Part shown: piece by piece, positions 1 to 59,329 of the stretch | How the letters are laid out: the number at the start of each line of letters is the position of its first letter | How positions within the stretch are numbered: position 1 is the stretch's first letter | NCBI GenBank assembly: GCA_032718475.1 | Contig: JAUCBJ010006589.1 | Span: forward strand, 1 to 59,329 | Source of the DNA: Nemertoderma westbladi | Lineage: Eukaryota; Animalia; Xenacoelomorpha | DNA: 59,329 nucleotides | Direction: 5' to 3' | The notes under the pieces: model-generated | What the model saw: the letters and a program-made list of their open reading frames with translations, nothing else | What the model was told of the DNA's origin: nothing | The model's database searches: none | Translations under genes and position numbers: made by a program

Positions 1-480
1 CACGACTTTCTAAGTCGTTCGCACGAGTTACTAAGTCGTTTGCACGAGTTACTAAGTCGTTCTTACTAAGTCGTTCGCACGAGTTACTAAGTCGTTTGCA
101 CGAGTTAGTTAAGTCGTTCGCACGAGTTAGTAAGTCGTTCGCACGAGTTAGTAAGTCGTTCGCACGACTTAGTAAGTCGTTCGCACGACTTAGTAGTATG
201 TCGTTCGCACGAGTTAGTTAGTTAAGTCGTTCACACGACTTAGTATGTCGTTCGCACGAGTTAGTTAAGTCGTTCGAACGACTTAGTAAGTCGTTCGCAC
301 GACTTAGTAGTATGTCGTTCGCACGAGTTAGTTAAGTCGTTCACACGACTTAGTATGTCGTTCGCACGACATAGTATGTCGTTTGCACGACTTAATAAGT
401 CGTTCGCACGACATACTAAGTCGTTCGCACGAGTTAGCAAAAAAAAATTGTTTTTCTCATGTCCCTTTAGGGGCTCCGTA
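1..480. mobile_element. Right end of a probable non-autonomous DNA transposon with ~21-bp subterminal tandem repeats
   Basis: About 20 copies of cacgagttactaagtcgttcg-like units at 1-437, followed by a terminus-like catgtccctttaggggctccgta ending at 480. The other end lies outside the window. Confidence 0.55.
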
Positions 481-1695
481 CTAATCTAATGTAGCACATA
501 AAAAATATTACAGTTCTTGCCTACATAAAAAAAATACCCTGTGAAAATATGTGAAAGCTAAACCGACTCAACAAATAAATATAAAAGTTACAAAAAGCAT
601 TTGCTGAAAAAGTTAAATGTTAAGTGCCATGCCAACAAGGCCAATGACATTCGACCTGACTATAGTCATGTTACTTATTAATTATAATTATAAAGAATTT
701 TCTTGCTTTATATAACTTTGCTAGATTAAGACACTTAAGGGGGGGGGGGGGGGGGGTGGTTAATTGATAATAAATTGGTTAATTTTAATTACGATAATAA
801 ATTCAAATTCGCAATAATATTTGAACAAAATTGTTGTGCTGGAAACCTTTCAACCGAACCACAAATTATCGAATTTGGGTAAAAAATGGCGGAGGAGTTT
901 TAATGGCTGGTGGTATCTAATATGTGTGTTACGGTTTGTCTGCCTGTCGGTCTTAAATATTGTCCGACAAACTGGTAGACGGACAGACAGCTATAACTCG
1001 AGAACTAAAAGAGATCTCGCCAAGCCGTTTTAAGATTTGAAATCCCCATTAAATTCGATATCCGATGAAATAAAAAACCAAAAATGTGAAAATTTTACCC
1101 CGGGCGGGGATACCCCCCCCCCCCCCCCCCCCCCCCCCCTTAATCTAGTACTAGTATTCCAAGGCTAGATGTATAAACTGCTAAGAAATTTAACCTATTA
1201 AACTTTCACTGGTCCAGAAACAATTCTGTGTATCCCGGGAAACAAATTTTCAAACTATATTGCACAATCAGTCATTACGGTCGTTGACGACTTCGGTACC
1301 TTGTATCATAGAGAGCAACAAAAAAGACAGAAGTTAGGAACTCAAAGGCATGGGTAGCTCTATCTAATGGATCTATCTGGAAATCAGATCTCTCCAGGCA
1401 CCTGAAGACTAAGTTCTTTCGAGCCACAGTGGAAAGTGACGGACGGAAGAGTGAAAGACTCCTAATCAATTAGCTGTGACCCAGAAGCGTTTGCGTCGTT
1501 TTTCCCTAGAGAGTATTGAATTTTGAAAGTGTCATTAAGTACCCCTCCCACCCCTACCCGCAACCTAAACCACGTGCGTGCAGCTCCTTTCATAAAAGAG
1601 CGTAACAATAAATTAATAGTAAAATAAAAAAATATATAGCCAAGAATCGGACCCACATTAGTTCCAGACATTCACTGTAAACTATTCACATCATC

Positions 1696-2937
1696 TCAAC
1701 CCCCCAACGACCTCCAACACAGCCACCTATACAGACACCCTAGCGCCACACCGTCAGACTCCACATCCAACTTATTCGCAAAAAACTTATCCTCCGCGAC
1801 TAAACCTCTCAAATCCCCGGCCCCAAACACACAAATCTCGTTCCTATAGTATCCGAAACACGTGCCGCCCTGCCACACAATGTACCTCAGACTGGTGAAC
1901 CAGGAGGACTCGGTCACGTGACCCGGGGTCCTGGGGTCCCGCTGCAACATAATCCAGAAGCTCTCGTCGGGAGAGTAAACGTCCGCATGCCACTCTAGTA
2001 GCTCGGCTGCTAGCGACGATGTCAGCACGTAGTCTACGTAGGCGCGGGTCGCAGCGTAGTACGCCGATCCGTGGAAGACCTCCAACCACCCCGGAGGAGA
2101 GGATTTTAACTTCCCCGTGTTGCGGATTCCTTTCTGGTCGATATTCCAACTGTATTTAGTTCGATCGGATATGATTGGCCGATTCGGCGGTATTCCAGGA
2201 ATATCATTTAGTCCGTTCAAACCGCGAAGCGTTTTTACCATCTCCGCGTTGCTTTTCAACGGGAAATCTTGTCCGCACAAGTTGATAACGTATTCGTAAG
2301 CCACGTTTCTGTTGCGTAATTTGCGCATACAGTTAATATCAGCTTTTAGTCGAGCGAAACCGGCGTAATAAATCCATTCTGACGGGGTAACAATAAAAAC
2401 ATTAGCGAAACATTTAGCTACCGCAGTTACTGCGCGTTTAAATGTCAGTGTGGATTTTTGATCGATGTGGATGCAATAGGTGTTGTGCTGTCTGTAAATC
2501 GCGCTTAAGAGGAAATGTATTTGCGCGGCTTTGTAATGTACTGTCAAGATGAAAGCGAGCTTGAAGTCGAGTTCTTCCTGTGTCACTGTTAAGTTGTTGT
2601 ACAAGTACAGCGTTCTATAAGTGTCGCAATCGCTGGCTAAGTTAAAGACGTCGTCGTTAGTGCGAGGTCCTGCCACAGTGTCGGAGAGCTGTAGAACATT
2701 GTCGACGACTTGGGTATTAACAGGAATCGCCTCTCCGTTTATTATTTTTTTACATATTTCATTACCTTCTGCGTGGAATGTAGCCGGAAGTGCTACCATC
2801 TTTGTTTGGGTTTTGTATATCAAGTACCGGGAGATGAAGATGTAGGCCGCACAAAATAGCAATCCTGTTAGAATCACACGGCGAAAACGAGTTGAATTTC
2901 TCATGCTGTCAACTAACATTGTATGCTGTAACACCAA
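1696..2937 (-). CDS. GCNT: Beta-1,6-N-acetylglucosaminyltransferase (core-2/I-branching enzyme, GT14), type II membrane protein
   Basis: N-terminal TM helix and family motifs LAFILTVH, AIYRQHNTYCIHID, RLKADINCM, YVINLCGQDFPLKSN, GSAY, YSPDESFW, ICVFGAGDL, FFANK. True start is probably ATG 2919 or 2904. Confidence 0.92.
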   Translation of the reverse strand: MVLQHTMLVDSMRNSTRFRRVILTGLLFCAAYIFISRYLIYKTQTKMVALPATFHAEGNEICKKIINGEAIPVNTQVVDNVLQLSDTVAGPRTNDDVFNLASDCDTYRTLYLYNNLTVTQEELDFKLAFILTVHYKAAQIHFLLSAIYRQHNTYCIHIDQKSTLTFKRAVTAVAKCFANVFIVTPSEWIYYAGFARLKADINCMRKLRNRNVAYEYVINLCGQDFPLKSNAEMVKTLRGLNGLNDIPGIPPNRPIISDRTKYSWNIDQKGIRNTGKLKSSPPGWLEVFHGSAYYAATRAYVDYVLTSSLAAELLEWHADVYSPDESFWIMLQRDPRTPGHVTESSWFTSLRYIVWQGGTCFGYYRNEICVFGAGDLRGLVAEDKFFANKLDVESDGVALGCLYRWLCWRSLGG

Positions 2938-3067
2938 GAACTTCCCGGGATTCAGGCATTACATTAATTACCTGTTATAAATATTAAGACTAACATTCAG
3001 ACATTCCTGTCTGCCTGTTCAGGAGTTCAGCTGTGACGATATCCACGGCCATTCTGCCATTGGCCCT

Positions 3068-3260
3068 GTGGGGCGAGCCACGAAGTGAGTGAGCCTTAGC
3101 GTAGTGGTACCATTAATCAACCTGTCGTTCTGTCGTTCTGTCGTTCTGTCGTTCTGTCGCGTTCAATTTTAAACGTTAATAACTCGGCCAATCTTTGATG
3201 AAATCTATCCAAACTTGGTACACATGTTGTTTGGCAAAAGTTTAGAAATTTTCCAAGTAG
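3068..3260 (+). mobile_element. DINE/Helentron-associated-like repeat fragment
   Basis: gtggggcgagccacgaagtg head is the reverse complement of the heads ending near 12810 and 23700. It is followed by a (TCTGTCGT)n microsatellite and ccaaacttggtacac. Confidence 0.45.
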
Positions 3261-4125
3261 AATTTCAGTGTGGCCTTCGAGAAGCTAAGATAATAGCAGT
3301 TAATTAGTTAATTAATTTATTACGGTAAAAACACCATTTTCAACCTGCCTTTTAAAGGAAATTAATTGTTTTACAGTATAAGATTTAAATAATTATAATT
3401 AAAAATTATACAGATGTAATCCCCATACGCCATTCTATTATAGTTTTTAATTAGTTCAAGTGATTTGCTTTAATAATTGTGTCTTTAATTGATCTAAAGT
3501 AATTAAAACGGCAAAAAAAATTTATTCTCATTAAATACTGCTCATTTATTGGCCAACATGCTGGTACATAGATGGGATGTGTGTGTCATTCCCAGTTGCT
3601 GGGAATGATTATTGGTCAAGTCTCTGCTGCTGGCTGGGAGTTGTTGCTAAGACTAACCAGAGAGGAATAGTAATAGACAACCAGTATTGCTATTCCAGCC
3701 CAGACAGCATTCTTTAAATTCACTATAAATGTTGTATTGCTATCTCAGGTGAATGACAGATATCATAACATAAATACTATCCATGGCATGGCTGTTGTGT
3801 AGGCTTCTGAAATAGTTTATTCCACAATGTATATGTCTGGTTATTTTTTAATTGAATTTTTGCAAAGTAGTAAAATTAATGTTCTTAAAAATAATATTAT
3901 TATTTTATATGTAACCTAGGAAATTAGCTACATTTTTTCGCTGCAGCTTTAAGAGTGTACATTAATTTAATATTATTTCAATACCCATATTACTACATCG
4001 GCATAAGATGCGTTGGCGTTGTATCACACATCTCCACATATCACACATATCCACATAGATGTATCAACAGTTACTCGCACAGTTTCGAAACTTCGCATAG
4101 TTATAACTGTATAGAGATCGTCAGT

Positions 4126-4402
4126 CTGCGTTTAGGAAAAATATTTTATAACAAAACAGGACAAGCGACGAGCGCAACGAGGCATATAATGAAGACGAGT
4201 ACTGCGTTGACTAAATTATTATATAAACCACCTGGCTTCACATATTGATCGCATCCCTAGTTATTATTATTATAAAGAACGTCCTAGCCTGCGTTTAAGA
4301 AATATATTTAAATACAAAACAGGACGAACGCAACGAGGCTTATAATGAATACGAGTACTGCGTTTATTATATTCCTATAAACCACCTGGCTTTGCATATT
4401 GA
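4126..4402. repeat. Diverged ~163-bp tandem duplication
   Basis: ctgcgttta...caaaacaggac...gagtactgcgtt...aaaccacctggctt...catattga occurs twice. Confidence 0.7.
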
Positions 4403-5844
4403 ACGTGCGATTGGAAATAAGTTCGTGCTACCCTTCCGTGGGTGGTAGATGTCGCGGTTATGTATTGGTGGTTGGGAAGGGTGGGGGGGGGGGATTAAAA
4501 GGGGTGAACACGTACTGTCCCCCTTTCTTTGATTGATTGGTGGTGTGGTGTAAATTTCTCAAAACCTGATTTTGTGATACAGTCGCTCAATTTTAATTTG
4601 TATCTCATAACTGGGCCTCGTGCTGCGCGAAGGCCCCACGAACGTGTCCTTATGTGCTGTACTCTAACTCTTCGGTACCAATACTGTATTATTAATATTG
4701 TTATTACATTATACAGTTATATATTTTATATATTACCGGTAGGCATATTATTAAACACAGATAAATATTATAAAGCTAATAAAAAATGTCACCGGAGAAA
4801 AACTAAAAGGTAGGCCTACACTTATGGTAAAATCCAGGTACATTCACAGTTCTGCAGTTGCTATATAGGTAAGCTGGTAAGCTAAGAAGGAAAAAGACAA
4901 TCAGATTCCAATCGGAATTACCATGAATGAAAGCGACCACTACTGCATGAACTGTAATTAAACAAATAATACTGTATAGCCTACATGTATACGTGAAATG
5001 ATGATTTAAAAGAACCATCGTTCACAGTAGCGCTGATGAAAATATATATATTACAGCAGATAAAAATACATTAGAAGAGGAAATACAGTATAAACAAGAT
5101 AAATTCATATATACAATAGATTAAGATTGAACAAATATAGAGTATTAACAGCGAAATAAAATATCAGATCGAAGCAAACAAAATCGCAGATAATTGGTAC
5201 CATACTATCTGAACCGGTACCCTACAGTAGAGTTAAGCAGCTAGACAGACCCCTTAACTATGTATATATATAATTGTCCCAATTACCCAAAACAAATATT
5301 CAACAGTGCGAAATACACACAATACTGTACAGTACCAGATAGAGATAGTGCTCCAAACTTTTACCTCCAGAATTGTAAATCCTTCGAAACTGATACTTCA
5401 TTTTTTTAACAGTAATAAAAATTGTAACGCAATGCCTAATGAAATAAAAACATAGATAATCAACTTTGAGATCTGCAGTTAAATCTCACCTCCTCCGTGT
5501 GCAGTGTAAAACTAGGTATAGTAGTCGTACTGTAAGTTATTACTGTACCAAAGACCCAAGACCCTCTGTACAAAACAAAGTAAAGTCGCGTTAGGTCTCG
5601 AAGAGCGTCAGGTCCCATTGCCATTTTAAAGGAGCAGGTCAGTAGAGGAGCAGGTTACAGAGACGTGTATGGGGAACCAAAACAATAAACGAAAGTTAAC
5701 ACATGTATATTGTTCAGGTCTTGAGTCTTTGGGTCTTTGTTTTGTACTCACCCCATTGTTGAAATAATTTTCGCTCGCCACGCTCCTTTGCTTTATATAT
5801 TCCCATCCAAATTTTGCACGTTATCCTACCTTAATTTACTAACT

Positions 5845-6052
5845 ACATATATTTTAATCTACAAACTACATCCATTTTAATATACAAGCTACATCTATTT
5901 TAATCTACAAGCTGCATCTATTTTAATCTACAAGCTATATCTATTTTAATCTACAAGTTGCATCTATTTTAATCTACAAGCTGCATCTATTTTAATCTAC
6001 AAGCTGCATCTATTTTAATCCACAAGCTACATATATTTTAATCTACAAACTA
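5845..6052. repeat. 23-bp minisatellite
   Basis: About 9 copies of atctattttaatctacaagctgc. Confidence 0.9.
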
Positions 6053-6815
6053 CAATCGAACTTGGAGACGGGGGGGGGACTGGACGCAAATCCCATCTTG
6101 GCGAATTGATATTCCGCCTCAATGTTAAATTATCAATTTAGGGAAAGGAGCAGGTTATAGTGGCAAAACAATAATCTAAACACAATAGAACAGGTTACAG
6201 TTATATTTTAGAGAGTATTCAGCTGTTATTTGCGTCGAATTTCACCTGGAGAGGGATGAATTTTTATTGCGTCCAGTTTCCACCCTATCTGCGAACTTGG
6301 CACTCACTATCTTATCTTCTATGTCCTATCTATACAGTCACACCAAATCACATAATTATATAAGACATGTTTGTATAGGCCTACTACGAACTCTAAGACC
6401 AAATTCCATATTGAATTTCCCTTATATACAGAACCGGTAATACAATGTTAATTTATTCACATCTTTGCTGAATATTTCACTTCTTTCTTTAAACGAAATC
6501 AGAATGGACAACAGCATTGAATCTTTAGTTGAAGCAGAAACAATTACGAAAGTTGATGGTAAATCTTTATTTGCGCAGCCAGGATTGGGGGAGGGTACAC
6601 CTACACGTGTACACTGTACTGTACATGTACAAGCATAAAAAGTACGTGATAAATAAATTGCATGCATTTAACTGCGTTATATTATACACATATTTCATTA
6701 ACTGTGAGCGAAGCGATCGAAAATTTTGTAAGAAATTGTTTATTTCTTACCTACTTGTATGTTGAAATATCTCAAAATTTAAATAGCCTTTTGATAATTA
6801 GACATAAGGGAAATC

Positions 6816-8306
6816 GTGAGCGCACTGCCCGCCACACACACCTTCCCTCCCTCCCCCTTCTTGGACGCACCGCTGGCGAAAAGAGTTGAAACTAAACTCT
6901 ATAGGCGACGATGGTACCTATTGGTGTTGTTCTGTTCAGTTGGTTTTGTGGAGTTTATGAACTGGAATACCTGGGCCCCTATCGAGGCCTCAGCGAAACT
7001 CGTTTATAAATGGGAGAACAGCGATATTGCGCTCCTCTCGAACTGGGGTTTTATCACGATTCTGTTGGGTACGACAGTGACAACCTGGATACTAGATCGC
7101 AAGGGGATGCGTGTTACTATGGTAATAATCATCGCTATGGTTACTGTCGGCGCCGGTCTGCGTTGCATTACAATGGAACCCACAGCGGCAACGTGGTTGA
7201 TTAACATTGGTCAAATACTTAACGGATTCGCTGGTGTTCTCCCAGTTGCCGGGGCGCCGTTACTCTCATCCTTGTGGTTTCCTAGCAACCAACGGAGCAC
7301 GGCTACAGCGGCGGCGACTACCAGCACGTTTGGGGGTCTGGCGTTGTCCTTTGTGATTGGTCCAGCCATTGTTAAAGAATCTAAAACGCCGATTGATCCA
7401 CCCAATCACATCCCTAAGTTAACAAACCAATCGTATTCCAGATACCATGGAAACGGAGAGGTAATTCGAAACCCGAAATCCAATTTGACAAATTTATTAG
7501 AAAATCAAACAAATTCCGTAATGGAACAGCGGCGACAGATACAGACTCTTGTTTACTTGGAGTTCGGTATTTCCGCGTTTCTGTTCATACTCGTGTTGAT
7601 TTACTTTCCGGCAAGGCCACCTACACCACCTACAGCCTCAGCATCATCGATAAGAACAGATTTCAAGCAGGGAAGTGTAAAAGTCCTTAAGGACAGAAAC
7701 TTTTGGTTTTTGGCTTTGGTTTACGCCGTTTTCTATGGTTTACTTAGTTCTTATCTTTCTGTGCTGAGTGTAGATTTGGAGACCATTGATATAAGTCAGG
7801 AGACTGCGGGATGGGTTGGTTTCTATGCGACCTTGGCCGGGGCTTTGGGAAGCGTAATATTCGCAAGGATCACAGATGTTATGGAAATTGGAATGCAAAC
7901 TGTAGTTTTGTTGGCTTGCATTATCGGGACAATAATGTTTTATTCATTTACCATGGTAGCTAAAGGTTACTTCCCAATGACCATAGCGTCTGTCTACGCT
8001 ACCATTATCGTCACGGGATTTTGCGCTAACGGCATAGTTCCTCTACTTCTCGAAATGGCGGCAGAGTTGTTGTATCCAGTAAGCGAGGAGCTAATAGCTG
8101 GGATCATGATGTTAGTTCAGAACGCAGCGGCGATGTTGTTGTTATTTGTGATGATGATTCCTAACGTCGGTGTCTCGTGGTTGACTTGGACCGTACTGGC
8201 CGGTACCACCGTCTCAGTTCCCGCAATCGCAGCAGTTACCGCAACTAATAAACGCAGTAACTTCGATAAACTAAAGTCTCAAAATTTCCATCTTCCCCTT
8301 CCATAG
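6816..8306 (+). CDS. SLC49A4: MFS transporter, SLC49A4/DIRC2 (FLVCR family)-like
   Basis: About 12 hydrophobic segments and motifs YRRRWYLL, WNTWAPI, IGQILNGFAG, LWFPSNQRSTATA, YFPARPPTPPTASA, ELLYPVSE. The start codon is uncertain (GTG in the ORF track), so an upstream exon is possible. Confidence 0.85.
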   Translation: MSALPATHTFPPSPFLDAPLAKRVETKLYRRRWYLLVLFCSVGFVEFMNWNTWAPIEASAKLVYKWENSDIALLSNWGFITILLGTTVTTWILDRKGMRVTMVIIIAMVTVGAGLRCITMEPTAATWLINIGQILNGFAGVLPVAGAPLLSSLWFPSNQRSTATAAATTSTFGGLALSFVIGPAIVKESKTPIDPPNHIPKLTNQSYSRYHGNGEVIRNPKSNLTNLLENQTNSVMEQRRQIQTLVYLEFGISAFLFILVLIYFPARPPTPPTASASSIRTDFKQGSVKVLKDRNFWFLALVYAVFYGLLSSYLSVLSVDLETIDISQETAGWVGFYATLAGALGSVIFARITDVMEIGMQTVVLLACIIGTIMFYSFTMVAKGYFPMTIASVYATIIVTGFCANGIVPLLLEMAAELLYPVSEELIAGIMMLVQNAAAMLLLFVMMIPNVGVSWLTWTVLAGTTVSVPAIAAVTATNKRSNFDKLKSQNFHLPLP

Positions 8307-9589
8307 CTACAGTTACTATAACCGCCGTTTGCGCCAACCAAATGCAGCAAAAGGACAAACCAAATGTATAAATCATAATGATAATGATATAATGATACTT
8401 TAGTTAATTAGCTAAAGTAATAATAACAATACAGGTTATTGTTAATTAAATACAGTAGCACATTTTGGCATTACGGTATGCATATTACCTACCAATTGGG
8501 GTGTCGTTTCAGCCTAGTTTTAACATATTAACTTAATTTCGTGAATATTAATTTCGATTCACCATTTAAGGTGCCTTTTGAAGGAAAGTAGCAGGTTATA
8601 ATGGCAGGCTTTTCTAACCAAAACAAGCTAAATTTAGGAACACAGTTTACAGTGTAATAATTATTCATTACATGGGAAAAAAAGTAAAACTTTTTTTTCA
8701 TTATTCATTTTTTTATCGTTAATAATGGGTCGAGAGAATATTGAAAAAAAATGTCCTACGTTTTTTTCCCATGTAATACGTATTTTATTCTTAAATTGGT
8801 ACTTGTTTGTTTCTCAATTCTTTAATAAAACATTGAGCGATGTACTAAAACATTACAGTATGGTTACAAAATAAAATTGAACTGTAGTATTTTACTATAT
8901 TGCTTCCATAGTTACTGCGATTCAAATTACTGTAGGCCTACTCTTCAACTCTCGATGTTACCTTACTCAATGTTAAAATGATTAGTATTCTTGAATATTT
9001 ATTAACTAACTAGAGAACCGCTTAACAACACGTTGTGGGGTCTTCGAGCAGCACGTGTTCAAATGTTCAATGACTGAGCAGCGACTAATTAACAAATTTA
9101 TGAGGGATTCATTGACCAGCTACAGACAGACCAATATTGTGACATATATTTTAGTTTAATGTTTGATTCAATTAGAGGCACAAATTAAAAAGGCTACAAA
9201 TATATAGGGTTGAATAATTAAATTAGTCACCCATTAAAAGGTAGGCAAATATAAGTTGCAATCTATATAAATTTTTAAATTCAGTAGTGTGCGTGTGTTG
9301 TGTATTGATTCCGTAGATTTCATGTTGAAATAGCGTTCATTAACTTAATTTCTATTTAATTATTCAGGCATACTAATACCCACTTTAAATTAGTTCGTGT
9401 GTGTTAAGTGTGTAAGAATTGATTGTTTTGGCACGAACCCATTAGGGCACAGAAACTGACGGATTCTTCGCGAATTTCGCAAACGTTGCGAATTTCGCAA
9501 ACTTCGGTAATTTTTTCTACAATTTTGACTCCTTAAGCAAAAGTGTCCCGAATGAGTTTTTTAACTTTTATTTTTTTGTGATTTTGATT

Positions 9590-9850
9590 GCTTTTTTATA
9601 TTAGTGAATGTTCTAGAACCTTAGTAGATTTTTTATGGTATATAGCTAGTATTTTTTACTAGCTAGTAATTTTTGGAAATTATTTTGGTCATTAATATAT
9701 TCTTCAACAGTTTAACCTGAAATATCATGGACTTTCACATTTTTTATAATTTCTAAAAATACTAGCTAGCAAAAAACACTACCGGTAGCTATCATAAAGA
9801 ACATATCTACTAATGTTCTAGAACTTTCACCAATAACAAAAAAATTTAAA
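9590..9850. repeat. Imperfect inverted repeat (MITE-like remnant)
   Basis: gttctagaaccttagtagat...tagctagtaatttttggaaattat is mirrored by ataatttctaaaaatactagctag...atctactaatgttctagaac. Confidence 0.5.
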
Positions 9851-10174
9851 AACTCTAAAAAATGATTGGTGAAAAATGGCTGGGGTGTCGACAGGGAGAA
9901 GTAGGGACCGTGTTGCTTAACCCCTTAGAGCCTATGACGTCCAGTGCATGTCACCATGGACAACACTAAGACATGCAGTGGACGTCATGCTGCAATATGC
10001 TGCAATACATGTTTCATTGGAAGGCTCTTGGTCTAGGTATACTGGTGGATAGTATTAAAGACATTTAGTGCTCTTCATGGAAAAAAATCCATTCTGTACT
10101 GTAGATAGGCTGTATTGTAGACTGTAGTATTAGTGTTAGGTATATGGCGTAATGCCAACCACAGTACAGTAGTA

Positions 10175-10720
10175 CAGACTGACAGTAAGACCGACAGACA
10201 GACAGACTAGATTTATGTAAACGTGTAAACTGACATCAGAAATGAAATCAGCAACCCTTAACACCCCCATAGCGGGAATGTTGGTTAGTTAGTATACTTT
10301 CTTAAGTTTTGACAGACTGACTGACAGAAAGACCGACAGACCAACAGCCAGACAGACTAGATTTATTAAACGTGAAAACTGACATCTGAAATGAAATCAG
10401 CATCCATTAAAACCCCCATAACGAGAATGTTAGTTAGTTTGTATTCTTTTTAAAGTTTTGACAGACTGACTGACTGACAGAAAGACCGACAGTCCGACAA
10501 ACTAGATTAATGTAAACCTGAAAACTGACATCAGAAATGAAATCAGCACCCCTTAAAACCCCCATAGCGAGAATGTTAGTTAATTTGAATTGTTTTTTAT
10601 GTTTTGACAGACTGACTAACAGAATGACCGACAGACAGACAGACTAGATTTATGTAAACGTGAAAACTGACATCAGAAATGTAATCAGCACCCCTTAAAA
10701 CCCCCACAGCGAGAATGTTA
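10175..10720. repeat. ~140-bp tandem array with GACA microsatellites (DINE/Helentron-like internal repeats)
   Basis: Four copies of gacagactagatttatgtaaacgtgaaaactgacatcagaaatgaaatcagcaccccttaaaacccccatagcgagaatgttag. Confidence 0.8.
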
Positions 10721-10831
10721 GCGACACGTTTTAATTATTAACCATATTTCGTAAGATATATTTCATCATCGTTTCTGCACGGTATTTCACATAGCGCCCC
10801 ATTTGGTGATCTCCAGTGAATGTTTGGATTT

Positions 10832-12024
10832 GGATCTAGGACACTTCCCCCCCGGACACTTCCCCCCCGGACACTTCCCCCCCGCCCAAGTAGGACACTT
10901 CCCCCCCGGACACTTCCCCCCCGGACACTTGCCCCCCGGACACTTCCCCCCCAGTTAAAGTGTTAAAATTAATCTGGGTGCATCAAAGCAATAAACAAAA
11001 GTTAAAGATGGTTACAGGACAAGTTGTATCTAGACAAGTTTTTTCAAAATTATAAAAGAAACATTTTTATAGTCAAATTTTGTTTGTTTTTCTTTTAATT
11101 CCTTTAATTCTTTTAATTTCTTTTAATTGGGGGCTGCCGCCCCCAAACCCCCGCTTCTTTTGTTGGGGGCTACCGCCCCCAAACCCCCGCTTCTTTTTTG
11201 TTATCGCCCCCAGACCCCGGCATTTCCCTGAGTGCCCGTGGTGAAAGACTTAAGACCACTTTGAAATAATTAATTCATGTTTGAATCATCAGATAATAAA
11301 TTGACTAAGCCTAAAGTAGGAGCTGTATTGAATGTTAACCAATTTAATATATAAATTACTACAATATTATATAATTCAACAAAATCCTATTAAAAATATT
11401 GCAAGTAACCAGGAAATTTAATATGTAGTGTGTATAATATCTATATAGTATGTATAGTAGTAATATGTATATCAATATGTAATGCTGAACACAGAATACA
11501 GGTCGACGCATGTCGATTTTACCCTGGAGAGGTATAATTTTGATTGCAACAATAATATTCATCCCCATCTGCTACAATTTGAAGAAGACTATTACATAAT
11601 AATACCTATAATTAAAACAATTAATTATTATAATTCTATAGTTAATAAAAACAGTATATCATTCCGGGGATGGAATTTATAGGTCATCTAATATAATTAA
11701 TTGTTTAAAGATTAGCAAACAATACGATGTAATTGCATTGATAAAACCCATAAATAAAACTTGGATATAAAATGTAAAATCGGGATGCAAAAGATCACTT
11801 TCTGAGCTACGAAAGGAAAATTGGATACAACTTATCTGGATACAAGCGGTCCGTTTACCTTACAAAATGAAAAATACGAATGTGCGAAGTTAAGAACAGT
11901 CGGGGGGGAAGTGTCCGCGGGGGGGAAGTGTCTGGGGGGGAAGTGTCCGGGGGGGAAGTGTCCTACTTGAGCGGGGGGGAACTGTCCGGGGGGGAAGTGT
12001 CCGGGGGGGAAGTGTCCGAACACC
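10832..12024. mobile_element. Non-autonomous foldback DNA transposon (Mutator-like TIR architecture)
   Basis: Left arm has tandem 15-bp ggacacttccccccc units (10839-10952) and the right arm has the reverse complement (11902-12017), including the cccaagtagg/cctacttgag spacer. No TSD found. Confidence 0.75.
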
Positions 12025-12710
12025 GTGAAGAGGTGTGTTGTTGGTCTGCCTCTGCCTCATTGGGGCGGGGGGGGGGGGGGGGGTGTTGGGGCAAGTGTCA
12101 GATTTATCTATTCGTGTTGATGGTTGGTGAGGATTCTACTTCTGGCTAGGTCTGGCCTAGAGTAGAAGCAGTTCCGCGGCAATAATAATATTGGCCCTTA
12201 CTGCATCAGGGACGCGTTTTTCGACAGAGCCCCGTCAGCTGAAACAGCCAGTGCCGCTAGTCGGTGGGGTTGACTTGTTGACGAGAGGCTATTATGAGGC
12301 GCAATGGGATACGCATTGCGTATCTCCTTTTGTCAACCAATACTGGCCTAAGATATATTTTAAAACATTTGTTTATTAATAATGCAATAACTGAATAACC
12401 ATATAACGGAAAGACAAATCGAATTGAAACTTTTAATTACTAATAATAATTGTGGTGAGAGGTGATTGGAAATCAAGCATATATGTTATGTTATGGTAGG
12501 CAGAGGCAAATGAATTGATGTCTGTTGAGATGTATTGAAGGAGCACTATTCCTTCTAGTAGACTTAGACTACTACAGGTTAGGCCATGTCCTTGTGTGCT
12601 AGCCTAGGCACTGGCTTGGTCAATGACTTTAGCTTTAGCTGCCATTTTAGTAATGTACAACTTCAAGAAATATTATTGGGCACGGCTGCCCTTGTTCATG
12701 CCTTGTTGTC

Positions 12711-12810
12711 ACACACACACATACACACACAGAGACTTTTGAAAAACGGCCATAGTATAATTACAGTATATCAGTTCGCTGATGGCTCGCCATTCGTGTC
12801 TCGCCCCACA
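12711..12810 (-). mobile_element. DINE/Helentron-associated-like repeat head with CA microsatellite
   Basis: Near-identical to 23615-23700 (gacttttgaaaaacggccatagtataat...gatggctcgccattcgtgtctcgccccaca). Confidence 0.65.
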
Positions 12811-13236
12811 CAAAATACGCATTCACGCAAACAAACAAGTAAAATTAGCCTCGAGATAGCGATAGTTTATGTGCTCGGGAAGAGAGCTTTCGATCATTTG
12901 CTCAGATTGGTGCTCGTGTGTCGGAGTGTATAGCTTGGACAGACTCACAGACTCATAGACTCACAGACAGACAATGCATATTTATATATAACACTAGAAA
13001 CCTTCTAGTTCACAAGCTTCTATACAGTCAATCAATCAATGGACAATATCAAACATAAATAAATTAATTAATTAACTTAACAAAACTTTACATGTATAAC
13101 TGCGTGTGTAACTGGAAAACTGTATAACTGCAGAGTAGTGGTTAGCGTCCTCGCAAACATAACCTACAGTATAGTGCAGTAGGTCACTGCAGCAACTCTA
13201 TCGTATTAAAATGGAAGGTTGTAATTTCAGACATTT

Positions 13237-13545
13237 CGCCCCCTAGTGGCAGACTGCCTGCCAAGTGCCAAGTATCAGCAAAAAAGCATTCATAAACAAC
13301 AAAATTGTAGGTTTCCTCATTCAGACATTTCATCCCCTAATAGCGGCAGACTGGGGAACTGTAGATTGGTCATCGTCTCCCCAAGCCCAAATACACACCC
13401 TTACGGTGTAGTATACTCTGCTTGGTATCAGCAAAAAAAACATTATAAACATATTGTGTAAAGGACTTAAGTATCAGCTAAAAATCATTATTAATAACAA
13501 AATAGGATAAGATTTTCACTTTCAGACATTTCGCCTCCTAGTGGC
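13237..13545 (-). promoter_or_regulatory. CTCF-like motifs inside a repeated unit
   Basis: cgccccctagtggc (13237-13250) and cgcctcctagtggc (13532-13545) match the CTCF core consensus. A degenerate copy lies near 13331. Confidence 0.4.
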
Positions 13546-15610
13546 AGACTGAAGAACCGCAAACTGGTCGGCGTCCTCCCAACACGCAGCTATGGTCTGG
13601 TAGAATTTATTCTGCAAAGTGTCAGCAGAGTGGTTACGATGATGCTGTTATAATTTCCTGCTTGCTGATCAGTAATTTCTCAGATAACAAAACAACTGCA
13701 GAATAATGCAATTTTACCTCAAAGACGCATTCATGCAAGTATCAAGTAAATGTGTAAAATAATCAGCCTCGAGATAGCCTTTACAATTCATGTTCACGGG
13801 CTCAGGATGGTCTGCATCATATAGATGAACGCACATGATAGAGTCAAGATCCAACTTGTACGATGACGGACTGACGACCTGCTAGGCCTACCTCGCTAGC
13901 ACCCATCCGGTACATTGCAAAATTGAATAATTGAATCATTTTGTGTTTATGATTATAAACAATATGTGAACTGAAAAAAGCTAATCTAAGATTTACTGCT
14001 GGTTCTTACCAATGTAAGTCAAGAACCAATCACAGTAGATCCACTCCGCTCTCCTGCTGGGTCCTATTTATTGAGATTACTACTTAACCAACCCAGCCTG
14101 CTGCAGGCCACCTATGATTGGTCTGCAAGTAGCTAGCTACCTGGCTAACCGATGTATCATTCGCTCAGATTGGTGCTCTTTAGCTGAATATATTAATTTA
14201 GATTATGGCTTCCGACATTTATGGCTACCGACACACACACATGTCACACACACACACACACACATACGTACTAAACGTGTAAATTGCGGACAACCGCCTG
14301 AGATAGCCAAACTGGGGACATGCTCATATTTCAACAAAAATCACTTTTTTCGAAAGTTAATGTCATTTTTCATTTAATTTTATTACTCTTAACTTCCTCC
14401 AATAGTATCGATTTGTAGATTTCGTTTTTATTCGATCTCGCCCCAGTAATGCAAAACGGGGACACATCTCTGACGTCACACAGCGTTTCACTGTCAACCA
14501 CTTTTCTCCAACCAAATGGGGACATATTATTGGCACTCCGGTCTCCATCAAAATATTATGTTCCATTTTTATACAACAAGTGTTTATACTTTCGGATTGC
14601 ACCTCCCACCTACTACTCGGGGAATGAATCGCTAACTTTTCTAAATAAACCAAATTTGAATTTGTGTGGCTATAAAAGGGCCTGTTGGTCCATTGATACC
14701 AATGAATTTCATAGTTTATACGAATCAGGGGATTGTGACCATCATATATTGGATATATTCAATATTTTTGTATCAGGCCTTCCGGCAGCCAAACACTGAT
14801 TTTTAGGTGTACCCCGTTATCGCGCTTTAAGTATTTTTTTGACGGATTCGGATTATCTATCTAACCTAACTATTAATCTTGAATTAAGTTAGAAATAAAT
14901 TAGACTCCTTTCCTAGGAAACTACAAATAATACAATAGGCCTATGTGTGAATACTGAATACTTTAATTAATATATCAATATAAAACCGCTGTTCCCCAAA
15001 TGGCAATTGATAAACACAGGTATTTTAATACCTATGTATTTTTTTTAATACCTTTAAAACTTAATTTTTGTTGCTTAGAATTATGTAGGTGGGCCTGTTA
15101 TCCATCGTATAAGGGGTCATTGCAAGCACATTGTTTCAACGTCATCTATTGCAGGAGTAGCGCATTGTATTTAGGCATATTTACTGTACAGCATTGTATC
15201 CACTGTGTAGGCCTACAGTACGAGTCCACGATACCCAACTTACCCATCCCAAACTGGGGACTTTTAATTGGCCTTTTCCAGGTGCATGAGACAATGTTCC
15301 CATGGAAACACAATCTGTGTGTTAAGCTTTGTTAGGTTTTTAACGTAGAAGTGGGGACAGCAGGGGAAATGGGATGGCAGCATATCCGTGCGATTTCTTG
15401 GAAAATGAGAATATTAGTTTTGTGCATTTGTAAGTTCGTTATTAATCATATAATAGGGGACAGACACGTCTGTGCCTTATTATTGCCGGTAAGAGAGAGC
15501 TTGTGTTCTCCGCGAGTTTTAATTAAATATTTTCAGTGAAATATTTGTTTTACCAATTTGTTTCTATTGACTGTATTTCATCGCTGAACCTGTTCTAATC
15601 ATCGAAAACA

Positions 15611-15652
15611 ATGTCGAAGCGGAGAAAGAAGCCATTGGAAATAAATTTAAAG
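15611..15652 (+). CDS. Crypton gene exon 1 (MSKRRKKPLEINLK, NLS-like)
   Basis: aaacaATG start context and donor AAG|gtatgt, phase 0. Confidence 0.6.
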
Positions 15653-16166
15653 GTATGTTTCTTCAAGTACTGTAACAGTTCCGGTACCATTTTAGCCTGT
15701 ATCATGTCGTAGTGAATTGAATAGAATAAACAAACGTTCGCTTTATTTTCCGTACCTTTCGGTAAAAATATCAAGCGAGTTAATGTAATAGAACGATGCC
15801 TTTCGTGGCATAAGGTTTTCGGTAAAAAGGAAAGATAAAACCTACTATTAATTAGTCTTACTTACTATAAAGTACTGACTTTTTTAGTTATACAGCATAC
15901 TATTTATACTATATTCATAAATAAAGTCTTACTTACCGGTACCTACTATATGGACTCTATGTTTGAACGAGGTTGTTATTTATCTGTCCATGCGCTTTTG
16001 TGGTACCTGTAACGGACACACGGACAAGTGTGGTGAACAGAGAGATTCGATTAAATTAATGTTTTTCAGTACGCCTACCTTTTTATTGGGTACCGAATTT
16101 TGAGAACCCTTTCCTTTTCTATAATTTATAGTCTAATATATTTTATCATTGTATTAAAATTACCAG

Positions 16167-16251
16167 GTTGGAGATTGCCATTTAATGAAATGGAATGATG
16201 CGAAATCTTACCAGGGGACTATACTCGAATATCCTTATGCAGACGGAAAAG
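16167..16251 (+). CDS. Crypton gene exon 2 (first half of Tudor-like domain)
   Basis: taccag| acceptor, VGDCHLMKWNDAKSYQGTILEYPYADGK, donor AAG|gttaga phase 1 matching the acceptor at 16800. Confidence 0.6.
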
Positions 16252-16800
16252 GTTAGATTATGAAAACAATAAAATACAGTAGCCTATTTAGCTGAGCAAC
16301 TTTCTAAATCATAAACTATTGGTAGATATTATGTCTTCGAAATCCGAACATCCTCGGACAGGGGGTGGGTGGGTTGGCTAAATTGGGACGTCCGATTTTT
16401 CGATTTTTTAGGATTTATAGTTTTAACATAATAAAATTCACAATACTATACAGTTGGAGTCTGGAATACATAATTCGATTAGTTTGTTAACATAAGGTAT
16501 TAAGTTGAGGCATATCTTCATTGTTTTACATTTGTGGTTACTGTGGTTTTTTTCAGATTTCGCACTAACAGCATTATCGCAATTTGAAAAAAAGTTAGGT
16601 GGAACCTTGTCTCAATTTTAGCATTATTTTACGGAATGGTGCAAATTAATAAAATATATGGTTAGGACATTATCGTACCATTTTTGGTTTTTTATCCTGC
16701 TATTCATTATCGGTATAATTTTATCAGTGAAAGTGGTCCGTGAAACTTTCCCAGGGAAAATGGGGCTTATGTTATTACTGTTACCTTGCAACATTTTTAG

Positions 16801-18905
16801 GATCAAAAGACTTAGTTAAAGTGATGTACAACGAAGATTCTATAACTAGTGTCATAAAACGGAATTGGGTATTGGGAAAAATAATTCGTAGTCCAGATAA
16901 TAACATCAATTCCAGAAATTCCGAAATTCCAGAAAGTAAAGTCGAAAGTTGTGAAAGTCAAGTTAATGAATGTCCCATAAGTCAGTTGGATCAAGTGTTT
17001 GAATGTCCCAGAAGTAAAGAAGGTCAAGACGAAAGTCTTAAAGATATTGAATGTCCCGTGCTTCAAAAAAGTCAAATCGACAGTTGTCAAAGTCAAGTTA
17101 ATGAATGTCCCATAAGTCAATTGGTTGAATGTCCCGTGAGTGAGCAGAGTCAAGTGGTGGAATGTTCCGGAAATCAGCAGAGTCAATTGGTTGAATGTCC
17201 CGTTAGTCAGCAGAGTCAAGTGGTTGAATGTCCCGTTAGTCAGCAGAGTCAAGTGGTCGAATGTCCTGTTAGTCAGCAGAGTCAATTGGTAGAATGTCCC
17301 GTTAGTCAGCAGAGTCAAGTGGTGGAATGTTCCGGAAATCAGCAGAGTCAAGTGGTGGAATGTTCCGGAAATCAGCAGAGTCAAGTGGTGGAATGTCCCG
17401 TTAGTCAGCAGAGTCAAGTGGTGGAATGTCCCGTTAGTCAGCAGAGTCAATTGGTTGAATGTCCCGTTAGTCAGCAGAGTCAAGTGGTCGAATGTCCTGT
17501 TAGTCAGCAGAGTCAATTGGTTGAATGTCCCGTTAGTCAGCAGAGTCAATTGGTTGAATGTCCCGTTAGTCAGCAGAGTCAAGTGGTCGAATGTCCTGTT
17601 AGTCAGCAGAGTCAAGTGGTAGAATGTCCCGTTAGTCAGCAGAGTCAATTGGTTGAATGTCCCGTTAGTCAGCAGAGTCAAGTGGTCGAATGTCCTGTTA
17701 GTCAGCAGAGTCAATTGGTTGAATGTCCCGTTAGTCAGCAGAGTCAAGTGGTAGAATGTCCCGTTAGTCAGCAGAGTCAATTGGTTGAATGTCCCGTTAG
17801 TCAGCAGAGTCAAGTGGTCGAATGTCCTGTTAGTCAGCAGAGTCAATTGGTTGAATGTCCCGTTAGTCAGCAGAGTCAAGTGGTGGAATGTTCCGGAAAT
17901 CAGCAGAGTCAAGTGGTGGAATGTCCCGTTAGTCAGCAGAGTCAAGTGGTGGAATGTCCCGTTAGTCAGCAGAGTCAATTGGTTGAATGTCCTGTTAGTC
18001 AGCAGAGTCAATTGGTGGAATGTCCCGTTAGTCAGCAGAGTCAATTGGTTGAATGTCCTGTTAGTCAGCAGATTCAAGTGGTGGAATGTTCTGGAAATCA
18101 GCAGAGTCAAGTGGTGGAATGTCCTGTTAGTCAGCAGAGTCAATTGGTTGAATGTCCCGTTAGTCAGCAGAGTCAAGTGGTAGAATGTCCCGTTAGTCAG
18201 CAGAGTCAATTGGTTGAATGTCCCGTTAGTCAGCAGAGTCAAGTGGTCGAATGTCCTGTTAGTCAGCAGAGTCAATTGGTTGAATGTCCCGTTAGTCAGC
18301 AGAGTCAAGTGGTGGAATGTTCCGGAAATCAGCAGAGTCAAGTGGTGGAATGTCCCGTTAGTCAGCAGAGTCAAGTGGTGGAATGTCCCGTTAGTCAGCA
18401 GAGTCAATTGGTTGAATGTCCTGTTAGTCAGCAGAGTCAATTGGTGGAATGTCCCGTTAGTCAGCAGAGTCAATTGGTTGAATGTCCTGTTAGTCAGCAG
18501 ATTCAAGTGGTGGAATGTTCTGGAAATCAGCAGAGTCAAGTGGTCGAATGTCCCGTTAGTCAGCAGAGTCAATTGGTTGAATGTCCTGTTAGTCAGCAGA
18601 GTCAATTGGTTGAATGTCCCGTTAGTCAGCAGAGTCAAGTGGTGGAATGTTCCGGAAATCAGCAGAGTCAAGTGGTGGAATGTCCCGTTAGTCAGCAGAG
18701 TCAAGTGGTGGAATGTCCCGTTAGTCAGCAGAGTCAATTGGTTGAATGTCCTGTTAGTCAGCAGAGTCAATTGGTGGAATGTCCCGTTAGTCAGCAGAGT
18801 CAATTGGTTGAATGTCCTGTTAGTCAGCAGATTCAAGTGGTGGAATGTTCTGGAAATCAGCAGAGTCAAGTGGTCGAATGTCCCGTTAGTCAGCAGAGTC
18901 AATAA
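16801..18905 (+). CDS. Crypton gene exon 3: rest of Tudor-like domain plus 11-aa repeat region (VECPVSQQSQ[V/L])n
   Basis: acatttttag| acceptor in the correct phase. The frame is open to TAA 18903-18905. Whether the array is translated is uncertain. Confidence 0.5.
17122..18902. repeat. 33-bp minisatellite, about 54 copies with higher-order structure
   Basis: Unit gtggtggaatgtcccgttagtcagcagagtcaa with recurring variants (tccggaaat, attcaa). Degenerate copies start near 16960. Confidence 0.97.
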
Positions 18906-18931
18906 TAATCAATAAATAAGTCATAATACAG

Positions 18932-20447
18932 GCAAAAATTCGAAATTTAGGAGCGCATCAACACAATTGTGATGTGCTACTGAGAGGAGAGGGTAAGCTA
19001 ATGGTCGTTTATAGACCCACCCCTGGTCACAATTACTCTGAGAAAGATTATAGTCCATGTCCTACTTGTTTAGGCTGGTACGTTAGGCGAGATTTATGGC
19101 GACACAGATGCCCAGTTGAAATCCAAAAGAAGAGTAGGCGTTTCTTATATGAAAGCGAGCTTTTAAAGCCTACGAACATGGGTATATCTGGAAAAATTTC
19201 TGAAGTATTAGGGACTATGCGCCCAGATAATGTCTCAATTGTGGTGAAATCAGATCCTACTATAATGAAAATGGCAAAAAGCCTGTGTCACAAGCACGGT
19301 CATAATAAAGAAAGAAACGCTTATATCCGTGATAAGCTTAGAGAGGTGGGGCGGTTGTTGGTTCAGTTGCGCATATGTACAAACAAACCAAATGGTAAGT
19401 TGAGTGATTATTTGCGCCCAGAATGTTTAGATAACGTCATAGAAGCGACCCATCAAATTGCAGGCTTTGATAGTGACACACTGTCTCTAAGTAACCCATC
19501 GCTCGCATTGAAGATTGGACATGCTGTGAAGAAATGCGCTACGTTATTAAAAGGTACCGCAATAGAACATAATGATAGCCAACTTCTCAACATTACAGAC
19601 AATTTCCTTCATCTTTGTGATTTACGCTGGTCTGACTTCGTATCAGCCCACGCACTCAGAACAATATATGATCGTAAACGCAACACAAGTGATAATTTAC
19701 CAGTTACAAGCGATGTTGTGAAATTCTGCGAGTATCTGCAGCGTAACATTGACATCCATATAGGGAAATTAATTTCGGGTCATTCAAATTGTAAAGAACA
19801 ATGGGGGGTCCTTAGTGAGATTGTATTGTCTTATTTAATCATATTCAATCGGAGAAGGCAAGGAGAGGTCAGCAAAATGAAAGTTCAGGATTTCAATAAA
19901 TCAATAGACTCGGGAACTGTAAATAATTCGATAGATACGAATGATTTAGAAGAATTAGAAGTTCAACTAATGAAAATATTTCATGTTGTGGAAATTGTAG
20001 GGAAGAGGGGTAGAAATGTTCCGGTTTTACTCACGGACAAGATTAAAGAAGCACTAACTCTCTTAATAAAATTAAGGAACATTGTTGGCGTTAACGAGAT
20101 GAATCCCTATTTATTTCCAAGATCGAGTCAGGGAAGCCTCTGGCACATACGTGGATACGAAGCAATAAATAAGCACGCCATCCTTGCTAAATTGCTAAAT
20201 CCAGAAACTATGAAATCTACCGATCTTAGGAAGCATCTAGCCACGAGTGTACAGGTCTTGAATCTGAAAGAGAACGAGCTCGATATTTTAGCAAATTTTA
20301 TGGGGCACGACATTCGTGTACATCGAGAGTATTACAGGCTGCCCGATAAAGTCCTACGTGTCACACAGCTTTCCAAGGTTTTCTTAGCCATGGAACAGGG
20401 AAAGATAACAGAACATCGTGGCAAGAGCTTGGAGGAGATTACTTTAG
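18932..20447 (+). CDS. Tyrosine recombinase (CryptonV-type) main exon
   Basis: IRNLGAHQHNCDVL (upstream of the annotated ORF start), CxxC...LWRH zinc motif, and catalytic-type motifs FNRRRQGEV, GKRGRNVPVLL, STDLRKHLAT, FMGHDIRVHREYY. Donor TAG|gtaatg at 20447. Confidence 0.9.
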
Positions 20448-20877
20448 GTAATGGAATTTTAATAATTAGATGAAACTGTTCGTTCCGTCTTGTTTCTTAT
20501 ATTTGTTGTGTTTTTAATAAACCCTAAATCATGTTCCTGATCTGCTTCGATTGTACCATCGCTTCTTACTGAACTACTTGTAATTGTTTCTGACTATTGT
20601 CTTGTTTTACTGCTGTTTGTGATAATAATTGTTTTGTTCCGAATAATTAATTGTTTGTCCGAATAATTACCGCATAATCTAATAATTGCACAATATTTCT
20701 TCCCGATTGCGTGTTATCATACAGTAATTGCTCTATTGTTATGTGAGTATTGACATCTGATGTCTCTAAATATTGCACTGCTCAAAAACTAAACGTGCTT
20801 CAATTTAAATATTATTGTTATCAGAGTGCCTGTTTACACAATTCAACATGTTGATTCAACATTTTACCTTTTACCTT

Positions 20878-21183
20878 GGTTATATTGAAAAATATCGAGT
20901 GTTGAAAAATATCGAGAGTAAAAATATCGAGTGTTGAAAAATATCGTATATAATATCGTAATATAACAAAAAAATTGCTCTACAACATTTATAAATAGAA
21001 GTAGAAAATACTAGCAAGTATAAAAAATTATAATGTGATATATTTACTCTCGATATTTTTCAACACTCGATATTTTTACTCTCGATGTTTTTCAACACTC
21101 GATATTTTTACTCTCGATATTTTTCAACACTCGATATTTTTACTCTCGATATTTTTCAAGTCTCGATATTTTTCACCATTACC
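20878..21183. mobile_element. MITE with tandem-repeat TIRs and 8-bp TSD (Merlin-like), in a Crypton intron
   Basis: Ends ggttatattgaaaaatatcgag / ctcgatatttttcaccattacc. TSD tttacctt at 20870-20877 and 21184-21191. Confidence 0.8.
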
Positions 21184-21226
21184 TTTACCTTTTATACTTT
21201 ATATTATTAACATTTTTTCATCATAG

Positions 21227-21409
21227 AACCATCCCGCGACAGCGATTCCGACAGCGATTCGGACAGCAGCAACGAAGGAGACCAAGAGAATGAGAATTTA
21301 TCTTCAGCGGTAAATGTGGATCGCGTTGTTCCACGTCCACTACCACGGCAACATGGTAAAGACGAACATGGAAGTAAATCCTCAAAGATGAAAGTCGGCG
21401 TGAGAAATA
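21227..21409 (+). CDS. Crypton gene acidic linker exon
   Basis: ttttttcatcatag| acceptor phase 1, EPSRDSDSDSDSDSSNEGDQENE..., donor gtaagt at 21410 phase 1. Confidence 0.7.
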
Positions 21410-22808
21410 GTAAGTGTAGGATAATAATTTACTTCACAAACTACCCAGTTAAAAATACAATGGCGTGGCATTTGGGTTAAAATTGCGTCTGGAGTAGCAA
21501 TTGCGTACCCATGTTATTGCGTTTGATTACTGAGACGAATAGAGTATTACAGTATCCACAAATAGTGTAACAATTATTAGGTACAGCAATGGAGTAGGCA
21601 TTCTAGGTGAAAACGAAAACCGCCACTAAGTGTTGAAACTTAACGCAAATCCCAGCATAGCAAATCAAATATCTCGTTTCGGATCATGAACAATGTCAAT
21701 TATTAAATAAGGGAACGGAACATAATACAGTATATATGGTTTTTAAACAAAACAATAAACTAGAGCCAATAACGCAGGTTACAGTCTGACAGTGTTACTT
21801 TGCTGGTGTTTGCTTATGTTGCTTTTGTCCAGGTGGTTGTGTGACTAATCTTTAATAAGTCATCATTCCCGATCTAACCAGATGTAGGTCGGGTTATAAA
21901 GTAGTGCAGCTGCCACATGTTGGACAGCCACTCTCATCAATGTTTGTCTGTTAGTTTAATATATTCCAACCTAGAATTACCAACCTAGGGGTTTATATAT
22001 AATGGGCTATGACACCACCCCCACCTGAATTAAATTACACATGACAGATTACTTTAAACTAACTAGTGTGATTTTCTGGGGACTTTCGACGCAATAAAAA
22101 TCCAGCCTTTTCCAGGGGAAATTCGACGCAAATAACAGCTGATTATTCCAAAAAATAAAACTGTACTGAAAACTATTTTATTGACATTAGTTTAGTATAG
22201 TATACTGTAGGCTGGTATAAGGTGTAGGTAGGCTGCTGTAGGGTCTATATGTTGGGATAGTCTGCAATTGGTTTGTGTAAAAGATTAATCCCGAAATGTC
22301 TGTGTCTGGTCTAGTTAATATATTTTTGCTTTTTTTTCGCTGTTTATACGCTATTCTGACCCTATAGGAATCTTTGCATATTTTAAAAATACCGCAAACC
22401 TACACAATAAATACGGTGTAAATACAATTAAGGGAAACGCTATTTCCACCACTTTGCAAGGGCGGACATTACAACCGCGCTTTAATGTCGTTTAATAATG
22501 GCGTTAATAATAGAGCAGCATTTTTAACTGGGTACAGTAGTTGAATACATTATTACGCTACGGAGTTGTTACAGTATAGAGTTTATTTAATTGTATTTTA
22601 TTGATATAAATTATTTTCATTGCTATCCTTTTAAACTGTTAAATTAAATTGTTAAGCTAAGAAATTAAATTCAACTTTTAAACTTATATTTAAACATTTT
22701 CGATGTTAACTCGCGATATACTGTACGTATACATCTTTAGAAACATGATACAGTAATCTACATGGAATAATTAATTAACAAGAAAAACAAATGCTTATAT
22801 ATTTTTAG

Positions 22809-23017
22809 AAAAATCAGTTCAAAAGAAGACATGGTCAGATGATGAGAGATGGGCCATTAAAAGGGAAATTAGGGGATTTCCACTCGCCCTGCAACTGCCG
22901 GGCAAAGAAGATATAGAAAAGTGGATCTTCAAATATCGTGCTCTAGGGGACCGCAACTGGCGAAATGTAAAAGATTTTATACGAAACAACAGATCGAAAC
23001 TACTCAAACATCCTTAA
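22809..23017 (+). CDS. Crypton gene last exon, Myb/SANT-like helical domain
   Basis: atttttag| acceptor phase 1, KKTWSDDERWAIKREI...LPGKEDIEKWI...LGDRNWRNVKDFIRN, TAA 23015-23017, AATAAA at 23172. Confidence 0.75.
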
Positions 23018-24759
23018 CTGGAGGATTAGGAATTACTATCTGAATTAATCTAATTCTGTTATAAATGTATCTCTATAGTAAGGTTAAGGAACTATGATTT
23101 TGTTGTGTCGGTCGGTAATATCATATTCATATCATACCAGTAGAGTGTCAGGTACTGTATATATTGGAGTGAATAAAACGGAATAAGTGATTTTAATGCC
23201 TGGGGCTGGTAAACTAACTTCCTTACAATAATTTGTCTGTAGACATCAGTCAATATTATTAATTTGTGTTATGTCCTCTATTTGCACAATTAAGCTGGTG
23301 ACGTCATGGAATTTGGAAAAATGATACATACACGTCGGTTACCGGCACTATGGGGACACAGGAATTGGTACGCAACTTACTATTGGTTCGGGGACACATA
23401 CAGAAGACACACTCACACCCTGTACACTTATTTTTAACAAATCGTGGACAAATGAAGATACCATTGAATTAATGATATATTTATGTTAATTAGTGTTCTA
23501 ATTGGGTTTTTTAGTCTTTTCAAATCGGGGTCGTCCCCAGTCTGCACGATGTCCCCGTTTTGTGGGTGAAAATTATGGGATGTGTCCCCAGTTTACACCA
23601 TTTGCCCACACACCTACACACACACACAGACTTTTGAAAAACGGCCATAGTATAATTATATCAGTTCGCTGATGGCTCGCCATTCGTGTCTCGCCCCACA
23701 GAAATTAATACACAGCATCAACCACTCAGATTATTAGTAGCCTACCATTATTATCGTATCGTACATAGAATAAGATAAGACTTAAATAAAGTATGTGAAC
23801 AGCAGGATGAAATTTGATTAACACCAGTCATTTACATTAATAAGTAAGCACATTAATCCAATACATGAACATTGGGTGGGATATTCGTCATTTAAGGGTT
23901 GAACCAGATTCCGGATGCCCGGCGACACAGAAAGATCCACTGGATACTGGACACCGGATTGTCGTCGTAAAGAACCACATCATAAACTTATCCAGCATAC
24001 TACAACTGTATGTACCGGTAGCATGTTCAATTGCTCTCCGATACCAGCCACAACTACTATGAATTTAAAGATGATTAGGGAATCTCGTTCTAGGTGGGCA
24101 TTCCAATAAATGGCTGAGAAATAAATCATTAAGAAGATCAGCACGACACGCACAGCATCGAAATTCCACAGGCCTCCATTGTCGGGCTCGGTATTGGTGA
24201 TGGGGTTTGGGTTGTAAGGCGCCTAACCCACTTGCTCAGCACAGCAAGAGGTAGAGATCCACTCAAACCAGTTTCATTTTGTTTAAGTTGGATTTCCGTG
24301 GTGCATGTATCAGGTACACCCACTTGGTACTTTGTAGTACTGCGTAGGATGAGGGAACTACTGTACTTACTACATTACGTTTCACTTCACCGACGGTCTT
24401 GTAGAGTAAATCAAATTGGTCAAGCACCATACGTGTGGAGGGAGTTGACACTGTTAGTGTTACTGAGAACTCACGTTGCAGGTGACTGATAACGCTATAT
24501 ATGTAAGTTGCTCCTTAATTCAGCAATGGGTTGAGAAACGTTTGTTAGTTTTTAGTCAATCATAGCCCACGTTGTATCATCCGTCGTGGTCTCTAGCTGA
24601 AGAAGCTGCTGATGAGAAATTAAAATGAAAAAAGTTAATTTTGAACATATTGATATTGGAGATAACTAGACCCATACACAAAATCACAACAATTTAATAA
24701 TATTAGAAAGATAGTTGTTGGCTACATCCTGTCACAGAACAATAGAATGCTGTTAGATC

Positions 24760-26058
24760 TTATGGAAAACGTTCTCCATACATACGTCTTCCCTGGAATC
24801 TGTGGAATGACATATGTATAATCAGTGCTGCAAGTAAAGGCACCCCTGGGATAGATATGAGAAACGTCGCAAACTGAAAACCAAAATAGTCTATGAGGAT
24901 CCCTCCTGATATAGCCCCGCTGATGTTTCCGACAGCCAATGAAATGCGTAGAATTTGCTGGAGTAAAGTTCTGACGTCTACATTGTCTGGAAAGGTTAGG
25001 AGAGTTATTCGTGTTTGGGTTTCTATACCACAACATACGGACCACCCCCCAACTATGGCAAGTAGAGTAAATCCAAATAAGGATAAGCTGAGACTAGGTG
25101 GAAAACCTAGCGTTTGGGTTGGGCCAATTAATACCATTGCAATCGGTATTACTCCAAAAGCTATTATGGTCGGATATATAGAGTTAATTGAAGGCAGATT
25201 CTGCATAACAATGCTTGTAATAGAAATAGTTATCATACAAATTACACAATATCCAAGCAAAATAAATCCGATTGCAATTTGGCTCAAACCATAAAAATTT
25301 GTCAAATATGTGGAAATACCGACACATAGCAACAGGTAGGTAGCTTCCATCCATGTCGTCAAAATAGCTATTAGAAAAACTCCACAATTATTTAACAACA
25401 TAAACAAAGTGGGGCGGTGTTCGTTCACAGAAGGAATATCGTGGATGTGTGCAGGCGATTCAATAAGACAATATATTGTGATCACGAGAATAATTACCCC
25501 TGGTATAACGAATGCTGCCCTAAAGCCAAATTCTGTGAATAAAACCGACCCCAAAGCTGGTGAAATTGCAAGTCCCAATGTCAACATTGCTTCCGAAATT
25601 CCATTCACTATAGTTCTGTGTCGAGGGAATAAGTCAGTCAGGAGACTAAAAGCATAAATAAAACTTATATTGCCACCGAGAGATTCTAAAATTCGCAGAA
25701 TAAAACAGGCGAATATATAACCGCGATTACTTGGGATATCTTCAACAAAACCAAAAAATATCATGGTAACCGCCCCCAATACTCCAAACACACCAAATGC
25801 TATGCGACTGCCAAGCTTGTTTATATAGTTACCACAAGTGATGAACAGGACTAATCTTACTATGGAGTACATTGATAATAAACCACCGACCATTGTCTTT
25901 GACCAATTACGTTTTTCTACAACAATAGGAAAGAAGGCATCCAATATTCCGAAACATATGCCCGGGATTACCAGTGAAATGCTAACGAACACTCCCAGTA
26001 CCAGTGTTCGGCAATTATATCCAGTTCTGCCAGAATTTGAATCACTGCTATGCGTCAT
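24760..26058 (-). CDS. MFS transporter, SLC18B1-like
   Basis: 432 aa with about 12 TM segments and motifs AFFP, GNYINKLGSR, FILRILESLG, LFP...GISEAMLTLGLAISPALGSVLFTEFGFRAAF, LIDYFGF. Confidence 0.8.
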   Translation of the reverse strand: MTHSSDSNSGRTGYNCRTLVLGVFVSISLVIPGICFGILDAFFPIVVEKRNWSKTMVGGLLSMYSIVRLVLFITCGNYINKLGSRIAFGVFGVLGAVTMIFFGFVEDIPSNRGYIFACFILRILESLGGNISFIYAFSLLTDLFPRHRTIVNGISEAMLTLGLAISPALGSVLFTEFGFRAAFVIPGVIILVITIYCLIESPAHIHDIPSVNEHRPTLFMLLNNCGVFLIAILTTWMEATYLLLCVGISTYLTNFYGLSQIAIGFILLGYCVICMITISITSIVMQNLPSINSIYPTIIAFGVIPIAMVLIGPTQTLGFPPSLSLSLFGFTLLAIVGGWSVCCGIETQTRITLLTFPDNVDVRTLLQQILRISLAVGNISGAISGGILIDYFGFQFATFLISIPGVPLLAALIIHMSFHRFQGRRMYGERFP

Positions 26059-26257
26059 TATTTGTAATTAGGGCTCATATAAACAATCAACAGATACGCA
26101 AGTAAATACGAAATTCAATTCAAGCAGTTAAATGCAAATTAAATGTAATAATTAATAAACAAATCTATATCTATTGGGGATTTGAGGTTTTACTGTAGTT
26201 TGCGATTCTGTGTTTGTGAAATGGTTTTCAATATGATTATAATAATGATCCATAATC

Positions 26258-26934
26258 GGTACATGCTAAAAAGTGGAATGAGCTAGAATTACCTAGAATG
26301 ATCTAGAATGACCTAGAATGAGCTAGAATGACCTAAGAATGACCTAGAATGAGCTATGAGGAGATTATAGAATGCAAGAATGACCTAGAATGACCTAAGA
26401 ATCACCTAGAATGAGCTATGAGGATATGATAGAATGCAATACCGACCTATACCGAGCTGTAACAAGATAAGAATCGAGTCGTTTGAGTCAGGGATATGAA
26501 TCGTTTTTTCGAGAGCCAGCAATATGTCGTAGCAGGTAGTGGATAAGTTCTTTACTTACAGCGCTTCGGTTTTGGAAACTACATACCGGAAGCCTATTAG
26601 TGCCGGACATAAACAAGGTGGTAAGCAGCATTCTTCTAAGCGAGCATACAGTACTACAAATAATAGTATTACTAATAATACTGTAATAGCTCATTCTAGG
26701 TGATTCTTATCTTGTTATAGCTCGGTATAGGTCGGTATTGCATTCTATCATCTCAACAGAGTTCGTTCTAGGTGATTCTTATGTCATTCTAGATAATTCC
26801 AGATCATCTTCTCATAGCTCATTCTTAGGTCATTCTAGCTCATTCTTAGGTCATTCTAGCTCATTCTAGGTCATTCTAGATCATTCTAGGTCATTCTAGA
26901 TCATTCTAGCTCATTCTACTTTTTAGCATGTACC
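26258..26934. mobile_element. Foldback MITE with long TIRs of 10-bp repeats and 9-bp TSD (Merlin- or Mutator-like)
   Basis: Ends ggtacatgctaaaaagt / actttttagcatgtacc, arms of (tagaatgacc)n, TSD tccataatc at 26249-26257 and 26935-26943. Confidence 0.9.
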
Positions 26935-28087
26935 TCCATAATCAAAGGTACAAAATAGGAGTAGACTGCGCGCATGTTCTGCGTGCTGACAGGTACAGAG
27001 ATCAGCCAATGGTAGGCCACGTAGCTACCAACAGATGACAGAGACAGAGATGGTGGATACACTGCCAACAGACTGCACTGCCGAAAGGTAGAGTAGTGGT
27101 CTACTGTAAGCTTTTCTGTTCTGAAGAGATAAAATGACACGTTTTTTATTTTATGTATTTTAACGATATTTATATATTATATATTTATATTAACGACACA
27201 CTACAGTAGAGGTCATGTGGATGAGGATTAAATGTAGGGTATACAGTAGGCTAAATACATTAGTTTTAGCGCAATGGATTGGATATTACAGTGAAAATGA
27301 TAATCACATTTTTAAAATTATAAATGTGAAGACCCAATAATAAAGTACTGAAAACAGAAGAGAGAACTTGTAAGTGATATGGCCATTTAAATACAGTACT
27401 TTATGAATTGGGTACACATGCTGACACAAGTTGTAAATGATTACGTCATCTTATTATAGTACATTTTTGTTTCACGTACATGGTGCTGACTTCGAATTCC
27501 TTTTTTATTAATACTATTTATTATCTTACCATATGGTTGGAAACTCAACATATCAATGTGCTTGTCGATTTCATGTTGAATGACGTATATTACAGTACAA
27601 TCGTCACAATTGCAAAATAGATCCGAAATAGGATAACCATCAATAATTAGGCCTACTGTATTGGTGATGTTGATAATTGGTAGTTTATTCGCCGCAGTTC
27701 GCAGTAAGAGATCTACCGTGCGGTGGCCCACACTCTCAACACAAATAATATACCCACGGCAGAAATTATTATTAACTCACAGTAGAATTAGCAATTAATT
27801 TTCTCAAATTAATTTTCATTAATTTTCACGAAAAATAATACAATCCAAAATAATTGTAACCGAAAATAGTCCATAAAATACATTATTTTAGGCGTTTCGT
27901 ATGCTAAAATACTCTGAAAAAATATACTCAAACTGAATGTAGAATAAAATAAAATATTTATTTATTTGTACTTCCCTCCTGTTTCACTCTAGCATACTTG
28001 AGGCCGTTAGGTCCGCTGTTAGAGATAGGATATATGCTAGTTAAGACTGCCCGTTCAATAGATAAGTGGATTAGGTGGGAGTTTGAG

Positions 28088-28178
28088 TGTCAGGGGCTAG
28101 TGGCTGAGCTGGTTAGCGCTACTGATGAGGCCTGTTAGGCCGAAACGTACAATAGTGCTGGTTCAACCCCTGGTGACG
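28088..28178 (+). ncRNA. Type I hammerhead-like ribozyme within a tRNA/SINE-like head, probably degenerate
   Basis: Stem I agcgcta/tagtgct, CUGAUGA 28122-28128, stem II ggcct-gtt-aggcc, GAAAC 28142-28146, A-box-like tggctgagctgg and B-box-like ggttcaaccc. No NUH triplet before stem I'. Confidence 0.6.
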
Positions 28179-28229
28179 CGATTTCTCATTTTCTCCACTT
28201 CTGAACAAAACCATTTACATTACATTGTT

Positions 28230-30050
28230 GTGGAAAATAGTCGTAACAAACTTGGTGCAGCTTCATGCTATTGGAACTTGGCAATAGAACAAAGACTTTT
28301 GGTCTAATATTAAAAAACAAACCAATTACAAATCTACAGCCGCGCCTACAGTAAGTGGTGCATGTAATGATGACGATATTGCAAATCTTTTTAAGGGCAA
28401 ATATAACAAAATTTTCAACTCTGTTTCGGCGAATAGCGAAGACATTAATTATGATAATAATTGCTTTAGTTCGTGGGATGGCACGTCCAAACTACATATT
28501 TCAGTAAATGAAGTTAAAACTGCAATAGCAGGACTTAAACCAGGCAAGGCCCCAGGGCCTGATAATATTTATCCAGAAAGTTATATCTATGGTAATAATC
28601 GTTTAGCTGTAATTCTCACATTGTTGTTTGATAGTTTTGTGTCACATGGATACTTACCCGATTCATTTATATCCTCTTGTATTTCGCCTATTGTAAAGGA
28701 CAAAAATAGTAGCATTAGTGATGACTCTAACTATAGGCCCATCACTAAGGCTACCATTTGTTCCAAAATTTTTGAGTCTTGTATAATTTCGTGTATTATT
28801 AATTGTGCTAAAATAGCGGACAATCAGTTCGGGTTTCAGAAACATTTAGGAACAGACTTGTGTATATTTACTTTAAAAGAAACTATCCAGCTTTATATTA
28901 GTCGGGACTCTCCAGTATACTGTGCATTCTTAGACGCCTCGAAAGCGTTTGATAGAGTAAATCATTTTAAACTATTTCGTAAAATGCTCGATGTAAACAT
29001 ACCAATTTGTATTGTTCGTATTACTGCCTATTGGTACAGTATGCAGTCCGTCACTGTGTGCTGGGGTGCAGCGGTCTCATCATATTTTTCTGTGTCAAAT
29101 GGTGTTAGACAGGGTAGCTTATTATCGCCCATGCTGTTCAATATTTATGTTAATGACCTCAGCCTGGAGCTTAACAAAATTAATGTGGGCTGTAGGCTGG
29201 GAAGTATCCTTTTAAATCATTTATTTTATGCAGACGATATATGTTTACTTTCCCCTAGTATTTTTGGTTTGAGAGCTCTCTTAAAAATCTGTGAACTGTA
29301 TGGCATTAAATTTGATATTTCTTACAACCCAACTAAGTCTAAATGTTTATATTTTCTACCTAGGAAATTTGGACGTGCAGGTGATGTATATCTCAATGGT
29401 AAAATATTATCTTGTGTCAAGGAGGTGAAATATCTTGGCCATCTCATTAGTTGTGATTTTTCAGATGAATCGGACATTATGCTAATGAGACGTAATCTGT
29501 ACTGTCGTGGCAACCAGCTGGCAAGAAATTTTTCAGTTTGTTCACATCCGGTAAAGCGTCAGTTATTTCAGAGTTTTTGCTACAGTATATACTGCTGTGC
29601 TTTATGGTCTGTATTTACAGTAGAATGCCTGCGGAAATTAAAGGTTGCTTACAATTGCGGTTTCCGTTTATTATTCAATTATTCCCGTACTGAGGATGCC
29701 GATACTATTTTCGTGGCAAATAGAGTTAACAATTTTAAAGCTATTTTACGTTCAAACATTTACTCGCTATATCGCCGTGTACATAATTCTACTAATTCTA
29801 TAATTGAAGCATGTTACTCAACTTGTAAAAATTATTCTATATTAATTGACCGATGGGTGTTACTGTTAGGTAATTCAATCGCGTCCGCTTGAGGATTAAT
29901 ATTTATTTACCACGTTGTGTTTGTGATTACATAAATATAAGATGTAAAGTAATCAATAATTGTGCTATTATGTAGGTAGTCATATATATATATATATATA
30001 TGGGCCATGGCCCGGTTTAATAAATGAAATAAATAAATAAATAAATAAAT
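28230..30050 (+). mobile_element. 5'-truncated LINE (RTE-X-like) with open RT frame (ORF 28621-29892, extending upstream)
   Basis: GKAPGPDNI, NYRPIT, NQFGFQ, FLDASKAFDRV, GVRQGSLLSP, YADD, KYLG, and an (AAAT)n tail ending near 30050. Confidence 0.9.
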
Positions 30051-31518
30051 ACTGCAAAACACCAGGTTACCGTCTGTGTCCAAACGGGGGTGAGACCGAT
30101 TGGACGCAGATAGTTAGCTGCTTCTTTATCCTACGACTTAGAGGAATGACGGAGGTCGCCCCAATAAGTCTATCTCGAGAATTATATCAAATCTGAACCC
30201 AATCTGAATCGAAAATTAGAAAGAGGGGTGAAAATTTTTCATTTTTGCATTATTAACAATTTTGAAATTTGAAGAAATTTAACATATCTTTTTTCATTTT
30301 TAAATTTGCGGGCAGCAGCAGCACTACAGTACTGCTGTGTAATCGTTAATGTTAATGTCTAGACATGTAGCCCTCTAGCGAGAGACTGTCGATTTGATGG
30401 TGTCTGAAAGTCCCTAAAAAAACTAAACTTATGGTCTTATTGATGCCTACTGATTTTGACTCGACAGCTTTAAATCCGACGAAGTTATAAGTAAGTCAAA
30501 ATCGTAGCGACGACGATGACATTGAATGAACTACAGTATTCGCACCAATTATCTTCGCCCTAGATTTTTAGGGCACATGGACCTACAGGCTACAGAACAG
30601 GACAGACCTACAGACCTAGGGCGAATCAACTTTGTCAGTTGACCGATTCCCCACACCTTCTAATAAGTAGTCTACAGTCCCTATCTCATTATGAATATCA
30701 TTTCTCAAACTGGGTATCATTTCTCAAACCTTTTACTAATGATAGTCAACGGAGAATTTCAGTAGGTAAGACTGGGGTAAGAGTTGAGAAATCAGAAAGA
30801 TGCAGCCAGCTCAATCTAACTCAAACTAGAGTATGGCGCCATGGTTTGAATTAGGTTGACCTCCAACTGTGCCATACTCAGTATCACTCTTCCTGTACGG
30901 GATGGATAATTACTCTGGTTGAGTGAGGCACCATATGGGGAAGGAGCCTTTGTCTGCTGCTTGAGCTCTTGAGTCAATCACGCAGTTCCTTTGTGGGTTT
31001 TTCTAAATGTATGTTGTTAACTAAACCACACTGGCTCGGTCTGTTTGTAGAGAAAGTTTTAATTCGGGAATATTGTTGGGGGAAATTGGTGCTTTGTTGT
31101 CTGTTTGATGTCAATTGGTGCCTTACAAGACATATCAGTTTCAAAATATAATGGTTAAGTAAGAATTATTAGTACATATGGGACCTCACACCACCCCCCC
31201 CCCCCCCCCCCCCCCCCCCTCATAAATATGGCCCTGTCTATAATTACAGAGGTTTCCTCTGGCCGCTTTGCCCGGGATACCCACACCCTGATGTATTGCG
31301 AATAATTGTGGGTATGTACTGTATGTGTACATATTCTGCACAGTTCCCGTAGCATACGGTATGCTACGGGAAATCCCTAAGGAATACCCATACAATGTGC
31401 ACTTATTAATATACAGTAGTGTTAGGTAGCTACCGGCTAATCCGACCACCACCTGCAAAACCAGTCTGCCAGTTCTCAACTGTCAGACAGTTCAGCAGTT
31501 GCATGGTGTGGAGAAAAT

Positions 31519-32830
31519 AATTACCGTCCTATTTCAATCTTACCTCTCTTTACAAAAATATACGCACGTGTCATTAATACTCAACTTTTGGCTTATCTAA
31601 ATAAATACGATTTACTCTCACCTTCCCAACACGGCTTTCGCAAAAATATCACCACTACAGATGCAATACTAACAGTTTACAGAAAAAATACAGGAAACCC
31701 TTGATAACCAGAGCTCCGCATGTCTGGTTTCAGTAGACCTCAAGAAAGCATTCGATACTATAGACCACTCCATACTACTAAAAAAATTAGAATGTTACGG
31801 TATACGCGGCCCCCCTCTCTCATTACTCATCAGTTACCTTGACAACCGATCCCAAGTCGTATACATAAACGGCATAACATCTGATTCCATCCCTACACCT
31901 TGTGGAACTCCTCAAGGTGAAATTTTAAGTCCATAACCTTATTCTTGATTTTTATAAATGATTTACCATACTGTACTAAATTACTGGCCACTCTTTTTGC
32001 GGTTGACACCACTTTAATCCACTGTGACAAAAATATTAATTCACTTATTTCAACTGTCAATACAGAATTAGAAAAACTTGACGACTGGCTTACGGACAAT
32101 AAACTCACTTTGAACTTAAAAAAAACTGAATATATTATTTTTGACAACCGCAACGGCAACCAAACTACAATTCCTACAGTTAATCTACGATCGAATCCTA
32201 TAACTAAAACTACATCTACAAAATTTCTAGGAGTCTACATAGATCATAATGTAAATTGGAAGATTCACTGCCACTACATTTTATCAAAATTATCGAAATT
32301 GACTGGCATATTTTTTAAATTACGTCACATTCTCCCACTTTCAATTCTAAGAACTTTATATTTTGCACTTGTCCACCCACATACAGTAGGCCTACTATAC
32401 GGACTAATTCTATGGGGAAACAGCTACAATTCCTATACTAATCAAATAAAAACAGCAATTAATAAACTTATTAGAGCAATTACCTTTAGTCACTTTCAAT
32501 CTCATGCGGCTCCCATTTTTAAATCTTTGAAAATTTTACCACTTGAAAAACAATTTGAACTGGAAGTCGCGAAATACATTGTTCAAAAACTGACAACCTT
32601 ACAAAATTATTTAAATCAATATCAAATGTTCATAAGTATTCTACTCGTTCAGCATCCACTAAAGGTTTTTTTATTCCGCGTGTTCGACTCCAAATATCCC
32701 AACAGTCTTTAAAATTTACAGGCCCAAAAAGATGGAATGAATTACCTGTCGAAATTAAAAATGCAAAGACCAAAAAGTCACTTGTTATTTATTCTCCTAA
32801 AAAATAAATATCTTGAATCTCTAATATAAC
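31519..32830 (+). pseudogene. Degenerate CR1/L2-group LINE reverse transcriptase fragment
   Basis: NYRPISILP, DLKKAFDTIDH, CGTPQG, FAVDT (decayed FADD), NKLTLNLKKT, KFLGV, with frameshifts. Confidence 0.85.
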
Positions 32831-34447
32831 TGTTCCCCATCCACTCCGGCTACACCGAATTATTTTATTATCATACATTTCTCGTATTTTCGTAACTTTA
32901 TACTAACTTTAACTACATCGTACGATTTTTTTATCTGGCTTCAATTCTGACTCGTACTCCTGTAGGTAAGTCAATCAGGTTCACCCGCTAGACATTAGCT
33001 AATTTCAATATCATTCAAAAATTAAATTAAGTTCAATTAAATTAAAAATTTTTAACAAATTTGATGCTATCGAGTCCCCACCCAGCTATAAAGCGAGCAA
33101 GGTTTGTTCGCATGTTATTGCCGCTGGTCTGCACACAAATTCCTTGGCTGAGAGGCGAAAGCCATTAATGTTACTATAAAGAGAAGAGTTTCCAAAAATA
33201 TTTCGAATATTGCTTCAGTGGTCTGTGGCTCTGGTAAGAAGCCATCTGCGCATAGACGTGGAGATAGAACGCCGCTAGTGCAGTCCGGAGGTTACGGTAG
33301 TTCGTATACCTCAGTCCCTGAGCTAATTCCTCGTACATCCAGCTCTGCACGTAAGTGTCACAGCTGCTCATACAACTTTAAGCAATCGGACGCAACCATT
33401 GTGAAGTGTTGGGCGATGTTGTCGTTTTCAGTTGGCGGACAGATACTGTACAAACCAAACCGGGGTTCCAATATCTCCACTTTAATGAACTCTGTTGCAA
33501 GGACCTCAACGAAATTAAAATATCCTCAGCAGCTAAGGAACTTCTAACACCTGATGACTTTAAATAAATGGAAAAACACGGGATTGGAATTATCCGCAAC
33601 TGAACAATCGCTGCTTCTGTTTTTCCATCGAGCGGACTATGGACTGGTTGCTAGGCTCCTACTGTAGAAAAAGTGTTATTTTCGTTATTTTGTTATTTGT
33701 TAAATTCCTTGTTGAATTGTTAAGCATTATATGTGCTTATTTCGTTATTGTGCTTATACTATACAGCCGCATATACTAACTTTGTTTTATATTATTTATC
33801 TTATATTTTTCTACCCAGAAAACCCCGTCTTTCAAGTTGGTTTTGTATGACTCACCCTTGCATGATTGATTGCGCTATAATGAATAAGATGTTAGTTTAC
33901 AAATTGCTGTTTACAATTCTTTAAAATTTAAAATCAACCATTTGCTATGGAAACGCGATTTAAAATCCTGCCTTCCTGAACTTTTCGTTTACTTCACGCA
34001 TTCCACATTTCAACAAATTTGACCTAGCCGGATGCTGAGATAGTGACGTTAAAACATTGAGGCAGATAGACGGACGGATAGATGGACATTGCCGATCTGG
34101 TCCATACTAAACTGTGGGCACGGCCCACCCCCCCCCCCCCCCCCCCCCCCACATGACAGTCGGCCCTCGTGGCTCTCCCCACATCCTCTTCTAATTACTG
34201 AGCTCATTATGTAATATTTAAAGTTAGAATAAACTTAAAAATCGCAAGTTAAAAGACACAAATTTCAATAAAACCGTATGTACGTTATCTTATTATTTAT
34301 GCAATGCCAAAAAACCGCAAGTCTTGTTGACTTATTATATTAAGGCACTTACGGTCTTTTACCTTTGTAGCACTTATGCGACTTATGGTCTTTTCACATT
34401 GCACGACAGAATTCACAGTTTTATTTAAATTAAAAAAAAAACTTAAT

Positions 34448-34517
34448 CCGAGGTTGGTATTGAACCCAGATCATGGGTCATAAGCTACGCAATGATTAAC
34501 CACTACACCGCAGAGCC
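34448..34517 (-). pseudogene. tRNA-like sequence (pseudo-tRNA or SINE head)
   Basis: Minus strand ggctctgcggtgtagtggttaatc...gggttcaataccaacctcgg with A and B boxes. The acceptor stem pairs poorly. Confidence 0.45.
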
Positions 34518-35057
34518 ATCATAACTCAAAATAATGGAATTGCCGTAGCATACCGTATGCTATCGAAATTGGTCAAAATAGGTACAACATACCAATTTCG
34601 ACAACTTCCCGTAGCATACGGTATGCTACGGGAACTGTTGAGTATACGTACAAATACGTACACATACGCGTTAAGCACAAACCCAATAATTGTGTTGGCG
34701 ATGTAATAGAGAATTAAACATCAAAAACATTAGCAAAATATACAACATTGCGAACATAAACGACATTAAAATAAAGTTATAAAATTGGTTGGTTATATTA
34801 TACAGTTATATTTTAAAGAAAAATAACGTTAACATGTCATGCATACTTAATAAATGTAATAAAAAATTAATAAACCTTCAGTTTAATAATTTAGCTTATA
34901 ATTTTTTTTATTCTGAAATTTAAAAATTAATTGAGTCACTGAGTCTGCAAGTTAATTCTCGCTGTCTACTGGAGTTAATTACACACAAAGAAATCAAGTT
35001 AAGGGAATGTTATAACAGCAGGAGACCATCAATAATTACCTGTAGGTAGAGTATAAC

Positions 35058-36305
35058 TGTTCGCGCTTTCAGACCTTTGGCAGTTTAACCCACCAAATTA
35101 AGATGTCTTCTAGATATTAAATCTGTTTTTAGTCTATGACAAGTATTTGATTCACTACACTAGTCGAAACCAATCCGTGCGCGACCATTCACCCGCTGGA
35201 TATTCCCGGGAGATTGGGTTCGACGGTTTAATTTTATTGCTATGTAAGCCTAATGTATTATTCGACTGACAGTACTATATAATCTCTGACAATATTATTC
35301 ACCTTCGGTAATATTAACAGTTCCTTTAGGACGTGGCGCTTTATCTATATAAACAGAGTTATGACTTAAACTACTCACAACGATATGGCTTAATTATAAT
35401 TCACATATATGGCGCATTCTTTAGGAATTGCTTCTTTAACAGACTCACTCATACACAATGCTGCACAATACTGCACACTAATCTGCCAATCTTCACTGAT
35501 TTTAGTCACATATAAAAGGAACACAGGCTGACTCATGTAGGGTCTATCAAATAACATTAGATTCACTTCAAACCACTTTAACATAAGTCACAATCGTTAT
35601 TGGTAACCTTTCTCTCTTACCTTCGGTATATCAAGAATATTGGGTTTCGGGGTTATTTATCGTTATTCCAAATATAATAATGCATCAACCATATTATGAA
35701 GAACTGACAGTAAATAGCAGTATAAAACAACAACTGAACACTGATTGTTACGAGTTTGCAATGTTTCAGCAGTCAGGATGTATGATCAGTTAGCAGTCCG
35801 CAGTAGTCGTTGGGGCCGCAGGTCAGTTAAAGGATATATGCCCTTTATAATTAAACCTACTAGTGTAAGACTAAAAAACAGTAAAGCACAAAATACTTCC
35901 AAGCCGTTCTTTCTTAGGCTCAGGACTGAATGTAAACACTGCACATAGGCATTGCGTCATTTCTCGGAAATTTTCTGTACAAGGAGCCACAAAAACGCTC
36001 TAATTGGCTGACTGAACTGAGAGACGCCGTAGAACAAAGGAAATCAACACGTATGAATGTCAGCTGTTAACCGTAGTCATAGTAACTACTGTTCAAGAGT
36101 AGCTATCACCCCTTTGCGTCACGAATTGCCATAGAATCATAAAATATGCCTTTCACAGTACACATACGGAGGAAATAGGTCTTAGATCCTCTAAAAACAC
36201 CGATACAGCAATAATACGGTCTCTTACACTTATTAAATCAACTACAGAGTATTTTAATGTAAAAGATAATAAAAATAACGGGGCAATTCAGCAAAGGCTT
36301 TTACA
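35058..36305 (-). repeat. 3' LTR (1248 bp)
   Basis: Highly similar to 49746-50988. Confidence 0.95.
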
Positions 36306-37163
36306 CCGCTCCCAGAAAATGGGATTTTCAGTCTATAAAATATAAAAATCACAGTTTCTAAAACATAAAGATACTCTAAACAGTTAGTCTTTCTTACGCA
36401 GACGGCGTTTACGCAGTTTTTTGAGGCTAGCAAGAGTCTTTTTCTCTTTGGGGGGAGCCACTTTACTAGGAGGGCCATAACTCCTGGGTGAAGGGTGCAA
36501 TATGATTGCATCAGAAGGTGTAGGATTGTGGTCGAGGTATCTGCCGTTTCGATATGCTTCTCCTCGAGCTGATTTTCCTCCGCTCGTAGCTGGATACGTT
36601 CATCCAAAAACTCTCGCAGAGAATAGGATCGTCCAAGTTCGATAACTTCTTAGAGATTCTGGATTTCCCAATCGAATTGAGATAAGGCCAATTCGTTTAT
36701 CGATTGGACTCACTGTTATAACTTACGTTTATCTGAACAAACGCAGGTTTCCCTTTTGATCTTTATAAAATAGCGTTTAACTCGTTTCGTACAACGCTCT
36801 CCTTCACCTTGATGAGGGGTTGTATCGCGTTAAACGTGGACGACCATACGGTTGGATAGTGATATTAGGTGTCCGCGTCACAATCCGGCTAGGTAAGATG
36901 GGCGGCTAGCTAGAAATCACTGTCGGAGTGTTACCGATTAATTGTTAGGGTAGCACTAGATCTTTGAACAGTGAATACAGTCCGCGAGGATCCGCGACAC
37001 CACCAAGATCGCAGGTCTGAGGTCCAACTAAGGAATGAGGAGGTTTGACCGAGTATTCCGGGATTCTGATCGTAGGTTTACTCCAGGATCGTTCGAGCCG
37101 AGTGAGCATAGGTGATACTTCAACAAGTTTCGGTTTACGTGGATGTTTATGTTTTTCCGTTTA

Positions 37164-37856
37164 TTAGTTGGGTCTAGGGCATTTATCGTAATAATACCAA
37201 AGACGTACGTCTGGTAGGGTAAACGCGGGTGATCGCTCTCCAGTTTTACAATATTCCTCCATCTGTTCAAAGCTATCTGGAACGACAGGTAGCGGTCGAT
37301 CGGCGGTAAGATACATCATCGTAAAATAGAGCCGTTTGAGTTCCATTATAGGATCTGGATGCATACATTGGGGATATCGAGTTTCGAGGTTTTGTTGACT
37401 AGCAACATTGAGATAGGTCTCTCGTAAGAATTCTAGATAATCGTTGAAACCGTTACGTTTATCAGGTTCTTCAACGTCTTCTCTTTCGAGTTTGTTTCGA
37501 ATAGAGTTCTCGTGTTCTATTCTCGATTTATCGTTTCGACTCCGCTGGGCATGATATTTAAACAAAACCATTTCCCTTTCGGTGTCTACATCGTCGGTGT
37601 CGTGTAAATCAATAGGATGACCAGTGGTCAAAAAGTCCATATACGTACCATTACGATGCGTGTAGCGAGCAGTGAACTTTCTATAATCCAATTCACGCGT
37701 AAGTTGCTCCTGGGACATTGGCGGTTCGATATAACGACCATCGTCCTCCGTAGGAGTTGGATCAGCGTCGCCGCGTATTAAGCTATCGACAAACGCTTGC
37801 AAAGGTAGAGTATATCTCTCCCTGATACCAAGATCATCTTCTATTAATTCAGTCAT
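37164..37856 (-). CDS. Accessory ORF of unknown function downstream of pol (230 aa)
   Basis: ATG-started open frame in the element's sense orientation, charged and soluble, with no signal peptide or TM segment seen. Confidence 0.55.
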   Translation of the reverse strand: MTELIEDDLGIRERYTLPLQAFVDSLIRGDADPTPTEDDGRYIEPPMSQEQLTRELDYRKFTARYTHRNGTYMDFLTTGHPIDLHDTDDVDTEREMVLFKYHAQRSRNDKSRIEHENSIRNKLEREDVEEPDKRNGFNDYLEFLRETYLNVASQQNLETRYPQCMHPDPIMELKRLYFTMMYLTADRPLPVVPDSFEQMEEYCKTGERSPAFTLPDVRLWYYYDKCPRPN

Positions 37857-39503
37857 ATCTGCTATACAAGTTCACCAATATTATAATGAGTTTATATATC
37901 GTTAGGCGAGCGGGCGTCGCTGCCTATTTCTCCCTTGCCCCCGGACAGTAAGAGATTCTCAGCGCCGATGTACCGCTGTAGCTGTACTTTCGCCAACGAC
38001 GTAGCCGTACAACTACAACGATAACCGACACAAGTCACTCCACTGTCCGTCCCAAAGGCTTAGATGTACTTCAGGTATTCCTTGGAGAGTTAGGTTATTT
38101 TACGATTGTGACTAGCTACTGTAAACACACTTTAGCAGTAACATTCACCTATAAACTCACAAATACCACACAACTGGTCACAACTACACACATTCGGGCC
38201 ATTTGTCCGTTAGTCAATGCCTTCCAGAATGTCACTGTATTATTATGTATCCTTGGATACTAGTAGTGCGCTATTTATTCCCTATGTTATTCAATGGGAC
38301 AAGCTTTCTATTGTTCGTTTAACTCAATTCTAATTCTAGCGTGGTTGTTGCTATGGTGACATTATGCAAAGCTAGCGGTAGAATTAGAGTAATTCCAATG
38401 CATACAGATCTGGGATGTTATTTAATAGGAATTCTTTAATAGTCAATGTCCTGTTTATACATGACTTTAAGAATTTTATCGGCTATTAACTATGTTTGGG
38501 AGACTTTCACACTCTCATACGCATGATAAGATAAATCTCCGCTCCCTTGATCTATTAATTAATGGAATTTTGGGAACTTTATAAATTGCGTAAAATGGCA
38601 ATTTATTAAATTCATTAAAAGGCATGAATTTAAATTTATTCCCTGAAATTTTATTATTTGATAATTAAATGGACATATTTTGATTCTAGAACATGTCTAG
38701 GGACACAAGATCCTTAATTCTAAGAAATTGTCTCTTTAAGAATATCGGTAAATGCTACGATATCTTAATTGACTAGAATTGTTGAAGGATCTGGATTTTA
38801 CAGATTTTGACTTATTTGATTTGTAAATATTAACTAATTAATATTTGAGATGGGCACCGATTTATTCCAGAACTTGTCTGGGGACGTTAACCACTGATTC
38901 TAGAATTTGTCTTTCAAGTATATCGGTGGGTGCCGCGATATCTTAATCGACTAGAATTACAGATGGTCAAAGGGTTTAACAGATTTATTTTGCGTTATAC
39001 GCTACTGTTAAAGGGACATCACGCTACTATATGTATTATTTAATATACGGTATGAGAGCAATATCGCACGAAGCAATGTCAGTGTGAAGAGGCAAGTCGT
39101 TTCCAAGGTCTACCCAGAGCTTGGTTTAGCCGAGACACGAGGATCTGAACTTTGCATTCCTAATACTCTGCCTACCAATAATACTAAATATAGTAGTGGC
39201 TTTATTGTACTTTAATAAGTACAGACATTTCATCTTACTGTAGTTACGTATTTATAATATAATACGGACAGTAAGGAAAGGGAAAAATAATTATTTCTTC
39301 GCCGTCGCACTAAATATAATATAAGTAAGTATGTACATAATAAACACGAATATATTGCACTATTCTACAAAATAATCGCTAAATAATATTCTACTAAATT
39401 AAATAAAACGATTATAATAAAATTACATAGTAATACATACATAAATATAAAAATAATAATAATAATATAAAATAATAGAGTCACACGCCCACTCCGAACG
39501 ATA

Positions 39504-42500
39504 TTAAGTTGGGGAGTCCCTAGATGTCGGTTGGATTAGGGAAGTGGTCGTGGGAAGAGTTTCTTGCCTTCCATAGTTTCCGGAGAGCTCTCTGTCTCTT
39601 TCCAGTAAACATAAACGTCCCACTGGGCGATTGAGCTGTTGAGTCTCAAAGACTATCCCTGGTTTCTTAAAGTTCCGCCGCATGACGACGAGCTCTACTG
39701 ATCGCACCAAACCATCGCTCGAGATATAAGTCTCGATGATACGTCCTGTTTGCCATCGCTTACGTGGGAGATCGGGGTCCACAATAAGCACCATGTCTCC
39801 AGCGCTGACGTTTTCTTGCTGCGCAAACCACTTAGTTCGAAGTTGTAGAGTGGGCAGGTAATGTTTCTCAAAATGGTCAGCGAAACGACGGGATAGCAAC
39901 TGCATAAGTTGCCAGGTTCGACGGCAGTACTCGTCTCCGTCTGTGATCTCCGATTGCGGGAGCATGGCTACAGGTTTCTTCAGTAGAAAGTGCGCGGGTG
40001 TTAGCGCTTCCAGGGAATCAGGATTTGAAGAGACTGGCATAAGCGGTCTTTCGTTGAGATAGGCGGCGATTTCCTCCATTAACGTCCGCAATAGTTCGTC
40101 GGTGAGATAAGCGCGACAAGGCACGATGAAGTGGAACGCAGTCTTCACGCTCCTAATCAATCTCTCCCAACTTCCTCCCCACCAAGGGGCGTCGGCGGCG
40201 TTGAAGGTCCAGCTAGACGCTGTTATCCTTAGCTGATCGTCCACCTGTCTTTTATTCCAGTCCTTTACGTAAGCTTGAATTTCGTTGTTGGCGCCAATGA
40301 AGTTCGTTCCCTTATCCGATCTCATCGTGTTACTGGTTCCGAAGCGAGCGATCTGTCGTCGTAAACTCAACACGAAGCTGTTGGTGGATAGATCGTTTAC
40401 CATATCGAGATGGATAGCTCTACAAGTCATACAAACGAAGATGACACACCATCTCTTGACTATAGTCCGGGCACGATATACTTCAATAGGGCCAAATAAA
40501 TCCACACCGGTATTAGTAAAGGGTGGTTCATAGAAGCTTACTCTTTCCCTAGGTAATTCTGCCTCTCGCTGTGTTAAAGGCCTACTGAATGCTTTCCTAC
40601 AGGGTATGCAGTTCCTAAGAACTTGGTTCAGAGCCCTACGGGGTTTATAAAAATAGTAGCGAGTTCGGATTTCGCTCAGAACCCGCTCTCTACCGGCATG
40701 GTACAGTTTGCTATGAACATCTACAATCATCTTGATTTGTATATCAAGATTTCTAATGAGTATGGGAAACTTAGTGTCAAAGGATAACGGGGCGTTGGTG
40801 AGCCGACCTCCAACACGTATTAACCCATCTATCATGGTACTAGAGAAGCGATCCCTTAAGCGCATCTGTGGATTTCTTAACAACAGGAAATACTTATCGG
40901 AATCCTCATAGCATTGTAGGAGTCTCAGCATCTGTTTGTTGGTTTCATCATGCTCCTGGTAGCTGATCTTCTCCTTTAGAAACCTGTGGGGTACCTTATA
41001 TTGGGGAAGATCTTTAACAACATGGACTCGTGCAGATGTTGATGGAGCATCATCACTATTGGTCTTTGTTCCGGAGTAACGATGATGAAAACATCGTTTC
41101 AAATAGGTGACGGCCTTACAGAGCCGATTCCAGGAACTGTAGTGACGTATGGCTCTCTGCAAGAGAGGTGAGAGTCCTTGCGAGATATCTGGTATTCCAG
41201 ATTTCCAATCCTTGTCACGGATTTCCAAGACTTCTTTCGTCGTGGCGGTGGGTTTCTGATCCAAAGCATCATCTCCGGAAGTAAATAATACAGATAGATC
41301 AACCGCAGGTTTAAACAACTTCGATTTACTCGCTCGAGTTTTGGGTTTAACTTTCTCCGCTCCCTTGGCCTGTCTGATCTCTGCTGTTGTGAGATGGGGT
41401 GGCCATTCTTCTTCTTCTCGGTAGAGAAAGTCGGGTCCACCTAACCATTCGGGAGTATTTACCAATTCCTTTGGAGTCGCTCCTCGGGACGCGATGTCCG
41501 CTGGATTAATCGTTCCGGGGCAATGTCTCCATTGGTCCATCGTCGTGCGACTAAGTATGATGGCTACTCTGTTGGTAACGAAGACGCTGAACTGACAGAC
41601 TTCATTGGTTATATACTCTAACACGAGTAAAGCGTCGGTCCAATATACAGTTTTCTCTAATGTATAGTCAATCTGTTCGGTTACATTCCGGCCGATGGCT
41701 GTAGCGTATAGAGCCGCTTTCAACTCCGCTCGAGGAACTTTCAACTTGTTGTTGATTAATGCCTTAGAAGTAACCAAGGCGACTTTGATTCCATCCGGAG
41801 TTTCCACTCTTAGGTAGGCTACTATACCGATTCCCATATCGCTGGCGTCTCCAAACACATGGAGTTGATAGGAATACGTAGGGAGAACATGACCAAAATA
41901 TGAACGGGAAATTATAAACTCCTCGATCGCTGGTAGAGAATCTTCCCATTTCATCCACTGCTTCAGTAATTCCCCCTTAAGTGGATCGTCCCATGAGTGG
42001 TTTTCAAGCCACATTTGTTGTACTAAACTACGAGCAATCAATATAACTGGGCTAATAAATCCCAATGGATCGAAATAGGTGCTCAGTATACTTAAGCAAA
42101 TCCGTTTGGTTCGAACTGGATTATCTCGCTGCTTTAGTTGGAAAAACAGGATATCTCTCTCTGTGTCCCATTTCAAGCCGAGTGTCTTGGTTTCTGGCAG
42201 ATCATCTTTGATCAAATCGAGATCTTTCGCTCCGCGATCTTCCGCAGGAATCGACTCCAGAAACTCACGGGAGTTGCTGGTGAATTTTGTTAATCGAAAA
42301 CCACCTCTTTTTAAGCACTCTACCGTTCCCTTAGCGACCTCAATGGCTTCTTCAACTGATGGGAGGGACTTCAGATTGTCGTCCATGTATATGTCTTTCT
42401 TGATATTGTCGATTACTTCCTTAGAGAATGCCTCTCGATTGTCCTCTGCAGTAGTACGCACGACCGAACAGGCGTTGGAAGGGCTTGAGATTATCCCAAA

Positions 42501-45218
42501 GGCCTGGATGGTCATCCAGTACTCCACCGGTTTCTGGTTGAGGTCTCCTTCGGGCCACCATAGAAATCGTAAGCTATCTCGATCCCTATCCAACACTTTG
42601 ACTTGCAAGAACATGCCTTCTATATCAGAGGCGAAAGCAATCGAATATTGTCTAAGTCTTAAAAGAATTCCCAACAAAGATTGAAGTAAGTTGGGTCCGG
42701 GTAACAATTCAGAGTTAAGGGATTGACCCATGTAAAGAGCGGAGCCATCAAAAACTACTCTCACTTCGTGGGGTTTACCGGGTTTAGGAACGTAATGGTG
42801 AGTTAAATAATACGTTCTTTCAGTCACAGGTGTTTCTTCCGGTACTCTCTCCGCGTATCCCTTATTGATAAATTTTTCTAGCTGTGTTTGATACATGGCT
42901 TTCGCTGAAGAATTAACCGTAAGGCGTCGATGGAGTTGTGCGATTCTTTTTTCCGCCAGGGGTCTGTTATTGATGAACTTCGGTTCTTTCTTGCGGAAAG
43001 GTAAACCGACTTCATACCTACCTTGATCTTTGAGGAAACATGTAGTTGTCTCTTGGATCTGCTTGGCCCTTTCCTCTTCTACAGACAAGGCTTTATCGTA
43101 GGAATTGGGCTCTACCGCCTCTTGCATAAAGAATCGTACGGCATGTTCATCCCGAATCTTGGCATTATGACGCTCAATGACGTCATTTAACTCGTCGTTA
43201 TAAGCTTCTCGTTCAGATGGATAGAGAAGTTGACATAAGTTAACTTGATTTTGCCAAGCATCGTTTTCCTTAAGGAGATCGATGGTATTCTCCTCATCAA
43301 AAAGCTGGTGAACATCGTCGTTATCTGAGGAGTATGGAGTTCCCTCAGTTGAATCGTCTCCCTCACTAGCATCATCTTCCCATTCACTCACCTTGTAGAC
43401 TCTCTCTTGCGGTAGTCTTTCTCTGAGTGTTCTACGGGAAGGGCCAGTAAAGTACCAACCTACTCTAGTTCTTACCGCATAGGTCTGTAGGGGCTGCGGT
43501 TGAGCAGGCCGTTTCTCTAACGTCTCCAGCGCCTCATGCGCGTTTTGGCCGATGAGTATTTGCACTCCAGGATAATCAGTCTGAAATCGAGGTATGTTAA
43601 GATGTTGGATGCTCTCATCCTCGTCCCAATTATAAAGGTCTGCTTGAGTAGTAGCGAAGTTCTTTATAGCCACCATTTTCACTAACCTTATGCTGTGTTC
43701 TCCTAGTTCGTCCTGGGGGGTGGACAACGCTCCAACATAATAATCAGCTGTTATTGTAGATTTCCAAACTTGCATAATGCCTGACATGTTGAGCTTAGTT
43801 TGAAACTTGGGTTGTCCAGCAAATATATCTTCGGCTAACTCTTTATCGATAAATGTTCCTGTGCTGCCGGAGTCCAGGAGGGCGTTCACTACATAACTCC
43901 TCTTAGGTCCGTGAACCCTTACCTGTACCACAGGAAACTCTCGGATCCCTACATTGGAGGATGTCTCTTTCCAAGGTGGTTGTCGTTCAGAAGTAGTTAG
44001 AGTAAAGTCGTTCTCTGTATCTTTCTCATATGTTAGTGCTCGATACACTGCGGTATTTATCATGTAACAGGATTCGTTTTCGTCAGAGAACTCGTCTGTA
44101 TAGAATCCTTCCATCTCAGATTGATCAGTGTCGTTCACATCACTGAATTGGACATGTAGCTCGGAATCACTTACCTGATTCGGACTATTTCGATCGAATT
44201 CAGCGTGCAACAAGATATGATGTTTCGCACCACACTTTGCACACCTTATGTCAGAGAAACAGGTTCGCCGTTGGTGTCCTTGTCTGAGGCAATTATAACA
44301 TAACCGCTTATCCCACATAACTTCGCGTCTCTCCGTTAATGATTTCTTTAGAAATTCATCACACCTATTCAAATAGTGGGTCCCGTCACACAGCGCACAT
44401 TTTGGTTTGATGTTACTTACCTTATTCTGAGTCACATTGTGTACACTTGCCTTTTCTTCGGGCTTTCTCACCTGAATTCTCTTGGGAGACGTGGGAGGAG
44501 TTTTTCTTGCTTGTTCTCTCCTGTCATTTGTTCGAGACTTGAATTTACTTACCTGATCTTTAGGCATTTTATTCACGTAATAAGATCTATCCGTGTCCTT
44601 CCCGCTATCTTCTCCTTGAGAAGTCTGGCTTTCGCCGTCATCGGTATAACATACTGGTGTTATTTTTCTCCTAGAGACGGGTTTTTCGCTTACCTTGTTT
44701 TCCGGTGTTTTCTCCCTAGACAGTTTCAGGAGCTGTAATTTCACTTCTCCATCTAGGAATGACATGAGATCAGCCATGGTAGGGTCTCTCCGTTGTTGTT
44801 CCATCATATATAACACTTTCTTATCCCAGCGTGTACCTACTCCACCCTTAGGTAAAGTAGAAGCCACTGCTCTAATAACCATAGTGTTCTGATACTCATG
44901 AGACTTACCTAGCCAATCTAATTGTCTGCAGATCTCCTGGATCTCATCGGAAAACTCGATAATTCCGCTACTAATAAACTTTCGGGGCGCTACTAACTTG
45001 GCATACAAGTACCCAGCGATATTATTCCTATTACCATACCTGATGTTTAGTGTATCCCAAACTTGTCTTAATCCGTCTGGATGTCCAATAAACTTTAACG
45101 CCATTAACTTGGGAGATCCTTCCAAGCACTCGATGAGGTATCTAAGTTTTTCTCCATTAGATAGTACAGAGTTCTGTATGTTATCTTTGTAATATTCATT
45201 AAAAGGTAACCATTTCAT
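39504..45218 (-). CDS. BEL/Pao Gag(C-term)-Pol polyprotein
   Basis: Three Cys/His knuckles, protease LLDSGS, RT YMDD, RNase H HVFGDAS, integrase HHCC, GVDLFGP, SDKGTNF, WERLI. Confidence 0.95.
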   Translation of the reverse strand: MKWLPFNEYYKDNIQNSVLSNGEKLRYLIECLEGSPKLMALKFIGHPDGLRQVWDTLNIRYGNRNNIAGYLYAKLVAPRKFISSGIIEFSDEIQEICRQLDWLGKSHEYQNTMVIRAVASTLPKGGVGTRWDKKVLYMMEQQRRDPTMADLMSFLDGEVKLQLLKLSREKTPENKVSEKPVSRRKITPVCYTDDGESQTSQGEDSGKDTDRSYYVNKMPKDQVSKFKSRTNDRREQARKTPPTSPKRIQVRKPEEKASVHNVTQNKVSNIKPKCALCDGTHYLNRCDEFLKKSLTERREVMWDKRLCYNCLRQGHQRRTCFSDIRCAKCGAKHHILLHAEFDRNSPNQVSDSELHVQFSDVNDTDQSEMEGFYTDEFSDENESCYMINTAVYRALTYEKDTENDFTLTTSERQPPWKETSSNVGIREFPVVQVRVHGPKRSYVVNALLDSGSTGTFIDKELAEDIFAGQPKFQTKLNMSGIMQVWKSTITADYYVGALSTPQDELGEHSIRLVKMVAIKNFATTQADLYNWDEDESIQHLNIPRFQTDYPGVQILIGQNAHEALETLEKRPAQPQPLQTYAVRTRVGWYFTGPSRRTLRERLPQERVYKVSEWEDDASEGDDSTEGTPYSSDNDDVHQLFDEENTIDLLKENDAWQNQVNLCQLLYPSEREAYNDELNDVIERHNAKIRDEHAVRFFMQEAVEPNSYDKALSVEEERAKQIQETTTCFLKDQGRYEVGLPFRKKEPKFINNRPLAEKRIAQLHRRLTVNSSAKAMYQTQLEKFINKGYAERVPEETPVTERTYYLTHHYVPKPGKPHEVRVVFDGSALYMGQSLNSELLPGPNLLQSLLGILLRLRQYSIAFASDIEGMFLQVKVLDRDRDSLRFLWWPEGDLNQKPVEYWMTIQAFGIISSPSNACSVVRTTAEDNREAFSKEVIDNIKKDIYMDDNLKSLPSVEEAIEVAKGTVECLKRGGFRLTKFTSNSREFLESIPAEDRGAKDLDLIKDDLPETKTLGLKWDTERDILFFQLKQRDNPVRTKRICLSILSTYFDPLGFISPVILIARSLVQQMWLENHSWDDPLKGELLKQWMKWEDSLPAIEEFIISRSYFGHVLPTYSYQLHVFGDASDMGIGIVAYLRVETPDGIKVALVTSKALINNKLKVPRAELKAALYATAIGRNVTEQIDYTLEKTVYWTDALLVLEYITNEVCQFSVFVTNRVAIILSRTTMDQWRHCPGTINPADIASRGATPKELVNTPEWLGGPDFLYREEEEWPPHLTTAEIRQAKGAEKVKPKTRASKSKLFKPAVDLSVLFTSGDDALDQKPTATTKEVLEIRDKDWKSGIPDISQGLSPLLQRAIRHYSSWNRLCKAVTYLKRCFHHRYSGTKTNSDDAPSTSARVHVVKDLPQYKVPHRFLKEKISYQEHDETNKQMLRLLQCYEDSDKYFLLLRNPQMRLRDRFSSTMIDGLIRVGGRLTNAPLSFDTKFPILIRNLDIQIKMIVDVHSKLYHAGRERVLSEIRTRYYFYKPRRALNQVLRNCIPCRKAFSRPLTQREAELPRERVSFYEPPFTNTGVDLFGPIEVYRARTIVKRWCVIFVCMTCRAIHLDMVNDLSTNSFVLSLRRQIARFGTSNTMRSDKGTNFIGANNEIQAYVKDWNKRQVDDQLRITASSWTFNAADAPWWGGSWERLIRSVKTAFHFIVPCRAYLTDELLRTLMEEIAAYLNERPLMPVSSNPDSLEALTPAHFLLKKPVAMLPQSEITDGDEYCRRTWQLMQLLSRRFADHFEKHYLPTLQLRTKWFAQQENVSAGDMVLIVDPDLPRKRWQTGRIIETYISSDGLVRSVELVVMRRNFKKPGIVFETQQLNRPVGRLCLLERDRELSGNYGRQETLPTTTSLIQPTSRDSPT

Positions 45219-45355
45219 CTCATCTCCATTGAACTTGACGATCTCTCCAACCTTTTACAGCTTGCCGGGCTTCGGTTCTAGCCATTTGACGCGTAAAACT
45301 TTCTTGGGCCATCGTGCTATTTAATATCGAGTTATCGGTATATAAATTTCTCGGA

Positions 45356-47575
45356 TTATGAGCAAGTTCTATAGGGAATATCATTATCAACAGGTCTATA
45401 ATTACCCTTAATAGGGTTCACTATAGGAGTTTCTACCTCGCTAGCAGTATATATGCGTGTAGGCTCCACACCTTGCGCATGCAATACTTCAGACCTAACA
45501 GGTTGACACATTGTTACAGAGGGTGGTGGTATACCCTTTTTTAAGTTTACTAATTTATCGCGTTCTAACGCGATACTTTGCTGCACTTCTTGCAACTCTA
45601 ACTTACTTTCCCTTACTGTGCCCTTGAACTGCTGGACAGTCTCCTGCATCTGTCCGAGCAGGATATCCATCCCCCGCCGTCTCTCGTCCACCCATTCGAC
45701 CGCCGAAGCGGGAGTCGCCAACGTTGTAGCGGGCGGACGAGGGACAACGGGAGACAAATCTGGAATATTTCGCTCGGGGTCCAGGACCTGAACTGTCTCC
45801 TGGGCAGTTCTACGGGGCTCAGGTAGCTTAGTGCTATGTAGAGGGAATTTAGAGGTAGCTTCAGGGAGCACAGGTGTATCTATTACCGTAGGGGTGATTT
45901 CAAGAACAGGCCTACCTATTTCAGGCTCATCTACTATAGTAGGGAGTCTTTCTATTTTAATTATTTGGTCTGTGGGCTCTGTACTACCTAAGTTGGTGTT
46001 ATTTAGCTGCCTTCTAACAGCTGGAGGCAAATCAGGCAATTTCTGACGGTGGAATGTTCTTTTACGTCGACTGGGACGAGATCTATTTCCCTTGCCTTCA
46101 GTATCGGTGGTATCGCCTTCCTCAGATGATGTATATCCCTGTCTTTTGGGAGTAGATCGATTCATCATCTGCATATTACTAGCTGCTAACTGTTTATTTA
46201 TGCAGTCTTGATTCTCCTGAATGTTTTCCAATTCTAATTGGGTGATTTCGTCAGCCGCTTTCCTTTCTGCTTCTGCCACTTTTGTCTCTGCCGCTGCCTC
46301 TGCCTCTGCCGCTGCCTTGGCCGCTGCCGCCTTTGCCTCTGCCGCTGCCTTGGCCGCGACCGCCTTTCTTTCTGCTTCTGCAACTACTACTGCTGCTTTC
46401 TTTCTGTCTTCTATACGTTTTTTCCTTACTTGTTCTTCCCTTTCTCTAGCAATGCGGAGTTGTTCATCGAATTTAGCTTGGTTCGCCGCTAACCTATCCA
46501 CATCAATCGCATCTAACACAAGTTTGGCTCCTTCGCTATTAGGGCTAAGTCCCTCTAGCCTTCTCCTCAACTCTTCATCTCCCACAAAACGCTGATAGTC
46601 TGACAGATAGATATCAATGGCATCCCTCTTATGCGGTTTCTCTGCCGTCGCTTCACTTTCCACTTGGGAAAAAGTAGCGTCTGTTGATTCTCCATGGGTT
46701 GATCGCTCCTCTAGCTGAGCTTTCCACTGAGCAGTTCCTCGAACCTGGAGATTCACTCTTTGAAACCAAGTCTTTACGGCAACTTGCAACGACGTGTCTT
46801 GCCTTCTTTTAGAAGCCTCCTCAAAGGCGGATAAGATTAGCCTAATCCGCAGAACTCTTTCTCTAACTTGATAAAGCAGCGATCCCTGCTCTTGAGGTCC
46901 TGGAGGTTGTTGAAAAAGTTGCTTTTCTATTCGCTCCATAGAGCTGAAGAATCCCTGTGCGTATCCGGCTGCGGACCTCTTCCACACAGCTGGATCGATG
47001 GTTTCCTTGGCTACTCCCATCCGGTGTATGTCTTCCCAGGCAGCTTCTGATAAATCAAACGGGAGTCCGGGTCCGGGGAAGTTCCATTGCGACTCGACAA
47101 TAGACTTCAGTTCTTCACTAGTGTAGCCCGCGTAGCTATCTCTAGTTGACCGTTGACTTCTCGCCCAATCGATCTGGTGTTCTTCCACCGCGATCAATAA
47201 CCCAGCGAGCACGGCTGCAGGAAGGATGAGAAGGGGATCCGTATAAACCGCATCCGTCATCTCTGCTCCGCTCTCGGGTGTCAGCTCTACAGTATCCTCA
47301 CTACTGGAGCTGCTGGGCCGCTGAGGAATAAGTTCTTGACTAGCGGGTTGTTGCTGTTCCGCCGCTTGTTGGTCCCGCTTGACCTGAGCTCGGGTGCCTA
47401 TGATAGACCTACGATGTTGGACCAGCCTAGGTTCTGTTATTACTACTGGAGGGATGACCTTCCTCACAGTGGGAGGTGAACTGGATTTACGACCAGACAG
47501 TTGTACGTCTCTATCTGAGTCGCAGATAGTTACATCTAATAAACTGTCTGACAGGTTCTGCTTAGTATCAGACAT
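45356..47575 (-). CDS. BEL/Pao Gag N-terminal coiled-coil region
   Basis: 739-aa ORF with an Ala/Glu/Lys coiled coil. It joins the downstream ORF through two +1 frameshifts near 45375 and 45253. Confidence 0.8.
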   Translation of the reverse strand: MSDTKQNLSDSLLDVTICDSDRDVQLSGRKSSSPPTVRKVIPPVVITEPRLVQHRRSIIGTRAQVKRDQQAAEQQQPASQELIPQRPSSSSSEDTVELTPESGAEMTDAVYTDPLLILPAAVLAGLLIAVEEHQIDWARSQRSTRDSYAGYTSEELKSIVESQWNFPGPGLPFDLSEAAWEDIHRMGVAKETIDPAVWKRSAAGYAQGFFSSMERIEKQLFQQPPGPQEQGSLLYQVRERVLRIRLILSAFEEASKRRQDTSLQVAVKTWFQRVNLQVRGTAQWKAQLEERSTHGESTDATFSQVESEATAEKPHKRDAIDIYLSDYQRFVGDEELRRRLEGLSPNSEGAKLVLDAIDVDRLAANQAKFDEQLRIAREREEQVRKKRIEDRKKAAVVVAEAERKAVAAKAAAEAKAAAAKAAAEAEAAAETKVAEAERKAADEITQLELENIQENQDCINKQLAASNMQMMNRSTPKRQGYTSSEEGDTTDTEGKGNRSRPSRRKRTFHRQKLPDLPPAVRRQLNNTNLGSTEPTDQIIKIERLPTIVDEPEIGRPVLEITPTVIDTPVLPEATSKFPLHSTKLPEPRRTAQETVQVLDPERNIPDLSPVVPRPPATTLATPASAVEWVDERRRGMDILLGQMQETVQQFKGTVRESKLELQEVQQSIALERDKLVNLKKGIPPPSVTMCQPVRSEVLHAQGVEPTRIYTASEVETPIVNPIKGNYRPVDNDIPYRTCS

Positions 47576-48939
47576 GACTATGTATACCGTTGAATGTCTA
47601 TTGCTGTATTACAGTCTGAGTAAGTCTAGTAACGCAGTATTACCTGCTAGCCTAGTAATTAATTACCGGTACTGCTACTCAGTGTAGCGTGATATATATA
47701 ATATATTAGAATACCGGTATGCTTATAGTATATATAACTATTATTACAGACTAGGTTTATCACAGAATACCGGTATAATTTTAGCACAAATATATATAAA
47801 TATATAATAGGCCTATCGGAATACCGGTATACAGCTTACAGTTTGTAGTATATATAATTCTGGACTAGAATTAATTACAAGTACCGGTATAATTTCAGCC
47901 GAAATTTATAGAAATAAAGATAATAGGCCTATCGTAAATACCGGTATATCAATTATTTTAAATAATTGAATTTCTGAATTTTAGGGTTACTTGGTTACTT
48001 TACTTACTTTATTACCGTTATTTGAGCAGTAATCCAACTGATATTGAGACCTAATGGTTGTATGGTAGGCCTACTATTTATAAATCGTTAGATTTGATTT
48101 ATAATATATATATACCCGTTTTAATGGGTTTTGTCAATGTTTGAAATAAATGTTATTATTTCTGGGGAGTAATCACTACACAAAGCGGTGCGCTTTCAGT
48201 GAAGTGTTACGTATAGGACACTAAAACAAATAATTCTAATTTACCTAAGTTACTTAATACTACAAATTACGTACAATTCGGGTGAGATTACAATCTCTAA
48301 ATAAACACAAAAATTTACAAAAACACAAATACGAATTTTTAGGGTGATTTTACAAGAAGTCTACAAACCAGCCTAACAAAGGGTTAGAAAACTGGTTATT
48401 ACAACGGACAGGGTACTACGGTATTTGAAATAATAAGTAGTAGTAAATACACTACGTTGTCTAGATAGAAAAATACCACCGCCTGACGACCTATAGCCGT
48501 ATCGCTATAGGTTCTACGTTATGTATCACGGAGTGTTCCTACCTAGAAGTTAATAGAGCTAATCGAATGTGCCTATCAACCACTTTACAACACAGATATA
48601 ATGTCTACAATAATTACTTCGGAAAGTACTGTACACTAAACCCTAAATTAGGTACGAGTACTTGTACAACAGATAATCAGTAGTTAAATATACTTGAACA
48701 GCTAAAAGAACCACGGCATCTGCTGGAGTGACCGATGCACAAAATCACCAGTCTTTACCTACGCCGAGCAGCCCGTGTAGTACCGGGGTTAATTTAACTA
48801 TAGCGGTATGTATAACAAACACAATTACTGTAGGAACAAACTTGGGGAATGAATGTTGCGGATAATCGCATAAACTCTGAATAATAAATATTACGCTACG
48901 CGTACAAACTACTCAAACAAAATACAGACCGAACACTGA

Positions 48940-49450
48940 CAGACTACTATCAAGCCTAAACAAACTACGGTATATGCAGACTCCGAAATGATTAGGGAGT
49001 ATGCGCTCTAACCCAGTAGTGCGACTTATTCTTTAGTTGGGGGATTACCTTACAGCGTTCGCTGCCCCTACTGCCTAATCGTACTTAATCGGACAGATGA
49101 TCTACACACGCGGCAATCCGTTCAGACCTAATAACAGCCAGACAACTATCCAGCCTACAAATTATCTAAGTAAAATTATACGCTACCCGTACAGACTTAC
49201 ACAAACAAAGTACAGACTAAACGATGGCAGACTACTCTCAAGCCTAAATAAACCACAGGACATGCAGACTCCGAAATGATTAGGGAGTATGCGCTCTAAC
49301 CCAGTAGTGCGACTTATTCTTTAGTTGGGGGATTACCTTACAGCGTTCGCTGCCCCTACTGCCTAATCGTACTTAATCGGACAGGTGATCTACACACACT
49401 GCAATTCGTTCGGACTTAACAGCAATCAGACAACAGCTCAGCCTACAAAT
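48940..49450. repeat. 288-bp-period duplication in the BEL 5' leader with an identical 123-bp core
   Basis: 48974-49096 equals 49262-49384 while the flanking parts of the units differ. Confidence 0.9.
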
Positions 49451-49745
49451 CGTCTGTACTATCTGATCAGGCTTACACGCCTTCTGTTCAATACTGGCCT
49501 ACAAATAAATAAAACTTGACAGAAATAAGTAAACCATATAAAGGTATAAGGGGTGATCAATCCCTAATCCCCTAAACAGCCTACCGGTATACAACAATCA
49601 AATCGAATAATACTAGTGTACTTATACGGAAGTACCGGTTAGAACAGTTAGGCCTACTGACCTACAGGTGTACCGTTCAGGTTTACCGGTTGACCGGTAC
49701 TTTCAACTTTATTGCTTACTGCAACAAAGAAGCTATATCCTTTAA

Positions 49746-50988
49746 TGTTCGCGCTTTCAGACCTTTGGCAGTTTAACCCACCAAATTAAGATGTCTTCTA
49801 GATATTAAATCAGTTTTTAGTCTATGACAAGTATTAGATTCACTACACTAGTCGAAACCAATCCGTGCGCGACCATTCACCCGCTGGATATTCCCGGGAG
49901 ATTGGGTTCGACGGTTTAATTTTATTGCTATGTAAGCCTAATGTATTATTCGACTGACAGTATTATATAATCTCTGACAATATTATTCACCTTCGGGAAT
50001 ATTAACAGTTCCTTTAGGACGTGGCGCTTTATCTATATAAACAGAGTTATGACTTAAACTACTCACAACGATATGGCTTAATTATAATTCACATATATGG
50101 CGCATTCTTTAGGAATGCTTCTTTAACAGACTCACTCATACACAATGCTGCACAATACTGCACACTAATCTGCCGATCTTCACTGATTTTAGTCACATAT
50201 AAAAGGAACACAGACTGACTCATGTAGGGTCTATCAAATAACATTAGATTCACTTCAAACCACTTTAACATAAGTCACAATCGTTTATCTGTAACCTTTC
50301 TCTCTTACCTTCGGTATATCAAGAATATTGGGTGTCGGGGTTATTTCTCATTATTCCAATATAATAATTCATCAACAAATATAATGAATAACCGACAACA
50401 AATAGCAGTATAAAACAACAACTGAACACTGATTGTTATGAGTTTGCAATGTTTCAGCAGTCAGTATGTATGATCAGTTAGCAGTGATTCCATGAGTCAG
50501 GTAGTCGTTAGTTAAAGGATATATGCCCTTTATAATTAAACCTACTAGTGTAAGACTAAAAACAGTAAAGCACAAAATACTTCCAAGCCGTTCTTTCTTT
50601 GGCTCAGGACTGAATGTAAAAACTGCACATAGGCATTGCGTCATTTCTCGGAAATTTTCTGTACAAGGAGCCACAAAACGCTCTAATTGGCTGACTGAAC
50701 TGAGAGACGCCGTAGAACAAAGGAAATCAACACGTATGAATGTCAGCTGTTAACCGTAGTCATAGTAACTACTGTTCAAGAGTAGCTATCACCCCTTTGC
50801 GTCACGAATTGCCATAGAATCATAAAATATGCCTTTCACAGTACACATACGGAGGAAATAGGTCTTAGATCCTCTAAAAACACCGATACAGCAATAATAC
50901 GGTCTCTTACACTTATTAAATCAACTACAGAGTATTTTAATGTAAAAGATAATAAAAATAACGGGGCAATTCAGCAAAGGCTTTTACA
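49746..50988 (-). repeat. 5' LTR (1243 bp)
   Basis: Highly similar to 35058-36305. Confidence 0.95.
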
Positions 50989-51105
50989 CCTACACCGTGT
51001 GCGTCACCAGTACATCCAACGGGAGTACCGGATGCCGTAGTACGAGGCGACGGCAGGACCGAGGACTTTCTAACTGTTCCGCAACCTAGATATAAGGAAT
51101 CGGAC

Positions 51106-54100
51106 ATGATAAGTTCAGCAGGAAGTCAGGAAAGCGTTGTTAGAAGCGTCGGAGGCTATATGGCGCATATTACCAGGAGTATTGGAGAAGGCCAACGCAT
51201 ATTAGACGAGTTGACCGCTCCGATGTCTCGGTTCGAGTTCTACACTCTACAGGTGAGAGTACAAAGTAGAGTACATAAGTCCGTAGATAACCTAATTGGT
51301 CTACAAGATCTAGCTAGACAGAGACAGGACATGGATACTCAACTTAGAATCCTCGAGAAACTAATGATCGCTAGAGAGAAACTGATTCAGTTTAAGTCGA
51401 CGATTAGGCAGATACAACAGGAACAAGCGGACCAGTTGTTAGGTGAGTCAGTTTCGGACGAATTATTGCAACCCGAGGAAGAACAGGAACTGTACCGACT
51501 AGATGGACAATTGAAACATCTGACGGACCACTTGCGTATGTGCGGCGAAGACGTCGGCGATTTGGAAACCATGCCGGAATATACGAGGGAAACTTCACCC
51601 GTACGAATTGAATCGGCACCGGGAATACTGGACCAATCGTTAGTGAGTATTCGCAGCGAAATTGGCGAGATAAGTATAGTGACGTCAGAAATTTCCAGAC
51701 AGCAACAACAGCACGATGGACAACAACGGGAAGCTGAGGAACAAGCTCAACTGTTGACGGCACAAGCAGCCGTACAAGAAGAGAAACTACGCGTTGCGAA
51801 TGTTGTAAGAATCTCTCATCTGCAAGAACAAGCCGAGTTGGAAGCGGCTGAGATGGAAAGGTTGGAGCTAGAAATAGCACAGCGAACAGCGGCAGCTGAG
51901 TTAGCGCAACAAGCGGCAGCAGCTGAGTTAGAACGACAAGCAGCGGAGTCGGAGCGACGAGCAGCAGCAGCGGAACTAGAGCGACGAGCAGCAGCAGCGG
52001 AACTAGAGCGACGAGCAGCGGAGTTGGAAGAACACAAGCGAGTTTCGGAAGCAAGAGCTGAAATGAAAAAACGGCAAATAAAGGCTCAATCAGCGATAAG
52101 ACAAGCGGAGCTCGAGGCGCAACAACAACAGACGGAACAACGCGAGAAGGAAGTTAAACTTCATTTCGAACTCGGGAAGAAGGCGAGAGAATTAGCCGAC
52201 GCGAAGGAAGATCTGGATCTACAAGCCCGCGATCGATCGATGAGATCTCGAAATGGACACGATCTAGACCAGTTAGAGGTAAGGCACCGCCAAATCCAGG
52301 AACGAATGAAGGAAGGTTCGGTAGGGGCACCTGGACGAGAAAGACAATTAGTTAAAGACTTATGTCAAAGATTCCCTCAGGTAACTCCTATGTTTGCACC
52401 GATAATGACTAAGGAACCTGTTTCGATTGCGGGTAGTAGTGATATTTCTCCTATCCATGGTGCGACGGAACACAGGTTAGTTATTCCGGACAAATTCATC
52501 CCGTCGAGAGCAACGTCGTCGCCTATTCCGAAAGTCAAGGTAAGTAACCCACCGATTACAGATCGTAGTAGTTTATTAGTCGGACCTGCACTACTGACGA
52601 CAAAACAGGTGAGTCCACCTTTGACGCCAAAACCTGTTACACACTACGCTTACCCAATGACGTTTAGGCCAACAAGGCCTTTGGATTCAAACGCTGTCTT
52701 CCGACCACCAGTCCAGTTTACATTGCAATCTACGACTTCGAGGAAGACTTGTGAGCCTACCGAACAACGGAGACCAGTGGATACGCGACCGTTCAACCAG
52801 TTTACATCGCAATCTACGACTTCGAGGAAGACTTGTGAGCCTACCGAACAACGGAGACCAGTGGATACGCGACCGTTCAACCAGTTTACATCGCAATCTA
52901 CGACTTCGAGGAAGACTTGTGAGCCTACCGAACAACGGAGATCAGTGGATACGCGACCGTTCAACCAGTTTACATCGCAATCTACGACTTCGAGGAAGAC
53001 TTGTGAGCCTACCGAACAACGGAGACCAGTGGATACGCGACCGTTCAACCAGTTTACATCGCAATCTACGACTTCGAGGAAGACTTGTGAGCCTACCGAA
53101 CAACGGAGATCAGTGGATACGCGACCGTTCAACCAGTTTACATCGCAATCTACGACTTCGAGGAAGACTTGTGAGCCTACCGAACAACGGAGATCAGTGG
53201 ACGATGTTCCGAAACGAAACGTTAGAATTCGTACGACGCAACGGACGCGAGCACGTCGACACACTCGGTCTAAACACTGGCACACTTTTGTAGACTATAT
53301 CGAATCTCAGATCGCCGTGTGCGCCTTTACATCACGGGAGAAGTTTAATTACCTGCTTCAAACGTTGTCAGGAGAACCTAAACGTTTGGCGGAGACTTTC
53401 GTTGGTGTACCGGACGCCTTCGAACTAGCGTACGATCGTTTAACTTCGATATACGGAGGTACAGTCAGCATGGCCAGGTCAGTGATAGAGGAACTCTGTA
53501 AGGGAGGGGCTATCACTAAACGCGTCGACTTATTAAAACTGGCTGACGAGATATAGAACGCTATCACTACTTTAAGATCCATTGGACAACTTGACTACGG
53601 GAATACCCCTACAGTCCTATTAAAGATCATAGGACGACTCCACCATCGACTTCGTCGGGAGTGGAGAAAGATCGAATACCAGCGGGAAGAGCGGGGTGGA
53701 TTCTTAAAACTAGAGGATGTGTACCTTTTGATATCCAGGGAGGCAGTGGTAGAAACTCGATCCAACTACACTGACCAGCACATCGTGGCAGAAGGAATCA
53801 CCTTGCCATCCTCAAACCGACAAAAACCCCAGACAACATCCACTAAGACGGCCACTTACGCCACACCGACGGAATCACGACAATTCTCGGACGGTAGTAG
53901 GGTATCTGCGCCCATTGGGACAAAACAGACGAGACAGCAACTCAGTACCGACTTCAGCGGCTGCCAATACTGCGAGCATTTAGGCAAGCGGTATAGCGGT
54001 CACAAGTTGAGAGGTTGTCGACAGTTTCGCGAGTTAAACTCGGAAGAACGACGGCTGCAGATACGGCCATTGGACTCTTGTTGGCGGTGTACGCGACACG

Positions 54101-54447
54101 GACACGTCCGTAAAGATTGCCCAAATACCGACACTTGTCCATTCTGTGGACGCAACCACGACGGTCTGCTCCACACAGACAGCCACATGCCGACAAAACG
54201 CTTCGCTAGGGAACACCCGGAAGCAGCAGCGAAATGTAATGCGGCCTATAAGAATCGAGAATCGAAAACGACTCCAACCTTCGTGACCCATATTGAGGAT
54301 TGCTTCTCAGAACAATCCGGATCGTCGGACGAAGAGTCAGAAGACGACGACGTATATTCGGATGGAGATGAACAGCCATCGATCGCGCTTCTGACTACTG
54401 ACCAACTAAAGGGATTCAGTGTACCTAAAGAGGTGAGGTCTCTATAG
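51106..54447 (+). CDS. Gag of the second BEL element with one in-frame TAG (53554-53556)
   Basis: ORFs 51106-53556 and 53719-54447 share a frame. Motifs EKFNYLLQTLSGEP, CWRCTRHGHVRKDC, CPFCGRNHDGLLH. Confidence 0.85.
52714..53200 (+). repeat. 84-bp (28-aa) coding tandem repeat, about 6 copies
   Basis: QFTSQSTTSRKTCEPTEQRR[P/S]VDTRPFN units, near-identical. Confidence 0.95.
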
Positions 54448-55647
54448 GGGTGCGCTGAACAGGCGGCGGCGGACTCGTGAGGGTCTGGGGGCACGTTAAA
54501 TCAATCCTAAGTGCAAGGGAGATACTTAAGGCCCTCGTGTCTAACGAACCATGAATTGCCATGGTGCCGTGGTATCGCCTAGTCGGCCTGTTGCCGTACT
54601 GCCAGTCCTGTACACAGTAGGGGTGGTGGCATGGTGTGATTTGTGGCTCATGTGGCGTGGACTATGTTTTGTATGTGGGCGATCAGTGGCAGTTTGCTTG
54701 GGGCTTGGATGGTTCCATTGACCGTCAGCTGTTCCGTTTCTTTGATACTATATGTTATTGTCTCCATGTTCAGCTGATTGGTCTTTGGTGGCATTGGAAT
54801 AAACCGTCGGGTCTCGAGTTTTCTGTTGCTGTGGGTACGTGAGTACACGTGATTGTATGTGTGGCCACTGCGAGTGGGTATGGGAACCCTTACCAGTTGG
54901 ACAAGACGCCGCTGGTATTAGTAGGACCATACTTTACTGCACCCCAGCATACTTTGTGCACACACGTTATTTTACCCTGTCGGTAAAATAAAGTACTCTC
55001 GACTCTTTTCGAGTTTCAGTCGATACAATTTTGTCCCCTCTGATTTTGTCTTTCCCGATTTTGACCCCGATTTTGTCTTTACCCGATTATGTCCTCTGTG
55101 TGTGCATGGTATGTGTCAGATTTTGTGTTTACCGTAGTGTACTTGATTTCGTGAACATCTGTTGAGTACACGTGTACAGGACGGGTAAGTGGTTACTTGT
55201 TCCTAGCTTTCGAGCTAGTCAATATTGTTTGTGGAACTTACTTCCCCTCAATATTGCCGGCGAGGCAGGTGAAAACGTGTCAATATTCCATGTTGGGTAG
55301 CGCAAGCCCACATGGGACAAGACCGTCGGTTAGGCCCAAGGGCGACCTTGGTGCTCGATCGCTATCGACTGGTCCACCTGCCGGTTGACTCTTTGTTATA
55401 CTTTGAGTTGGCTCAATGTACAGTCAGGCCACAGTAAGTTGACAGTAGCCGCCCATCTGGCTACACGTTCGACGAGCTGTGCTGGTGTGATCGGGGGACC
55501 GAAAACAGAAACCGGGAAGCATCAGGCCACCCTCCGGCCCGGTCTGATAATAACATCTGTCGGACTGGCCCCAAGGGTGGTGGAAACACGTCCGCCTCGT
55601 GGGTGCGCCTCGGAGTTATCGGAGAGGAGCCCAAAAGGACGAAAGTG
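54435..55647 (+). ncRNA. Putative group I self-splicing intron / group I-like ribozyme between gag and protease
   Basis: P3 ggcaggtg 55264-55271 / cacctgcc 55375-55382; J3/4 aaa; P4 acg(t)gtc / gaccgt; P5 with GCAA loop; P6 cggtt/gatcg with GCGA-capped extension; J6/7 cta; P7 t(c)gactg 55365-55371 / cagtca 55421-55426; P8 ggttgactc/gagttggct; J8/7 caatgta. Removal restores the gag-pol frame. Confidence 0.75.
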
Positions 55648-55648
55648 A

Positions 55649-58600
55649 ATTCCGATTAAGATTACTGGCACAAAAGGGAGTAAGAGAATCTACGCTATCC
55701 TGGATTCAGCCTCATCTCACAGCTACGTGGACGAGCAGATAGCTGACGTAGTGACGGATCTCAGACACGGTAAGCGCATCAGCTATACCGTAAGTAGTAT
55801 GCACGGACAACGTGCAATACCAGTGACACGAGTTAAGTTAAACTTAGACTCTCTTCTTCCGAAATCGCAACACAGCGAAAGGGAGAGGTCTTTGTTACCC
55901 TTCAAGGATTTGACTTTTGCGGCCACCAAAGACTTTAGTAACCTACTAGGTCCGGTCCCAGAACAATCCTTGGAGGACCGTAAGTATTTCAGACACCTTG
56001 GTGTACCTGAATGTCCTGTTAATTATAGGTCGGTAGCCATGCTGATCGGGACGGACCAATTCAACCTACATCAAGTGTGGGAAACCAGACCATCGGCAGT
56101 CGTAGCGGTAAACGCATACGCCTGTAGAACGCCGATAGGGTGGTATACTCGAGCGCCTGTGCGCACACTGGACATAAGTGACGAGGAAGACGATGTACAA
56201 AGTACATGTAGTTTATTAACTACAAATTCAATTCATTCCTTTTCACACGACGTGGACCATACTACCTTACATACAAAACATGACAGACGTGTAACTAGTA
56301 TGATAAGTCACAAGGAGCAGCTAATCCACCAGGTGAGTTTAGAACTTGGGGAGAAGACGAGTCAGCTAGAGATTCCATCGACGACAGATGATAACGCCGG
56401 AAGGCTTGCGAGTCTACCTACCCCAATAACCTCAACAATGCCCGTCGATATTGATGATGACGCGTTGAGAAATCATCAATTGGAACAAGCTGTATTGGAC
56501 AAAGAATTAACGGAGAAGACTATCAGGTGGTTAGAACAAGATACAGCTGAACCTGGTAGCTACGAACCATGTATGTCGGAACAAGAGAAACAATCTTTGA
56601 GGATCATGGAAGATACTATCCGCCAGACGAAAGACGGACATTATGAGGTGGGGATGTTATGGCGTAGCCAAAGTCCTAAACTTATAAATAACTACCCACT
56701 AGCTTTAGGACGTCTACACTCAATACGACAACGTCTATTAAAGGACGAGAAAGCCCATCTGCAGTACAACACTCAGATGGAGACGTATTTGACTAAGGGA
56801 TACGCTATCCGAATGACTAACCCAGAGATAGTGACTAACCAGACATACTACCTGCCACATCACTATGTGAGACACCCCGACAAACCAGATAAAGTACGCG
56901 TAGTCAATGACTGTGCGGCTCTGTTTGAGGGAATGTCCCTCAATAGCGAGTTGATGGATGGACCAAACATGAATAATTATCTTATGGGGGTGATTATGCG
57001 CTTCCGTCAGCGTCAAGTAGCTTTTACTTGTGACGTTGAAGCTATGTTTCACCAAGTGAGAGCGTTAGAGCAAGACAAAGACAGTTTGAGGTTCCTCTGG
57101 TATCCGGAAGGAGACTTAAGTCTACCACCGGCGATTTACCAAATGCAAGTTCGCGTTTTCGGTGCCAGGGACAGCCCAAACTGTACCATGTATGCCCTAA
57201 AACAAGCCGCTAGGGATCAGAAACTCCTGTATGACCCAGAGATAATTAGGATTGTGGAACGTGACTTTTACGTCGACGACGGATTACAGAGTTGCGACAC
57301 AGTAGAACGTGCTACAACAGTAGCACATCAATTACGGGACTGCTTAGCGGGCGGAGGTTTTAACCTCACCAAATTCGCCTCAAACAGTGCCGAATTAGTA
57401 GACTCATTCGGAACGACTGAGCGTGGAGGTGGTGACATAGACCTAGAGTTCGAACCACTACCGACGACCAAGGTGTTGGGGCTCTTTTGGGACCCAAACA
57501 CGGACAACTTTCGAGTGAAAGTGAGACTGGACAGTCAAGAAAACACACTGACAAAGAGATCATGCTTGTCAAAATTGAGCCGATTGTTCGATCCATTAGG
57601 ATTCATCAGTCCAATTATACTGCAAGCCCGCATTTATATGCGCAGTATTTGGAAGGATGGACTGACATGGGACGAGCCGATCTCATCAGACCAAGTGGAC
57701 TTATGGAAGACCTGGGAGGCAGAATTATCTTCGCTAGAGGATTATTACATACCCAGAGTCTACTTTCCATTACAAACTACATTTCCTGACAACTTGGAAT
57801 TACATTGTTTTTCCGACGCTAGTGACAACGGTTTTGGTGTGGCAGCGTACTTGCGCAGACAAGTAGACTCAGAAGAATTCGATGTTTCGCTCATTACTTC
57901 TAAGGCAAAAACAATGCCTACTAAGTATATGACGACACCACGAGCTGAGCTACAAGCCGCAACCCTGTCAACCACCATCGTGAACCTCATACAGACAGAA
58001 CTACAGTCAAGTTTACAGATATTTTATTGGACTGACGCGACGTTGGTTTTATTTTACATAAATAACGACACACTTGAATTCAAGACATTCGTAGCTAACC
58101 GTCGCGCAGAAATTCTAGACCGTTCAATAAAAGAGGATTGGCGACATTGTCCCGGACCACAAAACCCAGCTGATATTGCGTCGCGAGGAATGATGCCTGA
58201 GGAATTCTGTAAACCGGAAAACAAAGAATTTTGGCAACACGGACCCTCATTCTTGCAGAAATCGATACAACATTGGCCTCCGTTATACGACAACAAATCT
58301 AACACCATCCCTAAGGACGCCGAAATCAAGAAACCAAAAAAGGGGAAGGCAAAGAAAAGGACGACGGCGGCAAAACTCAAGAAAAAACCGAAGGCGAAAT
58401 GGAAAGATATAACTTCAAAGGTCAAGAGAGGAAGACTTGCGAGCCTTTCTACACCAGACATATCACCAGACAGTCAACCAGACACGTTACTAGACGGTCA
58501 ACCAGACATTTTGCCAGACATGTCACAAAATGTTCTACCAGACACTAGTAACATACTGACAAATAGTAAAGCCGCAGTTTCCCTATTGGAGCGGCCTTCT

Positions 58601-59329
58601 GTTGACAAACAACCAGATACGTTACCAGACGTATCGCCAGACACATTACTAGACAGTCGACTAGACATTTTGTCAGAAACATCACAAAATGTTCTACCGG
58701 ACATTAGTAATGTATCGACTAACAGTAAAGCCGCAGTTTCCCTATTGGAGCGGCCTTGTATTGACAAACTACCAATTTTGACACACTTGAGCAACCATAA
58801 GCACGGTGAAACCTCATGTATTACAGATGTGGGTAGTACCTACGCTAATGTAAATACAGGTGTTACTCTGCGCTCAAGAGACATACCAAACTCGCAACCT
58901 ATGGTGAGACCTGGGATTAATATCGGCAGAAAAATAAGTTTACCGAAACCCAGTGACCCCATAGAGTTCAAACCACCATTAACGATCGACTTACAAAGTA
59001 CTGACAACCAGGATGAGAAGACGAAGAAGGACAAATTACTTGTAGACCCGGACGGATCAACAGTCAACAAGGGAATACTTACCGGCGGACCCGTGGGCCC
59101 TTCTAGTAATTCAAAACCTTCCAAATTCTTTGACTTACCTGATGACGTCACAAATACTTACGTCGACCGTATTGTAAACCTAACAGACTCTTGGTCAAAT
59201 GCTTGCCGAAAATTAGCGTGGATTGTACGTTTTGTACAATACGTTAAAGGCAAACGAGACTTTACACGTCGACTTACATTGGCTGAGATTGACAGGTGTG
59301 AGATTAAATTAATTCGCCATTACCAACTG
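55649..59329 (+). CDS. Pol (protease-RT-RNase H, continuing beyond the window) of the second BEL element
   Basis: IPIKITGTKGSKRIYAILDSAS, YYLPHH, DVEAMFHQV, DFYVDD, FDPLGFISP, HCFSDAS. It is absent from the ORF track, consistent with no stop before the window end. No ATG precedes the protease active site. Confidence 0.88.
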   Translation, partial: MPIKITGTKGSKRIYAILDSASSHSYVDEQIADVVTDLRHGKRISYTVSSMHGQRAIPVTRVKLNLDSLLPKSQHSERERSLLPFKDLTFAATKDFSNLLGPVPEQSLEDRKYFRHLGVPECPVNYRSVAMLIGTDQFNLHQVWETRPSAVVAVNAYACRTPIGWYTRAPVRTLDISDEEDDVQSTCSLLTTNSIHSFSHDVDHTTLHTKHDRRVTSMISHKEQLIHQVSLELGEKTSQLEIPSTTDDNAGRLASLPTPITSTMPVDIDDDALRNHQLEQAVLDKELTEKTIRWLEQDTAEPGSYEPCMSEQEKQSLRIMEDTIRQTKDGHYEVGMLWRSQSPKLINNYPLALGRLHSIRQRLLKDEKAHLQYNTQMETYLTKGYAIRMTNPEIVTNQTYYLPHHYVRHPDKPDKVRVVNDCAALFEGMSLNSELMDGPNMNNYLMGVIMRFRQRQVAFTCDVEAMFHQVRALEQDKDSLRFLWYPEGDLSLPPAIYQMQVRVFGARDSPNCTMYALKQAARDQKLLYDPEIIRIVERDFYVDDGLQSCDTVERATTVAHQLRDCLAGGGFNLTKFASNSAELVDSFGTTERGGGDIDLEFEPLPTTKVLGLFWDPNTDNFRVKVRLDSQENTLTKRSCLSKLSRLFDPLGFISPIILQARIYMRSIWKDGLTWDEPISSDQVDLWKTWEAELSSLEDYYIPRVYFPLQTTFPDNLELHCFSDASDNGFGVAAYLRRQVDSEEFDVSLITSKAKTMPTKYMTTPRAELQAATLSTTIVNLIQTELQSSLQIFYWTDATLVLFYINNDTLEFKTFVANRRAEILDRSIKEDWRHCPGPQNPADIASRGMMPEEFCKPENKEFWQHGPSFLQKSIQHWPPLYDNKSNTIPKDAEIKKPKKGKAKKRTTAAKLKKKPKAKWKDITSKVKRGRLASLSTPDISPDSQPDTLLDGQPDILPDMSQNVLPDTSNILTNSKAAVSLLERPSVDKQPDTLPDVSPDTLLDSRLDILSETSQNVLPDISNVSTNSKAAVSLLERPCIDKLPILTHLSNHKHGETSCITDVGSTYANVNTGVTLRSRDIPNSQPMVRPGINIGRKISLPKPSDPIEFKPPLTIDLQSTDNQDEKTKKDKLLVDPDGSTVNKGILTGGPVGPSSNSKPSKFFDLPDDVTNTYVDRIVNLTDSWSNACRKLAWIVRFVQYVKGKRDFTRRLTLAEIDRCEIKLIRHYQL

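Follow-up and report, generated by a model that had tools for sequence, protein, structure and literature searches.

The insert that separates gag from the protease in a BEL/Pao LTR retrotransposon is probably a group I intron of a giant-virus family that self-splices incompletely, and thereby apportions the output of the element between Gag and Gag-Pol. It occupies 1225 nt (54423..55647, on the plus strand, as are all features below unless stated; positions are those of the window, the whole stretch of 59,329 nucleotides that was analyzed). It ends in a terminal G, and its longest stop-free frame in a six-frame check is 104 codons. The initial annotation had called it a group I intron, and this is supported by a U...G joint in four of four sequencing runs, by a covarying family of viral relatives, and by a 102-bit match to a covariance model.

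The host element is BEL/Pao (Belpaoviridae), as had also been proposed, based on the DUF1759 domain of its gag (E 2e-6) and its Pao-type pol (Peptidase_A17, E 3e-42). Belpaoviridae are a metazoan family according to the ICTV (PMC8742986). Its gag, the 5' exon (50962..54422), comprises frames 50962-53556 and 53557-54447, the window copy being broken by one in-frame stop at 53554-53556, and the exon ends at U54422. On unspliced RNA gag is closed by the stop codon at 54445..54447, the end of frame 53557-54447, eight codons from the break codon. The 3' exon (55648..59329) carries the protease, reverse transcriptase and RNase H regions of pol. Its frame (55649-59329) runs for 1227 codons without a stop up to the end of the window, which closes inside pol. 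The catalytic aspartate of the protease is codon 19 of this frame and the first AUG is codon 51; the whole protease therefore requires the joint. The best 120 of 271 longer pol relatives were BEL/Pao-type polyproteins with 31-47% identity, and those that are named were animal, nearly all with PF05380. The gag-protease junction of the neighbouring BEL element is uninterrupted, as the initial annotation stated: frame 39504-45254 is continuous from the gag DUF1759 domain through the protease motif, and gag-pol forms one continuous frame both in this neighbour and in most relatives.

Upstream, the start of gag is abutted by an LTR that was read as belonging to this neighbour. The neighbouring BEL element lies on the minus strand between LTRs that are 96% identical (35058-36306 and 49746-50989), and no target-site duplication was found for it. 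The 12 bases at its primer-site position (49734-49745) do not look like a tRNA complement, and they pair with 12 bases in its own LTR (about 50512-50523, minus strand), a self-priming signature. Within the gag of the interrupted element there is an in-frame 84-bp tandem repeat (52713-53201) with copies about 99% identical. At 16731-20473 and 28288-29892, a tandem array of 33-bp units lies in a frame that adjoins a tyrosine-recombinase-like frame with a weak Phage_integrase match, after which comes a separate reverse transcriptase frame; these are possibly further mobile elements. Long unbroken host frames at 1696-2958, 6798-8306 and 24760-26067 correspond to a Core-2/I-branching enzyme and two MFS transporters. 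Among the best 120 of 221 relatives of the Core-2/I-branching enzyme gene (1696-2958), at about 33-45% identity, all those named are animal. From the named pol and enzyme relatives and the metazoan range of the family, the host is very probably an animal, and it looks like a divergent animal lineage.

The boundaries of the insert were obtained by comparing contigs of four sequencing runs (X1, X2, X4 and X6) over 53300-57000. X1, X2 and X4 are DNA of one organism from three studies, one of which may be the source of the window. X6 carries another organism label and is only guessed to be RNA, so that its joint is not taken as evidence of splicing. In all four runs, 54422 is joined to 55648 (depth 440, 499, 741 and 5.8; 1, 1, 2 and 2 contigs; 27, 27, 37 and 110 letters on the shorter side, respectively). 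The joint skips 1225 bases with ends AC...TG and one ambiguous base, and the reading frame is preserved across it. U54422 is the last base of the 5' exon and G55647 the last of the intron. The U54422.G54452 pair and the terminal G55647 are the splice-site signature of group I introns, and they count in favor of an intron, standing at a junction that was set by contigs and not by folding. No target-site duplication was found at the insert, with only one base shared at the joint in the contigs, and the insert has neither GT-AG nor TG...CA ends and no second copy within the window. It does not therefore qualify as a spliceosomal intron, a solo LTR or a transposon insert.

The 3' end that had been predicted from the sequence, G55647, coincides with the contig joint. 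The predicted 5' end does not. The insert had been said to start at 54435, with 5' splice sites after U54434 or U54443, whereas the actual start is 54423, so that the 5' end had been misplaced by 12 to 21 bases. Both discarded sites are in frame but absent from the contigs, and their exon-side P1 scores 12 as compared to 17. With X placed at the break, a protein profile gave 26.0, 24.6, and 24.5 bits for the three 5' sites and could not tell them apart.

The catalytic core P3-P4-P5-P6-P7-P8 spans 55264..55426, with a predicted guanosine site at G55367-C55425, and was recovered by descriptor, by covariation and by a covariance model. The core helices listed in the initial annotation are present in canonical order. 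P3 is a pseudoknot of eight Watson-Crick pairs (55264-71/55375-82), P4 has one bulged U (55275-81/55321-26), P6 is in the core register (55327-30/55358-61), P7 has a bulged C55366 beside the G55367-C55425 pair (55365-71/55421-26), and P8 contains four G-U pairs (55383-91/55405-13). They are connected by J3/4 (AAA), an A-rich J4/5, J5/4 (CAA) and J8/7 (55414-20). The lengths of J3/4, J5/4 and J6/7 (three bases each) and of J8/7 (seven) are the same as in the RF00028 consensus. A first core descriptor, which tolerated too few G-U pairs for P8, overlooked the real core and returned one chance match on the minus strand of the window; it was replaced by a score. On this score the insert reached 77, and none of 2000 dinucleotide shuffles was as high (maximum 70; 362 with any arrangement), a figure that leans towards the hit since the descriptor had been loosened after the first miss.

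Searches with Rfam Intron_gpI and GIR1, which had been named at the outset as a check, gave no match in 53500-56500, which includes the insert, at E up to 10, the gathering score of RF00028 being 50 bits. The core alone gave two chance matches only, and the whole window had no group I match at gathering score. RF00028 does not match the insert because the letters of its core differ enough. GIR1 lariat-capping ribozymes have a short J8/7 and a twin-ribozyme layout. This identity was rejected, as there was no Rfam match, a single core in the window, and a J8/7 of 7 nt.

Relatives of the core were found in viral contigs. A P7 and J8/7 pattern matched 23 loci in IMG/VR, 20 of which share the whole core, and a P4 pattern matched 75; together the two patterns gave 53 distinct related cores, from 97 matches with five misses. 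The alignment contained the window and 43 of the 53 viral cores, leaving aside five near-duplicates and five with long inserts between P7 and P3. In this alignment 97.5% of 1452 cells pair, and 19 of 33 pairs change on both sides (7/8 in P3, 3/6 in P7, and 5/6 in P8). Slid controls pair at 26-51%, and none of 500 shuffles reached any of these measures, a count that is not a probability because the rows are related. The P7 G-C guanosine site is invariant in 44 of 44 rows. The bulge of P7 varies together with the first pair of this helix, being A when the pair is C-G (28 cases) or G-C (3), and C when it is U-A (16, the window among them) or A-U (7). Covariation in P3, P4, and P7 had been put forward as a check on the fold. 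Among the viral relatives it was found for P3 and P7, and also for P8, but P4 and part of P6 provide no evidence, their invariance being a result of their use as the search pattern.

A covariance model (R1) was built from 39 viral cores with the window left out. It matched the window at 55258-55426 with 102.2 bits (E 1.2e-22), the next best match having 14.7 bits. It also detected 11 of 11 held-out family loci at 43-112 bits, and none of 80 prokaryote loci or five other loci. The likeness to the viral introns reaches beyond the core. The 5' peripheral domain (P2 region, 54458..54600) is homologous to that of the viral introns, with BLAST matches in 30 loci, the best 15 of which are 77-83% identical over 42-48 nt at 54540-54591. 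The P9 region (55427..55647), which ends in G55647, carries a block common to the viral introns near 55485-55525. These results show the structure, boundaries, and kinship of the insert.

The genes that contain the nearest relatives of the insert, all in viral contigs, encode capsid protein, RNA polymerase and DNA polymerase B. Pfam scans, which covered 50 of 96 flanking viral frames, gave domains of the giant-virus capsid (12), of RNA polymerase (13) and of DNA polymerase B (6), and in several loci the profile resumes across the viral insert (e.g., Rpb2_6 from 230 to 233, Rpb1_5 from 85 to 87). Some neighbouring viral frames have LAGLIDADG or GIY-YIG domains. Rfam detected none of 20 family loci. 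Among 14 longer viral loci, two members were weakly matched by RF00028 (33.6 and 25 bits, in one locus), beside three canonical introns at 91-109 bits. Some viral loci (L050, L063, L026, L053, L097) contain family members in tandem or next to canonical RF00028 introns. Rfam thus misses a whole intron family of 53 distinct cores, and further cases may have escaped notice for this reason.

In a tree of 51 rows with midpoint root, the window falls inside a supported set of 22 (96/88), and it is at most 67% identical to any row. Being rooted at its midpoint, this tree gives no direction of transfer. The core was not found in prokaryote genomes (0 of 120 pattern loci, 47 of 64 parts scanned), nor was there a match in a phage collection. 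No intron-bearing relatives of the retroelement were found in viral contigs. A metagenome search for relatives of the element yielded one distant 1.3-kb locus, and the protease query gave three weak matches. The gag query returned no intron-bearing relatives, and none of 152 viral loci encoded a pol or gag relative.

P1 (54415..54459) is a 12-pair stem of 54415-26 with 54448-59 (-19.1 kcal/mol) that places U54422.G54452 at the 5' splice site, with 54447-54459 as the internal guide strand. The P1 hairpin drawn in the initial annotation (54424-54448) does exist, but only as the apical part of this longer helix. Among shuffles, 128 of 10000 equalled the exon side of P1 when scored, and 260 of 5000 did so when pairs were counted. 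In the viral relatives the guide strand directly precedes a common anchor, present in 33 of 57 distinct loci, and the same anchor returns the same register, U54422.G54452, in the window. A U.G helix with at least five Watson-Crick pairs was found in 18 of the 33 anchored viral loci and none in 14, a tally that lacks a chance control and in which one or two calls look spurious. In seven viral genes searched for boundaries without bias, U...G joins with a good P1 did not stand out, the best of them ranking from 1 to 25 among 3540-11970.

Several viral relatives (L025, L029, L033, L042, L060, L078, L081, L084) have a C-rich strand at the guide position, and no U.G helix was found in them. In L025 and L033 the C-rich guide complements a purine-rich exon end, and this sequence complementarity suggests a non-canonical 5' splice site. 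Another relative, L027, is located close to the beginning of a frame that was taken on visual inspection for a capsid N-terminus but has no Pfam match. It shares seven junction letters with the window site (54415-54422/55648-55656), a possible hint of target similarity.

A P10 candidate pairs 55649-53 with 54447-51 (five pairs, weak, -4.6 kcal/mol), and folding of 55427-55660 revealed no clear P9.0. The guide octamer 54448-55 recurs without change at 55601-08, where it can pair with the 5' splice site at -13.2 kcal/mol, as compared to -19.1 kcal/mol for P1, and 55610-17 pairs with the start of the 3' exon at -9.8 kcal/mol. On these predicted energies, the pairings of 55601-55617 could be an anti-splicing fold. 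One contig of X4 appears to be without part of 55601-55617.

A long, extendable stem of 54605-15 with 55172-82 (-26.3 kcal/mol; region 54601..55187) loops out a U-rich insertion of 556 nt. Neither a homolog of this insertion nor an endonuclease remnant was found, and there was no translated match against 152 viral loci. Its folding z is -2.3, and that of 55190-55660 is -4.9. Peripheral hairpins of the GNRA or UUCG type, four of which had been described, were found at 54471, 55203, 55336 and 55580.

Intron-bearing and intron-less DNA copies of the element coexist in the reads, and the element, which has many copies, is deeply covered over all 30 bins in the DNA runs of the three studies. Single intron-bearing contigs reached a depth of 5500 in X1 and 7000 in X2, compared to 440 and 499 for the joined form, and in X4 the two forms were about equal (975 and 741); since depth is not copy number, these comparisons are only a rough guide. 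The contigs at the joint differ from the window copy by about 7-15%, and may therefore be a separate or older subfamily and not spliced products. Such divergence would fit a lineage that may never have held the intron. The joint fixes the boundary of the insert but is no proof of splicing.

Changes among the host copies are unevenly placed. Of 12 indels listed, beyond which there are 59 more, 11 fall in the intron (eight in the U-rich loop, two in the P8 loop and one in the long stem), and none in P3, P4, P6, or P7. The U-rich loop also has a deletion joint of 116-120 nt. Only two of 40 listed substitutions (354 more lie beyond these) are in the intron, none of them in the core, and 27 of the 34 listed in gag are at third codon positions. 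The bulged P4 base is apparently absent in three X2 contigs, and is absent in all 43 viral rows. In X6, the core piece differs at 4 of 153 letters and the 5' periphery at 20 of 207, the latter suggesting that the intron is old enough for the argument from drift in pol made below.

In group I splicing, a guanosine bound at P7 attacks the 5' splice site, and the freed exon end then attacks the 3' site. This chemistry is established, as reviewed in PMC3679873. In the insert, the guanosine would be bound at G55367-C55425 and attack after U54422, and the 5' exon thus released would then attack after G55647, joining gag to pol. Unspliced RNA would be translated up to the stop at 54445-47 to give Gag and would also serve as the genome for copying, and Gag-Pol would come from spliced RNA. 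Reverse transcription would be expected to eliminate an intron that is spliced out. Its persistence would be explained by splicing slow or partial enough to leave full-length RNA for packaging, so that the intron is inherited. Partial splicing would in this way set the Gag to Gag-Pol ratio, which is done elsewhere by frameshifting or spliceosomal splicing. The source of the intron would be a large DNA virus, probably through reverse splicing into the RNA of the element and copying by the element's own reverse transcriptase.

Two observations lead us to infer splicing. The intron is common in the DNA runs and there is no AUG before the aspartate; therefore splicing is probably the route to Gag-Pol. 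In addition, pol is stop-free despite drift, which suggests that the intron splices, if only partly. Neutral drift of 2.5-5% would be expected to leave about 3-6 stops in this frame, with a chance of none of 0.039-0.001, while at 1% drift a stop-free pol would not be remarkable (0.28 for no stop).

Chief among the rivals is an active selfish passenger kept by re-invasion, which we consider unlikely. Such an intron would splice efficiently and play no part in the balance of Gag and Pol. It would be kept by reverse splicing of the excised RNA into intronless RNA of the element and copying by the element's reverse transcriptase, or by packaging of the precursor before splicing. Intronless copies are indeed present as DNA, no switch is needed where gag-pol is continuous, as in the neighbouring BEL element and most relatives, and reverse splicing followed by reverse transcription is one mobility route proposed in the review (PMC3679873). 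The insert also has no endonuclease frame, but in X1 and X2 the depth of intron DNA is apparently ten times that of the joined form or more, which is hard to reconcile with efficient splicing in an intron that lacks an endonuclease. Moreover, the loose ends listed show no second insertion site, the share running into unlike sequence being zero in X1 and X2, and the actual site lies exactly at the boundary between structural and enzymatic regions with an early stop, which suits a Gag-only product.

Less likely is a dead ribozyme, an explanation we hold to be improbable. Intron-bearing copies would then make Gag only and be mobilised in trans by the intronless subfamily, whose DNA copies could supply Pol. 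The window copy, with its extra P4 base and its gag stop, and the swelling of the intron by the 556-nt U-rich insertion would suit decay of this kind. Against it, the core is intact when compared to the family model, the differences in X6 are concentrated in the 5' periphery (20/207) and not in the core (4/153), the listed indels spare the core helices, and pol is stop-free over 1227 codons. Finally, the insert might be ordinary inserted DNA (a solo LTR, a small transposon or a fragment captured from a virus) or a chimera of the assembly, and resemble a ribozyme by chance. The lack of an Rfam match could be cited in favor of this reading, which is very improbable and already largely refuted by the joint, the covariation and the model match (E 1e-22). 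Target-site duplication, TG...CA ends and a second copy within the window are all absent, the insert ends on U and G with a matching P1, and coverage extends over all 30 bins in the three DNA runs, each from a different study.

Incomplete self-splicing of a giant-virus-type intron is therefore the reading that we prefer. In its most complete form, to which we would give roughly even chances, an animal LTR retrotransposon may have acquired a group I ribozyme of giant-virus origin and domesticated it into an active self-splicing switch between Gag and Gag-Pol, possibly tuned by decoys at 55601-55617 that sequester both splice sites. The switch would be retained because the unspliced RNA serves both to make Gag and as the genome that is packaged. 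If true, a group I intron multiplied together with a retrotransposon of an animal would break the limits drawn in the accounts available, to rDNA for nuclear introns and, for animals, almost wholly to mitochondria of early-branching groups (PMC3679873, PMC10964413, PMC8393795), and a ribozyme-based means of balancing Gag and Pol would be added to those in use. It would also make testable why group I ribozymes are absent from nuclear protein-coding genes, suggest that animal genomes can obtain ribozymes from giant DNA viruses, and represent a natural case of intron gain via reverse splicing and reverse transcription.

According to one review, all known nuclear group I introns interrupt rRNA genes (PMC3679873). 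In animals, the cited accounts place group I introns in mitochondria of sponges, cnidarians and placozoans, plus putative cases in shark nuclear rDNA spacers (PMC10964413, PMC8393795), and a beetle rDNA record is also listed with a putative group I intron (PMC11782384). The distribution given in the initial annotation (rDNA of fungi, algae and protists, and animal mitochondria) needs the addition of putative introns in shark rDNA spacers and beetle rDNA (PMC8393795, PMC11782384), and of those in giant and polinton-like viruses. No group I intron in an LTR retrotransposon was found in the open literature; subscription journals lie largely outside of it, and supplementary tables of giant-virus introns could hold family members. 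The ribozyme is of a known kind, and its host and likely job are new.

The closest known systems are the introns of giant viruses. Those described in the capsid gene of Faustovirus E12 (PMC6247863) and in the RNA polymerase genes of Bodo saltans virus (PMC5871332) also have a group I fold, a protein-coding host gene and ends other than GT-AG. According to the Faustovirus report, seven capsid introns were missed by Rfam and have mostly AA/TG ends (PMC6247863), to be compared with AC...TG in the window. When compared with these descriptions, the insert differs in that it carries no homing endonuclease and resides in a chromosomal LTR retrotransposon that is copied through RNA, so that splicing threatens its own inheritance. 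Mirusvirus introns, in contrast, are reported to be spliceosomal (PMC12768974). Nuclear rDNA introns of the Tetrahymena type (RF00028) have, as reviewed, the same order of P1-P9, P1 guide, P7 G-C site and terminal G (PMC3679873). They lie in rRNA genes, whereas the insert lies in a protein-coding retroelement gene and its core letters are beyond detection by RF00028.

Group I ribozymes have also been associated with other mobile elements. IStrons, as described in PMC13521648, likewise combine a group I ribozyme and a mobile element, but they are DNA transposons in which the intron removes the whole element from the host mRNA. Polinton-like viruses of protists are reported to have group I introns (PMC12220804), but these are in DNA elements and detected by Rfam, and their host is not an animal retroelement. 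The proposed function, on the other hand, resembles that of splicing in other LTR retrotransposons. In Ty1/copia elements of Arabidopsis (PMC5580714) and in BARE1, copia and Ogre (PMC3735527), splicing near the gag/protease boundary is described as adjusting structural versus catalytic protein. According to the same reports, unspliced RNA is the template for copying (PMC5580714, PMC3735527), as we propose for the element in the window. As far as these accounts go, the introns of BARE1 and of the Arabidopsis elements are spliceosomal and their spliced RNA yields Gag, whereas in the element described here a ribozyme would perform the splicing and the spliced RNA would yield Gag-Pol.

What the first reader, a model, noticed from the sequence alone, without database searches (positions are those of the whole stretch)
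54420..55720. Possible ribozyme-controlled Gag versus Gag-Pol switch
Seen: unspliced RNA stops gag at TAG 54445-54447 just inside the insert. The pol frame begins after TGA 55646-55648 with no ATG before the protease catalytic motif, so pol needs fusion to gag. Established: BEL/Pao elements normally have one gag-pol ORF, and LTR elements need excess Gag. Inference: incomplete self-splicing could set the Gag:Pol ratio, and only unspliced RNA could pass the intron on, implying selection to keep it. A spliceosomal-type donor AG|gtgagg at 54432/54433 is an alternative route. This copy also has a premature gag stop at 53554.
Basis: inference. Interest (0 to 1): 0.75.

Follow-up and report, generated by a model that had tools for sequence, protein, structure and literature searches.

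The report
Self-splicing intron inside animal retrotransposon
A group I intron (a self-splicing type of RNA, which one review reports in cell nuclei only from ribosomal RNA genes) splits the capsid and enzyme genes of a jumping gene in an animal genome; its removal is predicted to join them into one protein, but copies without it also exist, so it is likely a well-placed passenger rather than a required switch.

Summary
Contigs of all 4 runs laid join 54422 to 55648 in frame. The exon ends in U paired in an 8-bp P1 and the insert ends in G. The P3-P8 core is 98.4% paired over 20 homologues, with 9 of 25 pairs covarying. A profile built only from virus and organelle-type cores hits it at E 6.7e-26. 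Rfam misses this subgroup (0 of 16 homologous loci).

Unspliced RNA would give Gag alone; spliced RNA would give Gag-Pol. A required switch is only partly supported. Intron-less copies exist: a minority in two DNA studies, the majority at this site in a third. A homologous intron lies inside gag of another LTR element (L001) that has its own gag-pol stop. No RNA evidence was available, and this copy is probably dead. Ten literature searches (titles and abstract starts seen) showed no group I intron in an LTR retrotransposon. This scan earlier noted group I introns in animal Polintons and in a fungal retrotransposon, on other DNA.

The parts
50962..54422 (+). gag of a BEL/Pao element (5' exon). 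First in-frame ATG at 51106; DUF1759 domain; zinc knuckles; 84-nt tandem repeats; broken in this copy by a stop at 53554-53556
   Evidence: stop private to this copy
54415..54459 (+). P1: exon 54415-54422 pairs with the guide 54452-54459, U54422.G54452 wobble at the 5' splice site; P1 extension 54423-54426 with 54448-54451; inner hairpin 54429-54443
   Evidence: 12-bp helix in the local minimum-energy fold; a family variant at 54459 keeps the pair as a wobble
54445..54447 (+). TAG that ends Gag on unspliced RNA (Gag plus a 7-residue intron-encoded tail); lies in the P1 loop
54447..54451 (+). 5' part of the guide: pairs with the 3' exon 55649-55653 (P10), in competition with the P1 extension
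   Evidence: 5 of 5 pairs
54423..55647 (+). group I intron, 1225 nt, no homing-endonuclease frame (longest frame wholly inside it is 104 codons), 12-17 stops in each forward frame
54641..55240 (+). U+G-rich, indel-prone middle part (37% T) with no fold beyond chance; role unknown
55264..55426 (+). catalytic core: P3 55264-71/55375-82; P4 55275-81/55321-26 (one-base bulge in this copy, absent from the 19 other aligned cores); P5; P6 55327-28/55360-61; P7 55365-71/55421-26 with the bulged base and G-C of the guanosine site; P8 55383-91/55405-13
55427..55647 (+). P9 region ending in the terminal G 55647; motif at 55486-55519 shared with L002, L004 and L005
55648..59329 (+). pol exon: protease from its first strand, RT region, Pao domain (PF05380); open to the window end

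Best explanation
A group I intron lacking a homing endonuclease sits at the gag-protease junction of an animal BEL/Pao family and likely persists as an optional passenger: its predicted self-splicing would restore the single gag-pol frame, while unspliced RNA would make Gag alone and is the only RNA that could carry the intron into new copies. Shown: the boundaries, the frame, the P1/P10/P3-P8 anatomy, and the existence of intron-bearing and intron-less copies. Inferred: a guanosine attacks U54422 held in P1; the P1 extension gives way to P10; the exon attacks the terminal G; Pol comes only from spliced RNA. Partial splicing costs little at this site because the unspliced product is a complete Gag, which LTR elements need in excess, so the intron survives here. 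Any effect on the Gag:Pol ratio is then a by-product, since intron-less copies of the family also exist and spread. The copy in the window is probably dead (gag stop, bulged P4).
For: Joint 54422-55648 in frame in 4 of 4 runs. Core covariation, including P3 (5 of 8 pairs change on both sides) and the P7 closing pair (12 of 20 sequences), neither fixed by the search pattern. Homologous cores interrupt capsid, RNA polymerase and DNA polymerase frames of large DNA viruses and cox2 frames of mitochondrion-like contigs (genes named from their translations by recall). Intron-less copies: joint depth 440 vs 3785 at 54459 in X1, 499 vs 5907 in X2, 741 vs 67 in X4 (depth is no copy number). The neighbouring BEL element and 96 of the 120 listed pol relatives carry the gag domain and Pao domain in one frame (that search was limited to longer proteins). 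L001 has the same kind of intron upstream of the knuckle in gag, with gag and pol in one frame parted by one TGA. Pol is open over 1227 codons although intron-less contigs differ from it by 6.5-14%; 3% neutral change would leave it open with P about 0.005-0.016.
Against: Intron-bearing copies dominate in two of three DNA studies although every splice before packaging loses the intron, so some bias favours it, and that bias may be selection for the Gag:Pol effect. The site lies in a window of at most about 4% of the coding length. Only one other LTR element was seen, as a 1030-nt contig that begins inside the intron. No splicing was observed in RNA. The open pol frame could reflect recent intron gain or recombination with intron-less RNA.
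Confidence: 0.55

Rival explanations
1. Domesticated switch: the family depends on incomplete self-splicing to set the Gag:Pol ratio. Unspliced RNA is both Gag message and genome, spliced RNA supplies Gag-Pol, and intron-less copies are less fit by-products.
For: Position exactly after the knuckles and inside the first protease strand. Intron-bearing form dominant in X1 and X2. Family indels listed near the core fall in the P8 loop, not in helices (table 4, 12 of 50 rows shown). Excess Gag is needed and is reached by splicing in copia-type elements (PMC5580714, passages).
Against: Intron-less form dominant at this site in X4, in at least two sequence variants. Single-frame gag-pol is the norm in relatives. 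L001 carries the intron elsewhere.
Confidence: 0.3
2. RNA-level homing: the excised intron reverse-splices into intron-less element RNA through P1/P10, and the element's own reverse transcriptase fixes it in DNA. Re-invasion, not packaging bias, balances loss, and new sites in other elements arise the same way.
For: No endonuclease frame. Kindred cores at different sites in other repeats (L001, L002, L042). In X4 the intron interior is deeper (about 900-3500) than its 5' junction (67), which would fit copies at other sites. The route is the proposed one for ORF-less group I introns (PMC10964413, section read).
Against: No second insertion site was shown in this genome. Summed contig depth is inflated in variable stretches. 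Reverse splicing is described as less efficient than homing.
Confidence: 0.1
3. Host spliceosome route: GT at 54433 is joined to an AG ending at 55660; the ribozyme is a relic.
For: The junction would be in frame.
Against: It would drop four residues of the conserved first protease strand (compare relatives). There is no pyrimidine tract before the AG. No such joint is listed in any of 4 runs, whereas the group I joint is listed in all.
Confidence: 0.03

Closest known systems
Group I introns of the type found in large DNA viruses and fungal mitochondria (subgroup ID by recalled consensus; not tested against a subtype model)
   Same: P3, P4, P6, P7, P8 core with 54-67% identity to 16 such cores; U at the 5' site, terminal G, P1 and P10; P9 motif shared with L004 and L005.
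   Different: Lies in an animal nuclear LTR retrotransposon. About 600 nt of U+G-rich filler and no endonuclease. The host RNA is itself reverse-transcribed, so splicing deletes the intron from progeny.
Nuclear group I introns of rRNA genes; group I introns of protist Polinton-like viruses (PMC10964413, two parts read; PMC12220804, passages)
   Same: Group I ribozyme in nuclear DNA of a eukaryote.
   Different: The review states that nuclear examples are restricted to rRNA genes and that metazoans lack group I introns except some non-bilaterian lineages and five sharks. The Polinton-like cases are DNA elements of protists found with Rfam.
IStrons (group I intron plus IS605/IS607 transposon; PMC10690162, passages)
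   Same: Group I intron linked to a mobile element; splicing repairs the host frame; splicing level varies between loci (80% vs about 2%).
   Different: In IStrons the intron is the transposon and encodes TnpA/TnpB; here the intron is a guest inside a retrotransposon and encodes nothing.
Splicing control of Gag versus Pol in copia, BARE1 and EVD (PMC5580714, passages; PMC3735527, abstract)
   Same: Two RNA forms from one element give Gag alone or Gag-Pol.
   Different: Opposite polarity and machinery: there the spliceosome makes the Gag-only RNA and full-length RNA makes Pol; here unspliced RNA would make Gag and a ribozyme would make the Pol message.

Membership tests
Group I intron | 5' exon ends in U paired with G of the internal guide (P1) | tested here: met
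   U54422.G54452 in an 8-bp helix; boundary from DNA joints
Group I intron | Last base is G; guide also pairs with the 3' exon (P10) | tested here: met
   G55647; 5 of 5 pairs 54447-51 with 55649-53
Group I intron | Core P3-P4-P6-P7-P8 in the pseudoknotted order, with the guanosine site in P7 | tested here: met
   98.4% paired, 9 of 25 pairs covary, slid controls 26-42% paired; independent profile E 6.7e-26. The window's P4 has a one-base bulge.
Group I intron | Match to Rfam RF00028 | tested here: inconclusive
   No hit, but the model also missed the homologous core in all 16 loci tested; PMC6125680 (passages) notes that it does not capture all subtypes
Group I intron | Guanosine-initiated self-splicing | not testable with these tools
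   No RNA holder listed
Subgroup ID | Subtype-specific model or annotated members | not testable with these tools
   Label recalled from consensus motifs; no subtype model on hand
Mobile (homing) group I intron | Intron-encoded endonuclease | tested here: not met
   No frame over 104 codons inside the intron
Group II intron | Domain V and ends GUGYG...AY at the true boundaries | tested here: not met
   No Rfam group II hit; the GTGCG at 54450 lies inside the guide and past the gag stop; the DNA joint is elsewhere
BEL/Pao retrotransposon | DUF1759 gag, knuckles, protease, RT, Pao domain | tested here: met
   PF03564 and PF05380 above cut-off; 38-44% identity to most listed BEL polyproteins of marine animals
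BEL/Pao retrotransposon | LTRs and integrase | not tested
   The window ends inside pol and no genome is held
Required Gag:Pol switch | Present in the replicating copies of the family and absent elsewhere | tested here: inconclusive
   Majority in X1 and X2, minority at this site in X4; different site in L001

The most novel reading that the evidence does not exclude
Animal LTR retrotransposons host an overlooked, Rfam-invisible lineage of group I ribozymes related to giant-virus introns, and this BEL/Pao family has turned one into its gene-expression switch: unspliced RNA is Gag message and genome, self-spliced RNA is the Pol message, so a catalytic RNA sets the Gag:Pol ratio and secures its own inheritance without an endonuclease.
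Probability: 0.3. Interest if true: 0.92.

Novelty: new variant of a known kind. Interest (0 to 1): 0.78.

Why it matters
Group I introns are reported as nearly absent from animals and, in nuclei, confined to rRNA genes (PMC10964413). A covariation-supported one in the coding region of a high-copy animal retrotransposon, with kin in a second LTR element, suggests a niche missed because the standard Rfam model does not see this subgroup. An intron in an RNA that is reverse-transcribed every cycle should be lost by its own splicing, so its persistence without an endonuclease makes two old questions testable in one natural system: spread of group I introns by reverse splicing plus reverse transcription, and how single-frame BEL/Pao elements obtain excess Gag.

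Tried and rejected
Rfam at gathering and E-value thresholds: nothing meaningful. No whole genome held, so no direct copy count. No RNA holder listed; X6 is only guessed to be RNA, so its joint is not counted as splicing. Where the intron sits in run X4 stays open. Group II reading (GTGCG 54450 to ...AT 55656): in frame but leaves the gag stop in the exon and has no domain V; rejected. Spliceosomal junction: no joint. Readthrough or frameshift across the insert: 12-17 stops per frame. IRES and hammerhead readings were considered by eye and dropped once the core was found. No covariance model was built (calibration too long); an HMM served instead. An exact 20-mer and the pol protein found nothing in viral contigs. 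Two loose patterns gave 151 loci of which only L058 and L061, on contigs already seen, held cores. L003 and several prokaryote matches lacked the P3/P4 motifs and were left out; the 20-row alignment was picked by hand from the cores listed, dropping duplicates, most mitochondrion-like rows and rows without those motifs. No match in phages. Protease region against long proteins: no hit. The tree of 20 cores is weak: 2 of 17 inner branches well supported; the four eukaryote-repeat cores fall on one side of a branch against the other two groups at 57/96, so no donor is claimed. Atlas hits for L001 gag were under 0.9, a lead only.

Full report
Setting. The window is animal DNA. The host gene at 1696-2958 has best listed hits among bilaterian glycosyltransferases at only about 33-45% identity, so the phylum is not settled. 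The finding lies in a plus-strand BEL/Pao element: gag with DUF1759, pol with the Pao domain, and relatives in corals, mussels and echinoderms at about 40%. Of the 120 relatives listed, 96 carry the gag and Pao domains in one protein (my count; that search admitted only longer proteins). No genome is held.

Observation. Every stated coordinate is right. Laying public contigs fixed the insert: all 4 runs laid (X1, X2, X4, X6; 4 of the 7 listed) hold a joint from 54422 to 55648 that skips 1225 nt. The joint is in frame and falls in the first protease strand, where relatives have a conserved run of hydrophobic residues before a Pro. The stop at 53554 is private to this copy.

What the insert is. 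The exon ends in U and the insert in G. Exon 54415-54422 pairs with 54452-54459, with a U.G wobble at the cut; only 24 of 1842 T positions nearby offer such a helix. The helix extends by four pairs into the intron, and the same guide bases can pair with the 3' exon instead (P10), the usual hand-over between the two splicing steps as described in PMC10964413 (first two of six parts read). A core lies at 55264-55426. Motif scans found matches in metagenome, viral and genome collections (3, 31 and 15 stretches), most of the viral ones with the upstream P3/P4 motifs that were not in the pattern. Over 20 hand-picked cores, 25 named pairs are 98.4% paired, 9 change on both sides, none of 500 shuffles reaches this, and slid controls give 26-42%. 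Related sequences inflate such counts, and the bases in the search pattern cannot vary; the covariation is in P3 and in the P7 closing pair, outside the pattern. A profile of the 16 virus and organelle-type cores alone hits the window once, at E 6.7e-26. Those cores interrupt capsid, RNA and DNA polymerase and cox2 frames (genes named by recall from translations). Rfam gave no hit on the window but also missed the homologous core in all 16 loci tested while finding other introns beside them; PMC6125680 (passages) gives the reason. The subgroup label ID is recalled. The intron has no endonuclease frame. The window's own P4 carries a one-base bulge that the other 19 cores lack, so this copy may be inactive.

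How it would work. Shown by sequence: unspliced RNA reads gag into the intron and stops at 54445, leaving a complete Gag with a 7-residue tail; removal of 54423-55647 gives one gag-pol frame; pol has no start codon of its own before the catalytic Asp. Inferred: self-splicing occurs, both RNAs coexist, and Pol is made only from spliced RNA. Pol has stayed open over 1227 codons although intron-less contigs differ from the window by 6.5-14% (records 15, 22, 23); 3% neutral change would leave it open with P 0.005-0.016. That fits working splicing in this lineage, but also recent gain or recombination. Of the 30 gag differences listed (40 of 291 rows were shown), 23 are at third codon positions, a family-wide sign of coding constraint.

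Switch or passenger. For a switch: the site lies in about 101 of at least 2332 codons that yield whole Gag and no protease; intron-bearing copies outweigh intron-less ones in X1 (3785 vs 440) and X2 (5907 vs 499), although splicing should keep removing the intron; excess Gag is required, and copia-type elements get it by splicing, with the opposite polarity (PMC5580714 passages; PMC3735527 abstract). Against a required switch: in X4 the intron-less form dominates this site (741 vs 67; all depth at 55768 comes from joint contigs); single-frame gag-pol is normal in relatives and in the neighbour element; and L001 carries the same kind of intron inside gag while its gag and pol are parted by one in-frame stop. 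Contig depth is no copy number, X1 may be the window's own source, and L001 is one short contig. A site where incomplete splicing does least harm explains the position without a regulatory role. I put passenger at 0.55, selected switch at 0.30, reverse-splicing balance at 0.10 and the spliceosome route at 0.03. No RNA run holds the stretch on record, so no step at RNA level was observed.

Novelty. Ten searches of the open-access library, seen as listings with abstract starts, showed no report of a group I intron in an LTR retrotransposon. Passages read in PMC7761336, PMC5709842, PMC10690162, PMC5009743, PMC2194720, PMC12220804 and PMC12308204 gave none either. Subscription papers and all supplements were not seen. 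[quoted passage not shown] Earlier notes of this scan (unchecked) describe group I introns in animal Polintons and in a fungal retrotransposon; none concerns this DNA.

Verdict. A group I intron by every structural test I could run, in a setting not found in the literature searched: a new variant of a known kind. The ribozyme-set Gag:Pol ratio is a live, testable reading, not an established one.

Noticed in passing
L001:1-1030: LTR element of an unknown eukaryote with a homologous group I core upstream of the gag knuckle. Gag and protease are in one frame parted by TGA followed by CAA CTA, a readthrough-type context (recalled). Relatives of the protease frame carry retroviral-protease and RT domains.
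   Followed up: partly
L002:2375-2582 (-), L042:942-1147: Two more homologous cores without coding context: one beside a LINE-like 3' end, one on a short contig of a bacterial bin that may be host DNA (inference).
   Followed up: partly
L004, L005, L013, L015, L022: Large-DNA-virus contigs with this intron type, some with two or more in tandem, in or beside capsid and RNA polymerase genes, unseen by RF00028. L004 and L005 share the P9 motif and, by eye, a similar exon context at the splice sites with the window's intron.
   Followed up: partly
window 39504-47608 (-): A second BEL/Pao element, head to head with the first, uninterrupted at the homologous gag-protease site and with no group I core; its gag changes frame between 45356 and 45254.
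   Followed up: partly
window 52713-53201: About six near-identical 84-nt tandem repeats in gag, in frame; a 159-nt duplication in pol at 58453-58770.
   Followed up: no
window 48910-49455: Two copies of a 258-nt unit, 288 nt apart, 89% alike, upstream of the minus-strand element.
   Followed up: no
window 16731-20473: Long tandem-repeat frame followed by a 517-codon minus-strand frame with a weak tyrosine-recombinase match (PF00589, E 1.2e-4, below cut-off).
   Followed up: no
window 54510-55619, run X4: Intron interior far deeper than its junctions with this gag and pol; may mean copies at other sites or a diverged carrier.
   Followed up: no
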